This document shows, piece by piece, positions 1-64,000 of a stretch of DNA of 64,000 nt (positions are counted from its first letter, which is position 1; the number at the start of each line of letters is the position of its first letter). The stretch is from an uncultured Ectothiorhodospiraceae bacterium. GTDB lineage: Bacteria > Pseudomonadota > Gammaproteobacteria > CAMYNG01. The notes below the pieces were generated by a model, which saw nothing but the letters and a program-made list of their open reading frames with translations, was not told the origin of the DNA and searched no databases. The DNA lies in assembly GCA_947259765.1 (NCBI GenBank), contig CAMYNG010000019.1, positions 10,892-74,891 of the forward strand, read 5' to 3'. A program made the position numbers and the translations under genes.

Positions 1-1
1 T

Positions 2-460
2 TGGCCTGTGGTTGGCAAGCTTGTTTGTGGTGCCGGAACATTGTTTATCGATCGAAGCCGAAGGTCGGCGGCTAAACAGGCGGTTTCCGATCTAGTCGAT
101 GTGTTGTCCAGTCGAGATTCTGTTGTGGTGTTTCCCGAGGGAACAACGACAACGGGTTTCCACGTCAAGCCATTTCACGGTGGCCTGTTTCAGGCCGCGA
201 TTGACAGTTGTGTTTTGACGCAAGTGGTTGCCTTAAGCTATCAGCGCAATGGTGAAGTTGATCTTATTTCTCCATTCGTAGCCGACGATACGCTGCCCCG
301 GCATCTATTTCGTATCCTTGCGCAAGCAAAAACGGAAGTCACCATCCAGTTCGGTGCCGTGACACCGGCAAAAGGGCAATCCCGTCGCGAAATGGCGGCC
401 AGCAGTCACCGGCAAATTTGTAGTTTGCTGGATCTCGCGCCGGATGCCCAAGCCGCCTAG
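2..460 (+). CDS. 1-acyl-sn-glycerol-3-phosphate acyltransferase family protein, C-terminal part (5' end outside the window)
   Basis: The reading frame is open to the window edge. It contains the acyltransferase block VVFPEGTTTTG followed by KPFHGG. Confidence 0.65.
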   Translation, partial: WPVVGKLVCGAGTLFIDRSRRSAAKQAVSDLVDVLSSRDSVVVFPEGTTTTGFHVKPFHGGLFQAAIDSCVLTQVVALSYQRNGEVDLISPFVADDTLPRHLFRILAQAKTEVTIQFGAVTPAKGQSRREMAASSHRQICSLLDLAPDAQAA

Positions 461-533
461 CGGAGACCCTCGAGCTTGATTCGTATGGGCACCTTTTCTG
501 AATAGATTATTGAATTTTTTCAAGGCCGGATCT

Positions 534-1025
534 TCAACGAGAAACACCAACGCCAACACCAAAGTGAATATTGGTTTTTTTCTGAGACTGTTTTGGCCAC
601 AAGTGTAATTGAACCGGCTTGACCACCGGAAATCGATAGGAGGCTTTGCCGACTTTCCCATTGGCGATGGCCATAACCGTACCGACTACGGTGATACTTC
701 GGTCGTTGGTGTATTTGGCGGGGTCCAAAAAGCCTTGCCGTTCGATAATAAAGCGCCCCCCGGCTTCCTTTGACGTATTGGGTGATCCGTTGCTGCTCAG
801 GGGTCGTGAAAGCACTTCAATGTGTGTTGCGGATTTTAGATTGGTGGTCTTAATTATGTCGCCACCCCAAAACACGCGCATTGAACGGTCCACGGTTTTC
901 TGCTCTGCTATCAACTGCGGTGTTATTTCAGTATTGACTCCGTCGGTGTTAAATGTCGGTGCACTCGAACACGCCGTGGTTAACAGGCTTGTGGTGATCG
1001 ATAGTATGAACAGACGGATACACAT
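534..1025 (-). CDS. slp: Slp family outer-membrane lipoprotein
   Basis: Lipobox LLTTAC|SS. Slp-like core VFWGGDII...THIEVLSRPL...GRFII...FLDPAKY...ITVVGTV. Confidence 0.75.
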   Translation of the reverse strand: MCIRLFILSITTSLLTTACSSAPTFNTDGVNTEITPQLIAEQKTVDRSMRVFWGGDIIKTTNLKSATHIEVLSRPLSSNGSPNTSKEAGGRFIIERQGFLDPAKYTNDRSITVVGTVMAIANGKVGKASYRFPVVKPVQLHLWPKQSQKKTNIHFGVGVGVSR

Positions 1026-1040
1026 GGACAGTTAGCCAGG

Positions 1041-1583
1041 TTAGTAACGGTAAAAGTGATAGGGATACGGATAGTAATAGGGAAACGAATGCCACGGATA
1101 CCAGGGGTAATACAAATACGGATCGTCGGAGTCATCCGGCCACAGATAGTGCTGCTCGACCTCCACCACGGGTTGTTTATAGGGAAACTCGCCGATGGTA
1201 ATCGTTTCCTGCCCAGTGTATTGACCGACCACCGTCAGTTTCCGCTCATTGGGATATAACGCCGGGTCGAGGAACTGTGGAAATTCCGCAATGAACCTGC
1301 CAGGGCTGGATTCGACATCCTTTGGTCGGCCATTTTTCGTCAGCGGTCTGGCGAGTACAGTAATGCGGGTTGATCGGGCTAAATTTTGCGTAGCCAGTAT
1401 TTTTCCGCCCCAACGCACGGTTTGACCCACACAGCAATCTGGATTGGATTGTACCCGAACGATGTCGGGATTTTCCTCCGGTGGGTTTTTTATCTGCAAC
1501 GGAACACTGCTACTACAACCGCAAAGGATCATTACTATGCTCACGCCGCCGCAGATTAAAACTTTGCGTTTTACCTGAATCAT
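1041..1583 (-). CDS. slp: Slp family outer-membrane lipoprotein (paralog) with an aromatic-rich C-terminal tail
   Basis: Signal/lipobox MILCGC|SSS. Core VRWGGKIL...TRITVLARPL...GRFIAEF..FLDPALY..LTVVGQY parallels the upstream paralog. The tail is YLYYPWYPWHSFPYYYPYPYHFYRY. Confidence 0.75.
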   Translation of the reverse strand: MIQVKRKVLICGGVSIVMILCGCSSSVPLQIKNPPEENPDIVRVQSNPDCCVGQTVRWGGKILATQNLARSTRITVLARPLTKNGRPKDVESSPGRFIAEFPQFLDPALYPNERKLTVVGQYTGQETITIGEFPYKQPVVEVEQHYLWPDDSDDPYLYYPWYPWHSFPYYYPYPYHFYRY

Positions 1584-1601
1584 AGATCTTTCGACATTCG
1601 T

Positions 1602-2780
1602 TTACCGCGGGGGTTGCGGCTGCAGGCAGAATTCCTTAACAAGCGCGCTTAGCAGGTCTTGCATGGGCTGGATGTTTTCGCCAGGCAGAAACTCATCGGG
1701 CCGGTGCGCTTGATCAATTCGGCCGGGGCCCAGCACCACCGATTCCATGCCCAGCTCATTTAAATACGGGCCCTCCGTGCAATACGCCGCGGCTTCTGCC
1801 GGATAACCGGTTAACTGCTCACAAGCGGTGACAATAGCCGAGTTTTTTTCGGTGAGCATGGCGTGAGTACCCTCAATCAGTGGAAACAATTCAACGTCAA
1901 GCGGGCTGCTGGCGAAGTGGGTTGCAAGGCGCTGACGAAACTCCTCACGCAAGTTATGCAGTGGCATGCCGGGGAGTGGGCGCAGGTCAAAATGCAGTTC
2001 GCATTCCGCGCAAATTCGATTCGGATTGTCGCCGCCGTGGATGTGGCCGAGGTTCAGCGTTGGCACGGCTACTTCAAACACCGGGTCTTGGTAGCGTTGC
2101 TGCAGGTCTGCGCGCCACGCCAGTAATTCGTTTAGAACTTCTGTCATGCCTTCCATTGCGTTGTGTCCCAGGCGCGGATCACTTGAGTGGCCGGACTGGC
2201 CGCGCACGCGTACCGCTTCCATCATCATCCCTTTGTGTGCATGCACCGGGCGCAGGTTCGTGGGTTCACCAATAACCGCGTAGCGTGCCCTGGGCTTGCC
2301 CAGCTCAAGCAGTGCGCGGGCGCCATCCATAGAGCTCTCCTCATCGGAGGTTGCCAAAATAATTAGCGGTTGTTGCAGGTCCTTCTCAGTTAGATTGCGG
2401 ATGGTATCGATAGCGACTGCAAAAAAACCTTTCATGTCGGTGGTGCCCAGACCATAGAAGCGGCCGTCGCGCTCGTCGAGACGAAATGGATCGCTGTTCC
2501 AACGCTGCTCAATACACGGCACGGTGTCCGTGTGGCCGGACAGTACCAATCCACCGGGACCTTTCCCCAGTGTCGCGATCAAATTTGATTTTTGCGGCTG
2601 GGCCGCCACGGCTGTGATCTCGATCTGAAATCCCAGATCTGCCAGCCAGGACGCCAACAAGTCGATGACACTTTGGTTACTTTGATCAAACTCGGGGCTG
2701 ACGCTGCTTATGGACGGCCGCGCAATAAGCTCGGCCATCATGCCCACCAAGGAAGGGATTTTTGAGCTGTTGGCTTGCAT
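1602..2780 (-). CDS. argE: acetylornithine deacetylase
   Basis: M20 peptidase/ArgE pattern: LVLSGHTDTVP, GLGTTDMKG, SDEESS, GEPT. 392 aa, in arginine gene context. Confidence 0.85.
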   Translation of the reverse strand: MQANSSKIPSLVGMMAELIARPSISSVSPEFDQSNQSVIDLLASWLADLGFQIEITAVAAQPQKSNLIATLGKGPGGLVLSGHTDTVPCIEQRWNSDPFRLDERDGRFYGLGTTDMKGFFAVAIDTIRNLTEKDLQQPLIILATSDEESSMDGARALLELGKPRARYAVIGEPTNLRPVHAHKGMMMEAVRVRGQSGHSSDPRLGHNAMEGMTEVLNELLAWRADLQQRYQDPVFEVAVPTLNLGHIHGGDNPNRICAECELHFDLRPLPGMPLHNLREEFRQRLATHFASSPLDVELFPLIEGTHAMLTEKNSAIVTACEQLTGYPAEAAAYCTEGPYLNELGMESVVLGPGRIDQAHRPDEFLPGENIQPMQDLLSALVKEFCLQPQPPR

Positions 2781-2893
2781 CTACGATGCCTGTAGTGGCA
2801 AAACGCCTGCGTGATTTTTTAAGTTTCAGGGGCCTTGGCGTTAACCCGGGTTTTCAAAATATCTGATAACCGTTGGAACCAAGGAGCTATCCG

Positions 2894-3003
2894 GTCGTAC
2901 GACGGCCTTCGGCCGGCAAGACCGTGGGCCGCAGGGACGCGGCCCTCGAGCCTACAGGGACGTATTTACGGCGTGTCTTGCCGGCCGAAGGCCGTTGTAC
3001 GAC
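2894..3003. repeat. long imperfect inverted repeat (29-bp arms, 52-nt spacer containing a second GC hairpin)
   Basis: GTCGTACGACGGCCTTCGGCCGGCAAGAC (2894-2922) is the reverse complement of GTCTTGCCGGCCGAAGGCCGTTGTACGAC (2975-3003) with 1 mismatch. The spacer holds GGGCCGC-AGGGAC-GCGGCCC. Confidence 0.7.
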
Positions 3004-3112
3004 TTACAACCATTACTGGAATTCAAACCAGCATGAATTTAGTGGAGCCATTTGTAACAAATATTTGGACGAACTTCCCTAGAGCCTGGTTCCTAGAAGC
3101 TAGTACCCGCCG

Positions 3113-3778
3113 CTATAAATCCCAGCTGCCACGCTTTTTAAAGCGAAGCTTGGGAAAAATAAGCCCCAGGATAATACCGCCCAGCAGTACGGCCGCGCCG
3201 ATGACAAACCATTCGCGATCGGATTTATCCTTTAATACCTGGTTCTCCTGGTTCTTCAGCTGCAGCTCATTTTCCAGAGAAACGTTGGCTTCCTTCAAAC
3301 GTTTATTTTCCTTGTCCAGTTGGATCGGGCGGGTGGATACCTCTTCCAGGTGTGCCATGCGCTTCTCCAGCCCTTGCTTGTTTGAGCTGAGTTCGGCGTT
3401 GGATTTTTTTAAAGCGTTTCGGTCGGTCTGCAATTTGGCTAATTGCTCCTTGAGCTCGGCCATTTGCGCAGAGCTCTCGGCCACCTTCTGTTCCGCTGCC
3501 GCCAACTTCTCGCGGGCAACCGGTTCATCCATAAGGTACTGGGTACGCACCCAACCTTCGGTACCATCGCTGGTCTTGACCCGGGCATAGTCATCCGTCA
3601 TTTCCATGATTTCAAGATGCGTGCCGCTGCTGATGGTTTTGATGATTCTGTGTTGGTTGCCCTGGCCGGTGCGGAGTGTGATACGGAGCTGGTCGCTCAC
3701 GTACATGACGTCGGCGGCCAGCCCCGGCGTGGGAATCAGAAGAACGGCCAACAGAATTTTTTTGATCACGGCATCCAC
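3113..3778 (-). CDS. SH3-domain membrane-anchored protein (YgiM-like), coiled-coil middle, C-terminal TM
   Basis: Signal peptide, then an SH3b-like YVSDQLRITLRTGQG...GWVRTQYL segment, a long coiled coil, and a C-terminal hydrophobic helix WFVIGAAVLLGGIILGLIF. Confidence 0.65.
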   Translation of the reverse strand: MDAVIKKILLAVLLIPTPGLAADVMYVSDQLRITLRTGQGNQHRIIKTISSGTHLEIMEMTDDYARVKTSDGTEGWVRTQYLMDEPVAREKLAAAEQKVAESSAQMAELKEQLAKLQTDRNALKKSNAELSSNKQGLEKRMAHLEEVSTRPIQLDKENKRLKEANVSLENELQLKNQENQVLKDKSDREWFVIGAAVLLGGIILGLIFPKLRFKKRGSWDL

Positions 3779-3987
3779 CCGTCGATTTGCTTGATGCTAT
3801 TATTTATGACAATTCCCGGCTGGCGGGCCGGCGTACCGATTGTAAGTGAAACCTGGTTAAATATTGTGCGCGCCCAGTCACAATTTGGGCTGGGGCTTAA
3901 GCTTTTGATTAAGCACCAATTTCCCGGTCGAGTCAACTGGCAAGTCAGGACCGGTCAGGCTTTCATCAGCTTGTAATATTGGTTGGT

Positions 3988-4005
3988 TGTAATGCGCGGG
4001 TTACA
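3988..4005 (+). promoter_or_regulatory. candidate Pho box upstream of phoB
   Basis: TGTAATG-cgcg-GGTTACA has the same 7+4+7 layout as the pstS repeats TGTAACA-gaac-GGTCATA. It overlaps the perfect palindrome GGTTACATGTAACC (3999-4012). Confidence 0.4.
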
Positions 4006-4057
4006 TGTAACCTTGGAACGGACTACTATGCAACCAGCGCACAAATTGCAAAACGAG

Positions 4058-4750
4058 ATGACCCCGACGATCCTTATCGTGGAAGACGAGGCACCGATAC
4101 GGGAGATGTTGAATTTCACACTGACCCGCGAGGGCTTCAAGGTAATTGAAGCCGAGGATGTCGCGCAGGCCCAGGCCCGAATTTCGGATTCCGCTCCGGA
4201 CCTTGTTCTGCTTGATTGGATGCTGCCGGGAGTCAGCGGTGTTGAACTGGCGCGCAGGTTGCGGCGCGAGGAACGCACAAGGGCAATGCCTATAATAATG
4301 CTCACTGCACGTACCGAGGAAGAAAACCGCATCCAGGGACTCGAGGTCGGCGCGGATGATTATGTCACCAAACCGTTCTCGCCCCGTGAGCTGGTCGCGC
4401 GTATCCGGGCCGTGCTGCGGCGGGCGCATCCGGACGATGTAGAGCGTTCCATCGAGGTGGATAGTCTCAAGCTCGATCCCGTCGGGCATCGGGTGATGAG
4501 TGACGGCAAGGAACTTCAACTCGGACCGACTGAGTATCGGTTGTTGCATTTCTTTATGACCCACCCGGAACGCGTCTTCAGCCGTGCCCAGTTACTCGAT
4601 CAGGTGTGGGGTGATAACGTGTTCATTGAAGAGCGCACAATCGATGTGCACATTCGCCGCTTGCGTAAGATCCTTTCACCCGAGGGTCATGACCGATTCA
4701 TTCAAACCGTGCGTGGCGCCGGTTACCGGTTTTCAACCCAGGTCGGCTGA
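4058..4750 (+). CDS. phoB: phosphate regulon response regulator PhoB
   Basis: [11 protein letters not shown]... receiver domain plus an OmpR-type winged helix (TVRGAGYRF). 230 aa from the ATG at 4058. The ORF-track start at 3983 would overlap the putative Pho box. Confidence 0.9.
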
Positions 4751-4752
4751 CC

Positions 4753-6087
4753 TTGCCCGCCAAGACCGCTGAAGAATTCTGGCGCATCTTTCTTGGCGCG
4801 ATAACTGCCGCATTTCTGGGACTGCTGTTGGATCAAGTCGTCATCGCGCTGCTAATCTTTTTTGTTCTTATATCCGCCTGGAATTTCTACAATCTCTACC
4901 GCCTGCAGCGTTGGCTCGAAAAAGGTAAAAAGTATGTTCCACCCTCGTCGGTGGGACTGTGGGACGATGTGTTTCACGAGATTTTCCGGCTCCAGCAACG
5001 TAGCCGCAAACGTAACAAGCGTATTGTAAAATTACTCAATCGCTTCCGTGAGTCCACGGCAGCCTTGCCCGATGGCGTGGTTGTACAGGATCAGTACGGC
5101 GCCATTGAATGGTGGAACGATTCCGCCGAGCGTATGTTGGCGCTACATTATCCACAGGATGTGGGTCAACGCATTACCAACCTGGTACGCAACCCCGAAT
5201 TTACTGCTTATTGTGCCGCGGACGATCCACCTGATCGGGCAGTGTTTCAGTCACCGACTGACGAGGAAATCACACTGGCCGTGCGGCGTGTGCCCTATGG
5301 CAACAAACAGGAAATGTTGCTGGTGCGTGACATCACCATGTTTGAGCGTGTTGAACGCATGCGACGTGATTTTGTTGCAAATATTTCACATGAAATGCGT
5401 ACACCACTCACGGTCATGCGAGGGTTTCTTGAGAGTATGGTCGACCACGAGAGCGTACCGCCAGAAGAGTGGCAGCGCTCCGTGGAGTTGATGCGGCAGC
5501 AGGCCATGCGTATGCATCGTCTGGTGGAAGACTTGATGTTGTTGTCGCGCCTCGAAAATAGCGAGCGTGAGTCCAGCCTGGATTCCTTACCGGTTCCGCA
5601 ACTCCTTGCTACCTTGCACGAAGAGGCCGATCTTCTTAATCGCGAGAAAAAACACAGCCTGTTGTGGGATGTGGATGATTCACTGTACCTGCGTGGAAAT
5701 GCCAAGGAACTCGACAGTGTATTCCTTAATCTCATTGTAAATGCCATCAATTATACGCCGGCCGGAGGCAAAATCAGCGTGCGTTGGTATCGTGATGAGC
5801 ACGGCGCCCACTTTGAAGTGAAAGATAACGGCGTCGGTATTGCTGCTCACCATCTGCCACGATTGACGGAACGCTTTTATCGCGTGGATGTAGCACGTTC
5901 ACGGGAATCAGGAGGTTCCGGACTGGGTCTGGCTATTGCCAAACATATCCTGTCGCGGCATAACGCCGTCCTTAAAGTTGAAAGCACGGTGGGCCATGGC
6001 AGTACCTTTCGCTGCGACTTCCCGGTGGAGTTGGTCATCATCGAAGGTTCGTCGCGCACCACGGAGCAGTCTAGCCCCGCCGCGTGA
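4753..6087 (+). CDS. phoR: phosphate regulon sensor histidine kinase PhoR
   Basis: Two N-terminal TM helices, a PAS region, H-box FVANISHEMRTPLT, and N/G boxes NLIVNAINYTP, DNGVGI, GGSGLGLAI. Starts 2 nt after phoB. Confidence 0.9.
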   Translation: MPAKTAEEFWRIFLGAITAAFLGLLLDQVVIALLIFFVLISAWNFYNLYRLQRWLEKGKKYVPPSSVGLWDDVFHEIFRLQQRSRKRNKRIVKLLNRFRESTAALPDGVVVQDQYGAIEWWNDSAERMLALHYPQDVGQRITNLVRNPEFTAYCAADDPPDRAVFQSPTDEEITLAVRRVPYGNKQEMLLVRDITMFERVERMRRDFVANISHEMRTPLTVMRGFLESMVDHESVPPEEWQRSVELMRQQAMRMHRLVEDLMLLSRLENSERESSLDSLPVPQLLATLHEEADLLNREKKHSLLWDVDDSLYLRGNAKELDSVFLNLIVNAINYTPAGGKISVRWYRDEHGAHFEVKDNGVGIAAHHLPRLTERFYRVDVARSRESGGSGLGLAIAKHILSRHNAVLKVESTVGHGSTFRCDFPVELVIIEGSSRTTEQSSPAA

Positions 6088-6109
6088 ACTGGAATTGTCG
6101 GTTTGTGTG

Positions 6110-6149
6110 TGTAACAGAACGGTCATATTTGTTACATCACGTTGTCACA
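6110..6149 (+). promoter_or_regulatory. tandem Pho boxes upstream of pstS
   Basis: Four 7-mers phased at 11 bp: TGTAACA gaac GGTCATA tttg TTACATC acgt TGTCACA. They lie about 75 nt upstream of the pstS ATG. Confidence 0.6.
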
Positions 6150-6223
6150 AACAGATCTCAAACTCCTCCTCAGTCGAATAAGTCAAATTACCTAAAAGAT
6201 CTTTCCTTAAGGAGCCAACTTAA

Positions 6224-7198
6224 ATGCTGAGTAAAAAAATTATGACAACGGTCGCCGTGGCCGCTACGACCCTGGTAATGGGAAGTGCGCTGGCGGATTC
6301 GAAAATTGATGCGGCTATTCCGTCCTACAGCAAGGCCAGCGGTGTTTCGGGGAACCTGAGCAGTGTCGGTTCCGACACGCTTGCCAACCTCATGACCCTG
6401 TGGGCAGAAGAATTCAAACGTAATTATCCGAACGTTAACATCCAGATCCAGGCTGCCGGTTCTTCAACTGCACCGCCTGCGCTGACCGAAGGTACTTCCA
6501 ATGTGGGACCGATGAGCCGTAAGATGAAGGCCAAAGAACTGGAAAGCTTTGAGAAGAAATTCGGCTACAAGCCCACCCCGATCCCGGTTGCTATCGATGC
6601 TTTGGCGGTTTATGTCCACAAGGACAACCCCATCAAGGGCATGACGATCCCGGAAGTGGATGCGGTTTTTTCAGCGACGCGTAAATGTGGATTTACCAAG
6701 AATGTTAAGAACTGGGGTGACCTGGGTCTGGCGGGTGCGTGGAAGAGCCGTGATATCCAGCTCTACGGCCGTAACTCGGTTTCCGGTACCTACGGCTACT
6801 TCAAGAAGAAAGCACTCTGCAAGGGTGACTATAAGAATACCGTCAACGAACAACCGGGTTCAGCTTCAGTGGTACAGTCGGTTTCTGCATCGTTGAACGG
6901 CATCGGCTACTCGGGCATCGGTTATAAAACTTCCGGAGTCAAGGCCGTACCGTTGACCAAAAAGGACGGCAAGCCTTTCGTCGAAGCCACACCTGAAAAT
7001 GCCGTTAAGGGTTCTTACCCGTTGGCACGCTTCCTCTATGTTTATGTCAATATTGAGCCGAACCGACCGCTAAATCCTTTGGTGCGTGAATTCCTCAAGA
7101 TGGTGAACTCTAAGGAAGGCCAACAGGTCGTGGTTAAGGACGGCTACATTCCGTTGCCCGCCAAAGTTGTGGAAAAGAACATGGCCATGCTCAAGTAG
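6224..7198 (+). CDS. pstS: phosphate ABC transporter substrate-binding protein PstS
   Basis: Signal peptide ...GSALA|DSK. PstS-family motifs [24 protein letters not shown]. Confidence 0.9.
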
Positions 7199-7247
7199 AC
7201 CATGGTGTCATGTTTTACCCGGCGGCTCTTCGCCGTCGGTGGACTGC

Positions 7248-7277
7248 AAAAAGCCCCGCTATAGCGGGGCTTTTTTA
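7248..7277 (+). terminator. rho-independent terminator after pstS
   Basis: AGCCCCGC-tata-GCGGGGCT stem followed by TTTTTT. Confidence 0.75.
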
Positions 7278-7436
7278 TGGGTGTTCCGTGATAGATTCCG
7301 AACCGGCGTTAAGACGCTAAGCCATGTAATACCGGTAGTTTGGCTTTAGCCCCCGGGTTCCATCGGCGTGGTGCGCACGACTACAAATTTAATATATAAA
7401 ACAATGTGATACATGGTCATCACGGTGCCGCTTTTG

Positions 7437-7454
7437 TGTAACAAAAATGTCACA
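7437..7454 (+). promoter_or_regulatory. Pho box upstream of pstC
   Basis: TGTAACA-aaaa-TGTCACA sits 24 nt upstream of the pstC start. Further 11-bp-phased half sites (TGTGATA, GGTCATC) lie upstream. Confidence 0.5.
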
Positions 7455-7477
7455 AACGTGCCGTATTATCCTCGTCG

Positions 7478-9760
7478 ATGAGTTCCTCAACACCTGATAC
7501 CACGACCGCCAAGTCCCAGCTTGGCGGCCCGTCCGCTGCGCGCCGACTTCGCTGGCGGTTGCTCAAAGACCTATTGATCCGTAATGCCGTGGGTTTTGGC
7601 GGTACCAGCGTCATAGTCATTATTACGCTGATATTTTTCTATCTGTTGTGGGTGGTGTTGCCGATCTTTTTCTCGGCCGAGCTTTTTCCTCAAGCGCGCT
7701 ACACCGTACCCGGCGGCGATGCTGAGCAAACCTTGCACCTGGCCATGGAAGAACAGGCCGAGGTTGCACTACGCGTCACCCGTGACGGACGGTTGGTGTT
7801 TTTCGACACCACAAACGGTGGGTTGAAAAAAGAGTTCGTGCTTCCCTTACCAGCCGGCGTCACTGTTTCCAGCATGGCTGATGCCCAATCTAATATGGAT
7901 ACACTGGCGATGGGCTTGTCGGACGGCAGTGCCCTGGTGGTGCGGCATCGATACCGCGTAACCTTTCCCGAGGATCGGCGAGTCATCACTCCTTATCTGG
8001 AATATCCGTTGGGCGAGACACCCGTAGTGTTGGATCCCTTTGGCAAACCGGTAACGACGTTTGCCGTGCAGTGGGGCGAGGAACGCATCACGCTGGCGGC
8101 TCCCTTACCCGATTCCCGGCTGACGGTAGTGAGCTACGTAAAAGAGGAATCAATGCTGGGTGAGGAAAGTGAATTCGTCCGTGTTGAGCAATTTCTTGAC
8201 GGCACGCCCAAGACTGTTACCCACATAGCGATAGATCAGGACCAGCAGGAATTGTATGCCGCTGCCGATGACGGCACGCTTTTTTACTACAGCATCGACG
8301 ATCCTGAATCGCCATTCTTGCTGCAACAACTGCCGCTACTGGAAGGGGATGCACGCCTGACCGTACTGAGCAGCCTGCTTGGCGGAATTTCGCTGCTGGT
8401 GGGCAGTGATGATAATCGCCTGGTACAGTGGTCTGCAGTGCCTCGCGAGGGTGGGCCGGCGCAAATGACACGCATTCGCGAATTCGATCCCATGACGGCC
8501 GCGATAACGACTATCGCTCCGGAACATCACCGCAAGGGTTTTCTGGCCGCCGACGCTAATGGTGAACTTGGCGTGTTTCACACTACCGCCCACCGTACGT
8601 TGTTGATCGAGCCGCTGGCTGATCAGGCCATTACGCATTTGGCCATCGGGCCACGCGCCAATGCATTGTTGGCCCAGGATACGGCGGGCAATCTCTATTT
8701 CAACGGCATACATAACGAACATCCGGAAATCTCCTGGTCCTCGCTGTGGGGTAAAGTCTGGTACGAGAGTTATGCCGAGCCGCAATATAAGTGGCAGTCT
8801 TCCGCGGCTACCAGCGATTTCGAGCCCAAATTCAGTCTGGTACCGATCTCTTTCGGTACCATCAAGGCAGCGTTTTACGCCATGCTGATTGCTGTACCTT
8901 TGTCGATCATGGGTGCAATTTTTACCGCGCACTTCATGTCACCGCGCATGCGTAGTGTGGTCAAACCCAGCATTGAGATCATGGAAGCGTTACCGACGGT
9001 CATTCTTGGTTTTCTGGCCGGGCTTTGGCTAGCGCCCTATATCGAGAAAAGTCTGCCCGGTATTTTCGCCATGTTGCTGTTGATGCCGCCGGGTATTCTA
9101 CTCTCGGCATACCTCTGGCATCGCTTGCCCGAAAACATACGGTTACGTGTCCCGGAGGGTTGGGAAGGTGCGCTACTGATTCCTGTTGTACTGTTTATCG
9201 GCTGGCTTACCCTGGCCGCGAGTCCGGCGCTGGAGAACATGTTCTTTGCGGGTGATATGCGCCTGTGGCTGACCAATGAAATGGGTATCAGTTTTGACCA
9301 GCGGAATTCGATGGTTGTCGGTCTGGCTATGGGTTTTGCGGTGATCCCGACGATTTTCTCTATCGCCGAAGACGCCGTGTTCGCCGTGCCCAAGCATCTT
9401 GTTAACGGTTCACTGGCGCTCGGTGCGACACCCTGGCAAACCATGATGCGTGTTGTGTTGTTGACGGCAAGCCCGGGAATCTTCTCTGCGGTCATGATCG
9501 GATTCGGTCGTGCGGTAGGTGAAACCATGATCGTACTGATGGCCACGGGCAACACCCCGATTATGGACTGGAATATATTTGAGGGCATGCGCACCTTGTC
9601 AGCCAATATCGCGGTTGAAATGCCGGAGTCTGAAGTTGCCAGTTCGCATTATCGCGTATTGTTTCTGGCCGCACTGGTGCTGTTTGCCTTTACCTTCCTT
9701 TTTAATACGCTGGGTGAAGTGGTACGCCAGCGTTTACGGCGCCGATATAGCTCGTTGTAG
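7478..9760 (+). CDS. pstC: phosphate ABC transporter permease PstC, long form with about 450-aa N-terminal extracytoplasmic domain
   Basis: The C-terminal third has the permease core (EALPTVILGF..., [12 protein letters not shown]..., GRAVGETMIV). Operon position is pstS-pstC-pstA-pstB. Confidence 0.85.
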   Translation: MSSSTPDTTTAKSQLGGPSAARRLRWRLLKDLLIRNAVGFGGTSVIVIITLIFFYLLWVVLPIFFSAELFPQARYTVPGGDAEQTLHLAMEEQAEVALRVTRDGRLVFFDTTNGGLKKEFVLPLPAGVTVSSMADAQSNMDTLAMGLSDGSALVVRHRYRVTFPEDRRVITPYLEYPLGETPVVLDPFGKPVTTFAVQWGEERITLAAPLPDSRLTVVSYVKEESMLGEESEFVRVEQFLDGTPKTVTHIAIDQDQQELYAAADDGTLFYYSIDDPESPFLLQQLPLLEGDARLTVLSSLLGGISLLVGSDDNRLVQWSAVPREGGPAQMTRIREFDPMTAAITTIAPEHHRKGFLAADANGELGVFHTTAHRTLLIEPLADQAITHLAIGPRANALLAQDTAGNLYFNGIHNEHPEISWSSLWGKVWYESYAEPQYKWQSSAATSDFEPKFSLVPISFGTIKAAFYAMLIAVPLSIMGAIFTAHFMSPRMRSVVKPSIEIMEALPTVILGFLAGLWLAPYIEKSLPGIFAMLLLMPPGILLSAYLWHRLPENIRLRVPEGWEGALLIPVVLFIGWLTLAASPALENMFFAGDMRLWLTNEMGISFDQRNSMVVGLAMGFAVIPTIFSIAEDAVFAVPKHLVNGSLALGATPWQTMMRVVLLTASPGIFSAVMIGFGRAVGETMIVLMATGNTPIMDWNIFEGMRTLSANIAVEMPESEVASSHYRVLFLAALVLFAFTFLFNTLGEVVRQRLRRRYSSL

Positions 9761-9772
9761 GGTGGATCAGAA

Positions 9773-11434
9773 ATGCAGAATTTAAAAAACTGGTTCAAAA
9801 GTGGCTCGCCGTGGATTTGGTTAAATGCCGCGGCCGTAAGTACGAGTCTGATCATGGTCTTCGGTTTGTTGTCTCTGATCGCGGTACGCGGCATGGGATT
9901 TTTCTGGCCAGCGGATATTGTCGAAACTGACTACACGGACAAATATGCACAACAGGTTCGGCTGATAGGCGAAATCTGGGAATCCGAAAGTGTTAGTGCC
10001 AACCAGCTGCGTGAAAATGGTTATTCCATTCCTGAGGAACTTGATGAAGTTACGCGCTATCTAATCAAAACTGGTAATCGTGACCTGCTGGGTGCCGATT
10101 TTAAAGTGGCCGTCGCCCTGGGCTTAACCGAGTTTCGTTTCCCTGAAGAACTGATGAAAGTTGAGCGCCGCGAATGGGGCAACTTGTACGGTCGGTTGGT
10201 TTCGGTGAAGGAAAATGGCAGCGTAGTGGCCCAGGGGCCAGGAGCCTGGGACGAGCTGCGGGCACGTCTTGAGCGTGTACTCTTGATTCATGATGAAATT
10301 GGACGGATCGAGAAAAAGGATATCGGCAGTATCAACTACAGCCTGGAAAAACTCCGTCTTACCGAGCGTCGCTATGAATTGGATGATGCGTTAACGGCGC
10401 AGCGTGAGGCCGAGCTTGCCGACAAACGCAAACAATTACAGGCAGAATATGAAGAACTGCAAGCTCGGTTGGTGACCTTGTATCAGGACATCGCGCGCGA
10501 CAGCCTGAGTGCACAGATCCAGGATGACCGGGTGGTTGATGTGCCGCTATCGAAGGTGGTGGAAGTTACCCTGCCCAATGCCATGTCGGTAACGCAAAAG
10601 CTGGCAACCTACCTGCGCAACCTGTGGACGTTTGTCAGCGACGAGCCGCGCGAGGCCAACACCGAGGGTGGTATTTTCCCGGCCATTTTCGGCACCGTGA
10701 TGATGGTGCTTATCATGGCGATCATGGTCACTCCGCTGGGTGTAGTGGCCGCGGTTTACCTGCGTGAATACGCCAGGCAGGGACCGCTGATTCGCTTGAT
10801 ACGCATTGCGGTGAACAATCTCGCCGGTGTGCCGTCCATTGTCTATGGTGTTTTTGGTCTTGGGTTTTTCGTTTATTTCCTTGGCAGCAACATCGACCAG
10901 GCCTTGTATCCGGAGGCCTTGCCGGCACCGACTTTTGGCACCCCGGGGATCATGTGGGCATCGTTAACACTGGCTATACTGACGCTTCCGGTGGTCATTG
11001 TTGCCACAGAGGAGGGTCTGTCACGGATCCCCAGCTCCATACGTGAGGGCAGTCTGGCACTCGGCGCAACCAAGTTCGAAACACTTTGGCGGACCATAAT
11101 CCCAATGGCCAGCCCCGCCATTATGACCGGCCTGATCCTGGCCATCGCCCGCGCCGCGGGTGAGGTGGCACCGCTGATGCTTGTGGGTGTGGTCAAGCTT
11201 GCGCCCTCGCTGCCTCTGGATGGCAATGCGCCATTCTTACATCTTGACCGGAAGTTCATGCATCTTGGCTTTCATATTTATGACGTCGGCTTTCAAAGTC
11301 CGAATGTCGAAGCAGCTCGGCCGTTGGTTTACGCCACCTCGTTTTTGTTGGTGCTGGTCATTGTATCGCTGAATCTGACCGCCATAGGAATTCGTAATCA
11401 CCTGCGTGAGAAATATCGCGCGCTGGAGTCTTAA
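9773..11434 (+). CDS. pstA: phosphate ABC transporter permease PstA (long form)
   Basis: Permease core FPAIFGT..., [26 protein letters not shown], with a large inserted loop containing a coiled coil. Confidence 0.85.
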
Positions 11435-11436
11435 CC

Positions 11437-12354
11437 ATGTTACAACCGCAAGACGCCAAAGAGCTTGATGATAGTCAATCGGATCAGTCAATGAGTGAAG
11501 ATACCCGAGCAGAACAGCCGACGCCTGAAGAACCCCGGACCCATGGCGTTGATATCTCGACATTAGGGCGCGAGAACAAGCAGCGCAATATTGACGAGGA
11601 GACCATCGCCCTGGAGGTAAAAGATCTTAATCTTTTCTACGGTGAGTCACAGGCGCTGAAGAGCATCAACATGAAGATTGCGCGTAACAGTGTCACCGCG
11701 TTTATCGGCCCCAGTGGCTGCGGCAAATCGACCTTGCTACGCTGTTTTAACCGCATGAATGATTTGGTCGATTCGGCACGCATAGAAGGCAGCATTACTA
11801 TGGACGACGGCGACATTTATCAAAAATCCGTTAATGTCGCCGAGTTGCGTCGCCGCGTTGGCATGGTGTTTCAAAAGCCAAACCCGTTTCCCAAATCGAT
11901 TTTCGAAAACGTGGCCTATGGACTGCGCCTGTTGGGGATAAACGACCGGCGACGTCTTGAGGAAACCGTTGAGAAGGCACTAAAGGGTGCTGCGCTGTGG
12001 GAGGAGGTTCGCGATCGGCTCAACGAAAACGCGCTCGGGCTGTCCGGTGGTCAACAGCAGCGTCTTGTCATCGCGCGTGCCATTGCCATCGAACCCGAGG
12101 TGTTGTTGCTGGACGAACCGGCTTCGGCGCTGGACCCGATCTCGACGCTGAAAATTGAAGAATTGATTTACGAACTCAAGGATGAATATACAATTGTGAT
12201 CGTAACCCATAATATGCAACAGGCAGCACGCGTTTCAGATTTCACGGCGTTTATGTATATGGGCGAATTGATCGAGTTTGATGAAACCAATGCCCTGTTT
12301 ACGAATCCAAAGATGAAGCGGACAGAAGACTATATTACCGGGCGGTATGGATAA
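11437..12354 (+). CDS. pstB: phosphate ABC transporter ATP-binding protein PstB (about 45-aa acidic N-terminal extension if the first ATG is used)
   Basis: Walker [10 protein letters not shown], signature LSGGQQQRL, Walker [12 protein letters not shown], and the PstB C-terminal motif [10 protein letters not shown]. Confidence 0.9.
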
Positions 12355-12397
12355 CCGAATCTGTAAGGATTCTCGCTCGATCAAAAGGGGAAGGTGA

Positions 12398-13144
12398 ATG
12401 GACAAACTGAATCTTAATCAGCATATTTCTCGCCAGTTTAATGAAGAACTGGAGGACATTCGCAACCGCGTTTTGGCCATGGGCGGCCTCGTAGAACAGC
12501 AGCTTAATGATGCCTTGCAGGCCCTGATCGATTTTGACAGTACCCTGGCTGAAGTTGTTATGACCAATGACTATCGAGTCAACGCCATGGAAGTGGCCAT
12601 CGATGAAGAATGTACGCAGATTCTTGCTCGTCGTCAGCCGACCGCCAGCGATTTACGGCTGGTGATTGCGGTCATTAAGACCATAACCGATCTGGAACGC
12701 ATTGGTGATGAGGCGGAGCGTATCGGGCGCATGGCGATGCGTTTTTCACAGGCGCGGGATGCCGGCAAATATCTAAGTGGTATCAGTCATCTTGGTGAAC
12801 ACGTGAGCAAGATGTTGCACGAATCCCTGGATGCATTTGCGCGTATGGATACCGAGGCTGCCGTGAAAACCGCACGGTCCGATTCCAAGGCGGACAAGGA
12901 GTACGAGCGTATTCTGCGCGAGTTGATTACCTACATGATGGAGGACCCGCGTTCCATTCCGCATATTCTGGAAGTTATGTGGTCGGCGCGCGCACTGGAG
13001 CGAATTGGTGACCGCGCACGTAACATCTGCGAGTACGTAATTTATCTGGTGCAGGGTAAGGATGTACGTCATACCAGCATGGAGCAGGTCGAGAAAGAAG
13101 CGCGCGAATTCGCTGAGCGTCGCAAAAGAGAATCCAAGACATAG
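12398..13144 (+). CDS. phoU: phosphate signaling complex protein PhoU
   Basis: Two PhoU repeats, each with an ERIGD motif (DLERIGDEAERI and ALERIGDRARNI). Follows pstB. Confidence 0.9.
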   Translation: MDKLNLNQHISRQFNEELEDIRNRVLAMGGLVEQQLNDALQALIDFDSTLAEVVMTNDYRVNAMEVAIDEECTQILARRQPTASDLRLVIAVIKTITDLERIGDEAERIGRMAMRFSQARDAGKYLSGISHLGEHVSKMLHESLDAFARMDTEAAVKTARSDSKADKEYERILRELITYMMEDPRSIPHILEVMWSARALERIGDRARNICEYVIYLVQGKDVRHTSMEQVEKEAREFAERRKRESKT

Positions 13145-13221
13145 CGCCAGAAGTCCGAGAGCTTACTTTTGAGCCCGCTGCTGTAACGAAATTTAGTTAC
13201 CGGCGGCACGAATGCCGGTGA

Positions 13222-14268
13222 TCAGGATCGAGGAAAGGCCACCATATGGTCGGGTGCCAGTGTGACGTTGACGCGTTCGCCCACCGCGTGGTTATGGTGG
13301 CTCGGAAATAGCGACAGCACTACAGTGCCGGTGGACAAACGCAAGGTGTACATAATTTCTGCGCCCTTGAATGCCTTGTTGACCACTTCGCCCACAAGTT
13401 CACCGTCCGGATCCGGCAAGATGTCATCTGGCCGTACCAGTAAATCCACGGTACACCCCTTACCCCAGTCGTAAGCGCGATCGCCACGAACAATACCAAT
13501 ATCAGTTTCTACGGTATCCGGTGCCAGTAAGGTGCCGGCCAGGAACACGCCCTGGCCGATGAAATCGGCGACAAACAGATCCGCTGGATCATGATAGAGG
13601 TTATAAGCAGTGTCCCACTGTAAAATTCGGCCTTCGTTCATGACGCCAATCTGATCCGCAACGGCAAAGGCCTCATGTTGATCATGCGTCACCATGACGC
13701 CGGTGGTTTGTTGTTCCTTAAGGATCCGCCGTACCTCCTGAGAAAGGCTTTCACGCATTTCAACATCGAGATTTGAAAATGGCTCGTCCAGCAGCACGAG
13801 ATCGGGTTTCGGCGCCAGTGCACGGGCAAGTGCGACGCGTTGCTGCTGACCGCCGGAAAGTTCGTGAGGAAAACGACCTGCAAAACCGTCCAGGCCTACC
13901 AGTTCCAACAGTCGGTTAGCGCGTTTTCGCCGCTCGTCTGCTGACAGGTCACGCAGCCCAAAGGCGACATTGTCCAGAATATTCATGTGCGGAAACAGCG
14001 CGTAGTCCTGAAAAACCATACCCATATGCCGTTTCTCCGGAGGTAACACGAATCCGGGCCGCGATATGCAGCGTGCATGCAACTGAATCTCTCCGCGGGT
14101 GACAGGTTCAAAACCGGCAATAGCCCTCAGCACCGTGGTTTTGCCACAACCGCTCGGACCCAGCAGGCACACCAGATCACCTTTGTTGACGTGCATGGAG
14201 AGGTCGCTGACAGCCGGGTGACCGCGGTAGCTGCACTCGATGGCTGAGAGCGTGAGTAAGGGTTGCAT
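13222..14268 (-). CDS. ABC transporter ATP-binding protein (FbpC/PotA-type importer ATPase)
   Basis: Walker [35 protein letters not shown], and a C-terminal TOBE-like domain. The start is taken at MQPLLTLS (14268) rather than the ORF-track 14334. No permease or binding-protein gene is adjacent. Confidence 0.8.
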   Translation of the reverse strand: MQPLLTLSAIECSYRGHPAVSDLSMHVNKGDLVCLLGPSGCGKTTVLRAIAGFEPVTRGEIQLHARCISRPGFVLPPEKRHMGMVFQDYALFPHMNILDNVAFGLRDLSADERRKRANRLLELVGLDGFAGRFPHELSGGQQQRVALARALAPKPDLVLLDEPFSNLDVEMRESLSQEVRRILKEQQTTGVMVTHDQHEAFAVADQIGVMNEGRILQWDTAYNLYHDPADLFVADFIGQGVFLAGTLLAPDTVETDIGIVRGDRAYDWGKGCTVDLLVRPDDILPDPDGELVGEVVNKAFKGAEIMYTLRLSTGTVVLSLFPSHHNHAVGERVNVTLAPDHMVAFPRS

Positions 14269-14365
14269 AAATTCCGGAATGAAAATCTTTCGCAAATGAT
14301 ACCAAATCTCATTCGCAAATAGAAAGCACCGCATGGCGGTGCCTGGTCGAGATGTCGGTGGTGGC

Positions 14366-14947
14366 CTAGTTTAACTTATCACGCCACTGACGGGCCTTTT
14401 GTGGGTCTTTGGCGAGACCAAACCAGCCGTTTTCGTAGGCCGTGGCCAAGGCATCGATCGCCTCGGCATAACCGGCATCGGCCGCCTCATTCCACAGGCT
14501 GATGGCTTTTTCATAATCAACACCCGTTCCGCGGCCGTAGGCGTACATAAAACCCAGATTGTATTTGGCGGCGATCAGACCTTGCTTTGCCGCACGTTCC
14601 CACCACATAAACGCATCGCGGTCGGTGCGGGTAATACCGCGGCCGGTGGCAAACAACAGGCCGGCATTGAATTGGGCTTCGGCGTGCCCCTGGCGCGCGG
14701 CGTCGAGAAAATAGAACAGTGCCTGGCGATCGTTCTTCTCGACGCCCTTACCATTCATATATAGAAGTCCGAGGTTGTACTGGGCGTCGGCGTTACCTTG
14801 CTCCGCCAAAGGCTTCCACAGGCGCAACGCCTGTTGATAGTTCCCGACTTTGTAGGCCTGCGCGCCATCTTCCAGCGGGCCGGCAACAGTGGGCAAATTG
14901 ATCAGGATTAGCAGAAAAAACGTGAAAAGAGTGAGTCTACGCATCAC
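14366..14947 (-). CDS. secreted Sel1-repeat (TPR-like) protein
   Basis: Signal peptide, then about 4 repeats of the A..G...AQ.NLG..Y..G.GV..D...A..W type. Confidence 0.8.
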   Translation of the reverse strand: MMRRLTLFTFFLLILINLPTVAGPLEDGAQAYKVGNYQQALRLWKPLAEQGNADAQYNLGLLYMNGKGVEKNDRQALFYFLDAARQGHAEAQFNAGLLFATGRGITRTDRDAFMWWERAAKQGLIAAKYNLGFMYAYGRGTGVDYEKAISLWNEAADAGYAEAIDALATAYENGWFGLAKDPQKARQWRDKLN

Positions 14948-14954
14948 AAACGCG

Positions 14955-15857
14955 TCAGGTTAGCAGGAATTCCAACAGCGACTTTTGTGCATGCAGGCGA
15001 TTTTCGGCTTCGTCCCAAACTACACTTTGCGGGCCGTCTATGACATCGGCGTCCACCTCTTCGCCGCGATGAGCGGGCAAGCAATGCATAAACAGGGCGT
15101 CGGCATCAGCCAGTTTCATGAGCTTGCGGGTGACGCGAAAGCCTGTGAAATCGGCCTCGCGTTTAGACTGTTCACTTTCCTGTCCCATGCTGGCCCAGAC
15201 ATCGGTGGTCACCATATGTGCGCCTTCCACTGCCTCGCGTGGGTCGTGAAAAATCGCCACGCGCTCGCCCGCAGCCGCAACGATGTCCGCATCCGGTTCA
15301 TAAGCCGGTGGTGCAGCGATGTGCAGTTTGAATTCAAACTGGCGTGCGGCATTTATAAACGAGTGGCACATGTTGTTGCCATCACCAACATAACAGACAG
15401 TCTTGCCCGCAATTGAACCCCGGTGTTCCACAAACGTTTGCATGTCCGCTAACAACTGACAGGGATGATAGAGATCAGTTAATCCGTTGATAACCGGTAC
15501 GCGGGAATATTCGGAAAACAGCTGTACCTTATCGTGCTCATAGGTACGGATCATGATCGCATCCAGCATGCGGGAGAGCACGCGGGCGCTGTCCTCAATG
15601 ATTTCACCGCGACCCAGCTGGGTATCACGCGGCGACAGAAAAATGGCCTGGCCGCCGAACTGTATCATTGCGGTTTCAAATGACACGCGGGTACGGGTTG
15701 AGGATTTCTCAAACACCATACCCAGCACCTTGTTTTTTAACGGCGTGTAAATTTCACCGCGTTGTTGAATCGCCTTCAATTCGACGGCACGGCTGACAAG
15801 GGAGTTTAATTCCTTGGTGTCGAGATCCAACAGGGTAAGAAAATGACGAACACTCAT
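14955..15857 (-). CDS. argF: ornithine carbamoyltransferase
   Basis: [13 protein letters not shown], and [11 protein letters not shown] motifs. 300 aa. Confidence 0.9.
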
Positions 15858-15878
15858 GTTCCTGACTCCGGATCGTTC

Positions 15879-17050
15879 TCAGGCTGCGACTTTCAGAAAG
15901 TCACGCACCAGCGAACTGACTTGACCAACGATTTGGTCGGCCTGCTCATCGCTGATGATCAGCGGCGGCAGCAAGCGTATAACCCGTTCGGCGGTTACAT
16001 TAATAAGTAATCCCTGCTGTAGGGCTTGCGCGACCAGTTCACCACAAGGTCTGTCGAGTTCGATGGCGAGTAACAGTCCCAGTCCACGAATGTTGACCAC
16101 GCCGTCGACACCGGCAAGCCGATCCAGAAACGCGTTAAGCATCGTGCTGCCCAACGCCGCTGCGCGTGCGTCAAGTTTGCCGTCTTCGAGGGTCTGCGCA
16201 ACGGCCTGCGCTGCGCTGCAGGCTAGTGGGTTACCGCCGAAGGTTGAACCGTGGGTGCCTGGCTGTAGCACTTCGGCCGCCTTGCCGCGCGCCAGGCAGG
16301 CACCAATGGGAACGCCGTTACCGAGCGCCTTGGCCAGCGTCATGACGTCGGGCTGAATATTTTCGTGTTGAAACGCAAACCACTTGCCGCTACGACACAT
16401 ACCGGTCTGGATCTCATCAAGCATCAATAACCAGTCGTTTTGATCGCACAGTTCCCGCATGGCTCGTAAATAACCGGTGTCGGGAATATTGATGCCGCCT
16501 TCACCCTGAACCGGCTCAACCAGTACGGCGATCACATTGGGATCATTTGCGGCAATGGCACGCAGTGCATCCATGTCGTTATAAGGTGCGCGTACAAATC
16601 CTTTAACCAGCGGTTCGAAGCCGGCCTGGACCTTGCGGTTGCCTGTGGCACTCAGGGTAGCCAGCGTGCGGCCGTGGAAACTACCCTGCATAACAACAAT
16701 AGCCGGACTCGAAATGTCACGCTTATGTCCATACAATCGGGCGAGTCCTCATTGGCTTCCGCCCCCGAGTTGGCGAAGAACACCTTATCCATTGAAGCCA
16801 GGCGGCAGAGCGTATCGGCGAGTTCCTGCTGCCGGCCAATACCATAGAGGTTGGACGTATGCACGAGGCTTGAAGCTTGCTCGCAAATAGCCGCCGTAAC
16901 AGCCGGGTGGGCGTGCCCGAGGCCACACACAGCGATGCCACCGAGTGCGTCCAGGTACGCATTGCCGTCCAGGTCCCACAACTGCGCACCTTCACCGCGC
17001 GCAAAGCTGATGGGAAGTCGGGCATACGTGCTCATTAGATGCTCCGTCAT
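15879..17050 (-). pseudogene. argD: acetylornithine aminotransferase, interrupted by a frameshift near 16737-16750
   Basis: The N-terminal ORF (17050->16652) reads ...[11 protein letters not shown] and then runs into unrelated sequence. The C-terminal ORF (16736->15879) resumes in another frame with (G)[36 protein letters not shown]. Together they give a full-length ArgD. Confidence 0.8.
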
Positions 17051-17087
17051 TTTTAAAGTCCAGCTAACAATCTATTTCAGGCTCAGC

Positions 17088-17124
17088 CCATAAAAACAAA
17101 CGGCAGCCGTTTTGGGCTGCCGGG
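17088..17124 (-). terminator. hairpin plus U-run (minus strand) 40 nt upstream of argD
   Basis: The minus strand reads CGGCAGCC-caaaac-GGCTGCCG followed by TTTGTTTTTAT. Confidence 0.45.
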
Positions 17125-17213
17125 GAACCGCTAATTCTAGACCCCGAGTCGGTATTCGGCAAACCGAAATTTGTACTTTCCCATACCGGGCAGGGGAGCA
17201 GTCCGGAAGCCGG

Positions 17214-17246
17214 AAAAGAAAAAACCCGGCCGAAGCCGGGTTTTTA
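17214..17246. terminator. bidirectional rho-independent terminator after the 17269-17868 gene
   Basis: CCCGGC-cgaa-GCCGGG stem flanked by an A-run (AAAGAAAAAA) and a T-run (TTTTT). Confidence 0.7.
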
Positions 17247-17268
17247 CGGGGCTGGAATTTGGCCCGGT

Positions 17269-17868
17269 TTAGAACAGCAGACCGCCATTGTGGAAGGTGC
17301 TGGCGGTCATGGCCAGCAGCATGGGAATGGACAATGCGGTATTGGTGCGCGAGGCCAAAAACGCAATACCTTTGGCTTTGGCTTTTTCCTCATCGGTGGC
17401 TTGTACCAGACCCAGGACTTTCTTCTGGTTCGGCCAAATCAGCACCCACACGTTAAACAGCATGATGGTGCCCAGCCAGGCACCGACGCCGATGACCGCG
17501 GCGGCACCCTGCAGCATGAATGCGTCTGCCAGTATTCCAAGCTTGAACAGTGCGGCCGCACCAGACAGCCAGGTCAGCAGCGCTGTCCAACGGAACCAGA
17601 GTAAGGCGCGCGGTGCGACATATTTGCCGATTGCCGCCGGTCCGGGACCGTCCGAATCCGCCGCCGCGTCAGCCAAGGCAGGTACCTGCACGAAATTAAA
17701 GTAGTACAGCAAACCAATCCAGATAATGCCGACCACCACGTGAAACCAGATGGTCCACTCAATTGGGTTGCTCGGTATAAGGCCTTTAAGAACGACTGCC
17801 GCGATCAGTGCCAGTACAATACCCGTGACGATAGTGCCGGTTACGGTCTTGAGTGGGTTCATGTTCAT
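17269..17868 (-). CDS. polytopic integral membrane protein, function unknown
   Basis: 199 aa with about 5 hydrophobic helices. The codon usage looks native and the gene has its own terminator. I recognise no diagnostic motif. Confidence 0.5.
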   Translation of the reverse strand: MNMNPLKTVTGTIVTGIVLALIAAVVLKGLIPSNPIEWTIWFHVVVGIIWIGLLYYFNFVQVPALADAAADSDGPGPAAIGKYVAPRALLWFRWTALLTWLSGAAALFKLGILADAFMLQGAAAVIGVGAWLGTIMLFNVWVLIWPNQKKVLGLVQATDEEKAKAKGIAFLASRTNTALSIPMLLAMTASTFHNGGLLF

Positions 17869-18046
17869 CTCCCCAAATATGTTGTTGTGTCAGTGCGTTT
17901 TGCGAAAATTATTAGCAAAGTAGTTTACTATGGTATTAGACATTTGACACCTTGCAATCCATTTTTGAATCAGGTAGCCGCAGGCATGCCGGGTCCAGTC
18001 GCCATGTTACAATTTTGTTAATTCCCCCAAAGAAGTTACGACAACC

Positions 18047-19606
18047 TTGAATCCCATCGAGCTCAGTATTTTTTCCAGCCGCATAAACGCGGTGTGCGAC
18101 GAAATGGGTGCAGTACTGCAACGCGCAGCGTTTTCTCCCAATATTCGCGACCGGCTCGATTTTTCCTGTGCGGTTTTCGACGCCAACGGGCAGTTGTGCG
18201 CGCAGGCCGCCCATATACCCGTGCATCTTGGCAGCATGGCGTTTGCAATGAGTGACATTGTTGCCGGTCAGGCGTGGCAGGAAAATGACATGTATGTCGT
18301 GAATGATCCGTATCTGGGTGGCACCCATTTACCGGACATCACCATGATTGCACCTGTATTCGTTGCAGGTCGCTGTCTGGCGTTTGTCGCCAACCGCGCA
18401 CATCATGCCGATGTAGGCGCGCATTCACCGGGTTCCATGCCTATCTCTCGCACTCTTGATGAGGAAGGGGTTGTGATTCCGCCGACACGGTTGGTGCGGC
18501 AGGGCCGGCTTGTCGATGCCATATTGGATGACATCGTGGGTGCGACGCGAAATCCAAATGATGGGCGGGGTGACTTTGCTGCGCAAGTCAGCGCCAATCG
18601 AAGCGGTGTGCAACGATTGTCAGCATTAATAACCGGCCTGGGTACGGATGCGTTTCTCTCAGCATTACAGGAATTGAACGATTACGGTGAACGATTGGCA
18701 CATTCGGCATTGCGAACCATTCCCAACGGAAGCTATGAGTTTGAAGATGTTATGGATGACGACGGCATGGGAAACCGTGATTTGGTCATCAAGGTCAAGC
18801 TAACGGTGGACAGTGGTCGCGTGAGTGCCGATTTCACCGGCACTGCCGATCAGGTTGAGGGCAACATTAATTGCCCCTTGTCGGTGGCCGCCGCCGGGGT
18901 GTACTACGTGTTCCGGTGCTTAATGCCGGCGCAAACACCGGCTTGCGCTGGAAGTTTTCGCCCCATTTATATTTCAGCCCCGCCGGGTTGTTTGCTTAAC
19001 GCACGTCGGCCTGCGGCAGTAGCAGCCGGCAATGTTGAAACCAGTACCCGGGTAGTGGACGTTATAATTGGGGCACTGGCAAAAGCCATCCCTGTGGCGA
19101 TGCCGGCAGCCAGTCACGGCAGCATGAACAACCTGGCGATGGGTGGCGTTAACGGAATACAGCCTTGGGATTATTACGAAACAATGGGCGGCGGTATGGG
19201 GGCCGGACAGCAAGGCGGTGGCTTAAGTGCGTTACAAACGCACATGACGAATACCCTGAACACCCCTATCGAAGTGCTGGAGAACAGCTATCCGCTGCGT
19301 GTCACGCGTTATATTGTGCGTGATCGGTCCGGTGGCTCCGGTCAGTATCGCGGCGGAAACGGTTTGCAACGGGAGTTCGAGTTTCTTGCCCCCACAACAG
19401 TCACTTTGTTGACCGAGCGGCGGCGTCACGCACCCTGGGGTCTCAATGGAGGTCATGCAGGTGCGCCGGGTGAAAACCGTTTGAACGGTGAACTGCTCGA
19501 TCCGAAGATCAGCTTTACCGTGCAGCCCGGTGATCGCCTCACTATCGCCACACCCGGAGGCGGTGGCTGGGGGCCACCGCCTCCGGGAGGGACGAGTGAC
19601 GAGTAA
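18047..19606 (+). CDS. hydantoinase B/oxoprolinase family protein (HyuB-like)
   Basis: The N-terminus NPIELSIFSSRINAVCDEMGAVLQRAAFSPNIRDRLDFSCAVFD...HIPVHLGSM is typical of the HyuB family. TTG start. No hyuA-like gene is adjacent. Confidence 0.8.
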   Translation: MNPIELSIFSSRINAVCDEMGAVLQRAAFSPNIRDRLDFSCAVFDANGQLCAQAAHIPVHLGSMAFAMSDIVAGQAWQENDMYVVNDPYLGGTHLPDITMIAPVFVAGRCLAFVANRAHHADVGAHSPGSMPISRTLDEEGVVIPPTRLVRQGRLVDAILDDIVGATRNPNDGRGDFAAQVSANRSGVQRLSALITGLGTDAFLSALQELNDYGERLAHSALRTIPNGSYEFEDVMDDDGMGNRDLVIKVKLTVDSGRVSADFTGTADQVEGNINCPLSVAAAGVYYVFRCLMPAQTPACAGSFRPIYISAPPGCLLNARRPAAVAAGNVETSTRVVDVIIGALAKAIPVAMPAASHGSMNNLAMGGVNGIQPWDYYETMGGGMGAGQQGGGLSALQTHMTNTLNTPIEVLENSYPLRVTRYIVRDRSGGSGQYRGGNGLQREFEFLAPTTVTLLTERRRHAPWGLNGGHAGAPGENRLNGELLDPKISFTVQPGDRLTIATPGGGGWGPPPPGGTSDE

Positions 19607-19703
19607 CAAGTGGCACGGAAAGCAAGAAAATAACAAACTGAAAAGGGAGAGAACCAAAATGGTGAGTCCAGAACATTATTTAGATCTCAGCGCCAACGCC
19701 CTT

Positions 19704-19731
19704 ACTCGTCACTCGTCACTCGTCACTCGTC
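19704..19731. repeat. 4 perfect tandem copies of the heptamer ACTCGTC
   Basis: The array actcgtc x4 ends 10 nt before the ATG at 19741. Its inverted partner GACGAGT x2 lies at 19591-19604, inside the last hyuB codons. Confidence 0.9.
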
Positions 19732-19740
19732 CCTGATTTT

Positions 19741-21534
19741 ATGTGCGGAATTTGCGGCGAACTTCGATTCGATAACGGTGTACCGGAAAAGGGTCGTACT
19801 GATCGAATGCTCGCGCAGCTGGCGCGACGCGGGCCCGACAATGAAGGCCAGTGGGCGAGTGGTCCTTTACGCCTGGGCCACCGGCGTCTGGCGGTAATCG
19901 ATCTATCGGAACATTCCAATCAACCCATGGTCGATTCGGAGCTGGGCCTGGTGCTCGTATTCAACGGCGCCATATATAACTATCCGGATCTGCGCCATGA
20001 GCTGATTCAGGCCGGCTATCAGTTTTTCAGCGATGGTGATACGGAAGTCATTCTCAAGGCCTATCATAAATGGGGCGAACGTTGTGTCGAGTATTTGCAC
20101 GGTATGTTTGCCTTTGCCATTTGGGACCAACGGCGAAAGGAATTGTTCGTGGCGCGCGACCGAATGGGTATCAAGCCGCTTTATTTTGCCCGTGATACGG
20201 ATTCGATTCGTTTTGCTTCCAACACCCAGGCGCTGTTGGCGGGCGGCGGTATTGATACCGGTATCGATGCAGTGGGCCTGCACCATCAGTTTACTTTGCA
20301 TGCCGTTGTTCCGGCGCCAAGGACAATTTTGAAAGGCATTCGCAAGCTACCGCCGGCAAGCTGGCTGCGCATTGACGCCAACGGAAATGAGCAAACGGGA
20401 AACTACTGGCACATTAATGCGACACGCTCGAAAACGACACTGAGTGAAGCGGAATGGACCGATGCAGTACACGATGCCCTGCGTGAGGCGGTGCGTTTGC
20501 GCCTGGATATCGCCGATGTAAAAGTCGGCGTATTGTTGTCCGGCGGTCTTGATTCAAGTCTGCTGGTAGCATTATTGGCCGAGGCCGGCGTGAAAGATCT
20601 ACTAACGTTTTCCATCGGCTTCGAAGATATCGGTGAGGAGAAAGGTAGTGAGTTTGAGTATTCCGATCAGGTCGTAGAGCGTTACCAGACCCGGCATCAC
20701 AAGATACACATCCCCAACAGTGAAGTGCTCAATCGTCTTCCCGAGGCAGTGGACGCCATGGCCGAGCCGATGTTTGGTCAGGATGCGGTGGCGTTTTATT
20801 TGTTATCCGAGCAGGTTTCCAGTCAGGTTAAGGTGGTGCAAAGTGGGCAGGGTGCCGACGAGGTGTTTGCCGGCTATTTCTGGTATCCGCAAATGCACCG
20901 GGATAATGACACCGATCCGGCACGGCGTTTTGCACGTTACTATTTTGACCGTGATCATGACGAGTTTCTCGGCACCGTAATGCCGACCTATCATGGCGAG
21001 GACTATTCATCGTCACTTGCGGCGACGGAGCTCACCCGGCCGGACGCAGACGAGTATATCGATCAGGTACTGCGTTTCGATGTGAGCACGCTAATTGTCG
21101 ACGATCCGGTTAAACGGGTGGACAACATGACCATGGCCTGGGGCCTCGAAGCACGGGTACCGTTCCTGGATCACAAGCTGGTGGAGCTGGCAGCGCAGAT
21201 ACCGCCTGAGTTGAAACTGGGCTCGGAGGGAAAGCATATTCTCAAGGCGATTGGCAGGCAGGTCCTGCCCAAGTCTGTGGTCGATCGGCCAAAGGGTTAC
21301 TTTCCCATGCCGGCACTAAAATACGTCCGCGGGGAGTTTCTTGGTTTTATGCGTGACATTCTCGATTCAAAGGCCTGTCGGGAGCGGGGTCTTTATCAGC
21401 GAGCTTATGTTGATAAGCTGCTTGCGACGCCCTCGGCGGAGGCGCACTTTACCCGCTTGCAGGGCAGTAAATTGTGGCATCTGGCGTTGTTGGAGTATTG
21501 GTTGCAACGGCACGTGGATGGGCTTAGCAGGTGA
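19741..21534 (+). CDS. asparagine synthase (glutamine-hydrolysing) family amidotransferase
   Basis: N-terminal nucleophile MCGI, a GATase-II domain, and PP-loop LLSGGLDSS. 597 aa. Confidence 0.85.
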   Translation: MCGICGELRFDNGVPEKGRTDRMLAQLARRGPDNEGQWASGPLRLGHRRLAVIDLSEHSNQPMVDSELGLVLVFNGAIYNYPDLRHELIQAGYQFFSDGDTEVILKAYHKWGERCVEYLHGMFAFAIWDQRRKELFVARDRMGIKPLYFARDTDSIRFASNTQALLAGGGIDTGIDAVGLHHQFTLHAVVPAPRTILKGIRKLPPASWLRIDANGNEQTGNYWHINATRSKTTLSEAEWTDAVHDALREAVRLRLDIADVKVGVLLSGGLDSSLLVALLAEAGVKDLLTFSIGFEDIGEEKGSEFEYSDQVVERYQTRHHKIHIPNSEVLNRLPEAVDAMAEPMFGQDAVAFYLLSEQVSSQVKVVQSGQGADEVFAGYFWYPQMHRDNDTDPARRFARYYFDRDHDEFLGTVMPTYHGEDYSSSLAATELTRPDADEYIDQVLRFDVSTLIVDDPVKRVDNMTMAWGLEARVPFLDHKLVELAAQIPPELKLGSEGKHILKAIGRQVLPKSVVDRPKGYFPMPALKYVRGEFLGFMRDILDSKACRERGLYQRAYVDKLLATPSAEAHFTRLQGSKLWHLALLEYWLQRHVDGLSR

Positions 21535-21715
21535 TTCAGGGAGTGGTGCGGGGTTGGCCCCGGCAACTGTCTGTTTTATCCCACACAATTACCGACTATT
21601 TTACTGGGTAATTTTTCGTTATACTGCTTGAAATTCCGGGTCTCGGGCCCAATTCAGTCCATAGCGGATTTTTGATTTCTTTATGAGTAAACACTCTTAG
21701 ACCTAAGGTGAAATT

Positions 21716-22042
21716 ATGGATGTAATGGATAGAATTAAAGAACAGGTGGAGAAAAACCCGGTAGTGATCTTTATGAAAGGCACACCGTCTCTTCCTCAAT
21801 GCGGATTTTCCAGCCGCACCGCACAGGCACTACAGTCTTGTGGTGAGGATTTTGGCTACGTTAACGTACTTGCCGATCCGGAAATTTTTGAAAACCTGCC
21901 GCGTTTCGCCAACTGGCCGACCTTCCCCCAAGTGTACATAAATGGAGAATTGATCGGCGGGTGCGACATCACCCTGGAAATGTATCAAAAGGGTGATCTG
22001 CAGAAGTTGGTTAAAGAGGCCGCGGCCAGAAAAGCGTCCTGA
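21716..22042 (+). CDS. grxD: Grx4-family monothiol glutaredoxin
   Basis: VVIFMKGTPSLPQCGFS active site and WPTFPQVYINGELIGGCDI. 108 aa. Confidence 0.9.
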   Translation: MDVMDRIKEQVEKNPVVIFMKGTPSLPQCGFSSRTAQALQSCGEDFGYVNVLADPEIFENLPRFANWPTFPQVYINGELIGGCDITLEMYQKGDLQKLVKEAAARKAS

Positions 22043-22069
22043 TTACTTCCCCTCGATGTTGTTCCTATG

Positions 22070-22095
22070 ACCCGGGTCTAGCCCGGGTTTTTTTT
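22070..22095 (+). terminator. rho-independent terminator after grxD
   Basis: ACCCGGG-tctag-CCCGGGT stem followed by T8. Confidence 0.75.
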
Positions 22096-22158
22096 GCTTT
22101 AAGAAATAAAGATGACCCCGTGGTTATTCTTTTGACAACAACCTCCGACCGCCTACCT

Positions 22159-22788
22159 TTACTGATCCGGTCGGCCGATTTGCTGATCCCATTTGTTAAT
22201 AATGGCGCAAAATAAATCCGCCGTGCGTTCCGCATCGTAAATTGCAGAATGCGCGCTGGACTCATCCCAGTTAATGCCGGCGGCCTGGGCAATGCGGGCC
22301 AACACGGTTTGGCCAAAGGCCAGGCCTCCAAGCGTTGCGGTATCAAATGTGCTGAACGAGTGGAACGGGTTTTTTTTTATCTTGTTCCGATCAACTGCGG
22401 CCTTTAGAAAACCCAAGTCAAAAAACGGATTGTGACCCACGAGGATTGCTCGGTTGCAGCCGGTCTGCTTGAGCAATTTAAAGATCGGTGTAAATACATG
22501 CTGCAGCGCTTCGCATTCCGGCTTAGCCATACGAAAGGGGTGATGCGGATCGATGCCGGTGAATTCTAATGCGCGTGGATCCAGATTTGCGCCCGGAAAC
22601 GGTTCCACGTGGCAGGCGATGGTGTCTCCACAAACAAGGCCGCCAGTTGCGTCACCAATGACGGGCACAGCGGCGATTTCAAGCAAGGCGTCGGTTTCCG
22701 CGTTAAACCCCGCCGTTTCCACGTCAACCACCACGGGCAGGAATCCACGAAACCGCGAAGCGATGCTGTTTTCGTCGGGCGAGGGCAT
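22159..22788 (-). CDS. rnt: ribonuclease T
   Basis: DEDD exonuclease motifs: [36 protein letters not shown]. The start is taken at MPSPDEN (22788). Confidence 0.85.
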
Positions 22789-22913
22789 CCGGGGAGAATA
22801 ACCAATGGCTGGGGAAAAAGCGATTCGCGCAGCGTCCACTCTGTGCTATTGATCTATGTTTGGTTTAAGACAGTAATTCCCCGTCAATTTCCGAAACGAA
22901 GAGTACTTAAAAA

Positions 22914-23828
22914 ATGCAAAGCCCTGCGCGCACACGTTTGTTGTTTTTAGCTGCTGTTACGTTACTTGTTGTTGGATTGGCTGCAGGATTTATGTACAAG
23001 CAGTGGGATGCCGCTTTTTCGTTTCACCCGCGGCAAACCGGTGTCCTTTGGCGAATCGACTCGGATCAAGGTGTACCGAGTTATCTTTTTGGCACGATCC
23101 ATTCCGATGATGAGCGCATTCTTCGTTTGCCGGATTCAGTGTTACGCCAGTTTCAACAAGCCCGCAGTTTCACCGGGGAAGTGCTCATGGATGAAAAGTC
23201 GATGATCAGTTTTGCGGAATATATGTTCTTTCGCGACGGCACCACACTTGAGTCAGTTATAGGTGCTGAAATGTATGCTCAGGTGGTGAGTATTTTTTCC
23301 GAAAAAGGGCTGGATCAACGCGTACTTCAGTTCGCTAAACCGTGGACTGTGGTGCTGACGCTAAGTGTTCCTGTGAAGGGTTCAGGAGAATTTCTGGATC
23401 AGCTTCTGTTTCGCACAGCGCACCTGGCCGATAAGGCGGTTTTTGGACTGGAAACTGCCGGTGAACAGGCAAAGTATTTCGACGAGCTGCCGTTGGATGT
23501 GCAAACAACTATGTTGCGAGATACGCTGCAAAATTATGACGCCTTTCCGCGCTTTTACGAAGAACTGGTGCATGCTTATTTACAGCGCGATCTGAATGCG
23601 CTGGAGCGACTGTCTGCACGGCAAATGCAACAAGGTGATCCCCGGGTTGCAGAGCTCTTTAACGAGCGTTTCATTGTTGAGCGAAACCATTTGATGTTGA
23701 AACGTATGCAGTCGCGGCTCGAAGAGGGCGGCGCATTCATTGCTGTGGGGGCACTGCACTTGCCGGGCGAGCACGGCCTGTTGCGTTTGCTGGAAAACAG
23801 CGGCTATCGTGTGACCAGCGTATATTGA
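22914..23828 (+). CDS. TraB/GumN family protein (secreted or membrane-anchored)
   Basis: N-terminal hydrophobic segment, GTIHSDDERIL near the N-terminus, and AVGALHLPGEHGLL near the C-terminus. Confidence 0.7.
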   Translation: MQSPARTRLLFLAAVTLLVVGLAAGFMYKQWDAAFSFHPRQTGVLWRIDSDQGVPSYLFGTIHSDDERILRLPDSVLRQFQQARSFTGEVLMDEKSMISFAEYMFFRDGTTLESVIGAEMYAQVVSIFSEKGLDQRVLQFAKPWTVVLTLSVPVKGSGEFLDQLLFRTAHLADKAVFGLETAGEQAKYFDELPLDVQTTMLRDTLQNYDAFPRFYEELVHAYLQRDLNALERLSARQMQQGDPRVAELFNERFIVERNHLMLKRMQSRLEEGGAFIAVGALHLPGEHGLLRLLENSGYRVTSVY

Positions 23829-23890
23829 CGGCTTGCCACTTGGAAAATCAAAAATCACTTGCGACCGGAGTTAGCGGTATTTTTTCTTGT

Positions 23891-24985
23891 TTAGTCGGCG
23901 TCAATTGACCAGGCAATGGACTCGCCGGCACGCAATGGAACGAGATTGCTATCACCAAAGTTGAGGTGCTCGGGGACAGACATTGGATTTTTTACCAGGC
24001 AAACGGTTGCGGTGTTACGGGGCAGGCCGTAGAAATCCGCGCCGTGGAAACTGGCGAAGCCTTCCAACTTATCCAATGCGCCTGCGGCGTCAAATGCCTC
24101 GGCATAAAGTTGTAACGCGGCGTGTGCCGTATAGATCCCCGCACAACCACAGGCGCTTTCTTTTCTGTTCACAGCATGGGGTGCACTATCGGTGCCGAGA
24201 AAGAACTTTGACTCACCGCAGGTGGCCGCGGCGATCAATGCCTGGCGGTGCTGCTCCCGTTTGAGTACCGGCAGGCAGTAATAGTGCGGGCGAAGGCCGC
24301 CCTTGAACATCGCGTTACGGTTATATAGAAGGTGGTGAGCGGTAATGGTGGCGGCGACATTGGCGCCGGCTTCGCGGACGAATTCCACCGCGGCCTTGGT
24401 GGTGATGTGCTCAAACACCACTTTAAGATCGGGCAAGCGATCCAGCAAAGGCCGTAGCACGCGCTCGATGAAGACGGTTTCGCGATCAAAAACATCCACC
24501 GCCGGGTCGGTCACCTCGCCGTGCACCAGCAATGGCATTTTTAATTCCTGCATGGCTGCCAGAGTGGCATCACAGTGTGCGAGATCGGTGACTCCGGATT
24601 CGGCGTTGGTCGTGGCACCTGCGGGGTATAGCTTGACCGCGTGTACGAAGTCACTCTGCCGTGCGGCAGCGATTTCTTCCGGCGGAGTGTTATCGGTGAG
24701 ATACAAGGTCATCAAGGGCTCAAAGGCACGCTCTACCGGAACAGCCTGCAATATTCGTTGCCGGTATTCACCGGCCTGCCGGGTGGTCGTGATCGGCGGC
24801 GCAAGATTGGGCATGACAATAGCCCGGGCAAAACTGCGTGCGGTGTCGGGTACGAGGTACTGGAGGGCGGAGCCGTCCCGCAGGTGCAGGTGCCAGTCAT
24901 CGGGTCTAATCAGGGTGAGGCGTCGCAATTGAGAAAATTCCTTCGGAGAGTGTGTCAGCGCTGAGACTATTATGCCATGCGCCAT
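23891..24985 (-). CDS. pyrC: dihydroorotase (homodimeric type)
   Basis: [13 protein letters not shown] metal site, VMPNL, and FLGTDSAPH. The actual start may be downstream of the ORF-track ATG. Confidence 0.85.
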
Positions 24986-25082
24986 GAATTTTCGGGGTCT
25001 GGGTCACACAACTCCTGCATTGTGGGTCACAATTCCCAAAATGTCACTCGCCGGGCCGCGTGTGATTGTCTAGTATTGAGTC

Positions 25083-25580
25083 ATGAGTTTGAACCACCGC
25101 CACGACATCGCCCAATTGACCGAACAAATGCGGCCTGCATCAATTCTTGTGCTCGGTAACGACTGCGATATTTTCAAACACTACCTCAACGTGCACCCGA
25201 TTGGGCGCCTGGTGTGTGTCAGCCACGGTGATTACCTGTCCAGCGTGCAGGCACTCGGCCGGGTTGATTTAGCGTATTTGTCCGGGGTCATAGAGAACAT
25301 GGATAAACACGCGGCGAGTGTGTTGTTATCTCGGCTGCGCGACGTCTATGCGCAACGCGTGGTGGTGACGGCTCGTTTAGGCCAGTGCGATGCGCAGCGC
25401 AGCCAATGGACGAGTCAGGAGTTATTGGCGTTTGGTATGACACGTATCGGCCGCTATCCGAACAGTGACGCTGAGATTCAAGTTTTTACCTTCGATTTAC
25501 ATAATTACAAACCCACGCCGGACTGGCTCAATAGCCGAGACTGGGCTCACCCCGAGCTTTATGACAAGCACTGGTGGTGA
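25083..25580 (+). CDS. conserved hypothetical protein
   Basis: 165-aa ORF with native-looking composition, lying divergent from pyrC. I see no diagnostic motif. Confidence 0.45.
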   Translation: MSLNHRHDIAQLTEQMRPASILVLGNDCDIFKHYLNVHPIGRLVCVSHGDYLSSVQALGRVDLAYLSGVIENMDKHAASVLLSRLRDVYAQRVVVTARLGQCDAQRSQWTSQELLAFGMTRIGRYPNSDAEIQVFTFDLHNYKPTPDWLNSRDWAHPELYDKHWW

Positions 25581-25951
25581 GTTTTGCCCCCCACTTCCTC
25601 GTTCTACTCGTTTAGATCCTGCTGTTCCCTATAGTTGTCGCAACCTTCCAGTAGTCCGTCGAGAGGCCGGGTACTCGTCCCCTCTGGTCGTTCTTAGGGT
25701 GTTCATGTTCATTTTTCCGTTGCGCCTTCCAGGCGGTGGTTATTCGCTATAAGTAAAAACCGTAGCCATCTTGCATCTGTATAGAAGTTCAAAATTTTCT
25801 ATACAAACTATGTGTATTTACTGCCGCCGTCACAATATTGGGCAGCCAGCTTGCAACCACCGGACTGTGCGTAGCTCGCTTTATTGGGCTAAAAGTTAAG
25901 CTGCCGGCATGGTTAACCGATAGATATAAAAATTGAGCGGCTTTTCACCTC

Positions 25952-28900
25952 GTGAAACTTAGACCGAAATTCGTCATTTATTTACTGCTAATCGCAAGTA
26001 TCCCACTTTCCCTGGCGATGGTGGTTGCGCTGTGGCAAAGCGTAAATCAAACGCGAGTGCTGACGCTGGATATTGTTCAGGGATATCTGGATTCCGGGGC
26101 CGAACATCTATCCGGTTTTTTTGACAGTCGAAAAGCAGAAATTGCCGCTTATGCCCAAATTCCCTTGTTACGTGGAATGAACTTTGAGGAAATTCGACCA
26201 TTCCTCGTATCCGAACTGGCACGACACGATGGAATATACGAAAAATTTATTCTTGGAACGCCGGCAGGCCATTTCTATAACACCTCCGGTGGCAATCCTG
26301 CGCGCAAGGGTCTACGCACCTTCGATGATGGAGATCCGAACTCAAAACCAAAGACGATTGCCAAGCGTGATTACTGGAAAAACACGGTTGGCAACAACAC
26401 GAAAAATCTAAATCGTTTGTTTGTCTCCGACCCGATGATTTCGTATACGACGGGAGCGAAGCAAATTGTGGTTGCCGCAACTATTAATTCAAACGACCGG
26501 CAGGTTGTTGGCATGATAGGCGGCGCGTTACCGTGGAATAATTTCCAGAAACAAATTAATCAAATCTTTAGCAAGATAATTAAAAATCAGGACTGGGATT
26601 CACGCTTTTTTCTGGTTACCAGTAATGGTGTTTATTGGTATCACTGGGATCCTTCTTTCGTCGTGCACCTGGCAAAAAACGCTGATGGCGAGGTAAAGTT
26701 AAATGAGATTGGTGAAAAAATAGCGTCCGTAAGAAAAATCACAGACGACGCAATACCCGCGATCGCTCAAGCGGGAGAAGAAATGATTGCGGGAAGGAGA
26801 GGTTATAGACTATTTCTTGATCCCGACACGAAGGAAGAATTGTTTTTGGTTTACGCACCGATTCGATCGACAGGGTTCTCAGTCGGACTGGTCGTACCGA
26901 AATCGCAGATGATGGCGCCTGTATCACGCCTACAATACCTGTTTATTATTATCTCTCTCTGCGCTGCGGCCATTGTCGTTATCGGTGCATGGGCTCTGTC
27001 CAAAAGAATTGTTCGCCCCATAACTTCGTTAAACAATCTTGTACGTGCAACCGGTTGTGGTGATACGAAGGCAAACTTAATTCCCGAGGGGGACGACGAA
27101 GTTACTGAATTGACGCGCTCTTTTAACACATTGGTAAATTCAATCACCAGTCGCGAGAATTCAATTAACGAGTTGACCAACGAGCTTGAGCAAAGGGTCA
27201 TTATTCGCACCGAAGAACTTGAAAAGACAAATTGTAAGCTTAAAGAGGTCGAAGTTCGCCAGCGCGCTATTCTCGAATCCGTGGTTGATGCCTTAATCAC
27301 GATTAATGAAGGCGGGATAATTGAGACGGTAAATCCGGCCACTGTGAAGATGTTTGGCTATACCTCGGAGGAGATGGTTGGGTGCAACATTTCGATGTTA
27401 ATGCCGGAACCGTATTGTAGTGGACACGACGGTTATCTCGCTAACTATCTGGCTACAGGCCAGGCGAAGGTGATCGGTATCGGTCGAGAGGTCACCGCCC
27501 AGCGAAAAGACGGCAGCGTGTTTCCAATTGATTTGTCAATAAGCGAGATGAGAATTGGCAATATTAAGAAATTCGCGGGAATCGTGCGGGATATAAGCGA
27601 GCGCAAACAATCCGAGGAGTTGTTGCGGCGTGATTCCGACGCACTTAAGCGCCTCAATGAAATTGCTGCCGACCCGAATGAGAGTTTTGAAAAGAAACTA
27701 CATAGGCTTCTAAAGTTGGGCCTGCAGACGTTTAAGCTTGATCTTGGCATAATCAGTCGAGTAATTGAGGACGAGTACACAATTGAACACATCATTGGCC
27801 CCGACGCGGCGCCATCGAGCGGTACAAAATTCGAATTTGACCATACTTATTGCGCGCACACCTACGCCGCCAATGGTCCTGTTGCTTTTGACCATGCCGG
27901 CAAGAGCGCAATTCGTAATCATCCCTGCTATCAGAATTTTAAATTGGAATCATATATCGGTGCTCCCATCGTCGTGAATGGCGTGAGATATGGGACACTT
28001 AATTTTTCATCCAGACCTTTCTCCAATAGCGAGTTAACCCTGATTCAGCTTCTAGCTCAATGGATTGGAAACGAATTGTCGCGTTCGCGTTCCGAAAAGG
28101 AGTTAGGAAGATTTAAAACAACCCTCGATCTAACAATGGACTGTGTGTTTATGTTTGACCCGGGTAGCTTAAAGTTTTTTTACGTCAATCAGGGGGCCAT
28201 GAATCAAATTGGTTATTCGTACAACGAATTGCTTCATATGGCGCCCTATGACATTAAGCCTGAAATCAGCGAAGTAGAATTCAAAAAAATTATAAGTCCA
28301 TTGTTGTCCGGGGAAAAATCAGCACTGAATTTTGAGACCTTGCATCAACATAAAAATGGTAAACAGATACCAGTTGAAATTTTCTTGCAGTACATAAGCC
28401 CGCGAGGTGAACAACCGCGTTTTGTAGCTATTGTAAGAGATATCACGGAACGCCAGCAGGCAACGCGTCAGCTAAATGAAACAATCGAGGAGATGACGTT
28501 ACGAACTCGTGAGATAACACTGCTGAGTTCACTGGGTGATCTTTTACATTCTTGTCAGGATCTGAGTGAAGCTTATGACGTCGTTTCTCGATTCATGCCT
28601 ATGTTGCTTCCCCAGTTTTCCGGAGCTCTCTATCTTGCAATGGATTCAACTTCCACGTTCGAAAAGGTGGGTGCCTGGGGTGAACATCCACCGACCCAGG
28701 AGGGCTTTCCTGCAGACGAATGTGTGTCAGTACGTAGAGGACTGGCGTATCTAACGAAAGTGGACGAGTCCGCACTATTCTGTAAGCACTTGCCGAAACA
28801 GAAACCAGCTATTTCTTTATGTCTGCCGCTTTCCGCCCAGGGCGAGACCTTCGGCGTACTCCATTTTCAATCGTTGGCTGCAGGCGAAGATGTTTTTAAT

Positions 28901-29545
28901 GGGAAAGAAGGCGCCACCGATTCGCTTGTGGAGGATTTTGCGGCGACAGTCGCCAAGCAGGTTTCTATCGCGCTGGCCAGCCTTCGGCTTAAGGAGCAAC
29001 TTCGTTCTCAGTCTATTCGTGACCCTTTGACCGGTCTGTTTAACCGACGCTATATCGAAGAAACATTTGAGCGAGAAATTAGCCGGGCCGCACGCAACAA
29101 GGTTGCGTTGTCCATAATTATGATGGACATTGACTACTTCAAGAAAATTAATGACCAGCATGGCCATGAGGCCGGGGATGCAGTACTAAAAAACCTGGGG
29201 GCAATCCTGCGTAAGCACACGCGCACCGAAGATATCGCCTGTCGATATGGCGGCGAAGAGTTTGTTATTTGTTTACCGGGCGCCGATGCCGGCGTTGTTG
29301 TCGCACGAGCAGAGGAACTCCGCAAGAAAATGGAGCGGATTGTTTTTCATCATGACGGCGCGGAAATAGGCCATGTCACTACTTCCCTGGGTGTATCAGT
29401 ATATCCGGACCATGCGGATAATACGGCTGATCTGATCAAAGCGGCGGATAAAGCTCTTTATAAAGCGAAGCGAAGCGGGCGAAATCGGGTTGTCGTTGCG
29501 GAGGTCGTTGCTGCAGACAGCAGCAACGCTAAGCAGCACGGCTGA
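25952..29545 (+). CDS. multidomain sensor diguanylate cyclase (Cache-like periplasmic domain, TM, HAMP, PAS, GAF, PAS, GAF, GGDEF)
   Basis: Two TM segments bracket an extracytoplasmic domain of about 300 aa. PAS blocks (GIIETVNPATVKMFGY.., MFDPGSLKFFYVNQGAMNQIGY). C-terminal GGDEF domain DPLTGLFNRRY...RYGGEEFVI. GTG start. Confidence 0.85.
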   Translation: MKLRPKFVIYLLLIASIPLSLAMVVALWQSVNQTRVLTLDIVQGYLDSGAEHLSGFFDSRKAEIAAYAQIPLLRGMNFEEIRPFLVSELARHDGIYEKFILGTPAGHFYNTSGGNPARKGLRTFDDGDPNSKPKTIAKRDYWKNTVGNNTKNLNRLFVSDPMISYTTGAKQIVVAATINSNDRQVVGMIGGALPWNNFQKQINQIFSKIIKNQDWDSRFFLVTSNGVYWYHWDPSFVVHLAKNADGEVKLNEIGEKIASVRKITDDAIPAIAQAGEEMIAGRRGYRLFLDPDTKEELFLVYAPIRSTGFSVGLVVPKSQMMAPVSRLQYLFIIISLCAAAIVVIGAWALSKRIVRPITSLNNLVRATGCGDTKANLIPEGDDEVTELTRSFNTLVNSITSRENSINELTNELEQRVIIRTEELEKTNCKLKEVEVRQRAILESVVDALITINEGGIIETVNPATVKMFGYTSEEMVGCNISMLMPEPYCSGHDGYLANYLATGQAKVIGIGREVTAQRKDGSVFPIDLSISEMRIGNIKKFAGIVRDISERKQSEELLRRDSDALKRLNEIAADPNESFEKKLHRLLKLGLQTFKLDLGIISRVIEDEYTIEHIIGPDAAPSSGTKFEFDHTYCAHTYAANGPVAFDHAGKSAIRNHPCYQNFKLESYIGAPIVVNGVRYGTLNFSSRPFSNSELTLIQLLAQWIGNELSRSRSEKELGRFKTTLDLTMDCVFMFDPGSLKFFYVNQGAMNQIGYSYNELLHMAPYDIKPEISEVEFKKIISPLLSGEKSALNFETLHQHKNGKQIPVEIFLQYISPRGEQPRFVAIVRDITERQQATRQLNETIEEMTLRTREITLLSSLGDLLHSCQDLSEAYDVVSRFMPMLLPQFSGALYLAMDSTSTFEKVGAWGEHPPTQEGFPADECVSVRRGLAYLTKVDESALFCKHLPKQKPAISLCLPLSAQGETFGVLHFQSLAAGEDVFNGKEGATDSLVEDFAATVAKQVSIALASLRLKEQLRSQSIRDPLTGLFNRRYIEETFEREISRAARNKVALSIIMMDIDYFKKINDQHGHEAGDAVLKNLGAILRKHTRTEDIACRYGGEEFVICLPGADAGVVVARAEELRKKMERIVFHHDGAEIGHVTTSLGVSVYPDHADNTADLIKAADKALYKAKRSGRNRVVVAEVVAADSSNAKQHG

Positions 29546-29566
29546 GATTGGGCGTGCTCAGTCCCG

Positions 29567-30061
29567 CTAGCGGTTCTTCGGAAAATCATAAAACACCAAT
29601 TGTCCCAGGTGTGGTTCCAAATCACTCCAGGCTCCGATATCAAAATCAAGACACAGCACGCCACAAGTGGGCAGATTATCAATTGTTACGGTTTCACCCA
29701 GTAGATTACCCAGTTCGGTCAAACCGGGATTATGTGCCACCAGCATTACTTGTAAATCTGGCTCGGGCTGATTTCTTAATGTGCCAAGCAATTCATCGGT
29801 GCTTGCATTATAGAGTTTCGGTTCGAGCACAATGGCATTTTGCGAAAATTTCAGACCGTCAGCGAGTATGCGTGCCGTAGTCGCGGCGCGTATGGCAGGG
29901 CTTGCGACAATCCTGTCCGGCTGCACGTCGCGATGTGCAAGTCGTCGCGCCATCTCGGGCGCGTCTCTCTCTCCACGGGCGTTGAGCGGTCGATCGAAAT
30001 CAGCCAGCCCCGGGTGATCCCAACTGGATTTTGCGTGGCGTACCAGGGTGAGTCGTTTCAT
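29567..30061 (-). CDS. sixA: histidine phosphatase family protein (SixA-like phosphohistidine phosphatase)
   Basis: LTLVRHAKS catalytic RHA motif, with RPLNARGERDA and LVAHNPG. 164 aa. Confidence 0.7.
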   Translation of the reverse strand: MKRLTLVRHAKSSWDHPGLADFDRPLNARGERDAPEMARRLAHRDVQPDRIVASPAIRAATTARILADGLKFSQNAIVLEPKLYNASTDELLGTLRNQPEPDLQVMLVAHNPGLTELGNLLGETVTIDNLPTCGVLCLDFDIGAWSDLEPHLGQLVFYDFPKNR

Positions 30062-30099
30062 TGTAATTTTGCCGCGGAGTGCTTACGTAAAAAGTAAGG

Positions 30100-30663
30100 T
30101 TACTGGCGAACCGCCGGTGCACCTGTCTGTTTCTGAAGTAACAGTGCGTCGTATTCAACACCGGGATCAGGCGGCAACGGGCGTTCTACGGGACCCGGGG
30201 CTTGTACGGTTTCGGGACCGGGAGTGTCTTCTTCGACCAGCTCCGATTCGTCGCTGTCTGAATCCGTGGCTTCAGATTCCCCCACAAGATTTTGGTTGAA
30301 CGTCGGTCCGAATACCGGTTGACCCTCCGGATTCAGCGGCAGGAAACCGTTGCTTTGGTACTGGGGTGAAAAGCTGCTACCGGCTGCATAACCGGGCGGT
30401 ACGGCCAGCGGATCACTGTCTTCGTTGTCCGCGCTTGCGGGATCTTTTTCCGGATTCGCCTCGCCAGGTGTGGAGTCGGATTCATCTGCCTCGCCGTCTT
30501 CGTTCACGGTCACGGGCTGCGGTTCACTTTTGGGTGCCTGTAAATCCAGCGAGCCGGCCGTGCCGGTCTGGATGCCAAACATGGCGATAACCAGCGCGAA
30601 AAAACAGAGCCGTAGTCCACACAGTGCCTGTTGGCAGGTAATGTGTTGCTGGCTCGGCTTCAT
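30100..30663 (-). CDS. secreted acidic low-complexity protein, unknown function
   Basis: From M29 (MKPSQQ...) there is a hydrophobic signal-like segment LCFFALVIAMFGI, then a D/E/P/S-rich sequence. It lies directly downstream of fumC. Confidence 0.45.
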   Translation of the reverse strand: MKPSQQHITCQQALCGLRLCFFALVIAMFGIQTGTAGSLDLQAPKSEPQPVTVNEDGEADESDSTPGEANPEKDPASADNEDSDPLAVPPGYAAGSSFSPQYQSNGFLPLNPEGQPVFGPTFNQNLVGESEATDSDSDESELVEEDTPGPETVQAPGPVERPLPPDPGVEYDALLLQKQTGAPAVRQ

Positions 30664-30768
30664 AGGCGAATTGCTCCCGCGGAACAGTAGTGGAAGTTCT
30701 TGAAGTTCCTTGAATTTATGATTACACCAAATCGACGTCATGTCCAAGCCGGGACTGCAAATTGTGGC

Positions 30769-32163
30769 TTATTTTTGTTCCGGCAGGCCGCCCCGGGTAA
30801 GATTAAGCGGCTCCAGCAAGCGGGTCAGTTCCTCTGCCGACAGGTCAGTCATTTCCAGCGCGACCTCCAACACGGGCCGACCTTCCGCATAGGCCCGTTT
30901 GGCGATTGCCGCGCCTTTTTCATAGCCGATCACCGGATTGAGTGCGGTAACCAGGATTGGGTTTCGCTCCAGGGCCTGTTGTAATTTGGCCGCGTTGACT
31001 TCAAATCCAGCTATCGCCTTATCGGCCAGCAGACGTGCGGCGTTGCCGAGGAGTTCGATGCTTTGCAGCAGGTTATAACCGATTACGGGCAACATGACAT
31101 TGAGCTGAAAATTACCCGACTGGCCCGCGACGGTGACGGTGGTGTCATTACCCATAACTTGCGCGCAAACCATTGTCACGGCTTCGGGCATAACCGGGTT
31201 GACCTTGCCGGGCATGATAGAACTGCCGGGTTGTAAAGCGGGTAACGCGATCTCGGCAAGGCCCGCCAAGGGACCACTATTCATCCAGCGCAAGTCGTTG
31301 CTGATTTTCATCAGGCTCACCGCGGTGGTTTTTAAATGGCCGCTCATCTCCACGCTGGAATCCTGACTGGACAGTCCGGCGAAGAAATTCTCGCTGCTGC
31401 GGAAACGGACGCTGGTAAGGCGAGTAAGCTGTTCTGCCACACGCGGACCGAAATCTTCCGGAGTGTTGATGCCGGTACCCACAGCCGTTCCGCCCAATGG
31501 CAGGGAACAGAGTCGCGTCAGCGAGGCCTGTATACGGTACATGTTCTGCCTGATTTGGTGAGACCAGCCGGTGAGTTGTTGCCCTAGCGTCACGGGCATG
31601 GCATCCATTAGATGGGTTCGGCCGGTAGTGACGGTCTCGCTGAGTTCCCCGGCGCGTTTGTCTATAGCCTGCGCCAGGTGGTCCAGCGCCGGCAGCAGTT
31701 GCGTGTTAATTTCGAGGCAGGCACTCACATGGATTGCTGCGGGAAACACGTCGTTGGAACTCTGCCCCATGTTGACGTGATCATTGGCATGGATGGATTC
31801 GCCCGCTATGCCGGCGGCGAGGCGGGCAATCACCTCGTTGACGTTCATGTTGGATGAGGTACCGGAGCCGGTTTGAAACACATCCACCGGAAATTGGGCG
31901 TCGTGCTTACCGTCAGCAACTTCACCCGCTGCCTGATTTATAGCGTCGACGAAGTTTTGCTGAAGCAATCCCAGTTCGCCGTTGACGGTGGCGCAGGCCG
32001 CTTTTATATAACCCAGTGCATGAATCAGGGCACCGGGGATTGGCTGGCCACTGATGGGAAAATTTTCGATCGCCCGTTGCGTCTGGGCGCCGTAGAGTGC
32101 GTTTTCGGGAACCTGGAGTTCCCCCATGCTGTCGCGTTCGCTGCGATACCCTTTATCCGTCAT
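30769..32163 (-). CDS. fumC: class II fumarate hydratase
   Basis: GSSIMPGKVNP signature. 464 aa. Confidence 0.92.
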   Translation of the reverse strand: MTDKGYRSERDSMGELQVPENALYGAQTQRAIENFPISGQPIPGALIHALGYIKAACATVNGELGLLQQNFVDAINQAAGEVADGKHDAQFPVDVFQTGSGTSSNMNVNEVIARLAAGIAGESIHANDHVNMGQSSNDVFPAAIHVSACLEINTQLLPALDHLAQAIDKRAGELSETVTTGRTHLMDAMPVTLGQQLTGWSHQIRQNMYRIQASLTRLCSLPLGGTAVGTGINTPEDFGPRVAEQLTRLTSVRFRSSENFFAGLSSQDSSVEMSGHLKTTAVSLMKISNDLRWMNSGPLAGLAEIALPALQPGSSIMPGKVNPVMPEAVTMVCAQVMGNDTTVTVAGQSGNFQLNVMLPVIGYNLLQSIELLGNAARLLADKAIAGFEVNAAKLQQALERNPILVTALNPVIGYEKGAAIAKRAYAEGRPVLEVALEMTDLSAEELTRLLEPLNLTRGGLPEQK

Positions 32164-32554
32164 CCTGCTTGAAGTTCCTGATCAAATCCCATTTGTTAAT
32201 TTTTTCTTCCACAATACGCCACTGACCGTCGTCTTCTTTTTCCAGCATGACATCCTTGCTAACCTGCACTTGTTTGCCGTCGGCGGTGGTCATGGTTTCA
32301 ACGGTACTGAAGCCGATACGGCGCAAACCAATGGTCTTAATTTTAACGCCTTCGTGCGACAGGGCGGTCAGCAGGCCGCGGCTGAATTCGTTGTGTCGAC
32401 GTTCCTGCCAGCCTGCGTAGTCCACAGTCTTTTTGCTGGGCAGACCATACACATACACTTTTTTTGAAATCAGCGCCATGTGGCGCTTCAAATCCCGCCG
32501 CGCCACACTGTCGGCGAATTCGGCGAGCCACTGACGAATCATGACTTCTGACAT
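32153..32554 (-). CDS. small NTF2-like/SnoaL-like fold protein (tentative)
   Basis: 133 aa from MSEVMIRQWL. Its 3' end overlaps the fumC start by 11 nt, which suggests translational coupling. The fold assignment comes from the sequence pattern only. Confidence 0.4.
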   Translation of the reverse strand: MSEVMIRQWLAEFADSVARRDLKRHMALISKKVYVYGLPSKKTVDYAGWQERRHNEFSRGLLTALSHEGVKIKTIGLRRIGFSTVETMTTADGKQVQVSKDVMLEKEDDGQWRIVEEKINKWDLIRNFKQDDG

Positions 32555-32848
32555 GCTGACTGACAATCCCCTGGGTTGTAACTCTTCTCCGCAATCTGTA
32601 TCGGCGTGCCGTGGGATTTCCAAAGGGGGTACGTGGAAAAGACGCTTGCGGAGACTTCAAAAGCCGTGTTACATGGGCGTAACACGCTGATAATATGGTG
32701 AAATTAACTAAATACGCGATTAAGGCGTGCATGCCGATTCTTGACCTGACCGGCCAAAAAGCTGATCATACGCGGCTTCCTGACGGCATACCGACACGTT
32801 ATGTTGTTACAAGCCGTTGAATTTGAATAAAAAACATGAAGGGGCCCC

Positions 32849-33859
32849 ATGAACGACTCCGACAAGAAGCGCCTGCTGCGTGAAATGATCTTCTATCGTC
32901 GCTTCGAGGACCGCACCTTCGAGGCCTATATGGAGCGCAAAATCGGTGGATTCCTGCACCTTTATACCGGGCAGGAAGCGGTTGCCACCGGCGTGCTCGA
33001 CATGGCCCGAATGGGTGGCGGCGATAAGGCGGACTACGTGATCACCGGCTATCGGGATCACGTTCATGCAATCAAGAGCGGCGCGCCGGCGCGTGAAGTT
33101 ATGGCCGAGTTGTACGGTAAGGAAACCGGTTCCTCGCGTGGTCGTGGCGGTTCGATGCATATCTTTGATCCCACCGCGAACTTTATGGGCGGTTACGCTC
33201 TGGTGGGGCAACCGTTTCCTTTGGCCGCCGGTCTGGCCATGGGCTGCAAGCACAAAGGTACGGATCAAATCGCGATCTGTTTCCTCGGTGACGGCGCCAA
33301 TAACCAGGGCACCTTCCATGAGACCATGAATATGGCATCGGTGTGGGAGCTGCCGGTTTTGTTTGTGTGCGAAAACAATATGTACGCCATTGGCACTCAC
33401 ATCGATCGTTCTACGGCGGTTCGAGATCAGTACAAGCGTATGTGCGCCTATGACATTGAGGCGTCGCAACATGACGGTATGGATATTGAGACCGTTCTAG
33501 AGGCGTCAAAGAAAGCCGTCGACTACGTGCGGAAAAATTCCAAACCTTACTTTATAGAGTTCATGACCTACCGTTTTCGCGGCCACTCCATGTCCGACGC
33601 AAAAGGCTATCGAACACGTGAAGAAGAACAGGAGTGGGAGAAACGCGATCCCATCAATATCTTTGCGGGCAAGCTCAAGAAAGCGGGCTTGATCACGGAT
33701 GCAGACATCAAGGCGATGGAAAAGGAAATCGACGATGAGATCGAGAACGATATCATCAAATTCGCCGAAGAGAGTCCGGAACCCAAGGTAGAAGACCTGG
33801 GTAAATATGTTCTGGACGATAACCCCGATCCGCGCTGGATTGGGCCGCTGCAACAATAA
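32849..33859 (+). CDS. pdhA: pyruvate dehydrogenase (acetyl-transferring) E1 component, alpha subunit
   Basis: TPP-binding GDGANNQG...ENNMYA and the YRFRGHSMSD loop. 336 aa. Confidence 0.85.
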   Translation: MNDSDKKRLLREMIFYRRFEDRTFEAYMERKIGGFLHLYTGQEAVATGVLDMARMGGGDKADYVITGYRDHVHAIKSGAPAREVMAELYGKETGSSRGRGGSMHIFDPTANFMGGYALVGQPFPLAAGLAMGCKHKGTDQIAICFLGDGANNQGTFHETMNMASVWELPVLFVCENNMYAIGTHIDRSTAVRDQYKRMCAYDIEASQHDGMDIETVLEASKKAVDYVRKNSKPYFIEFMTYRFRGHSMSDAKGYRTREEEQEWEKRDPINIFAGKLKKAGLITDADIKAMEKEIDDEIENDIIKFAEESPEPKVEDLGKYVLDDNPDPRWIGPLQQ

Positions 33860-33871
33860 AGGGCACTACGC

Positions 33872-34852
33872 ATGGCAGAGATTGCATACTGGGAAGCGAT
33901 TCGTCGCGCCCATGACGAAGAAATGGCCAACGACCCCCTGGTCATCGCGATGGGGGAAGATATCGGTGTAGCCGGAGGTACATACAAGGCGACTTCGGGC
34001 CTGTTCGACAAATACGGGCCACAACGAATCATCGACACGCCAATTTCAGAGAATTCCTATACCGGCATCGGTATCGGCGCCTCCATGGTCGGCATGCGGC
34101 CAATAATCGAAATTATGTCGATTAACTTCGCCTTACTGGCGCTCGACACCCTTATAAATGCAGCGGCGAAAATCCGTTACATGTCCGGTGGTCGGGTGCA
34201 GTGCCCAATCGTTATGCGTACGCCGGGTGGAACGGCGCATCAGCTGGCCGCGCAACATTCGGCACGTCTGGCGCGTATGTTCATGTCGACTTCCGGTCTG
34301 CGTGTGGTTACTCCACGTGGTCCGATTGATGCGTATGGCATGTTGAAATCTGCGGTGCGCTGTAATGATCCGGTCATCGTTATTGAACATGAGCAGATGT
34401 ATAACCTGAAGGAAGAAATGCCGGACGAGGAATTCTTCCGCCCGTTGGAAGGCGCGGAAATTGTTCGCCAGGGCGAGGATATTACGCTGATTGGTTACAA
34501 CTACAGCGTCCACCTGTGTCTGCAAGCGGCGCAGCGGCTTGAGAGCGACGGCGTTAGTGCGGAAGTGCTGGACCTGCGCTCACTTAAACCGCTGGATCGT
34601 GAAACCATTCGTCGATCCGTTGAGAAAACACATCGCTTCCTGATTGCGGAAGAAGATGAGGCCGCGGTTGGCGTGGGTTCCGAGATCATTTCCGTGATTT
34701 CCGAGGACTGTTTCTATGCGCTGGATGCGCAGCCGGTGCGTATTCATGCCGCAGATGTACCCGTACCTTACAATCATCGTTTGGAAAAGGCAGCTATTCC
34801 CAGTGCGGACGATGTGTATGAAGGCGCACTCAAAGTGTTGGGCAAGATTTAA
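33872..34852 (+). CDS. pdhB: pyruvate dehydrogenase E1 component, beta subunit
   Basis: RIIDTPISENSYTGIGIGASM, and the transketolase C-terminal domain DLRSLKPLD. 326 aa. Confidence 0.85.
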   Translation: MAEIAYWEAIRRAHDEEMANDPLVIAMGEDIGVAGGTYKATSGLFDKYGPQRIIDTPISENSYTGIGIGASMVGMRPIIEIMSINFALLALDTLINAAAKIRYMSGGRVQCPIVMRTPGGTAHQLAAQHSARLARMFMSTSGLRVVTPRGPIDAYGMLKSAVRCNDPVIVIEHEQMYNLKEEMPDEEFFRPLEGAEIVRQGEDITLIGYNYSVHLCLQAAQRLESDGVSAEVLDLRSLKPLDRETIRRSVEKTHRFLIAEEDEAAVGVGSEIISVISEDCFYALDAQPVRIHAADVPVPYNHRLEKAAIPSADDVYEGALKVLGKI

Positions 34853-34960
34853 CAACAGGTAGACCGGGCAGTGTTCCGGTCGCCCTGTCTTGAAAGTTTT
34901 AACAATCATAACTGCTAGCGAGTTGGGTCGAGTGTGCTAGACGACTTGTTTATCACGCCA

Positions 34961-34988
34961 CCTCGTCACTCGTTACTCGAACCTCGAT
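34961..34988. repeat. degenerate heptamer array (CCTCGTC ACTCGTT ACTCGAA CCTCGAT)
   Basis: Four 7-nt units share the xCTCGxx pattern and end 10 nt before the ATG at 34998. Partially complementary CGAGT units lie at 34919-34934. Confidence 0.7.
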
Positions 34989-34997
34989 ACTGTTCTT

Positions 34998-37900
34998 ATG
35001 GCTGATCCGTATGTAGTAAAAATGCCGCAGCTCTCCGACACCATGTCAGAGGGCACCGTGGTGACCTGGGAAAAGGAAATCGGTGATTTCATCGAACGCG
35101 GCACCATTGTTGCCACCATCGAAACCGATAAGGCAATCATGGACGTGGAAGTGTTCCGTGAAGGCTATCTTTCCGGCCCCGTAGCGGCAGTGGACGCTGT
35201 TATTCCCGTCGGCAAGCCTATTGGTTATCTGGTTGCGGACAAGTCTGATGTCAAACAGGACGGCAGTTCACCAACGCCGGTGACCGAGCCACAACCTGCA
35301 GCCGCACCTGCCTCCTTATCTCCCTCCACAGTCGAGCAGGTCGCTGACGAAACACCAAGCGATGCCTACACCGTCAAGATGCCACAACTGTCCGACACCA
35401 TGACCGAAGGTGTGCTGGTAAGTTGGGAAAAGAGCGTCGGCGACAAGGTTGAGCGCGGCGACGTGGTGGCCCAGGTGGAAACCGACAAGGCCATTATGGA
35501 TGTCGAGGTATTTCGTGAGGGGTATCTCTCCGGACCAGTGGCGGAAGCGGATGCAACGATCCCGGTCGGTGAAGCCATTGGTTATTTAGTACAGGACAAG
35601 GCCCAGGTTCTCGATACACTCAAGACTGTTTCAACCGCGGTCCCTGCTGCAGCAACAAGCAGCACGATCAAATCGACACCGGCCGGTACGGCGAAAGCCA
35701 AGACTAAGATCCCGGCCATGCCACACGGCGCAACACCCGCACCACGACCGCGGGGCACGGGTGCCACGCCATATGCGCGTCAGCTTGCCGGTGCCCACGG
35801 CATCGATCTAAACAGCATTACCGGCTCAGGACCGAACGGCGTCATTGTTGCCGCCGATGTGTTGAACAGCGAGGTGCAGAAGACCGCGACCAAGCGGATC
35901 TACCAAGTGCCTGGTGTCGGCCGTCCCATGGACGCCATGGAAAAGGCCGTTACCCACAACATGGAATACTCACTTTCCATGCCGCTGTTCCGCGTAACCG
36001 TGAATATCAATCCAAATAACCTGAAGGAAGCGTCCAAGGCCAAAGGCTTTTCCTTAACGGTCACGCTGGCTAAGGCCACTGCGCTGGCAATTCAGGATTT
36101 CCCGCGAATCAATGCCGTCTATCAACACGAGGATCGAATCGTCGAACGCGATCAGGTGGATGTCGGTCTCGCCGTTAAGACCGAGGGCATGGGTTTAGTG
36201 GTACCGATTCTGCGCGATGCCGCAAATCGGGATCTCGGATCGCTCAATGACGATTGGAAAGATCTGGTGAATCGTGCACGCGCGCGGCGCTTGAAGCCGG
36301 ACGAGTATTCCAATCCGACCTTTACTATTTCAAATATGGGCATGCTGGGTGTTGCACACTTTGATGCCATCCCGTCACCGGGTACCTCGGCGATCTTTGC
36401 CATCGCCACGACCGGCCCGCAGGGTATGCCCGTTACCATCACCGCGGATCATCGTATCGTCAATGGTGCAGATGCCGCAGAGTTTTTAAACCGTTTCAAA
36501 GAACTGGTCGAGCACCCGACCTGGCTCGACAGTGCCGCCGTGCCGGCTAGCGGTACGACCGGTCCGGCGTTTCAGATCCCTAAAGGTGATTGGGATTATG
36601 ACGTGGTGGTGATCGGTGGTGGGCCGGGTGGCGAAGATTGCGCACGTGATCTGGTCGAACATGGATTTAAAGTGGCCATGGTCAATGATGCACCCTTCCC
36701 GGGAGGCGAATGTCTGTGGCGGGGTTGTATTCCCTCCAAGGCGTGGCGTGCCGCGGCGGATCGTATTCGCGATCGGGCGCATGACAGTTTGCTTGGCGTC
36801 AAAGGCACCAATAAAGCAGAACTGGATTGGAAAAAACTGGAGAAACATCGTCGTGGTGTTCTGGAAAGCCGCGGCGAGATGGCCTTAAAGACCGATAAGG
36901 GTGTCAGGATAGATGTAATCCAGGGCTTCGCGCGTTTCCAGGATGACCACCACGTGTTCGTTGATACAGGTGGTAACCAGAAAGATCCGCACACACGTGC
37001 CGAACCCGGCGACGCAAAAAAGGGCAAGCCGGTCAGCTTCGGGGCAGCGGTAATCGCCACCGGCGCTCCGCCGTGGGTGCCGCCGATCCCGGGTGCCGAA
37101 GAGGGACTGGCATCGGGTGGCATACTGACTTCGGATACGGTCTGGGCCCTGAAAGAAACACCAAAGCGTCTGGGTGTGATTGGTGGCGGCGCCATTGGCG
37201 TGGAGATGGCGCAGATCTTCCAGGATTTCGGTAGCAAGGTCATGCTGCTGGAAGTACAGGAGCGGATCCTGGCGGAAGTCGAACCCGAAGTGGCCAAACA
37301 ACTCACCGCTGTGCTCAATGACGATCCAAGACTGAGCATAGAGACCGGCGTGAAAATCAAACATATCAAGGGTGAGCCCGGTGAAATGAAGCTCAGCTTT
37401 GAAGACAAGGAAGGCAAGAACCGTAACTTCGGTTGTGACTATGTCATCGTTGCCACCGGTAAGCGCCCCGAACTGGCACCGTTGTCACTGGACAAGGCGG
37501 GTGTGGTTGAGGAGAAGGGTGTTGTCAAGGCGGATAATAGGGGTCAAACATCGGTGCCACACATTTTCGGTGTGGGTGATGTCATCGGCGGGCTCATGCT
37601 TGCGCACACCGCCGGTCAGCAGGGCAGGGTGGCCGCCGCAACCATCGCCGGCGAGCACATGGTATACGACCAGGACAAGGACTCTGGTGTGATTTTTACA
37701 CGGCCGGAGGCTGCGTTTGTTGGTCTCTCTATGGAACAAGCCAAAGCCCAAGGAATTGACGCGGCTGAGGTCAAGGTACCTATGAGTATCGATGCCAAAG
37801 CGATGATCACGGGAGAACAGCACGGTTTGATTAAGATCGTCGCGGATAAAAAGTCACACCGCATCGTCGGCGTGCATTTCCTCGCGGATCACGCCGATAC

Positions 37901-38072
37901 CTTGATCGGTGAGGCAGTGATGATGGTTTCGGGTGAAATGACCCTGGAGCAAGTAGGTCAGGCAATACACCCGCATCCTACCCAGACAGAATTGTTTGGC
38001 GAACTTGCGCGACGTTTGTCTTCACGTCTACGTCGCTCTGAAAAACGCGCCAAAGCAAAGGCAAACAAGTAA
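34998..38072 (+). CDS. fused dihydrolipoamide acetyltransferase (E2: two lipoyl domains, subunit-binding domain, catalytic domain) and dihydrolipoyl dehydrogenase (E3)
   Basis: Lipoyl motifs ETDKA x2 (K45, K164). Subunit-binding domain ATPYARQLAGAHGIDLNSITGSGPNG. E2 active site ADHRIVNGA at about aa 483-491. After a 20-aa linker, in frame: E3 DYDVVVIGGGPGG, redox CLWRGCIPSK, GVIGGGAIGVE, and HPHPTQTE. Confidence 0.85.
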   Translation: MADPYVVKMPQLSDTMSEGTVVTWEKEIGDFIERGTIVATIETDKAIMDVEVFREGYLSGPVAAVDAVIPVGKPIGYLVADKSDVKQDGSSPTPVTEPQPAAAPASLSPSTVEQVADETPSDAYTVKMPQLSDTMTEGVLVSWEKSVGDKVERGDVVAQVETDKAIMDVEVFREGYLSGPVAEADATIPVGEAIGYLVQDKAQVLDTLKTVSTAVPAAATSSTIKSTPAGTAKAKTKIPAMPHGATPAPRPRGTGATPYARQLAGAHGIDLNSITGSGPNGVIVAADVLNSEVQKTATKRIYQVPGVGRPMDAMEKAVTHNMEYSLSMPLFRVTVNINPNNLKEASKAKGFSLTVTLAKATALAIQDFPRINAVYQHEDRIVERDQVDVGLAVKTEGMGLVVPILRDAANRDLGSLNDDWKDLVNRARARRLKPDEYSNPTFTISNMGMLGVAHFDAIPSPGTSAIFAIATTGPQGMPVTITADHRIVNGADAAEFLNRFKELVEHPTWLDSAAVPASGTTGPAFQIPKGDWDYDVVVIGGGPGGEDCARDLVEHGFKVAMVNDAPFPGGECLWRGCIPSKAWRAAADRIRDRAHDSLLGVKGTNKAELDWKKLEKHRRGVLESRGEMALKTDKGVRIDVIQGFARFQDDHHVFVDTGGNQKDPHTRAEPGDAKKGKPVSFGAAVIATGAPPWVPPIPGAEEGLASGGILTSDTVWALKETPKRLGVIGGGAIGVEMAQIFQDFGSKVMLLEVQERILAEVEPEVAKQLTAVLNDDPRLSIETGVKIKHIKGEPGEMKLSFEDKEGKNRNFGCDYVIVATGKRPELAPLSLDKAGVVEEKGVVKADNRGQTSVPHIFGVGDVIGGLMLAHTAGQQGRVAAATIAGEHMVYDQDKDSGVIFTRPEAAFVGLSMEQAKAQGIDAAEVKVPMSIDAKAMITGEQHGLIKIVADKKSHRIVGVHFLADHADTLIGEAVMMVSGEMTLEQVGQAIHPHPTQTELFGELARRLSSRLRRSEKRAKAKANK

Positions 38073-38098
38073 CTAAACCGGCGGCTGGGGTTCACACC

Positions 38099-38159
38099 GT
38101 CATTCCGGCGCAGGCCGGAATTCAGGGGTGAGATCGTGGATACCGGCCTGCGCCGGTAT
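38099..38159. repeat. REP-like palindromic element pair
   Basis: GTCATTCCGGCGCAGGCCGGAATTCAG (38099-38125) plus ATACCGGCCTGCGCCGGTAT (38140-38159). The two cores CCGGCGCAGGCCGG and CCGGCCTGCGCCGG are reverse complements. Family copies occur at 51788, 51832 and 56313. Confidence 0.8.
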
Positions 38160-38210
38160 GGTGAGATGTTGCGGTTCATTTGTACCTGATTCTTGATTAA
38201 GGACACCTCC

Positions 38211-39398
38211 ATGGCAGATGTAAAAAAAGTAGTACTCGCATACTCCGGCGGTCTCGATACGTCGATCATTCTGAAATGGTTGGAGGACACCTACGGTTGC
38301 GAGGTCGTAACTTTCACAGCCGACATTGGTCAGGGTGAAGAGGTGGAGCCGGCGCGCGTCAAGGCCGAGGCAATGGGTGTAAAGGAGATCTACATTGAGG
38401 ATCTGCGTGAAGAGTTCGCGCGGGACTTTGTGTTTCCCATGTTTCGCGCCAATACCGTTTACGAAGGTGAATACTTGTTGGGTACCTCCATCGCGCGGCC
38501 ATTGATTGCCAAGCGTTTGGTGGAAATTGCCAACGAAACCGGTGCCGATGCCATTTCTCACGGTGCTACCGGCAAGGGTAACGATCAGGTGCGTTTTGAA
38601 CTGGGTGCCTATGCCCTGAAGCCGGATGTCAAAGTTATTGCGCCGTGGCGCGAGTGGGAGCTAACGTCACGTGAGAAGTTGATGAGTTACGCCGAACAAC
38701 ACGGTATTCCCGTTGAGATGAAGCGCGGTAAAAAATCACCGTATTCCATGGACGCTAACTCGCTGCACATCTCTTATGAAGGTGGCATCCTGGAAGACCC
38801 CTGGGCTGAGCCCGAAGCGGATATGTGGCGCTGGAGTGTTTCGCCTGAAAAGGCGCCGGATAAACCCAGCTATCTCGAGTTGGGCTTTAACAATGGTGAC
38901 ATTGTTACTATCGATGGCAAGGCAACCAGCCCAGCCGGCGTCATGGAAACGTTGAATAAGTTGGGTGGTGCCAACGGTATCGGTCGTGATGATATTGTGG
39001 AGAACCGCTATGTAGGCATGAAGTCGCGTGGTTGTTACGAAACGCCCGCAGGTACCATTATGCTCAAGGCACATCGTGCCATGGAATCGATTACCCTGGA
39101 CAGAGAAGTAGCGCACCTAAAAGATGAACTCATGCCGCGTTATGCGAGCCTGATCTACAATGGTTACTGGTGGTCACCGGAACGCACCATGCTGCAGGAA
39201 ATGATCGACGCCTCGCAACGGACCGTGAACGGTTTGGTGAGACTGAAACTCTACAAGGGCAATGTCGAGGTTGTCGGCCGCAAATCCGAAACCGACTCGC
39301 TGTTCGACGAGAACATTGCGACCTTTGAAGATGATGCCGGCGCGTATGATCAGAAAGATGCCCCGCCAGGAAAAAATAGGCGGCTTAGCTACCTTTAA
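38211..39398 (+). CDS. argG: argininosuccinate synthase (type I); the last 12 codons are not homologous to the family C-terminus
   Basis: [20 protein letters not shown]-loop, then family-like sequence through ...[13 protein letters not shown] (39362). It then ends [11 protein letters not shown] in place of the conserved GFI-x-LN-x-LRL tail. Confidence 0.85.
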
Positions 39399-39633
39399 TT
39401 ACTATCCGTTCGCTCAGCTACCGCTTGTTTCCCTTAAGTTATACTCGGTTGTACTTGCATACTGTGAAATATTCACAATCGTGTTTTTTAACACCAAAGA
39501 GTGATGGTCTGTTCCTTGTATCGTACTAGACTTTAGGTAGGAAAGTACGAAACCAGCTTCGCAACAAATTCTAAAAAATATGTGATCTACGAACATAACC
39601 GGCTGGTTTCTGTTCCCGACAGTGGAGGTCAAC

Positions 39634-40302
39634 ATGTTCGTTACACAGTTTGCTCACCAAACAGATCCTGTCGTTGAACAACGGCATTCCGGCAAGGTCC
39701 TTTCTGTCGTTCGCAATGTTCTTGCTTTCGTTGGCTTGATTTTAATTGTCGTGGCGGCCGTGTTGGCGCCGAAACTGCTGGGACTCTGGAGCCAGGTTCA
39801 GGAATTCGATGACATGGCGTTGCCGACATTCCGCATGATGGGCGAAAAGTTGTTGACGACCGGCAATCCGGCGGAAGCCACCGTGTGGCGAGTTGCTGTG
39901 GCCCCTGGACTGAGCGCTGCCGAAGTCGAAGACGTAATGGATTCCGTGGCCGGTGAGCATAATCTAAAGCGGGTCGGTGAATCACAGCTATTTTCCGATG
40001 AGCATCGGGACACCGTTGTCACACTCGCCGGAATACCCTATCGCTTTTCCAAAACGCTGATGTACTGTAATTCGCTTATCGCCGCGAAAATGTTTAATCA
40101 GAATATGGCCTATTCCGCTTTTACGCCGTGTCGGATAACCGTGATCGAGGACGGGGAGGGCAGGCTCTGGCTGTATACGCTTAATATTGACATGATGATC
40201 TACGGTGGCAAGCCCCTGCCAGATGGGCTGAAGCAGGATGCACTGGCCGTGCGTGACGGCATCCGCGATATTATGCAGCGCGCAGCAACGGGAGAATTTT
40301 AA
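39634..40302 (+). CDS. membrane-anchored DUF302-like protein
   Basis: GGAGG lies 6 nt upstream of the ATG at 39634. N-terminal TM helix VLAFVGLILIVVAAVLAP. The C-terminal part ends ...FTPCRITVIEDGEGRLWLYTLN, resembling the DUF302 core. Confidence 0.55.
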   Translation: MFVTQFAHQTDPVVEQRHSGKVLSVVRNVLAFVGLILIVVAAVLAPKLLGLWSQVQEFDDMALPTFRMMGEKLLTTGNPAEATVWRVAVAPGLSAAEVEDVMDSVAGEHNLKRVGESQLFSDEHRDTVVTLAGIPYRFSKTLMYCNSLIAAKMFNQNMAYSAFTPCRITVIEDGEGRLWLYTLNIDMMIYGGKPLPDGLKQDALAVRDGIRDIMQRAATGEF

Positions 40303-40308
40303 AGGCGC

Positions 40309-40758
40309 TCAAGTAAAGCAGGATGAGAATCCGGACATATCCGACTTGTCTTCGCGAAGCCCCGCCGCATCCTCACCGCCCGCACGCAAACCCTGAATAA
40401 AATCATCGCTCTGCCGGCCGGCCTGGGACATCAACAACTCCAGTGCCTGCTCGGGATCTGTCTGTTGCAGGAACTTCAGTACCCCGGCAAAAATGCCCCG
40501 GCTTACTTCGCTGGAAGACTTGAATCCGGCGTGTTGAGCCATGACATCACACAGCCCCCACACATAACCGATAAACAAATCCTGCTGACGGGCGTTAATG
40601 TCGTCTAGATTAAGATTAAGGCTTGTAAGTTGAACCTTAATTGCCGCGCTAAGGCCAGCCACCAGTTGTGCAACCAGTTGGCCGAACTTTTCGTAGTCTA
40701 TAGGGGATTCGGGTGGAATGGATACGTCCTCATAAATTGCCTGCAGACCATAAACCAA
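40309..40758 (-). CDS. hypothetical protein
   Basis: 149-aa ORF with a TTG start, helical-looking, with no recognisable motif. Confidence 0.35.
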   Translation of the reverse strand: MVYGLQAIYEDVSIPPESPIDYEKFGQLVAQLVAGLSAAIKVQLTSLNLNLDDINARQQDLFIGYVWGLCDVMAQHAGFKSSSEVSRGIFAGVLKFLQQTDPEQALELLMSQAGRQSDDFIQGLRAGGEDAAGLREDKSDMSGFSSCFT

Positions 40759-40908
40759 AATGACATTCCACTCAAATTTTTCCTGCCGACTTCCGGCTAG
40801 GCACCTGTGTTCAATTTTTTAAAAACAACAAAATCGAGCGATTTGTTGATCCAGCCCGGTGTTTGGCCGGATACTTCGTTTATATAGTGAGCGAATAAAA
40901 ATAAGGGA

Positions 40909-41997
40909 GTGGCAGGGATCAGCCAATTTTCAATTCTTTCAGGAAGTTATCTCTTGATTAAGTGTTTTCTTCATGCTCTGTTGTTGATATGCGTAGCGTT
41001 GGTTGGATTCCCACCGCTCTGTGTCGCCTCGGAAGTGGAACTGGAGCTTGGCACGTTTGGTGATCGGCCGCTTGCCCAGCCACTGGAACATCCGGACTGG
41101 TTTACGGTCAGTTTTCTGGATCTGCGTGAAGATCTTGATGCCGCAGTTGGCAAGGGCAAGCGTGGCCTAATTCTGTATTTTGGTCAGAATGACTGCCCGT
41201 ATTGCAAAGCCCACCTGGAAAACAATTGGGGCCGCAAGGATATTGTTACCTATACTCAAAAGCACTTCGATGTTGTCCACATTGATGTGCGAGGTGACCG
41301 GACAGTTACCGGTTTCGATGGTGTTGAGACTACCGAAAAGGAATTTGCTTTTCGCAACACTGTGCAGTTTACACCGTCCCTGCTGTTTTACGACGCCAAC
41401 GGTCGTCTGGCGCTGAAGATTGCAGGCTATCGTCCGCCTTACCAGTTTCGCGCCGCGCTGGAATATGTTGCCGACAAACACTATGCACGTGAGAATTTTC
41501 GTAACTACCTGGCCCGCGCGGAACCGGCAAGTAGCTACGGCGGTGAGGAGCTTAATGAGAGCGACATTTTCAGTTCACCACCCTTTATGTTTGACCGACG
41601 CTACTTCAAATCGAAGCAACCTCTGGTTGTATTCTTCGAAGAGCAGACGTGCCACCCCTGCGATGTATTACACGGGGGGCCTCTGATTAGTGAAACGGTG
41701 TTTAACAAGTTTCAACAGTTTGAGGCCGTACAACTGGATATGTGGTCTGAAACTCCGGTGCAACTCCCGGGCGGAGAAAAATCGACTGCAAAACACTGGG
41801 CCGACCGGCTCGGCATCAACTACGCCCCTACGCTGATTTTTTTCGACGAAACCGGCCAGGAAATCATGCGGGTGGATTCAGTGGTCGGATTCTATCGTCT
41901 TAATGGCGTACTGGATTTTGTACTTAGCAAAGCTTATAGAACCTACCCCACGTATCTGAAGTGGCGTTATTCTCAGGGCAGCGAACTCAAGCACTGA
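40909..41997 (+). CDS. secreted protein with two thioredoxin-fold domains (CPYC and CHPC motifs)
   Basis: Signal-like N-terminus. LILYFGQNDCPYCK and LVVFFEEQTCHPCD each sit in a Trx-like beta-alpha context, followed by YAPTLIFFD. Confidence 0.6.
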   Translation: MAGISQFSILSGSYLLIKCFLHALLLICVALVGFPPLCVASEVELELGTFGDRPLAQPLEHPDWFTVSFLDLREDLDAAVGKGKRGLILYFGQNDCPYCKAHLENNWGRKDIVTYTQKHFDVVHIDVRGDRTVTGFDGVETTEKEFAFRNTVQFTPSLLFYDANGRLALKIAGYRPPYQFRAALEYVADKHYARENFRNYLARAEPASSYGGEELNESDIFSSPPFMFDRRYFKSKQPLVVFFEEQTCHPCDVLHGGPLISETVFNKFQQFEAVQLDMWSETPVQLPGGEKSTAKHWADRLGINYAPTLIFFDETGQEIMRVDSVVGFYRLNGVLDFVLSKAYRTYPTYLKWRYSQGSELKH

Positions 41998-41999
41998 AA

Positions 42000-42268
42000 T
42001 GACTGTTCCCGATCGCTGCGACTTGTACACGCATGTGAATTCAACAGGACTCAAGCCATCATTTAATCCGTGTTTCGTTCAACGTACAAGCTGAGGGATG
42101 ATTTGTTCCCGCACTACGCTAAAGACAAATCATAGTTCGGCCATGTGGGTTAAAGCACATATATTCAGCTTGCCGATTTCGATCCTCCAACGATCCAGAA
42201 ATGTGGTGGCCGTAGTGTGTTTGACGAATAGTAGGATGGACTTGTTCAAGTAGACGTGGTTTTCTCAT
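42000..42268 (-). pseudogene. intI: tyrosine recombinase (integron-integrase-like) N-terminal remnant, truncated and frameshifted
   Basis: The minus strand from ATG 42268 reads MRKPRLLEQVHPTIRQTHY..., the KPxLLxQV..IR..HY opening typical of IntI/XerD-type N-termini. It hits a stop at 42119, with only faint traces in other frames (..LSLA.., ..GNKSS..). There is no room for the roughly 320-aa enzyme before the gene ending at 41997. Confidence 0.5.
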
Positions 42269-42481
42269 GCCTGCATCTCCTTGTTAAGCGAGCTTAGTAT
42301 GCAAGGTATTGAATTAAGAGCGTTTGTCTAATAGTAGGAAACCGTCCTCTTTCGTCCATTTCAATATTACCTTTTGATATGATAACTTATTGATAAATAA
42401 CGACCCTTGCGTGCCAGGAGGACATTGTCCTCTTTTTAACAAGGAACATTGCCGTCTAATAGTAGCTAGCTGAAAAAAGAA

Positions 42482-42793
42482 ATGAAAAACTTACTTTCAA
42501 AAAGAATTACCTTATGGGGTATCGTTGTAGTTTATGCTGTATTTTCTATGACAACTTGGGATATGTACGAAGCAAAGGGAGTAGAAGCCCCAATATCGGT
42601 TTTTATTGTAAGTATTGGGTTTTTAATGTTGTACATAGTCGCCAGTGTATTCCGCTGTCATGAGCTTAATTGGTCCGGTTGGCGTATTCTCGCTTATCCG
42701 GTACCAATAGTCGGTCTTTTACTACTATTATTTTTGCTCTTCAAAAAACCTTCGGCACCAGAGGGCGTTGGTGAAAATATCGCTAGCAGCTAA
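42482..42793 (+). CDS. cassette ORF: small membrane protein, DUF805-like
   Basis: 103 aa with 3 hydrophobic helices. FRCHELNWSGWRILAYPVPIVGLLLLLFL resembles the DUF805 RLHD..SGWW motif. The TAA stop lies inside the attC R'' core. Confidence 0.5.
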   Translation: MKNLLSKRITLWGIVVVYAVFSMTTWDMYEAKGVEAPISVFIVSIGFLMLYIVASVFRCHELNWSGWRILAYPVPIVGLLLLLFLLFKKPSAPEGVGENIASS

Positions 42794-42859
42794 CCAACGT
42801 ATCGTGGTAGACCGCAAACCGCTTCGTAGTATAGCGGCCACACATGCTGAACGTTAGTC
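42788..42859 (+). repeat. attC recombination site 1 (72 bp)
   Basis: Begins AGCTAAC (RYYYAAC, 1 mismatch) and ends GTTAGTC (GTTRRRY, 1 mismatch). An ungapped alignment to attC2 gives 50/72 identities by hand count, including CGCAAACCGCTT and CCACAC. Confidence 0.7.
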
Positions 42860-42892
42860 CAAATTATATATCCAAACAAAATTGGGAAAACA

Positions 42893-43672
42893 ATGACGAA
42901 AAGACATCGAATACAATTTCCGAAAGATGAATTAACCAGCATCAATCAAGATGAAGCCTATTTCTATCTTCAAGGTTCAGGTGGCAAGAGAAAAATAAGG
43001 TTCCACGACTACGATGAAATTTATCAAGTACCAGGTCTGTATGAACAGATATTCTATGATCGTCTTAAATGCACATCTCCAAGTAAAGTAGCATCAATTC
43101 TCGAATCAGCGGTAAAACAGTATCAAAATAACTTTACTGAGCTTCGTATATTAGATTTAGGTGCGGGCAATGGCATGATGGGAGAAGAGCTAAAAAAGCA
43201 TGGGGTTTCTCGCTTAATAGGCGTAGACATAATACCCGAAGCATATGATGCAGCAATTCGAGATAGGCCGGGAATCTATGATGCATACTATGTTGAGGAT
43301 TTTACCCGCCTAGATAAGGATAAAAGGGAAGAAATAGCGTCATGGCAATGTGATTGCATGGTAACGGTTGCTGCACTAGGTTTCGGTGACATTCCGGCGA
43401 AGGCATTTTTAGAGGCATTTAATATAATTAAGAGCAAAGCGTGGGTTGCCTTTAATATAAAGGATACATTCTTTGATATAGGCGATGAATCAGGATTTTC
43501 AAAAATGATCAGGGAATTAATTTTCTCTAAATATCTTGATATTTACTACATCGAACGCTATCGACATCGGTTGTCAATTGAAGGCGAGCCACTGTACTAT
43601 TTCGCGATAACGGGATGGAAAACATCAGATGTGCCTGATGATTTCTTGGAGTCAAAAGACATCAAGGCCTAA
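42893..43672 (+). CDS. cassette ORF: class I SAM-dependent methyltransferase
   Basis: Motif I ILDLGAGNGMMGEEL, then acidic GVDI, then CMVTVAALGFGD. 259 aa. The TAA stop lies inside the attC R'' core. Confidence 0.75.
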   Translation: MTKRHRIQFPKDELTSINQDEAYFYLQGSGGKRKIRFHDYDEIYQVPGLYEQIFYDRLKCTSPSKVASILESAVKQYQNNFTELRILDLGAGNGMMGEELKKHGVSRLIGVDIIPEAYDAAIRDRPGIYDAYYVEDFTRLDKDKREEIASWQCDCMVTVAALGFGDIPAKAFLEAFNIIKSKAWVAFNIKDTFFDIGDESGFSKMIRELIFSKYLDIYYIERYRHRLSIEGEPLYYFAITGWKTSDVPDDFLESKDIKA

Positions 43673-43738
43673 CAAGCGCATAGTGATGGAACGCAAACCG
43701 CTTTGCGGTTCTGCGCCCACACCTGCGTCACGTTAGAT
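43667..43738 (+). repeat. attC recombination site 2 (72 bp)
   Basis: GCCTAAC...GTTAGAT are perfect RYYYAAC/GTTRRRY cores and match the termini I recall for the aadA-type attC. The internal arms GCAAACCGC / GCGGTTCTGC pair with a bulged base. Confidence 0.75.
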
Positions 43739-43749
43739 TTTAGGAAATC

Positions 43750-44106
43750 ATGAAATTAGCACTCGTTTGGTTTTTCTTATCTGCGTCGATTTCTATTGTG
43801 CTGGCAATAAATGCTCCAAGCTTTCTACCGGTGGGAGAAAGTACAGCCGAGGCGATAAAAATATCGAGTGAACTCCAGCTTCTTGATCAGCTTATGTCAC
43901 TAAGGACGGTTAACAGTGAGATTTTACGAAGTAAACATAAAGAATTGCATAAAACTTATAAGCAAGCGGCTGTTAATAGTCAGATAGAAAACCTCCCGGC
44001 CGTAATACTATTTTCGACATTAATAGGGCTTGGTATTGTAAATATTCTTGTAATTTTTTGGTTGTTGCTGAACAAGTCCAGCCGACAAAAAATACGAAGC
44101 GACTGA
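43750..44106 (+). CDS. cassette ORF: hypothetical protein with N- and C-terminal hydrophobic helices
   Basis: 118 aa. It starts 12 nt after attC2. N-terminal signal/TM, a central helical region, and C-terminal TM VILFSTLIGLGIVNILVIFWLLL. Confidence 0.45.
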   Translation: MKLALVWFFLSASISIVLAINAPSFLPVGESTAEAIKISSELQLLDQLMSLRTVNSEILRSKHKELHKTYKQAAVNSQIENLPAVILFSTLIGLGIVNILVIFWLLLNKSSRQKIRSD

Positions 44107-44135
44107 TTCGTAACGCTACGTGTTTGAAAAGATAA

Positions 44136-44489
44136 ATGAGACCATTTCCTGAAAATTTTCAACTGGAAAGCTTCTTTGAAGGTGAGCCTGAGGTTCTCGA
44201 TAAAGATGTGCCATGGGCGTATAACGAGTTAGTTTTTAATGTCACAGCAAAAAATGGAAACCTTAAAGTAAAAATGGTAACTGGATGTGAGCTCATGGAC
44301 GTAATTTGGAAACAAGGCGAGCACACTGTATTAAAGCTAGAACTTAAGGGCATCAGATCGCTGCAAGTGATGGACGAGAAGAAATACGACACATTAGTGT
44401 CTAGTTTTAGGAGTGAAGATGTAGATGATCTTAAAATTAAAATTCGCCCGGTTATAAGCATTACATGGGGTTATGATGATCAACCTTAA
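44136..44489 (+). CDS. cassette ORF: hypothetical soluble protein
   Basis: 117 aa. Only 29 nt separate it from the preceding ORF, and there is no attC between them, so this appears to be a two-gene cassette. Confidence 0.4.
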   Translation: MRPFPENFQLESFFEGEPEVLDKDVPWAYNELVFNVTAKNGNLKVKMVTGCELMDVIWKQGEHTVLKLELKGIRSLQVMDEKKYDTLVSSFRSEDVDDLKIKIRPVISITWGYDDQP

Positions 44490-44568
44490 ATCAACACATG
44501 ACAAGTCGACCAAGTTTGCGCGCAAGGCGCGCCGGACCGCCAACACGCTTCGCGGCCGCTCGTTTCAA
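44488..44568 (+). repeat. degenerate attC-like site 3
   Basis: ATGACAAGTCGACC...GCCAACACGCTTCGCGGCCGCTCGTTTCAAAT parallels the CCTAACAAGCGCAT...CGTTAGAT layout of attC2, but both cores are mutated. It contains the GCGCGC-aag-GCGCGC hairpin. Confidence 0.35.
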
Positions 44569-44625
44569 ATGCTATGCTGAAAAAAGTACGAGCTGGCATA
44601 TGAAAGAACAAAAATTGGAGGCAGT

Positions 44626-44883
44626 ATGAAGTTTTCAGCAGAAACACTTATTGACGTCTATGGTGCTGGCCAAGAATTACCGACAACCGAACAATGGGAA
44701 ACGCTTGTTAATGGCGATATGAGTTTACCACTAACAGTTGTTAATTTTTTTATACTTAAGGAAAAGGCCGACACATCTTTAACTGACAGTAAAGAAATGA
44801 CGGGAATGGAAGCCTTTCGAAAAGTTGCTCCTAAGAGGTTGGTTACTAAATTGAAAACAATTAGCTGGCATGTCGCCTTATAA
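44626..44883 (+). CDS. cassette ORF: hypothetical protein (weakly DUF1330-like, possibly truncated)
   Basis: 85 aa. The segment PLTVVNFFILKEKAD....TGMEAFRK resembles the long-form DUF1330 N-terminal half. This assignment is from memory and is weak. Confidence 0.35.
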   Translation: MKFSAETLIDVYGAGQELPTTEQWETLVNGDMSLPLTVVNFFILKEKADTSLTDSKEMTGMEAFRKVAPKRLVTKLKTISWHVAL

Positions 44884-44924
44884 ACGCTTTCGCACTGACG
44901 GTTATACGGGTATCGACGTTTATT
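44879..44924 (+). repeat. short attC-like inverted repeat 4 (doubtful)
   Basis: TATAAACG...CGTTTATT: 7-bp terminal inverted repeats contain AAC/GTT, and the stop codon overlaps the left core. At only 46 bp it is shorter than typical attC sites. Confidence 0.25.
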
Positions 44925-45094
44925 TTCGTGACCCATAAAGCCCGCTGGCAGCGGGGCTCTAATAACCTTAGCAACCGTCTACTACGATAATACTTTCGAA
45001 AGGGCACCGATTTATCGGTACACTCACAGACCACGTTAAATTGGGCAGCGCGTCGGTCAAATGAACGACCACGTGAGACATTAGGTCGCGTTTT

Positions 45095-45493
45095 CTATTG
45101 TTTCCCAGGTTCGTCGATGGCCACGCGGATATAACCGGGCTGTGGATGTTTCGGGCCTGGGAGTTTGACGTCAAAACGAACGGCAAGCGCTTCTCGGGCT
45201 TCTATCCAGTTCTTACCATCAAAACTCACCCAGTTCTTGTAGGCATAAATATCCCGCTTGAGAGTTACCGTGAGTTGATCGCTGGCCTGCTGTTGCAACA
45301 GCGTACCGACGATTTGGACGTCTGTGCTGATTGGTTGTCCGGCTGGAAAGAGCAAGATGAAGTCCTGGTTTGCAGGAATCTTTTCTCCGAAAGTTACCAT
45401 GGGAACCTGGGCCAGTTCGCTGGATGTCGGTACACCGGCACAGGCAGAAATCGCTAGACTGGCCATGATGGCGAGCACAATGGTTCTCTTCAT
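45095..45493 (-). CDS. hypothetical lipoprotein
   Basis: Lipobox LAISAC|AG. 132 aa. Confidence 0.55.
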   Translation of the reverse strand: MKRTIVLAIMASLAISACAGVPTSSELAQVPMVTFGEKIPANQDFILLFPAGQPISTDVQIVGTLLQQQASDQLTVTLKRDIYAYKNWVSFDGKNWIEAREALAVRFDVKLPGPKHPQPGYIRVAIDEPGKQ

Positions 45494-45568
45494 TGTTTTA
45501 AACTCCCTTTATAAACAAGCCCCACAAATCGGAACAAGGCCTGGTTGTTGATTGCGCTGAAAACTGTA

Positions 45569-45611
45569 TACTCTGAAAAACAGAGTTAATGTTACTCTGC
45601 ATTACAGAGTA
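45569..45611. promoter_or_regulatory. twin operator-like palindromes TACTCTG-N5-CAGAGTA
   Basis: TACTCTGaaaaaCAGAGTT (45569-45587) and TACTCTGcattaCAGAGTA (45593-45611). Their centres are 24 bp apart, and the second ends 17 nt before the ATG at 45629. Confidence 0.55.
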
Positions 45612-45628
45612 GATCAAGGGGAAACAGA

Positions 45629-46669
45629 ATGCACGGCACGGCAGAACAAATTGACGCCATTCATGCCATGATGGAATCGGGGGCGCGTAGTGTGCGCCTT
45701 GAAACCCATACCCCGGTGTTATGGGGGCTTGCGGGCGCCATATTAATCCTCGTCATCGACGACGTGTTTACCGCAGAGCAGTTTTCCGTAGCCTGGCAAC
45801 GTACGTTGGCGGCAAACGCTTTCATTGGCATGGTCCTGCTGGCGGTCGGTATCGTTGATTTCCGGCTAACCCGACGTGCGCGTCTGGCACGGGACGAGTC
45901 GCTGTCTTTCGTACAGACTCAACTCACCAAGGTATGGTGGCTGGTGGTGACACTGGTTGTGCTGCTTAACATCGGCATGAATTTTTTCGGTGGCGGCTAC
46001 CTATACTATCCGGTGGTCATGGCCCTGATTGGTTTGGCGTTCTATATACATGGCTTGTTTTCCCAGCAAATGCTGTCCTGGGCGGGATTGCTGCTGATCT
46101 TTGTGGGCGCTATGAGTATCGTTTTAGGTATTCCGTTTTCGACACAAGAGTGGCTCGCAGTGGTGGTGTTTGGCATCGGGCTTCCGGCGTTGGGTTTTAT
46201 GATCCGTACGACTTGGCTACAGACCACTACCTTGCGCCGGGGTATGACCGCAACGCTTTGGTTGTCACTGATCCTGGTGTGTGCGGCAATGTTGAGCGGA
46301 ATGGAGCAGCGCCGTGCGATTCCCGATGCGTCTGCCGTTCCTCTGCAACAGTTCCAACAGACCAAAAATGGTGACGATACGCTTCAGCTTGTACGCCTTC
46401 CGGCTGGAACACGGGTCCCCTTGCAGCTTTCGTTCGCCGGCGACATACTTAAGGGTGACGTTACCGCAGAGCTTTACTTAACCTTGTCCCAGGACCTGGA
46501 TGTGATGGTACAGAACGGTCAACCTGATGGTCGCTATCGCGTTGCCGGCGGTGAATGGAAGGCGAAGCGTTACACGTTTCGGGTTAAAAATGTTGATTTG
46601 TCTTCGACACTAACGGAAGAGAAAGGCCCGGAAGCTTCAGTGCGCCTTTTCTTAAGTACAGACGGCTGA
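45629..46669 (+). CDS. hypothetical polytopic membrane protein with a C-terminal soluble domain
   Basis: 346 aa. About 7 hydrophobic helices are followed by a beta-rich-looking tail of about 110 aa. It is the first gene behind the twin palindromes. Confidence 0.5.
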   Translation: MHGTAEQIDAIHAMMESGARSVRLETHTPVLWGLAGAILILVIDDVFTAEQFSVAWQRTLAANAFIGMVLLAVGIVDFRLTRRARLARDESLSFVQTQLTKVWWLVVTLVVLLNIGMNFFGGGYLYYPVVMALIGLAFYIHGLFSQQMLSWAGLLLIFVGAMSIVLGIPFSTQEWLAVVVFGIGLPALGFMIRTTWLQTTTLRRGMTATLWLSLILVCAAMLSGMEQRRAIPDASAVPLQQFQQTKNGDDTLQLVRLPAGTRVPLQLSFAGDILKGDVTAELYLTLSQDLDVMVQNGQPDGRYRVAGGEWKAKRYTFRVKNVDLSSTLTEEKGPEASVRLFLSTDG

Positions 46670-46688
46670 CCGGGCCCGAGAATTATCA

Positions 46689-46991
46689 ATGGATGCAACT
46701 TCCGCAATTGAGCTGGATTCGATCCTCCATCAGCCCGTACGCACGCGTATCGCAGCCTTTCTCGTGGCCAGGGGGGAAGCAACCTTTAGCGATCTAAAAA
46801 AAGAGATGCAGGTAACCGACGGCAACCTGGATGCACATTTGAAAAAACTGGTTGCAGCGGGTTACGTGAAGACAAACAAACAGACGGGGCAGGGACGTCC
46901 GCAAACGACCTACCGATTGACGCGCCCGGGACAGTCTGCATTTGAAAACTATCTTGAGGCCCTAAAACGGCTGCTAAGCCTGCGTTTTTGA
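46689..46991 (+). CDS. winged-helix transcriptional regulator (ArsR/MarR-like, HTH_34-type)
   Basis: 100 aa. LHQPVRTRIAAFL..GEATFSDLKKEMQVTDGNLDAHLKKLVAAGYV...GRPQTTYRLT is a classic wHTH pattern. Confidence 0.7.
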   Translation: MDATSAIELDSILHQPVRTRIAAFLVARGEATFSDLKKEMQVTDGNLDAHLKKLVAAGYVKTNKQTGQGRPQTTYRLTRPGQSAFENYLEALKRLLSLRF

Positions 46992-47686
46992 GTTCCAGCG
47001 TGAAACGAAAACAACAGCAACGTCTCATTGATGATATCGAGTCTGAAGTACGTTTTACTCGCGGACTGATCGGCAAGGAGGCACTAGACGAACGCGTTAT
47101 GCAGGCCATGCATGATGTACCACGGGAGTTTTTTGTTCCAAGCCATCTTAAATCAATGGCGCAAAGCAACGGCCCCTTACCCATTGGCCACAATCAGACA
47201 ATTTCCCAGCCCTATATCGTGGCACTCATGACAGATCTGCTGGAACTGCGTCCGGACCACAGTGTGCTTGAAATCGGTACGGGTTCGGGCTATCAAACCG
47301 CAGTGCTGTCGAAATTAGCGGCAGCCGTATACAGTGTAGAGCGAGTACCGGAATTGGGTGAGGCAGCAAAGGCCCGGCTCGAATCTCTCGGTGTGACAAA
47401 CGTCAAAACACGGATAGGGAACGGCTACGAGGGTTGGCGGGAATTCGCGCCTTTTGATGCGATTATCGTGACTGCTGCCGCAACACACATACCTTCCCCG
47501 CTTTTTGAGCAGTTAAAACCCGGCGGCCGTATGGCCATTCCGGTAGGGCTGGCAGGTCTTCACCAGGAGCTTATGCTTGTTGAAAAAGACGAAAACGGTG
47601 CGCAACAAACACGGTCGGTTTTGGGCGTCGCGTTTGTTCCGCTGCTGGGTGAAAATGGAAAAGTGCAAATCACCGAAACTTCCTGA
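46988..47686 (+). CDS. pcm: protein-L-isoaspartate O-methyltransferase
   Basis: PIGHNQTISQPYIVALM and the SAM motif VLEIGTGSGYQTAVL. The TTG start overlaps the regulator's stop (TTGA). Confidence 0.85.
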   Translation: MSSSVKRKQQQRLIDDIESEVRFTRGLIGKEALDERVMQAMHDVPREFFVPSHLKSMAQSNGPLPIGHNQTISQPYIVALMTDLLELRPDHSVLEIGTGSGYQTAVLSKLAAAVYSVERVPELGEAAKARLESLGVTNVKTRIGNGYEGWREFAPFDAIIVTAAATHIPSPLFEQLKPGGRMAIPVGLAGLHQELMLVEKDENGAQQTRSVLGVAFVPLLGENGKVQITETS

Positions 47687-47731
47687 ACGCAAACCTTCAT
47701 TCAGAATTCTCCTGCAATCTATACTGAAGAT

Positions 47732-48397
47732 ATGAACATTCCATACGGGTTGTTACCCGATTCATGGTTATGGGCTGCGGTCCCGATTTACCTGGTGGCC
47801 TGGCTTGTAGTGATTAAATCCACAAGCTGGAACGTGCTGTCTGACAATTCAAGATCTCATGCCTTCTTCGGAGGCAGTGTGTTTTTGCTCGTGTTATGGA
47901 ACGTTACGGCTACATCAGCACCCGGTCTTGAATTTCATTTTCTCGGCGCGATGTTAGCGACGCTGATGTTTCGCTGGCAACTTGCATTTGTGTTGTTGAA
48001 TCTGGTGTTATTTGGCACGGTGTTGGCAGGGCAGGCCGATTGGCAAACAATGCCAGTTAACGGCCTGACAATGGGCTTGCTTCCGGTCCTGGCAGCAAGC
48101 CTGATTTTCAGCCTTGCCGATCGTAAATTGCCAAACCATTTCTTTGTTTATGTATTTGTTAACGCGTTCTTTGGTGCGGGCACGGTGATTTTAACAACAC
48201 TCCTGGCAGCAGCCTTTATCCTGGTCAGTGCGGATGTCTATTCCCCTGCGTATTTGTTTGAGACATATTTGCCATTTTTACCGTTAATGTTTTTTCCTGA
48301 GGCATTCATAACCGGTTTACTGGCCACGATGATGGTGGCGTTTGCGCCAGCCTGGGTTTTGACCTTCGATGATGCCCGCTATCTGCAGGGAAAATAG
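47732..48397 (+). CDS. hypothetical polytopic membrane protein (possibly CbiM/ECF-like)
   Basis: 221 aa with about 6 hydrophobic helices. The family assignment is from memory and tentative. Confidence 0.45.
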   Translation: MNIPYGLLPDSWLWAAVPIYLVAWLVVIKSTSWNVLSDNSRSHAFFGGSVFLLVLWNVTATSAPGLEFHFLGAMLATLMFRWQLAFVLLNLVLFGTVLAGQADWQTMPVNGLTMGLLPVLAASLIFSLADRKLPNHFFVYVFVNAFFGAGTVILTTLLAAAFILVSADVYSPAYLFETYLPFLPLMFFPEAFITGLLATMMVAFAPAWVLTFDDARYLQGK

Positions 48398-48436
48398 CGT
48401 ACAGATTTGGTACTTCCCGCCGGTTATTGGGGGTAA

Positions 48437-48958
48437 TTACTCGAAGGGTATTGCTTCTTCACGTTCTTTCGTCGCATTAATCAACGGGTAGCGCTTAATC
48501 AGCTCGGGATAGCGTTCTGTCAATTTCTGTTTAAACTCGTCGAAGTTGTCGACAACCCGAATAAGGAGTTTTCCTTTTTCACCATTAAGGTGCAAATCTC
48601 CGACATAGGTGATTTTTCCCTGTACGAGCGTAAACGTGAAGCTGTCGGGGAAAAACGCCGTGCGGTTGATAAGCACCGACCCGACTTGATAGAACATCCC
48701 AAACGCATAGTCCTGCGCGGGTAGGGTGGCAAGTACAAGCTTTTGCGGGTCTTCACCATTGTAGACTGCAGCCGTGCCGGAGCGGGCGTCTTTCTGTTTT
48801 AGTGTAAGGGTATACTTCGGAACGTTGGTATGAATGACTGTTCCAACCAGCCCCTCGTTGGCGCGTAAAATGGTGTCATTGGTTACATTGAGTGTGCTGG
48901 TAGCGCAACTGTTTAGGAACACACCCAGCGCCAGGCTAACGAGAATTCTGAAAATCAT
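48437..48958 (-). CDS. hypothetical lipoprotein
   Basis: Lipobox FLNSC|ATS. 173 aa. Confidence 0.5.
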   Translation of the reverse strand: MIFRILVSLALGVFLNSCATSTLNVTNDTILRANEGLVGTVIHTNVPKYTLTLKQKDARSGTAAVYNGEDPQKLVLATLPAQDYAFGMFYQVGSVLINRTAFFPDSFTFTLVQGKITYVGDLHLNGEKGKLLIRVVDNFDEFKQKLTERYPELIKRYPLINATKEREEAIPFE

Positions 48959-49246
48959 GCTTTAACTACACCTTATTGTAAGCCCAGATGCGCGAACGCC
49001 CTAATTGACGAACGTATTTGCCGATCACCGGCGCAGGACCTCCGATGGTGCTCTGGTTTGCGATTATTCGACCACGTATCCTACCGCGAACGTGCTCGAT
49101 TCGAAAGCGATACAACTCACTGCAGTCGTTGATGTCCTTTCAATTTGCTCCAAGTTGTGGAAAATTCCAAAACACAGTACGGTAGTTGTGACGTTTGCGA
49201 CGCCAAGCAATTCCAACTCATAACCAATTGAAATTAAAATAAAATT

Positions 49247-51325
49247 ATGAAATCGTCGGTTCGTTGCCCGTTTCTACCGTGTGGAGCCTTGCTCCCTGTG
49301 GTTACAATTTTTCTTCTTTTGCTTGTAACTCCGTTACCGCTTTTGGGTGCTGACTCCGCCGCGAAATCAGACGAAAAGAAAGTCGAAGCGAAAACCGGTA
49401 ACAGTGAACAGGACAATTCGTCCGCCGACGCAGCAACACCGGCTGTCGAAGAGGCAGCAGAGGGATCTGTTTCGGCCCGACTCCGGTTGATCGAGGATGC
49501 AATTAAGACTGATCAGACAACTCAAAAGCAGCTTCTGGAGCGAATTGAAAAGCGAAAAAAACGGTTTAAGAGCATGAGTACGCGTCTGGACCGGGTGAAC
49601 AAGGAAATCGAGACCAGCAGCAAGCAACTTGAGGCACTGGATGAAAAAACGGAGTCTGCAAAAGCCGAGGCGCTCAAGCAACAACTGGGCAGACTGGAGG
49701 GTGATAAAGCCCTGTTGCAAAGTCAGTCCGATATTGAAATCAAAGCCGAGCAGACAGAACGCACCCAACTTCAAATCCTGGAAAAAAAGATTGGAGACAA
49801 CAAGGCCCTTTTAGACGAATTGAAGGGAGTCAGGCGACCTGAGCCGGAGACCGCACCTGTGACCGCTCCGACCGCCCCGGTTCCGGCGGTTGTGGAGGGC
49901 GCGACGCCAGTTCCAACAATACCAGCGATACCGGGCCAGATTCCGCAGCCCTCGGAGGATGCGACACAGCCTGGCAAACCGGCATCGGAGCTGCCTGAAA
50001 CTGCAGAGCAGATTGAGGCGCGTAAGGAGGCGGAAAAAAGGGAGCAGGAGGCCAAGCAGGCTGAGCGAGCAATAGAGGAATCGGTTGAACGAAAAAACCT
50101 GCTTGAGGAACAAATCAAGCAAGCGAAAATGCTGTTGCAAACTGCGGAAGTGACTGAGCAAAACTACGAAAAGTGGGTGATAGCACGCGAGCAGGAACTG
50201 AAGGAAAAAATTGCCGCGGGCGAGCGGAAATCGGTGCTGGTGAAACTACAAAAAGAAATTGAATTAGTTCGAAATGCCATTCGCGAAAATCGTAAGGAGA
50301 TGAAAGCACGTATCAGTCATATCAGTGATTTACATACACAACTTGCGGCGTTACAGGCGCAACAGCTTCGCGCCGTAAAGGAGTCGGAGGAAAAACGAAA
50401 ACAGGCGGAGGACGCACGCCGGCAAAGTATCTGGCTGGAAAGTCCGTTCCATCCGCACAACCTTCTGCGTTGGATACAAACCCGGGGTCCGCGAATTCTG
50501 ATGGTGTTTGTAGTCATTGGATTTATGTTGTTGGTGTCGAGGCTGACCTTCTACCGGCTCGCAAACTTGCTAGTGCGTCGTGGGCGCGGCCAAGAAGAGT
50601 CACGGGTCAATCGGGCGCAAACGTTGGCGATCAGTTTTCGTAGCGTGACCGAGATCATAATTATTGTTGGCGGCGTGTTGCTGGTGCTGGAAGCGGCCGG
50701 AGTGGATGTCAAAGCAGTATTGGGTGGCGCGGCCATCATTGGTTTGGCAATTGCTTTTGGTGCGCAAAACCTGATGCGTGACTACTTTACCGGTTTTATG
50801 ATTTTGATTGAGGACCAGTATGAACTGGGTGATCTTGTTACAGTGGGTGACGCAACTGGTATTGTTGAAAAGGTGAATATGCGAACAACGGTGCTGAGGG
50901 ACCTGGAAGGCCGCGTGCATTTTATACCCAACGGGCAGATTCGGCAGGTGACCAACCGAACCTTTGAGTGGGCGCGCGCCGTGATTGAGGTCGCTGTGGC
51001 CTACAAGGAGAACGTGGATCAGGTTATGAAACTGCTGATGGAATTGGCAAACGAGTTACGCCAAGATCCGGAGTATCGCAACGCCGTGCTTGAGGAGCCT
51101 GTCATGCTGGGGGTTGATGCCTTTGGAGATGCCGCGGTTAAAATTAAGTTTATGATGAAAACCCGGCCGGATCAGATGTGGGCGGTAAAACGTGAACTGT
51201 TACGTCGAATCAAGAACAGGTTTGATGAAGAGGGTATAGAAATTCCGATTCCGCAACGAATTATTTTTCAGCATATCGATCAGGTTCGTGAACCCGGACC
51301 AAATTCCGGTCCGCTGCTGACCTGA
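49247..51325 (+). CDS. mechanosensitive ion channel family protein (MscS superfamily, long N-terminal coiled-coil domain)
   Basis: Signal peptide, about 400 aa of coiled coil with a Pro/Ala-rich linker, TM helices, and the MscS core GAQNLMRDYFTGFMILIEDQYELGDLV. Confidence 0.8.
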   Translation: MKSSVRCPFLPCGALLPVVTIFLLLLVTPLPLLGADSAAKSDEKKVEAKTGNSEQDNSSADAATPAVEEAAEGSVSARLRLIEDAIKTDQTTQKQLLERIEKRKKRFKSMSTRLDRVNKEIETSSKQLEALDEKTESAKAEALKQQLGRLEGDKALLQSQSDIEIKAEQTERTQLQILEKKIGDNKALLDELKGVRRPEPETAPVTAPTAPVPAVVEGATPVPTIPAIPGQIPQPSEDATQPGKPASELPETAEQIEARKEAEKREQEAKQAERAIEESVERKNLLEEQIKQAKMLLQTAEVTEQNYEKWVIAREQELKEKIAAGERKSVLVKLQKEIELVRNAIRENRKEMKARISHISDLHTQLAALQAQQLRAVKESEEKRKQAEDARRQSIWLESPFHPHNLLRWIQTRGPRILMVFVVIGFMLLVSRLTFYRLANLLVRRGRGQEESRVNRAQTLAISFRSVTEIIIIVGGVLLVLEAAGVDVKAVLGGAAIIGLAIAFGAQNLMRDYFTGFMILIEDQYELGDLVTVGDATGIVEKVNMRTTVLRDLEGRVHFIPNGQIRQVTNRTFEWARAVIEVAVAYKENVDQVMKLLMELANELRQDPEYRNAVLEEPVMLGVDAFGDAAVKIKFMMKTRPDQMWAVKRELLRRIKNRFDEEGIEIPIPQRIIFQHIDQVREPGPNSGPLLT

Positions 51326-51333
51326 CGCGTAAT

Positions 51334-51720
51334 TTAACGGCGTATCGGTTTGCCGTAAACCCAGGTCAGTAACACGAGCAAACCAAAAAGGGTGTAAACC
51401 AGCCCGAACACCCAGGGCTCGGCCTGAAAAAAGATCACTTTGTGTAACCAATGTTGAATAAAACCGCCTGCATAGGTGGCCTCTCCGGCACGCGCACGCA
51501 GCGTGTTTTCCCAGCTTGTTAGCGGACATATTTCGCCAACCCATGCCTGTACCACGACGAACCAGATTGCGGCGAGATGTAAAATGCGAAACCAGTAGTT
51601 GCGTACCCAGGGCCACTTAAAAACCAGGCCAAAGATGATTAGCAGTTGCCCGCCAACTACGAAGATGATGAACAGGAAATGAAAGACCAGGATTAGATCT
51701 GCGAGAATGATATCGATCAT
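51334..51720 (-). CDS. DUF2784-like small membrane protein
   Basis: 128 aa with 4 helices. The segment ...GEICPLTSWEN is as I recall for DUF2784. Confidence 0.55.
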   Translation of the reverse strand: MIDIILADLILVFHFLFIIFVVGGQLLIIFGLVFKWPWVRNYWFRILHLAAIWFVVVQAWVGEICPLTSWENTLRARAGEATYAGGFIQHWLHKVIFFQAEPWVFGLVYTLFGLLVLLTWVYGKPIRR

Positions 51721-51787
51721 TTCGTCACGTTACCGGCCGGGCTTGCATGTGTAGATAATTCAGGCAGCGCTGTTTAAAACCTCTATC

Positions 51788-51856
51788 GTCATTCCGGCGC
51801 TTGCCGGAATTCAGTGAAGTCAGATGGTTCTGGATTCTGGTCTTCGCCAGAATGAC
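51788..51856. repeat. REP-like elements in inverted orientation
   Basis: GTCATTCCGGCGCTTGCCGGAATTCAG (51788-51814) and GGATTCTGGTCTTCGCCAGAATGAC (51832-51856, the family in the opposite orientation). Confidence 0.8.
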
Positions 51857-51988
51857 ATTTTTCAAAGCTTCCTTTGTGCTTAAAAACCGCTTTGCAATCA
51901 CGCGGGTATATGCTGTTGCTCCAAAAATATGTCATTTTTGGAGCTAATGGACGTTAGCGTGTGCGGCGGGCTTTCCACCAATTCCTTT

Positions 51989-52585
51989 TTAGATCGTGCG
52001 GCCAAAGCGCTTGGCTATCCAATAGTCAATGCTGACATAACGGCCTGCGCCGATGAAAAACAACACCAACAGCATGATGAAGTAGGTCGCTGCAAATTCA
52101 ATACCGCTGTTGAGCACCACGAAACTGCCGTTTTCGGTTAACCATTCATAATTTCCATGCTGCTGCAGTATATCCTTGGCCTTGTCGAGCCGTTCAACGG
52201 CACCAGCGGTGCGCTCGGTGGCAAAAATACCGCCGCCTTCTGCAATGGCCAGCCAACCATTCTGCCAGTGTACCGTAAGCGCGGCGACCAGCATGGTGAA
52301 CATAAGGGGAACAGCTATCCAGCGTACCCCAAATCCGAACAGCAGCATCACGCTGCCGGCCAGTTCGGAACCAACCGCTAGAAACGCCATCAGTCCCGGT
52401 AGGGGCAGGCCCAGGCCCCATTCGGCATTGCCGAACCAGTCAACGGTATCGGAGAAACTATTGAACTTGTTACTGCCCGCCATCCAGAAAATTGGAAAAA
52501 GATACAATCGTAAAGCGAGTGGGCCGAGAAAATCGACCACGCGCGTGCGGTCCAGAAGATCCTGTAAACGTAGCAGCATACCCAT
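51989..52585 (-). CDS. DoxX family membrane protein, fourth gene of the MNIO operon
   Basis: 198 aa. RLYLFPIFWMAGSNKF... with 4 helices, DoxX-like. It lies 46 nt downstream of the DUF2063 gene on the same strand. Confidence 0.7.
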   Translation of the reverse strand: MGMLLRLQDLLDRTRVVDFLGPLALRLYLFPIFWMAGSNKFNSFSDTVDWFGNAEWGLGLPLPGLMAFLAVGSELAGSVMLLFGFGVRWIAVPLMFTMLVAALTVHWQNGWLAIAEGGGIFATERTAGAVERLDKAKDILQQHGNYEWLTENGSFVVLNSGIEFAATYFIMLLVLFFIGAGRYVSIDYWIAKRFGRTI

Positions 52586-52631
52586 GCTTTCCTCCGGGTG
52601 TTTATTGGTTTTTTACTTTATCGAGTCTGGA

Positions 52632-53414
52632 TTAGATACGAACGCCGGGGACGACGTCGCGAACTTGTAGATCCTTGAGGATCTCCAGACCACCGCTGAC
52701 GACAACGTCGGGTTCCGGGTGACCGAGCTCGACGGCGATCTGGTTTAGCATTTCTCGGCCGGTCGTTGTGTTGTTCTCGCTCATTAACTGAATCAGGCGT
52801 GCGGTAACCGGATTCGTTTCAAGAAAATGCACGGCGCCGTCTCGATCGCGGTAGACCACAAGAAAGGTAGGCGACTCACCAGGGGTTTCCGGCAGGAAGT
52901 CCGGGCCAATTTTATGTACCGGGAACTGATAACTTAGCGGCCACGCTAACGGTGACAACATGGGAACACCATCGAGTAAATCGCCCGAGCCATCTATGAG
53001 CTTGTCGTCAATCTCCTGTTCGGCAATCGAAAGTGCCAGCTCGATCCATTCATAGTGTGCAAGCTCCAGCATGAATGGCGGATCATCGGGGCTGGCTTCT
53101 CTTTCGTTCTCAAGATACTTGAGAAACTCCCGTGGCATTTCCGGAAACAACGGTGTGTGCGAGAGGTGATTTGCGAAATAGTCGCGGATCATGGCGTGCC
53201 AGCGATCCTCTGGTGTGATTTTGCGCAGAACCGGGTAGGTGCTGGCCATGAAATCCTCGACGTTGTTATAGAACAACTCCCGATAGATTTTCATGCGCCG
53301 ATCTTCGACGCCTTCCGGTCGAGGATTGCGATCCGGGTTACGGATGTGTGCCGTAAACTCGTATTGCTGTCGGGTAAATTCGGGCTTGTCAGGCGTGCGT
53401 TGAGACGACGTCAT
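52632..53414 (-). CDS. DUF2063-family RiPP maturase partner protein
   Basis: From MTSSQRTP (ATG at 53414, overlapping the upstream gene by 26 nt): [12 protein letters not shown]....[16 protein letters not shown]...YPVL is the DUF2063 N-terminal pattern. Confidence 0.7.
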
Positions 53415-54246
53415 TCGACTTGGTCCACTTTTGTTGCAGAGCGGCAATCGTATCCACTTCCTTGAGCAAATCAGCCAGCGGCGGGAGGTTAAAGTCGCGC
53501 TCAAGAAGTGTCGGGATCACGCCAAACTGAGCATAGGTTCTGTCAAGAAGTTCCCACACGGGATCAATGACGTCCGCACCGTGCGTGTCGACGATGAGAT
53601 CGTCGGCTTCATTGTAATGCCCGGCAACATGTATGTAGGCGATGCGCTCGGCCGGGATTGCCTGTAAATAGGTTTCTGCGTCATAGCGATGATTAACGCT
53701 ATTGACGTAAATGTTGTTAACGTCGAGGAGTAAATCGCAATCCGCTTCTTCCAGTACTGCGTTGAGAAAATCGATTTCCTCCATTTGCTTGCCGGGTGCG
53801 GCATAGTAGGAAACGTTTTCCATCGCGATGCGCTGTTCGAGAATGTCCTGAACACGCCGAATACGCTCGGCTACATAATGCACCGCTTCTTCGGTGAACG
53901 GGATGGGCAGCAGATCGTACAGGTGGCCGTCGTCACTGCAGTAGCTTAAATGCTCACTGTACAGACGAATACTGTGTTCGTTGAGAAATCGCTTGAGACG
54001 CTGCAGAAAGGCTTCGTCTAAAGGTGTTGGGCCGCCAATTGACAGGGAGAGCCCGTGGCATATGAAATCGTGACGTTCGGTCAATTGCCGGAACTGTTTA
54101 CCGAAGTGACCGCCCATTCCGATCCAGTTTTCCGGTGCCACCTCCCAGAAGTCGACTTGATCGGCGGGCTGGTCGGTCAGCGGACCCAGAAGGGTCCGCC
54201 TTAGACCAAGACCGGCACCATGAACAGAAAAATCCTTATCAGTCAT
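53389..54246 (-). CDS. DUF692 / MNIO (multinuclear non-heme iron oxidative) family RiPP maturase
   Basis: GLGLRR..., [58 protein letters not shown], and PTLLERD form the full DUF692 motif series. 285 aa. Confidence 0.85.
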
Positions 54247-54261
54247 GGTTATGCGTCCGAC

Positions 54262-54612
54262 TTACTTGCTGCCGCCGCACTTGCCTTCGCCGCACTTGCC
54301 TTCCTTGCCTTTCATATCTTCGCCTTTCTTGGCGCCGCCGCACTTACCTTCGCCGCATTTGCCTTCCTTGCCTTTTTTGTCGCCGCCACATTTGCCTTCC
54401 TTGGATTTGCCGTCAGCGCTTTTGCCTTCGCCGCACTTGCCTTCGCCACATTTACCTTCCTTGCCGGCCACCATATAGCCGCTGGACAGTTCATTCATGG
54501 CAAACGGGTTGGCACCTTGCTCTGCAGCGCTGGCAACATTGCTGGCAGCCAGGCCGACCGCAAATGCAGTACCAAGCGTAAGAGAGAGAGGATTCAGGGT
54601 TTTCTTAGACAT
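54262..54612 (-). CDS. RiPP precursor: Sec signal peptide followed by seven EGKCG repeats
   Basis: GGAGG lies 8 nt upstream of the ATG at 54612. MSKKTLNPLSLTLGTAFAVGLAASNVASA|AEQG... then KEGKCGEGKCGEGKSADGKSKEGKCGGDKKGKEGKCGEGKCGGAKKGEDMKGKEGKCGEGKCGGSK. It ends 15 nt upstream of the MNIO gene. Confidence 0.8.
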   Translation of the reverse strand: MSKKTLNPLSLTLGTAFAVGLAASNVASAAEQGANPFAMNELSSGYMVAGKEGKCGEGKCGEGKSADGKSKEGKCGGDKKGKEGKCGEGKCGGAKKGEDMKGKEGKCGEGKCGGSK

Positions 54613-54990
54613 CGAGGTTGCCTCCATAGCAATTACAATTTGAGCCACAGCCTGGCTCGTGGGTTATAGTTTTTTCATCTCGTCGTAACGATATGTTTTC
54701 ATTCCGACACTTGCTCGATTATGACAGGGTCGAACTGCGTAAGTTTCACGAATAAATCACAAAATGCAACCAACTGCATGCAATTTATCGGTATTGGTAT
54801 GAGTTTCCAAATCAGGATTGCAACCCAACCTTAAGCAGACCGGCATTGATCGAAAATCCTTACAATCACACACAACCGTTATGTAATTGCGGCTACTTCC
54901 GGTCCAGTTCGCATCCGAATCAGTCCAATTGCGAACTTTGTCAATCGTAACCTGTGCTTGATTGTGGGTCTCCTTCCTCGGTGCCGGGAG

Positions 54991-55416
54991 CTAGATTTGT
55001 TTGCGAATACACTCAAGATAGTGCTGCTCGTCCGGAGGGCGCTCGTCGTGCTGGGCCTGCCACATCATTTCCACAAGGCAATTCATTATTCGGTGTTCGA
55101 CTTCGTGCGGATCCTGCAGTTTGTTCGCCAGCACCTGGAACAGCTCCACAATACCTTCCGGCTGTTGGCTACCGAGTTGTTCCTGCACAGCTACATGCAG
55201 GGCCATATGTAAAAAGGGGTTGGTTTCACCCGCGTCTGCCGGGTAGTCCTTGTCAAGATTGCCCGCTTCATCCTCCAGCAGGGCATGGTATTCGCTATGC
55301 TGGGCGACGATGGCTGCGACCATTTGCTCTAAAGGCTCCAGCGGCTCTTTTTTGCAATACTTCTGCCATGCGGAAAAGAACATTTGACGGAGTTGGTGAC
55401 GATCCTGGGAAAACAT
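54991..55416 (-). CDS. DUF1841 family protein
   Basis: From MFSQDRHQLRQMFFSAWQK... (ATG at 55416), 141 aa. NPFLHMALHVAVQEQL is as I recall for DUF1841. The ORF-track N-terminal extension overlaps nth. Confidence 0.6.
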   Translation of the reverse strand: MFSQDRHQLRQMFFSAWQKYCKKEPLEPLEQMVAAIVAQHSEYHALLEDEAGNLDKDYPADAGETNPFLHMALHVAVQEQLGSQQPEGIVELFQVLANKLQDPHEVEHRIMNCLVEMMWQAQHDERPPDEQHYLECIRKQI

Positions 55417-55528
55417 GTCGACTCGAAAATAAAAGACAGGCGGCTGACGATACCGGACTCGGCGAACAATTGGTACCGTATTAGTATCGCCTTGGCTAAC
55501 CGGCGATCTCGGCTTTCGACGACTACCC

Positions 55529-56164
55529 TCAATCCAGGAGTTTTTCTCCAAACTCACACAGATCTTCAATCGTGCAGGAACCACAGCGCGGCTTGCGGGC
55601 GATACAGGTATAGCGGCCATGCAGAATCAACCAATGATGAGCATCCTTTTTATATCTAGGCGGTACGACCTTGAGTAGCTTATTCTCTACCGCAAGTGGG
55701 GTTTTTCCAGGCGCCAGCCCCGTGCGATTGGATACCCGGAAAATATGTGTATCAACAGCAATGGTGGGATGGCCAAAGGCGGTGTTCATGACGACGTTTG
55801 CGGTTTTGCGGCCCACACCGGGGAGTTTTTCCAGCGCTTCCCGTGCTTCCGGCACCTTACCGCCGTATTCGTCCACCAAAATACCGCAGGTCTTGATGAC
55901 ATTTTTCGCTTTGGTGTTAAACAGGCCGATGGTTTTGATGTAACTTTTCAGGCCAGGCTCACCCAGTGCAAGTATCTTTTTTGCAGTCGGGGCATCACGA
56001 AACAATGGTCCGGTGGCCTTGTTGACGCCTTTATCGGTGGCTTGTGCGGAAAGAATCACCGCCACCAGAAGTTGAAACGGGGTCTTGTAATTCAGTTCGG
56101 TGGTAGGTTCCGGGTTGGCTTTTTTCAGGCGTTTGAAAATTTCTTTTACTTTTTCTTCTTTCAT
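55529..56164 (-). CDS. nth: endonuclease III
   Basis: HhH-GPD: LPGVGRKTANVV, catalytic VDTH, and the 4Fe-4S cluster CIARKPRCGSCTIEDLC. 211 aa, downstream of rnfE as in other gammaproteobacteria. Confidence 0.92.
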   Translation of the reverse strand: MKEEKVKEIFKRLKKANPEPTTELNYKTPFQLLVAVILSAQATDKGVNKATGPLFRDAPTAKKILALGEPGLKSYIKTIGLFNTKAKNVIKTCGILVDEYGGKVPEAREALEKLPGVGRKTANVVMNTAFGHPTIAVDTHIFRVSNRTGLAPGKTPLAVENKLLKVVPPRYKKDAHHWLILHGRYTCIARKPRCGSCTIEDLCEFGEKLLD

Positions 56165-56272
56165 TTACTTAGCTAGCCACAGAGAACACAGAGAATAAAG
56201 CTCGAATAAACCATCTCCTTAAAACATCAGTCTGGAGATTTTTTGGATCCAAAGGTAATTTGAATTCACTGG

Positions 56273-56337
56273 ACTCCGGTTTTCACCGGAGTGACGCACT
56301 GGTATGCAGCGTGTCATTCTGGCGAAAGCCAGAATCC
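56273..56337. repeat. REP-like palindromic elements
   Basis: ACTCCGG-ttttca-CCGGAGT (56273-56292) and GTCATTCTGGCGAAAGCCAGAATCC (56313-56337). Confidence 0.75.
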
Positions 56338-56447
56338 TTTGGATTCCTGAACAAAGTCGGCCTCGGCCTTAGGGAGTGTCACGATACCAACTAATCAATT
56401 GGCTTCAAAAAAACTCTATGCCCTCTGTAAACTCTGTGGTTCGGATT

Positions 56448-57140
56448 TTACGTTGCCGGTGCGTCAACTACCGGCACTGCCACAACGGTCTTGCGTTTTT
56501 CTTCCAGTCGCTTGTCGATCACATTTTTAACGGCAATCAGCAGACCCAGACCGATAAAGGCGCCGGGTGGCAGTATGGCCAGTAAAAAGCCGCGGTAATC
56601 TTCAACGAGGGTGATGGTTAACCAATGTGCCTGTTCACCAAACATCAGGTTGGCTTGCGCAAACAGCGTACCGAAACCGATTGCTTCGCGCATCGCGCCC
56701 AACACCAACAGCACTGCGGTAAAACCGAGCCCCATAAAAAGGCCATCGGCAAATGCGAGCCCCACATGGTTTCTTGAGGCATATGCCTCCGCGCGCGCGA
56801 TAATCGTGCAATTGGTTACGATAAGCGGAATGAAAATGCCGAGGATCAAATAAAGTTCGTGAAACCAGGCATTCATGGTCATTTCAATGATCGTGACCAC
56901 AGATGCAATGATCATGACGAAAACGGGGATACGGATCTCCGGGCGGACCCATTGGCGGATCAACGACACGATGCTGTTTGAAGCGATCAAGGTAATCGTG
57001 GTGGCAAGGCCCAGTCCCAGCGCATTGACTACCGTGTTAGTTACAGCAAGCAAAGGGCACAGGCCCAGTAGCTGAACAAGCGCGGGGTTATTTCCCCACA
57101 TGCCGTCATGTACTATCTGCCCCGTTTCGCTGCGTGGCAT
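56448..57140 (-). CDS. rnfE: electron transport complex subunit RnfE/RsxE
   Basis: [16 protein letters not shown] and the rest is family-typical. 230 aa, in gene order rnfABCDGE. Confidence 0.9.
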
Positions 57141-57805
57141 TAGCGATTCTCCGTTTGGGTGGTATCTGCCGCCGTCGTTGTCGCGGGTTTGGCAAACAAC
57201 TCGTCGCGGTGACGCTGGAAGTAGAGTAGCGTGTTGTGAACGGCTTTGACAACCGCGCGTGGCGTAATGGTTGCGCCGGTGAATTGGTCAAACTCACCAC
57301 CGTCACGTTTCACTTTCCAGCCTTTTGAGTTTGGGTTCTGGAGTGATCGGCCGGTAAAACCTTTTATCCAGTCGGACTTTCGTTCGTCCACCGCATCACC
57401 CAGCCCCGGCGTTTCCAGATGGCGGGTGACGCGCACGCCCGCAAGCGAGCCGTCGTAACGTATCGCAACCAGCAGGTAAATTCTGCCGTTATATCCGTCC
57501 GGCGCGATGCTGGCGACGATGGCGGCGACAGGTTTATCGTTGCGCCGTGCACGATATACCGGCAACGGATTCTCGCTGCCCAGGTGCCTTTCGTCAGTAA
57601 CGTGAATGACGTCGGAAAATAAATCATTGTCATGTTCGTCAGGAGGCACCAGTACGTGTAGATTTCGCAGTACCGTGGCACGCTGGTTCGCAGCGATCCG
57701 GGGCGCGGTGCGCTCATGAGTTAGCGCCAGCAACGTGGTGCCCACCATTGCAAATAGTCCGAGTAAGACCGCGCTAATGGCCATGTTTCTGCCAATGCCG
57801 GCCAC
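57140..57805 (-). CDS. rnfG: electron transport complex subunit RnfG/RsxG
   Basis: N-terminal TM helix, FMN-binding domain ETPGLGD, and GATITPRAV. Its stop and start abut the neighbouring genes. Confidence 0.88.
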
Positions 57806-58848
57806 TAGTTGCGTTCCTCGCCGAACACGCGCGGTTGGGTGTAATAATCAATGGTGGGTACGGCCATGTTCATTAACAGCACCGCAAAGGCAACCCCATC
57901 CGGATAACCGCCCCAGTTTCGAATGATATAAGTCAGTGCCCCGATACCGGCACCGTAGATCAGTCTGCCGCGCGGGGTTGTTGCGGCGGTAACCGGGTCC
58001 GATGCAATAAAAAATGCTCCCAGCATGGCTGCACCACTGAACAAATGAAACCACGGCGACGAAAACTGTTCGCTGTCAATTAGCCAGAAAACCGTCGCCA
58101 TCAGGGCCAGTGTGCTCAACATCGCGAACGGGATTTGCCACGCTACGACGCGCTTGTAAATAAGCCACATACCACCGAGAAGAAACATCAGGTTTACGCG
58201 ATCCCAACCCGTGCCGCTAACGGTACTGAACAGGCCCGGACTGGATAGGTGAATGTCGGAGATGGTCTCGCCGAGTCCAACACGCGTTTTTACGGTATCC
58301 ATCGGGGTTGCCATGGAAATGCTGTCGTAGGTACTGTCCGCGGGCAGGATACTGAACAGACTGTAATTCAGTAAATCCAGAAACTCCGGTGTTGTTGCGC
58401 CCAATGAAGTAGGTGGAAGCCATGCAGTCATTTCGCGTGGAAATGCGATAAGCAGCATGGCGTAACCCACCATTGCAGGATTAAACGGGTTATAGCCCAG
58501 ACCGCCATATAAATGCTTGGCGACCACAATGGCGAACAGTGTACCCAGCACGGGTAGCCACCAAGGCGCAAAAGGCGGCAGCGCCAGGGCCAGCAGCAGC
58601 GCGGTGACCAGTGCGCTACCGTCGGTTATAAACGGCAGCACCGCTCGCCGCCGGAGGCGAAGCATCAATGCTTCACTGGCCAGTGCGGTCAGTGTCGCGA
58701 GGGCCATGTTAATCAACAGCCCGGTGCCAAAAAATGCTACATAGAATGCCGATCCGGGTACCAGGGCCACTACGACCCAAAGCATGGTACGCGTGAGGCT
58801 CGGGCTGGCAGTGATATGCGGTGAGCTTAAGGTATTCTTAAATTTCAT
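57805..58848 (-). CDS. rnfD: electron transport complex subunit RnfD/RsxD
   Basis: Polytopic, NqrB/RnfD-like, with SDPVTAATT near the C-terminus. 347 aa. Confidence 0.9.
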   Translation of the reverse strand: MKFKNTLSSPHITASPSLTRTMLWVVVALVPGSAFYVAFFGTGLLINMALATLTALASEALMLRLRRRAVLPFITDGSALVTALLLALALPPFAPWWLPVLGTLFAIVVAKHLYGGLGYNPFNPAMVGYAMLLIAFPREMTAWLPPTSLGATTPEFLDLLNYSLFSILPADSTYDSISMATPMDTVKTRVGLGETISDIHLSSPGLFSTVSGTGWDRVNLMFLLGGMWLIYKRVVAWQIPFAMLSTLALMATVFWLIDSEQFSSPWFHLFSGAAMLGAFFIASDPVTAATTPRGRLIYGAGIGALTYIIRNWGGYPDGVAFAVLLMNMAVPTIDYYTQPRVFGEERN

Positions 58849-60541
58849 CGGTTTTCTTTTCCGTTACCGATTCGGCCTGTGGATCCGTTGACGGTGTTGC
58901 GGGTGGATCAGTCTTGAGATGTTTGCGGCGCTCATCCACTTCTGCAATCGCTTTTCGCTGTGCATCAGTGAGGTGTTCAACATTCCGCGCACCGGAATCT
59001 TGTTGTTCCTTACGTGCCTTGACGCGATCCAGTGCGGCCTGGATTGCCGCCTTCTTGGGATCAGGGGTCTCGCTTTTTTCGCCGCGTGCCTTACGGAGCT
59101 TTTCTTTTTTAAGCCGTTGGCGCTCTTCCTTGTCTTGTTTCTCTTTCTCAAGCCGTTCAAGCCGGAACTCATGTCTTTGGCGGGCCAAGTCCGACTTACG
59201 CTTTTCTTTCTCCTGCGACCAAATCTCGGTTTTCGCAAAACGGAAGTATTGCACCAGTGGAATATTCGACGGGCAGACATAGGCGCAACAACCACATTCA
59301 ATGCAGTCAAACAGTTTGTGATCCTGAACCTTGTCCAAATCCTTGGACCACGAATACCAGTAAAGTTGTTGCGGCAGCAACAATGCGGGACAAACGCGAG
59401 CGCACTCGCCGCAGCGAATACACGGCATGGCAACGGGGCTCGGTCGCTGCGGTGCAGGCAGCGCAAGAATGCAGTTGGTTGTTTTTACCACCGGGATCGC
59501 ATCGCTGGTAACTGCAAATCCCATCATAGGCCCACCCATAACGAGTTGATCGTTGCTTTTGGGATGCCACCCGCATTGCTGTAGTACTGAAGAAAACGGC
59601 GTACCGATGCGTACCTCCAGATTGCGGGGTTGTTCCAGGTTTTCACCGGTAATTGTGACGACGCGCGATACCAGGGGTTCACCCAGAGTAACCGCATGAT
59701 GAACCGCCGCAGCGGTCGCCACATTGTGACAAACAATGCCGATGTCGAGCGGCAGGCGTTGACTTGGAACCTCTTTGCCTGTCAAAACCTTAATGAGTTG
59801 TTTTTCGCCGCCTGCCGGATAGCGGGTGGGGACTGTAACAACATCGATAAATTTAGTTTCATCTGCGCTCAGTGCGCCGCGCAGTGCGACAATGGCATCT
59901 GGCTTGTTGTCCTCGACACCTATAAGACAATATTTCGCCTGTAGCGCGTGGCGCATTATCTTCAGACCGTCAATGACTTCGCGCGGCCGTTCCTGCATCA
60001 GCATGGCGTCACACGAAATATAGGGCTCGCATTCGGCGCCATTGAGTATCAGCAAATCGATGCTGCCGCCGGCTCCTGGATTAAGTTTGATAAAGGAAGG
60101 GAATCCCGCGCCGCCCAAACCGACAATACCGGCGTCTCGAATGATGTTGCGTAGCTCACTCGCATCAAGTGTTTGATAATCTCCACTTGGAGTTTTATCC
60201 GGATCCCAACGATCTTCTCCGTCTGTTTCGATAACGATACATGTTGCATTTTGTCCGGACGGATGTGGGATCGGCCGTTCTTCAATAGCGATGACTTGTC
60301 CGGAAGACGAAGCGTGTACTGACGCGCTGACATAGTCCTGTGCTCGCGCAATCAGCTGGCCTTTTAATACTCGATCTCCGGGCTTAACGACCGCTACAGC
60401 GGGCTCGCCTATATGCTGTTGCAGGGGTAACACCAGTTGTGGTGGCAGGTCCGCAATCATGACCGCATCCTGCATCGACATGTCCTTGTGCCCGTCGAGT
60501 ACCAATCCGCCGGGAAAACGCCAGAGCTTGTGCGTTGTCAC
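58838..60541 (-). CDS. rnfC: electron transport complex subunit RnfC/RsxC with a Lys/Glu-rich C-terminal extension
   Basis: GLGGAGFP, two ferredoxin motifs ([12 protein letters not shown] and [12 protein letters not shown]), and a charged tail of about 130 aa. Confidence 0.9.
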
Positions 60542-61089
60542 GGCTTTTTCTCCTGCGGTGTTTCCGGGAACGGCCAGGTCCAGTCACTGAGTTCCTTTTT
60601 GACCGGCACCATATCGATGCAATCTACCGGGCAGGGCGGTACGCAGAGTTCACAACCTGTGCATTCATCTTCTATTACCGTATGCATCTGTTTTGCTGCG
60701 CCAAGTATGCAGTCAACCGGGCAGGCCTGGATGCAGAGCGTGCAGCCGATACAAACCTGCTCATCGATTACGGCGACTAACTTATCTTTGTGCTCGCCGT
60801 GATCTTCGTTTAGCGGTTTGGCATCTCGTCCCAACAGATCGGCGAGCGATTGTATAACGGCTTCACCGCCCGGCGGGCATTGATTGATGTCCGCCTCACC
60901 CTTTGCGATAGCCTCGGCATAGGGCCGGCAACCGGGGTAGGTGCATTGACCACATTGTGTTTGCGGCAAAATCTTGTCAATCTGATCGACAACCGGATCC
61001 TCTTCAACCCGAAACCGGACCGCGGCAAACCCCAGCACCAGGCCAAACACAATTGCCAGTGCCGATAGCGCAATGATCGCAGACAGCAT
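60538..61089 (-). CDS. rnfB: electron transport complex subunit RnfB/RsxB
   Basis: N-terminal TM helix, [15 protein letters not shown], and 2x[4Fe-4S] motifs [12 protein letters not shown] and [12 protein letters not shown]. Confidence 0.9.
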
Positions 61090-61095
61090 GTGTGC

Positions 61096-61677
61096 CTAGC
61101 CTTTAACCAGGCCGGAGAATCCCATGAAGGCCATGGACATCAAGCCGGCGGTAATTAAGGCAATCGATGCGCCCTTGAAGGGTACGGGAACGTCGGCGAC
61201 CGCAATGCGTTCGCGCATAGCAGAGAACAGAATCAGCACGAATGAAAAGCCGACCGCTGCGCCAAATCCGTACACGGCCGATTCAAGAAAGCCGTGCTGT
61301 GTTTGTACATTTAACAGGGCTACACCCAGTACTGCACAGTTGGTGGTGATAAGCGGCAAGAAAATCCCCAGCACCTGATAGAGTAATGGACTGCTTTTAC
61401 GTACTACCATCTCAGTAAACTGCACAACAACCGCAATGACGAGAATGAAGGTGATTGTGCGCAAGTACTCCAGTCCGAGCGGCGCCAAAAGATACTCGTT
61501 AACCAAATAACTGCAAACAGATGAGAGTGTCAGGACAAAGGTGGTGGCGAGCGCCATGCCGGTTGCGGTTTCGAGTTTGCGTGACACGCCCATGAACGGA
61601 CACAGGCCGAGGAACTTCACGAGTACGAAGTTATTGACCAGAATTGTACTGACCAGAATGAGCGCGAGTTCTTTCAT
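61096..61677 (-). CDS. rnfA: electron transport complex subunit RnfA/RsxA
   Basis: From [32 protein letters not shown] (ATG at 61677), 193 aa, the canonical RnfA length. The ORF-track extension to 61761 crosses a 12-bp tandem duplication. Confidence 0.9.
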
Positions 61678-61872
61678 GCCAGGTCCGGGGTGCGGGCGGT
61701 GTGTGCCTGGAGCTGAACCGGTATCTGTACCGGTATCTGTATCAGCCGAAGTACCAGACAACGCCGCGGAAAACAGAACGTACTTATTCTAACGTAAGCC
61801 GTGTCTTTCTGCTAAATAAGATAACCGTGACGGGCTTAAGTGCATTCGGAGTTACGTGTTTCTGCAAGCGTA

Positions 61873-63900
61873 TTATTTAATCTTCATGCCGGGTTGTGCC
61901 CCTGCATCCGGTGACAGTATCCACAAATCCTTACCGCCGGGCCCGGCCGCCAATACCATGCCTTCAGACAGACCAAAACGCATCTTGCGCGGTTTCAGGT
62001 TTGCTACCATCACCGTAAACTTACCCTCAAGGTCGGCGGGGGCATAGGCGCTTTTAATTCCTGCAAACACGTTGCGTGTTTCACCGCCGATATCAAGGGT
62101 TAATTGCAGCAGTTTGTCGGCGCCTTCCACGTGTTCGGCTTTTACAATGCGTGCAACGCGCAAATCAACTTTGGCAAAATCATCAAATTCGATCTCCGTG
62201 GCGATTGGGTCATCATGCAACGGACCTTCGGTAACTTGTTTCGTACCCAAATTCTCACTTGAAGCGTCAACCATGGCGTCAATTTTCTCCTTTTCCACAC
62301 GGGTCATGAGTGGCTTGAATTTTTTTATGCTGTGATCACGCAACGGTTCCGCGATGCTATCCCATTGCAACGGTTCGATGTTGAGGAATGCTTCTGCATC
62401 ACTCGCCAGGTTTGGCAGCACCGGTTTGAGGTAGGCAATCAAAACACGAAACAGATTCAATCCCACGCTACAAGTGTCCTGAACCTCCAGTTCCCGGCCC
62501 GCCTCCTTGATGTGTACCCAGGGTTTGCGCTCATCAATGAATTGATTGGCGAGATCCGCGAGCGCCATGATTTCGCGCATGGCATGACCGAATTCGCGGC
62601 GCTCGTACAGGTCCGCAATGGTGTCGGCTTTGGCGACAAAGTCGGCATACAGTTGCGGTTCGGTGCACTGTGCCGAAAGCTGCGCGTTAAATTTCTTGTT
62701 TATAAATCCGGCACAACGGCTGGCGATGTTGACCACCTTGCCGACCAGATCGGAATTCACCCGATTAAAAAAATCGTCAAAATTCAAATCGAGATCGTCG
62801 ATTCCGCTGCCCAGCTTGGCGGCGAAGTAGTAGCGCAGGTATTCCGGTTCAAGGTGATCGAGATAGGTCCGCGCCATAATAAAGGTGCCGCGTGATTTGG
62901 ACATTTTTTGTCCATTCACGGTTAGAAAGCCATGGCAAAACACCGCGCTGGGCATACGGAACCCGGCGCCATACAACATCGCGGGCCAGAACAAGGTGTG
63001 AAAGTACGCGATGTCTTTGCCGATGAAATGATACAGCTCCGTATCGCTATCCGCCTGCCAGAATGTGTCAAAGTCCAGTGAGGGCGTGCGCTCACAAAGT
63101 TGCTTGAAACTCGCCATATAACCGATGGGTGCGTCCAGCCAGACATAGAAATATTTTCCGGGCGCATCGGGTATCTCGAAGCCGAAGTAGGGTGCGTCGC
63201 GTGAAATGTCCCAGTCCTGCAGGCCGGCCTCAAACCACTCGTTCAATTTGTGGCGAATTTCGGGTTGCATGTGCTCACCCTGGGTCCAGCCGAGTAGCAT
63301 GTCCTTGAACTTGCCGAGCTGGAAAAAATAGTGCTCGGATTCTTTTTCTATCGGCGTGGCACCGGAGACTACTGAAATCGGGTCGATCAGATCGGTCGGT
63401 GCGTAGGTACTGCCGCAGACCTCGCAGTTATCACCGTACTGGTCCGGCGATTTGCAACGTGGGCACGTCCCTTTAATAAATCGATCCGGCAGAAACATTT
63501 GTTTCTCGGGATCAAAGGCCTGCCGAATAGTGCGCGTCGTGATAAAATCGGCATCTCGCAGGCGCGTGTATATCAGTTCCGCCAGTTGCCGGTTTTCTTC
63601 GGAATGGGTGGAATGAAAATTGTCGAAGTCGACATTGAACGCAGCGAAATCGGCCTGGTGTTCCTCGCTTATGCGGGCAATCAGGTCTTCCGGCGTGATG
63701 CCCTCGCTTTGTGCACGCAACATGATGGGCGTGCCATGCGCGTCGTCGGCACAAACGTAGATACACTGGTGACCGCGCAGGCGTTGGAAGCGTACCCAGA
63801 TGTCGGTCTGGATGTACTCCACCAGGTGTCCCAGGTGAATACTGCCGTTAGCATAGGGCAGAGCGCTGGTGACCAGGATTTGTCGGGGTGCTGGCGGCAT
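61873..63900 (-). CDS. metG: methionine--tRNA ligase
   Basis: HIGH-type HLGH, a zinc knuckle CPRC...CEVCG, KMSKS, and a C-terminal tRNA-binding domain. 675 aa. Confidence 0.92.
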
Positions 63901-64000
63901 GGATCTTTGCTGTTCCGATACTATTTATATAAAAGGGCGCAACACTACCAGTTCCGGCGCTCGGGGTCCAAACGCAAGCACTGGAAAAAACACCGGTTTT

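Follow-up and report, generated by a model that had tools for sequence, protein, structure and literature searches.

Gene content of the locus

A low-GC block of about 3 kb (42209-45085), lying within the 64-kb stretch of DNA that was analysed as a whole (hereafter the window), is made up of a remnant of an integron integrase gene (intI), five captured cassettes, four recombination sites and an insertion-sequence scar at its far end. The host is an uncultured gammaproteobacterium related to marine sulfur oxidisers; no close relative of it was found in the collections searched, and the nearest relative of a flanking gene is only 60% identical. The G+C content is 40% across 42269-44925 versus 50-52% in the flanks. 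The initial annotation had noticed this drop but had put its depth at 30%, a value that even the lowest 200-nt window of the block (33%) does not reach. The composition of the block can be called foreign because all five cassette ORFs range from 38.4 to 39.1% G+C, against 50-52% in the flanks. As had also been described, these five ORFs share one orientation (+ strand) and are separated by short spacers.

The first cassette ORF (42482-42793) encodes a 103-aa membrane protein of the DUF805 family (Pfam PF05656, 34.9 bits for a cut-off of 25.7), and the second (42893-43672) a 259-aa class I SAM-dependent methyltransferase (Pfam Methyltransf_11, 25.1 bits for a cut-off of 21.2) within a cassette that spans 42854-43732. 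The third (43750-44106) encodes a 118-aa predicted membrane protein with only weak PycTM-like matches, which is the one member of its 90%-identity cluster. The last two ORFs, of 117 aa (44136-44489) and 85 aa (44626-44883), were assigned to no family by Pfam and NCBIfam searches. No homologues of cassettes 1, 3, 4 and 5 were found, and the same family searches of the block identified no resistance genes.

On the left, a region with short direct and inverted repeats (42269-42481, 38.5% G+C) separates the intI remnant from the first cassette ORF and occupies the expected place of the attI site and the cassette promoter. Neither was identifiable there. No alignment was obtained between this region and the attI regions of three related integrons (L086, L105 and L106), and no copies of it were found elsewhere. 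A GTTAAGC motif at 42281, 13 nt from the ATG of the remnant, aligns with the ribosome-binding region of related integrons. A single weak sigma-70-like match (9/12) at 42436-42463 is no more than chance would give, and promoter-like sites number 4 in the region versus 7.0 +/- 2.2 in shuffled sequences.

The right edge of the block is formed by the C-terminal remnant of an IS30-family transposase gene (44906-45085, + strand), whose reading frame is broken by a single frameshift and by two in-frame stops. Over 167 nt it shares 71% identity with positions 1500-1665 of a contig (L075) whose ORF matches the IS30 family transposase model NF033563 with E = 1e-26. Once frame-corrected, the remnant matches positions 211-266 of the 267 of this model (E = 4e-18), with a score of 66 bits that falls below the whole-protein cut-off of 80. 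About 56 final residues are left, short of an IS30-family DDE transposase, and the segment is a remnant, not an IS30 element. It overlaps an interval (44879-44924) that had been proposed as a fourth attC site. This candidate was rejected: no covariance-model match supports it, and its supposed core, GTTTATT, corresponds to codons V-Y-F of the transposase remnant.

Four attC-type sites in unequal condition

The recombination sites were searched with two covariance models built here from related loci and distinct from the IntegronFinder model; the window sequence was excluded from both, and their E-values are rough owing to a shortened calibration. Model R1 was derived from 19 attC sites located downstream of methyltransferase homologues in other contigs, and model R2 from 82 attC hits in 79 related loci (unrelated metagenome integrons). 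The secondary structure of this attC family is supported by covariation, with compensatory changes in 211 cells versus 81 +/- 7 in shuffles, and by the pairing of 83% of the cells, versus 18-43% when the partners are slid. When R2 was run over all 64 kb, on both strands and with filters off, its four best matches (25.1 to 17.5 bits) fell at 42788-42859, 43667-43738, 44067-44121 and 44496-44577, all on the - strand and each at or just past an ORF end. The fifth-ranked match scored 14.5 bits (E = 0.5). Past the fifth cassette ORF no covariance-model attC match was obtained, and the attC of this cassette is missing or truncated.

The first two sites are 72-nt elements, 50/72 identical without gaps, that had been annotated as attC sites at exactly these coordinates; this assignment now has the support of models trained on the attC sites of integrons from other organisms. 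In both cases, as proposed, the element overlaps the TAA stop codon of the ORF before it (these ORFs end at 42793 and 43672), and its cores still conform to the RYYYAAC / GTTRRRY consensus. At attC 1 (42788-42859), the best R2 match in the window (25.1 bits, E = 9e-4; R1, 16.1 bits), the cores AGCTAAC / GTTAGTC are intact, the L-box pairing is weakened and there is no stable canonical fold. At attC 2 (43667-43738; R1, 22.3 bits, E = 0.007; R2, 22.0 bits, E = 0.005), the cores GCCTAAC / GTTAGAT are likewise intact and 14 of the 15 model pairs are standard. Its bottom strand folds at -18.9 kcal/mol (z = -3.9) into a canonical hairpin with bulges on the 3' arm (T48, T53, T57-A58 and T64), the extrahelical bases being T, A or C versus the classical G and T.

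The other two sites are relics in which the consensus cores are lost. The attC 3 relic (44067-44121, 55 nt), absent from the initial annotation, lies between ORFs 3 and 4, contains the final 13 codons of the former and is collinear with a short class of attC (e.g. in L024). It scores 21.6 bits with R2 (E = 0.007) and 12.7 bits with R1; its cores are degenerate (GCTGAAC / GCTACGT), 6 of the 15 model pairs are broken and its minimum-energy fold differs from the canonical hairpin. The attC 4 relic (44496-44577, 82 nt), with degenerate cores ACATGAC / GCTATGC, is marginal when R2 is considered alone (17.5 bits, E = 0.08). It is, column by column, 83% identical to an intact attC in another contig (L071, positions 44-130; R1, 26.5 bits, z = -3.8), relative to which it carries an 8-bp deletion. 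A site previously placed at 44488-44568 overlaps this genuine relic, although its span was shifted by 8 bp and its cores are mutated. Folding of the bottom strands, which had been suggested as a check, thus yields a hairpin with extrahelical bases on the 3' arm at attC 2 alone, the z-scores of attC 1, 3 and 4 being 0.0, -1.6 and +0.15. Of the four sites, only one or two still look usable.

A remnant of the integrase gene

Divergently from the cassettes, an ORF of 49 codons starts at 42268 on the - strand and extends to 42119. This ORF, which opens with MRKPRLLEQVHPTIRQTHY and is bounded by a thioredoxin-like gene ending at 41997, had been correctly delineated, and its interpretation as an integrase-type N-terminus is upheld by the following observations. 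After a start codon preceded, 8 nt upstream, by an AAGGAG ribosome-binding site, 19 codons are recognisable (42209-42268, RKPRLLEQVHPTIRQTHY); the portion past codon 19 is not IntI-like. They start with RKPRLLEQV...HY, an N-terminal signature that characterises a clade of verified integron integrases, among them the L086 reference protein (TIGR02249, 486 bits for a cut-off of 265). A 17-mer of the L086 IntI scores 50 at this position; the runner-up site in the window reaches 28 and the highest of 200 shuffles 40. The 8-mer KPRLLDQV alone scores 36, versus 25 elsewhere and a shuffle maximum of 32. The match is unique in the window and stands above all 150-200 shuffles. It is also on the strand and side expected for intI, some 210 bp from the first cassette ORF.

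Profile methods are less decisive over such a short segment, of which 57 nt are recognisable, and the support comes from the ungapped scores, the shuffles and the position. An HMM derived from 120 integron integrases ranks the remnant as its top match, at profile positions 5-23, with a score of 5 bits (E = 0.43 over the window). With tblastn, an IntI query matches at E = 8e-4 within the local 600 nt; searches of the 49-aa ORF against Pfam and NCBIfam returned nothing. The remaining 300 or so codons of intI are missing or unrecognisable in the 211-bp spacer (41998-42208, 45.5% G+C) that separates the remnant from the thioredoxin-like gene: no Pfam match was found there in six frames, and 59 of 300 shuffles align with IntI at least as well as the spacer does. 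No intact intI was found in the 64-kb window, which covers 42 kb on the left of the array and 19 kb on its right, either with an IntI HMM or by tblastn with IntI1, VchIntIA and the L086 IntI as probes.

A widespread methyltransferase cassette

Hundreds of marine-sediment contigs carry the methyltransferase of cassette 2, at 80-97% amino-acid identity and with the same cassette boundaries; it belongs to a 90%-identity cluster of 154 members, and 369 relatives were detected in metagenomes. On the left, a GTTRRRY boundary is found 36-44 nt upstream of the ATG in 36 of 73 distinct contexts, with unrelated sequence beyond it, and on the right about 33 loci show an attC match beginning at the stop codon. 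Three related contigs (L041, L034 and L079) hold arrays of 7-8 attC sites, and in the related loci 81 of the 82 attC hits lie on the strand of the methyltransferase gene. In a single case, L086, the methyltransferase is the first cassette adjoining an intact intI. It has no close counterpart among 72,556 plasmid records, and in other genomes (L018 and L021) copies that lack the attC are repeatedly encountered outside arrays. This is a real mobile cassette, cosmopolitan in marine-sediment integrons, and the only one of the five whose ORF-attC unit was found in more than one array, the homology beginning directly behind G|TTRRRY.

Origin and present state of the array

These results make it very probable that the block 42209-45085 is a degenerate chromosomal integron, corresponding to a CALIN in the sense of IntegronFinder that has retained a scrap of its own integrase gene. 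The integrase, encoded on the - strand, would have inserted promoterless circular cassettes, each consisting of an ORF and a folded attC hairpin, one after the other at the adjacent attI site. The outcome of such serial insertion would have been a row of low-GC genes on one strand, transcribed from a promoter close to intI. During the subsequent decay, intI would have been deleted or scrambled past codon 19, two attC sites would have lost their conserved cores and their hairpin, and an IS30-family element would have entered the distal end before being itself mostly deleted, taking the last attC with it. The order of these events is inferred. The array is considered frozen because three of the four attC sites fold no better than shuffled sequence, two of them with mutated cores, and it is presumably immobile in cis at present. 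At most the methyltransferase cassette might be excised by an integrase supplied from elsewhere, since it is flanked by the two sites with intact cores. The truncated intI and frozen, CALIN-like array put forward by the initial annotation are thus supported by the attC models, the motif of the stub, the lack of an intact intI in the window, the mobile cassette and the lost folds. Its errors are minor: how far the G+C content falls, where the third site lies, what the fourth one is, and one site missed.

The array could still be alive, as a satellite on which an intact integron integrase from another part of the genome acts in trans, with cassette exchange continuing. Many CALIN do share a genome with integrons, and cassettes may pass between the two (Cury et al. 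2016, PMC4889954), and the consensus cores of attC 1 and attC 2, together with the canonical fold of the latter, would be compatible with such a situation. This is unlikely, given that two of the four sites have lost both cores and fold, that the folding of a third does not exceed that of shuffled sequence, that the last cassette has no attC and that intI is absent from the window; the methyltransferase would at most be a single cassette between two plausible sites. It is even less probable, to the point of being hard to defend, that there never was an integrase here, that the cassettes were placed in trans at a secondary site of the chromosome and that the 49-codon ORF starts like an IntI only by coincidence. 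Off-target cassette insertion is documented (bioRxiv 10.1101/2022.09.11.507474), and the match, limited to 19 codons, does not reach a significant score with profile methods. Against this stand the uniqueness of the match and its rank above every shuffle, down to the 8-mer, its start at an ATG with a ribosome-binding site, and its strand, side and distance relative to the first cassette.

That the sites are ordinary intergenic palindromes (REP-like elements or terminators), in a horizontally acquired island unrelated to integrons, is scarcely credible. The poor folding of three of the four sites and the lack of any Rfam match in the region could be read in this way. This reading is already contradicted by the match of the sites to a model of structure plus sequence derived from arrays with 81 of 82 sites in one orientation, by the homology of 44496-44577 with the intact attC of L071, by the GTTRRRY and GCCTAAC motifs that bound the methyltransferase gene in dozens of unrelated contexts, and by its position beside a verified integron integrase in L086.

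Within the preferred reading of a decayed integron, both relics share a change beside the cleavage point (GTT to GCT on the top strand, AAC to AGC on the bottom strand), in a column that is A in 77 of the 82 family sites. This shared change and the methyltransferase cassettes devoid of attC in L018 and L021 suggest a more speculative scenario, a long shot in our estimation, in which the decay would be non-random: selection would recurrently lock in useful cassettes by killing their recombination sites, and the present locus would have been caught midway.

Comparison with known integrons

This type of element has already been described; the locus is a clear example of it, an ordinary finding that leaves the current understanding of integrons unchanged. 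It also draws attention to a SAM-dependent methyltransferase whose cassette is unusually widespread in marine-sediment integrons. In class 1 integrons (IntI1 / attI1 / Pc / attC), a divergent integrase gene is followed by an array of ORF-attC units. The block shares this general layout and the R/L box logic of the attC sites, but it is not a mobile resistance integron. The block also resembles the chromosomal integrons of marine gammaproteobacteria carrying an IntI of the Chromatiales / Thiodiazotropha / Methylomonas type. L086, for instance, displays the same IntI motif (KPRLLDQV...HY), the same attC architecture (CTAAC / GTTAG cores, L box, bulges on the 3' arm of the bottom strand) and the same methyltransferase cassette. 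It differs by its complete integrase of 322 aa and by an attI junction that is defined (GTTAGGC, 138 nt from the ATG of intI), neither of which was identified in the window.

A complete integron has an intact intI whose product, a tyrosine recombinase, contains the integron-specific domain, whereas here only 19 N-terminal codons are recognisable. CALIN have two or more same-strand attC sites within 4 kb and no functional intI nearby, and the locus presents four such matches within 1.8 kb, all on the - strand, with no intact integron integrase gene in the window. Its promoterless same-strand cassettes, mostly of unknown function and about five per array, are also those of CALIN (Cury et al. 2016, PMC4889954). 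In the same survey, insertion sequences were found in a quarter of integrons, loss of intI was proposed as one origin of CALIN, and intI pseudogenes, detected via the C-terminal IntI domain, were present near only 15 of 279 CALIN. This minority class with a recognisable pseudogene is among the closest known systems. The present locus departs from the CALIN of that survey in that half of its attC sites are relics and that the extreme N-terminus of IntI alone survives; a method based on the C-terminal domain would therefore miss the remnant. The locus lends support to the idea that intI loss gives rise to some CALIN, indicates that an N-terminal scrap of the gene can survive where C-terminal-domain searches see nothing, and brings together at one place integrase loss, attC erosion and insertion-sequence damage, making the death of an integron visible.

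Composition and layout of the block

The segment 42269-44925 has a G+C content of 40%, as compared with 50-52% in both flanks and 52% in the whole window. The initial annotation had described a drop from 50% to 30%; the decrease is real, and its depth is that of a block at 40% with a minimum of 33% in any 200-nt window. The five cassette ORFs (42482-44883), all located on the + strand, have 38.4-39.1% G+C each, and this near-equality suggests a common low-G+C cassette pool. The attC sites of these cassettes reach 47-61% G+C against the near-uniform values of the ORFs. The sole tRNA gene of the window, tRNA-Thr (CGT) at 35690-35778 (-), is separated from the block by 6 kb and does not adjoin it.

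A methyltransferase cassette found in other integrons

The genes flanking the block are singletons when clustered at 90% identity. Scanning genome contigs with the thioredoxin-like flank returned 17 loci from Thioalkalispiraceae, Candidatus Thiodiazotropha and other gammaproteobacterial MAGs, with 56% identity at most and no neighbour genes in common with the window. In a search of 5.8 billion proteins with the same flank, the best relative besides the source itself showed 60% amino-acid identity, and exact-protein look-ups in the contig index gave no match for P0001 or for the proteins of the window. The outside evidence on the block is supplied by the distribution of the methyltransferase cassette (ORF 2, 42893-43672).

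This methyltransferase belongs to a 154-member cluster at 90% identity, and 369 relatives with 80-97% amino-acid identity are found in marine-sediment and hydrothermal metagenomes. In many of these related loci, the gene closes with ...GCCTAA|C, after which comes an imperfect palindrome terminating in GTTAGGY, the attC sites at this 3' position measuring 55 to about 100 nt. On the 5' side, 73 distinct upstream contexts were compared; in 36 of them, a strict GTTRRRY located 36-44 nt ahead of the ATG forms a boundary, with conserved sequence downstream and unrelated sequence upstream; the window gene has GTTAGTC at -40. In one metagenomic locus (L086), the methyltransferase is the first cassette beside a complete integron integrase gene of 322 aa (TIGR02249, 486 bits for a cut-off of 265).

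Other settings of this gene were also observed. In locus L018 (9879-10780), within a 776-kb contig, it lies outside arrays, with an attC upstream and none downstream. In L021 (1245-3645), L022 and L050, also outside arrays, it adjoins an IS66-family transposase fragment, another ORF starts 5 bp after it and attC is absent. In L038, an IntI-like gene detected as two tblastn segments (2001-2871, +) lies 3' of the methyltransferase cassette on the same strand, a placement unusual for an integron; the split suggests a frameshift, and this gene may be another intI pseudogene. The plasmid collection contains no close copy of the cassette. A PDB sequence search with the methyltransferase gave one weak match only (E = 0.003), and its single-sequence AlphaFold model (pLDDT 35) was too low in confidence for use. 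For the cassettes, nothing convincing was found in defence-system and phage libraries, and the homologue search with cassette 1 found none.

The attC sites and their decay

A first covariance model, R1, was built from the aligned bottom strands of 19 attC sites from other loci, the imposed pairs being those of the R-box and L-box only. Both this model and its successor were run over the entire window, on both strands, with filters off. The top two R1 matches in the window are 43667-43738 (22.3 bits) and 42788-42859 (16.1 bits), which are to the base the two 72-bp elements initially proposed as attC. Their cores (AGCTAAC...GTTAGTC at 42788-42859, GCCTAAC...GTTAGAT at 43667-43738), their 50/72 identity and the overlap of each with the TAA stop of the upstream ORF were likewise reproduced.

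In 79 related loci, R1 detected 82 sites, 81 of them co-oriented with the methyltransferase gene, with arrays of 7-8 attC sites in L041, L034 and L079. Covariation supports the pairing in this set, whose alignment was, however, fitted to the model: 211 compensatory cells were counted versus 81 +/- 7 in shuffles, and 83% of cells are paired versus 18-43% with slid partners. A second model, R2, was built from these 82 sites. Its four best window matches are all inside the block and all on the - strand: 42788-42859 (25.1 bits, E = 9e-4), 43667-43738 (22.0 bits, E = 5e-3), 44067-44121 (21.6 bits, E = 7e-3) and 44496-44577 (17.5 bits, E = 0.08). The fifth and best outside the block, 2894-3003 (+) (14.5 bits, E = 0.5), is a G+C-rich 110-nt palindrome, GTCGTACGACGGCC...GGCCGTTGTACGAC, from which TAAC/GTTA cores are missing; this hairpin is probably unrelated. 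Rfam gave no match in the block region.

The site at 44067-44121, which the initial annotation did not list, straddles the end of ORF 3 and accounts for the attC that seemed to be absent between ORF 3 and ORF 4. The next one had been recognized as an eroded attC with its position 8 bp off, the correct span being 44496-44577. Its homologue in the related locus L071 is an intact attC (ACATAAC...GTTATGT), the window copy reading ACATGAC...GCTATGC with an additional 8-bp deletion.

As single-stranded DNA, 43667-43738 adopts a canonical hairpin with 3'-arm bulges (z = -3.9), and 42788-42859 folds no better than shuffled sequence (z = 0.0) because of its L-box mismatches. The fold is lost in both relics, 44067-44121 and 44496-44577 (z = -1.6 and +0.15, against -4.7 and -3.8 for their intact homologues in L024 and L071). 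Both have changed the R' core from GTT to GCT (44115-44117 and 44571-44573), at the base beside the expected cleavage point; the bottom strand carries A in this column in 77 of the 82 related sites.

The remains of the integrase gene

On the - strand, a 49-codon ORF starting at 42268 and opening MRKPRLLEQVHPTIRQTHY is, as originally described, hemmed in by the thioredoxin-like gene ending at 41997; it is preceded at 8 nt by AAGGAG. The proposal that it encodes an integrase-type N-terminus is supported. The L086 integrase has the N-terminus METTNKPRLLDQVRERCRLKHYS; compared without gaps, its 17-mer reaches 50 at the stub, 28 at the next best site in the six window frames and 40 at most in 200 shuffles. 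For the 8-mer KPRLLDQV by itself, the corresponding scores are 36, 25 and 32. Tblastn of the integrase gave E = 8e-4 for the stub (local 600 nt) and, over the window, no other integrase-like segment. An HMM made from 120 integron integrases of the L086 clade, several so named by NCBI or JGI, also ranks the stub as its top window match (profile positions 5-23), with only 5 bits; the closest N-terminus is MESSRKPRLLDQV. The stub has no match in PDB, Pfam or NCBIfam, and nothing significant was found downstream of its codon 19.

Two further candidate fragments were rejected. A second collinear IntI segment (EIGKLNICA-LTHMA versus EMGKLHIEAFLTDLA, following a deletion of 41 nt) was equalled or surpassed by 59 of 300 shuffles. 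LYTHVNSTG (42023-42049, +) resembles the tyrosine-recombinase catalytic motif IYTHVLNKG with E = 0.68 in a 600-nt search, and the stub is on the other strand; this likeness is probably due to chance. It can be concluded from these sequence comparisons that the stub is the true 5' end of an intI, its other ~300 codons having been deleted or overwritten.

The stretch of 213 bp that separates the stub from ORF 1 is where attI and a promoter are expected. It does not align to attI regions from related integrons, and the promoter-like matches in it do not exceed chance expectation. A cluster of short repeats occupies 42200-42500: the 12-mer GTCTAATAGTAG, present exactly at 42326 and again at 42454, and within the stub at 42223 as a copy matching 10/12 positions; a 23-nt pair at 42214/42317, both copies encoding PTIRQT despite 4 nt differences; and an inverted pair of 10 nt without mismatches, TCCTTGTTAA at 42278 with TTAACAAGGA at 42436. 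They may represent attI-type binding repeats or have arisen by duplication.

The distal end of the array

The sequence at 44906-45085 (+) shares 71% identity with an ORF of the related locus L075, taken on its coding strand; this ORF encodes the C-terminus of an IS30-family transposase (NF033563, E = 1e-26). With one frameshift corrected and two stops masked, the window segment itself covers positions 211-266 of 267 of NF033563 (E = 4e-18). This frameshifted remnant abuts the stop of a lipoprotein-like gene at 45095. An IS scar thus closes the array, and the attC of cassette 5 has been lost.

An eroded attC had previously been placed at 44879-44924. It gave no covariance-model match, even with truncated matches allowed, and its GTTTATT 'core' corresponds to codons V-Y-F of the transposase remnant. 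Compared by eye, its 5' half is identical at 18 of 27 positions to an R''-L'' arm of the type seen in locus L083; it may be the stump of a fifth attC, a suggestion that stays unsupported.

Relation to known integron classes

The attC models, the stub and the methyltransferase cassette together support the initial reading of an integron with a dead intI and a leftover array. The locus is not a complete integron because no intact intI is present; two of its sites are canonical attC, and it qualifies as a CALIN, a cluster of attC sites lacking an integron integrase. Cury et al. 2016 (PMC4889954) described 279 CALIN with a mean of about five attC sites, found intI pseudogenes near only 15 of these 279, and proposed intI loss and IS activity as CALIN origins. 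The layout of the block matches this class, and the locus is a further example of this already known kind of element.

Follow-up and report, generated by a model that had tools for sequence, protein, structure and literature searches.

A probable chromosomal hvf/fon-type operon for an EGKCG-repeat peptide in an uncultured Ectothiorhodospiraceae bacterium

Layout of the operon and its surroundings

The window, by which we mean the whole 64-kb stretch of DNA that was analysed, carries a compact four-gene operon on its minus strand. Its genes, and the parts of the first that are discussed below, are as follows.

51989–54612, minus strand: four-gene operon hvfA-hvfB-hvfC-hvfX
54621–54625, minus strand: Shine-Dalgarno sequence GGAGG, 8 nt before the hvfA ATG (read from the sequence)
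54262–54612, minus strand: hvfA/fonA-type precursor, 116 aa (NF050137 match and EGKCG motif count)
54526–54612, minus strand: predicted Sec signal peptide, precursor residues 1–29 (A-x-A rule and homology)
54466–54510, minus strand: conserved leader-like segment NPFAMNELSSGYMVA, precursor residues 35–49
Precursor residues 50–116: Gly/Lys/Glu-rich core with seven EGKCG units arranged 2+1+2+2
53389–54246, minus strand: hvfB/fonB-type MNIO (DUF692), 285 aa (PF05114, NF003818)
52632–53414, minus strand: hvfC/fonC-type partner (PME1), 260 aa, ATG at 53414 (PF09836, PF22106, NF050145)
51989–52585, minus strand: hvfX-type DoxX membrane protein, 198 aa (PF07681, NF050144)

In operon order the genes are spaced by a 15-nt gap, a 26-nt overlap (the 5' end of hvfC running over the 3' end of hvfB) and a 46-nt gap. 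An earlier reading, made from the sequence only, had described four packed minus-strand genes with this spacing, and the coordinates match it exactly. Exact copies of the 116, 285, 260 and 198 aa products, from one 111,654-bp contig, are present in an NCBI-derived protein collection, and the gene boundaries therefore agree with independent gene calling. The A-B-C(-X) order is kept in relatives, the partner gene lying directly after the MNIO gene in all 80 related loci.

Upstream of the operon lie a DUF1841 gene, nth and the rnf genes, and downstream a non-conserved DUF2784 gene and a gene for an MscS-type channel. The position of the operon after rnf-nth is conserved, and in 30 of the 80 related loci a DUF1841 gene intervenes between nth and hvfA. 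Two of these neighbours were considered as operon members and set aside: the DUF2784 gene (51334–51720) is 268 nt away and accompanies none of the 80 related loci, and the DUF1841 gene, separated from hvfA by the promoter motif described below, is treated as a neighbour. A Pfam scan of the neighbours revealed no adjacent protease, exporter or regulator gene, as had been claimed. Pfam scans of about 50 ORFs of the 64-kb window found no ECF sigma, anti-sigma, msrAB or copper gene, a tblastn search of the window with a relative's CopA-like ATPase gave no match, and a second MNIO cluster was not found there. The lack of a copper gene in the window was counted against reading the product as a copper peptide. 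An Rfam scan of the whole window matched no RNA family, so there is no riboswitch or known leader.

Precursor, enzyme and partner proteins

The precursor starts with a KK n-region and a hydrophobic core (Kyte-Doolittle 1.6–1.8) and then reads NVASA before, and AEQG after, the predicted cleavage point; this signal-peptide-like pattern is conserved in the precursors of 65 related loci. All seven cysteines fall within EGKCG units (residues 52, 57, 72, 83, 88, 104 and 109), and the back-translated pattern GARGGNAARTGYGG has seven matches in the 64-kb window, every one of them in the precursor ORF, with 0.06 expected. The 116-aa peptide with its strong ribosome-binding site, predicted signal peptide and seven EGKCG cysteines can thus be seen in the sequence just as the sequence-only reading had it. 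A longer form starting from GTG at 54648 was considered, and the ATG at 54612 is preferred because of the GGAGG site, the N-termini of homologues and the independent gene call.

Profile searches had been proposed as a check on all four proteins. For the precursor the outcome was divided: the HvfA-family repeat domain model NF050137 was passed (43.9 bits, cut-off 19.5) but the HvfA equivalog model NF050188 was missed (50.1 bits, cut-off 95), which excludes the protein from being HvfA itself but leaves its place in the HvfA/EGKCG family untouched. Pfam recognises no domain in it. At E<=1e-3 the precursor has 6642 homologues, the commonest number of cysteines in the family being seven or eight; neither HvfA nor FonA is among the 120 homologues listed.

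For the other three genes the HvfB, HvfC and HvfX equivalog models of NCBIfam were all passed. The MNIO matches PF05114 over its full length (1–262 of 263, E=9e-109), in agreement with the complete DUF692 motif series claimed for it, and scores 459.2 bits against NF003818 (HvfB; cut-off 360), as compared with 277.6 bits against NF050167 (BufB), under the cut-off of 310, and 47.2 bits against TIGR04159 (MbnB), under the cut-off of 325. The protein in PDB entry 3BWW also matches (E=2e-81). Iron-site assignment follows the MbnB ligand numbering. The ligand-equivalent residues H64, H99, E143, D175, N178, H206, D220, H222 and E249 are all present, aligning with their equivalents in the 3BWW and MbnB structures, and are joined by R16, R17, the catalytic-base-type D251 and F252. 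None of the nine ligand positions varies across 80 relatives, nor do R17 and D251, while position 16 is Arg in 76 and Lys in four, and position 252 is Phe in 79 and Ser in one. Loss of the iron ligands had been named in advance as an observation that would speak against the assignment; in the alignment every ligand position is conserved. In FonB, residues R15, R16 and F250 together with an Asp serve as gatekeepers for Lys-Cys substrates and as the catalytic base (PMC13097082), and all of these have counterparts in the locus enzyme. In HvfB the site-3 residues N175, D242 and H244 are essential. The hvfB product is accordingly predicted to be an iron- and O2-dependent enzyme that oxidises each EGKCG cysteine.

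The hvfC product combines an N-terminal DUF2063 domain (PF09836, E=1.8e-26) with a C-terminal NGO1945_C, RRE-like domain (PF22106, E=6.4e-33) and reaches 321.7 bits against NF050145 (HvfC; cut-off 142), so that the DUF2063 pattern noticed earlier in the third gene is borne out by both domain and family models. The DoxX-like character ascribed to the fourth gene likewise holds: its product matches PF07681 (E=1.3e-21) and scores 236.3 bits against NF050144 (HvfX; cut-off 80). It contains no cysteine. A DoxX gene is frequent rather than obligatory, being found in 56 of the 80 related loci and in none of the Nitrosomonas loci among them; in the coordinates listed it lies 3' of the partner gene, with the exception of a single locus (L070). 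These comparisons establish which genes are present, to which families they belong, and that the residues for catalysis and specificity are in place.

Promoter and transcript end

The regions flanking the operon contain the following candidate elements.

54720–54747, minus strand: candidate ECF-sigma-type promoter GAAACTT-N15-GTCATA (motif match)
54747–54741, minus strand: -35 element GAAACTT
54725–54720, minus strand: -10 element GTCATA, following a 15-nt spacer
51918–51944, minus strand: A/U-rich 12-bp hairpin starting 44 nt past the hvfX stop codon (RNA fold)

The candidate promoter lies approximately 108–135 nt upstream of the hvfA ATG. The pattern GAAACTT-N14-17-GTCNTA occurs once in the 64-kb window, with 0.01 expected. 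Of 80 related loci, 22 have exactly one match each, in every case a short distance upstream of the precursor. The consensus from an anchored comparison of the window with 42 related loci is GAAACTTTT...tGTC(a/g)TA. A scan of 51000–55700 for sigma-70-like promoters found none. From its sequence and conservation the GAAACTT/GTCATA element probably acts as an ECF-sigma promoter, which fits the known ECF-sigma control of the orthologous operons in Haemophilus, where RpoE2 is the factor and the operon responds to hypochlorite, and in Neisseria, where SigE is responsible. In view of the hypochlorite response through RpoE2, signals other than copper may act alongside it or even take precedence. The motif could serve to trace the cognate sigma factor, and with it the regulon, in these bacteria.

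At the other end, a terminator scan of 51000–55700 gave six matches where 5.5 were expected, and the lone minus-strand match, which lies inside hvfX, was dismissed because the count is at chance level. RNA folding of 51880–52000 gave z = -2.9, and the hairpin at 51918–51944 may mark where the transcript ends, though, with no U-run after it, it does not have the form of a canonical intrinsic terminator. The fold of the putative 5' UTR has z = -2.0.

Characterised relatives, chemistry and function

The closest characterised system is fontiphorin, the product of FonABC of Fontimonas thermophila (ACS Chem Biol 2026, PMC13097082), in which seven 5-thiooxazoles are installed and up to 4 Cu are bound. 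Approximate identities, measured like all those given here against reference sequences taken from the text of a paper's supplement, are 66.5% to FonB, 50% to FonC and 47% to FonA. The order of precursor, MNIO and partner is the same, there are again seven cysteines in EGKCG-type units, and FonA too has a signal-like N-terminal region and a ...(D/E)L..GYMVA segment preceding these units. However, the fon cluster lacks the DoxX gene present here, the sites of FonA are arranged 2+3+2 and not 2+1+2+2 with one lone EGKCGG, and the host belongs to another lineage. The sequence-only reading had considered this repeat architecture uncharacterised; that view has to be given up, a seven-site EGKCG peptide having already been characterised in fontiphorin.

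All four protein families recur in the oxazolin system HvfXABC of nontypeable Haemophilus influenzae (PNAS 2024, PMC11252979; revised 2026), which resembles the locus in its Sec-exported precursor with EGKCGEGKCG pairs (Sec export being predicted for the locus) and in having no protease or exporter. Each of the six EGKCG cysteines of HvfA shows a change of -4 Da on modification by HvfBC, and in E. coli the signal peptide is removed (PMC11252979). Identities, again approximate, are 46% to HvfB, 21% to HvfC and 47–62% to HvfA (three local alignments). The differences are that DoxX is encoded first in Haemophilus and last in the locus, that HvfA, of 95 aa, has six repeat cysteines plus two N-terminal disulfide cysteines missing from the locus precursor, and that in HvfB and 3BWW about 15 residues are inserted between AGH and DTH, an insertion missing from the locus MNIO. 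The gonophorin/Neisseria sigmaE operon (NGO1948-1943, NMB2140-2145) similarly includes DoxX, an EGKCG-containing precursor, an MNIO (NgoB, approximately 50% identical to that of the locus) and a DUF2063 protein. Its transcription is ECF-sigma-dependent, from a promoter whose -10 element contains GTC like that of the candidate promoter here, but the consensus is GTMAGBWTT / CGTCTAAH as against GAAACTTTT / TGTCRTA, and the sigma and anti-sigma genes are inside the Neisseria operon whereas none lies within the 64 kb here.

Bulbicupramide, made by MmrABC of Microbulbifer, was compared by description only: it has EGKCG cassettes with 5–8 cysteines, an MNIO and a DUF2063 protein, no protease and no reported DoxX, and it binds Cu(I) (PMC12538549). 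The bufferins Buf1 and Buf2, made by BufABCD of Caulobacter, are periplasmic thiooxazole copper chelators (PMC11626156) and share with the locus the order precursor, MNIO, DUF2063, DoxX and a Sec signal peptide on the precursor (predicted in the locus). Their precursors are of the DUF2282 or 6/12-Cys type, not EGKCG repeats, and the locus falls outside this group, its precursor having no Pfam domain and its enzyme scoring 277.6 against the BufB cut-off of 310. Methanobactin MbnABC has in common with it an MNIO-family enzyme with a partner protein for oxidising Cys into a copper ligand (the predicted activity in the locus), but differs in the MbnC partner, the precursor with a cleaved leader peptide and the small exported chalkophore, none of which is found in the locus, as well as in its uptake machinery, likewise lacking here, and in oxazolone/thioamide chemistry, which is not expected here. 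With an MbnB score of 47.2 against 325, a DUF2063 partner and no transport genes, the locus does not belong with the methanobactins.

Taken with these relatives, the locus is very probably (about 90%) a chromosomal hvf/fon-type biosynthetic operon of the captophorin class, in its Lys-Cys/EGKCG group. It is an uncharacterised copy of a well-studied four-gene operon, of a kind already known and not new: EGKCG precursors form a published family with thousands of members. The label hvfA/B/C/X (captophorin, EGKCG class) can be applied with high confidence, and has little importance beyond correct annotation; what the locus contributes is one further lineage, with affinity to Chromatiales, Thiohalobacter and Thiogranum, in a family whose members have been catalogued from thousands of genomes. 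The sequence-only reading took the genes for a RiPP operon whose MNIO and DUF2063 protein oxidise Cys residues of a Sec-exported EGKCG peptide, with DoxX as accessory, and the family models, the iron ligands and the literature all support it.

How the product of the locus is modified, exported and bound to copper, and how the genes are regulated, we infer by analogy with these systems. The four genes would be co-transcribed, probably from the ECF-sigma-dependent candidate promoter. In the cytoplasm HvfC, the DUF2063/RRE partner, would bind HvfB and the precursor and enable the mixed-valent Fe(II)/Fe(III) cofactor, the active MNIO cofactor being elsewhere a mixed-valent diiron centre dependent on the partner protein. 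HvfB and O2 would then carry out a four-electron oxidation of each EGKCG cysteine to a 5-thiooxazole, with a change of -4 Da per site and thus of -28 Da for up to seven sites. Full seven-fold modification is not certain, since C75 is the cysteine of the lone EGKCGG unit and FonBC left a one-repeat test peptide unmodified in vitro (PMC13097082). The modified peptide would be exported by Sec and its signal peptide cleaved after ...ASA29, yielding an 87-residue, lysine-rich periplasmic product in which thiooxazole nitrogen and thiolate groups would chelate Cu(I), with about two rings per copper, so as to sequester copper under metal or oxidative envelope stress. HvfX would be an accessory inner-membrane DoxX protein not needed for modification, DoxX being dispensable for this in the Caulobacter bufferin system (PMC11626156).

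The nature of the modified residue is the point on which the earlier account of the family chemistry needed correcting: the loss of 4 Da per Cys is kept, but the oxazolone/thioamide structure is now reassigned to 5-thiooxazole. A product with oxazolone/thioamide pairs of the methanobactin type, operon and enzymes being otherwise as described, would follow the 2024 report on HvfA, where this structure was assigned from -4 Da per Cys and a 302-nm chromophore (PMC11252979), and mass loss alone cannot tell the two structures apart. This alternative is nevertheless highly improbable. Alkylation, labelled NMR and comparison with methanobactin have led both the laboratory that first described oxazolin and a second, independent one to reassign it as 5-thiooxazole; thiooxazoles are present in fontiphorin, gonophorin, bulbicupramide and the bufferins; and the enzyme of the locus scores 459 bits with the HvfB model and only 47 with that of MbnB (cut-off 325). 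The 5-thiooxazole signature common to FonA, HvfA, NgoA and MmrA consists of -4 Da per Cys, absorbance at about 302–305 nm and an alkylatable thiol.

As regards function, copper sequestration has two competitors. The first makes envelope defence against oxidative, hypochlorite or thiol stress the main role, with DoxX as a membrane redox partner, and draws on the HOCl induction of the Haemophilus operon, strictly dependent on the oxidative-stress ECF sigma factor RpoE2, on the control of the Neisseria operon and msrAB by one sigma factor, on the conserved ECF-type candidate promoter at the locus, on the weak copper phenotypes of EGKCG clusters in heterologous tests (PMC12538549), and on a mycobacterial DoxX cited as acting in thiol homeostasis. 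Yet Cu(I) binding is common to all the characterised products, Caulobacter is protected from copper by bufferin (PMC11626156), a heavy-metal P1B-type (copper-type) ATPase is encoded immediately 3' of DoxX in 10 related loci, and HvfX of the locus, having no cysteine, does not by itself qualify as a thiol-disulfide oxidoreductase. We regard this role as unlikely.

The second competitor sees the peptide as a chalkophore-like device for copper acquisition or storage that supplies cuproenzymes and is not a detoxification buffer. The closest relatives of the locus include many Nitrosomonas and sulfur-oxidising Gammaproteobacteria, and ammonia oxidisers depend on copper enzymes; methanobactin, moreover, is a precedent for an MNIO product in copper uptake. 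Against this, no TonB-dependent receptor, exporter or periplasmic binding protein lies near the locus, the peptide is large, predicted to be Sec-exported and not proteolysed, and it is excess copper, gold or oxidants, and not a shortage of copper, that induce expression in the EGKCG class. Such a role is very unlikely, and sequestration is the reading that we retain.

A wider proposal, speculative and rather improbable as a whole, is that in this clade of sulfur-oxidiser-like Gammaproteobacteria the operon for the EGKCG peptide is part of the vertically inherited core, fixed after rnf-nth and served by a dedicated ECF-sigma promoter, and that HvfX is a membrane partner which loads or unloads copper or keeps the thiolates reduced, handing copper on to a P1B-type ATPase in some relatives. 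Were this the role of HvfX, the system would be a periplasmic copper relay instead of a passive buffer; the copper-type ATPase that follows DoxX in some relatives bears on the role of DoxX.

Gene content and family membership

The compact RiPP-type operon proposed by the sequence-only reading at 51989-54612 was recovered with its four minus-strand genes at the positions claimed: 15 nt lie between the precursor and MNIO genes, the MNIO and DUF2063 genes overlap by 26 nt, and 46 nt lie between the DUF2063 and DoxX genes.

Genes of the peptide operon
54262-54612, minus strand: hvfA, precursor peptide, 116 aa
53389-54246, minus strand: hvfB, MNIO, 285 aa
52632-53414, minus strand: hvfC, DUF2063 protein, 260 aa
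51989-52585, minus strand: hvfX, DoxX protein, 198 aa

An NCBI-derived protein collection contains exact copies of all four products, from a single 111,654-bp contig, so that independent gene calling agrees with the four boundaries; each product is a singleton there at 90% identity. With a G+C content (0.534) close to that of the window (0.522), the operon looks native.

Pfam confirmed the proposed protein families: HvfB matches PF05114 (MbnB_TglH_ChrH, the DUF692/MNIO family) over its full length, HvfC matches PF09836 (DUF2063) and PF22106 (NGO1945 C-terminal domain), and HvfX matches PF07681 (DoxX). Curated models for the EGKCG-peptide system were taken from NCBIfam.

NCBIfam scores of the window proteins (bits; cut-off in brackets)
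HvfA, HvfA-family repeat domain: 43.9 (19.5)
HvfA, H. influenzae HvfA equivalog: 50 (95), below cut-off
HvfB, HvfB-family MNIO maturase: 459 (360)
HvfB, BufB (bufferin): 278 (310), below cut-off
HvfB, MbnB (methanobactin): 47 (325), below cut-off
HvfC, HvfC-family maturation protein: 322 (142)
HvfX, HvfX-family protein: 236 (80)

These scores therefore place the locus in the EGKCG group and not among the bufferins proper or with methanobactin. The precursor has the strong ribosome-binding site attributed to it (GGAGG, 8 nt 5' of the ATG) and a predicted Sec signal peptide, with an MSKK start and a hydrophobic core before ...NVASA|AEQG. Each of its seven cysteines does lie inside an EGKCG unit, the last 67 residues being Gly, Lys and Glu with the seven Cys and nine others (Ser, Asp, Ala, Met). 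The back-translated EGKCG motif has 7 matches in the window, all within the precursor ORF, with 0.06 expected by chance.

The suggestion that this repeat architecture was uncharacterised did not hold. Precursor homologues number 6,642 proteins at E <= 1e-3, and among the best 120 of these the number of Cys is most often seven or eight, while the segment NPF(A/G)M.(E/D)L.SGYM.(A/L), lying between signal peptide and repeat region, is widely conserved in precursor relatives; neither repeat architecture nor gene set is thus unusual. A survey of 2025 constructed a Buf_EGKCG/oxazolin profile and gathered some 2,000 precursors, most of them from Pseudomonadota, with core clusters of precursor, MNIO, DUF2063 and DoxX genes, and a 2026 study of more than 24,000 MNIO-partner loci coined the class name captophorins (PMC13097082). 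Overall, the earlier interpretation of the locus is supported, and the locus is an ordinary member of a known, curated family, to which it brings modest additions: a conserved promoter element of ECF type, a constant place behind rnf-nth and, in some relatives, a copper ATPase after DoxX.

In some relatives (precursors of the related loci L028, L039, L054, L059, L060, L064 and L066, and the precursor homologues P0055, P0104 and P0115) a pair of calcium-binding EF-hand loops (DADGDG...) interrupts the EGKCG repeats, which flank it on either side, and the signal peptide is normal. Their arrangement looks somewhat different from that of published fusions, in which the EF-hands follow a short, repeat-free EGKCG domain on its C-terminal side.

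Maturation enzymes and probable chemistry

The window proteins were compared with those of characterised EGKCG systems, using sequences machine-read from the PDF supplement of the fontiphorin paper, for which reason the identities are approximate. The Fontimonas thermophila precursor, MNIO and partner (FonA, FonB and FonC) are approximately 47%, 66.5% and 50% identical to their window counterparts, compared with about 38-45%, 50% and 28% for Neisseria and 47-62%, 46% and 21% for Haemophilus influenzae; FonA also has seven Cys. Judged by sequence, fontiphorin is the closest characterised relative of the window locus. The DoxX gene is last in the window, as in bufferin operons, but first in Haemophilus and Neisseria, and the N-terminal disulfide Cys residues of HvfA are absent from the window precursor. 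Unlike the type systems, the window precursor combines three EGKCG doublets with one lone EGKCGG unit (C75). Because a one-repeat test peptide was left unprocessed by FonBC (PMC13097082), modification of C75 would be the least certain step.

The window MNIO matches the Histophilus somni structure 3BWW with E = 2e-81, and MbnB structures more weakly. Alignment to both gives H64, H99, E143, D175, N178, H206, D220, H222 and E249 as ligand-equivalent positions, with H99 the counterpart of MbnB H90 and the motifs DxxN, HVAG, DTH and ERDF in line with those of MbnB; the assignment follows what we take to be the MbnB ligand numbering. The HvfB site-3 residues N175, D242 and H244, essential by mutation, correspond to N178, D220 and H222, and the ligand positions, site 3 included, are invariant across 80 relatives. 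Also present are R16/R17, D251 and F252, equivalent to R15, R16, D249 and F250 of FonB, which serve as gatekeepers for the Glu and Lys of EGKCG substrates and as catalytic base (PMC13097082).

In H. influenzae, HvfB and HvfC modify six EGKCG cysteines of HvfA, with a change of -4 Da each, and the product, oxazolin, has its signal peptide cleaved and binds copper (PMC11252979). The older assignment of such products to oxazolone/thioamide chemistry is disfavoured: the 2026 fontiphorin study revised oxazolin to 5-thiooxazole (PMC13097082) and oxazolin's original authors, who found that the mixed-valent diiron cofactor of the MNIO forms only with the partner protein, likewise reassigned its chemistry. 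Fontiphorin itself has 5-thiooxazoles at seven sites and can bind as many as four Cu (PMC13097082); bulbicupramide, from Microbulbifer, is a further EGKCG example (PMC12538549).

On the 5-thiooxazole account, the best supported one, HvfC would recruit the precursor and activate HvfB, which would oxidise each EGKCG cysteine to 5-thiooxazole in the cytoplasm; the peptide would then be exported by Sec, signal peptidase removing residues 1-29, and the 87-residue periplasmic product, for which a mass of 8598.6 Da was calculated in the unmodified state, would chelate Cu(I). We put the probability of this identity and chemistry at about 0.9, and hold the physiology of the peptide less confidently. 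The DoxX protein of Caulobacter is dispensable both for modification and for copper protection (PMC11626156). HvfX (51989-52585, minus strand) has no cysteine; D18, R26, K40, E74, R88, W89, H106, E163 and D187 are among its positions at least 95% conserved in 53 relatives.

Candidate promoter and chromosomal setting

A promoter scan detected no sigma-70-like promoter upstream of the operon. In a k-mer analysis of upstream sequences, covering the window and 61 related loci, GAAACTTT emerged some 107-160 nt 5' of the start codon, and anchoring on GAAACTTT brought out another conserved element, tGTC(a/g)TA, at a constant distance from it.

Candidate promoter in the window and related loci
54720-54747, minus strand: candidate ECF-sigma-type promoter, GAAACTT-N15-GTCATA; sole match in 64 kb, 0.01 expected
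5499-5526 in related locus L001, 2927-2954 in L002, and 20 other loci: promoter motif in relatives

Under the strict pattern, 22 of the 80 loci compared have a single match each, which invariably lies a short way upstream of the precursor. In gammaproteobacterial relatives GAAACTT(TT)-N~15-tGTC(a/g)TA stands about 110-160 nt 5' of the precursor gene; in Nitrosomonas loci the motif was not seen, bar off-position matches with one mismatch. The bipartite element has the architecture of an ECF-sigma promoter, from which we infer promoter function. This architecture fits the control of the Haemophilus operon, strictly dependent on the ECF sigma factor RpoE2 and induced by hypochlorite, and of the Neisseria operon, transcribed by SigE from a promoter with -35 GTMAGBWTT and -10 CGTCTAAH. 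The same ECF and hypochlorite data make a rival reading, a primary role in oxidant defence, plausible. As had been noted, no regulator is attached, and Pfam revealed no ECF sigma factor among the roughly 50 ORFs across the window. 3' of hvfX there is nothing more than an A/U-rich hairpin lacking a U-run.

Relatives of the window MNIO in species-representative genomes number at least 580, the best (81% identity) in a Chromatiales MAG and the next in Thiohalobacter, Thiogranum, Thiohalophilus, Ectothiorhodospiraceae-type MAGs and many Nitrosomonas, so that the window would come from a gammaproteobacterium close to these. Among the best 80 of these at least 580 loci, the partner protein is encoded 3' of the MNIO in all 80, the precursor 5' of it in 75 and DoxX 3' in 56, with none in any Nitrosomonas locus. 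Upstream, as in the window, lie rnfE (42/80), nth (44/80) and often DUF1841 (30/80), and the order rnfABCDGE - nth - (DUF1841) - hvfABCX (window 54991-61761, minus strand) is kept across many Chromatiales-like genomes. This conservation suggests vertical inheritance at a fixed site, so that, on comparative grounds, the operon apparently occupies an ancestral chromosomal position and not a mobile island.

Ten related loci have a heavy-metal P-type ATPase gene of P1B type (HMA, E1-E2 ATPase and hydrolase domains) directly 3' of DoxX on the same strand; none of this kind is present in the window.

P1B-type ATPase genes after DoxX in related loci
L009, 3380-6061; L014, 7184-9862; L015, 8457-11135; L061, 5876-8551; and six more

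In this clade the ATPase independently supports a connection with copper. A rival role, in copper supply, is without supporting gene context.

A DUF2784 gene downstream of DoxX was ruled out as a member of the system, being found in none of the best 80 related loci. The longest DUF1841 ORF (54991-55620, minus strand) overlaps the end of nth (55529-56164, minus strand) by 92 nt, and its Pfam match takes in nothing before residue 73; translation probably begins at an internal Met near 55416.

Other features of the window

Beside an ornithine carbamoyltransferase gene, a class-III aminotransferase (argD-like; 15879-17050, minus strand) is divided between two overlapping ORFs, 16652-17050 and 15879-16736, which match the N-terminal and the C-terminal portion, respectively, of a single Pfam model; this division suggests that the gene is frameshifted, is a pseudogene or contains a sequencing error. 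The region 42001-46000 is low in G+C (0.41-0.46, the window mean being 0.52) and contains ORFs that match Pfam weakly or not at all; it may be a small island of foreign origin. Following the E1 alpha and beta genes, a single 1024-aa ORF (34998-38072, plus strand) encodes a pair of lipoyl domains, an E3-binding domain, the catalytic domain of the E2 acyltransferase and an entire dihydrolipoamide dehydrogenase (E3); to our knowledge, fusion of E2 and E3 in one polypeptide is uncommon.
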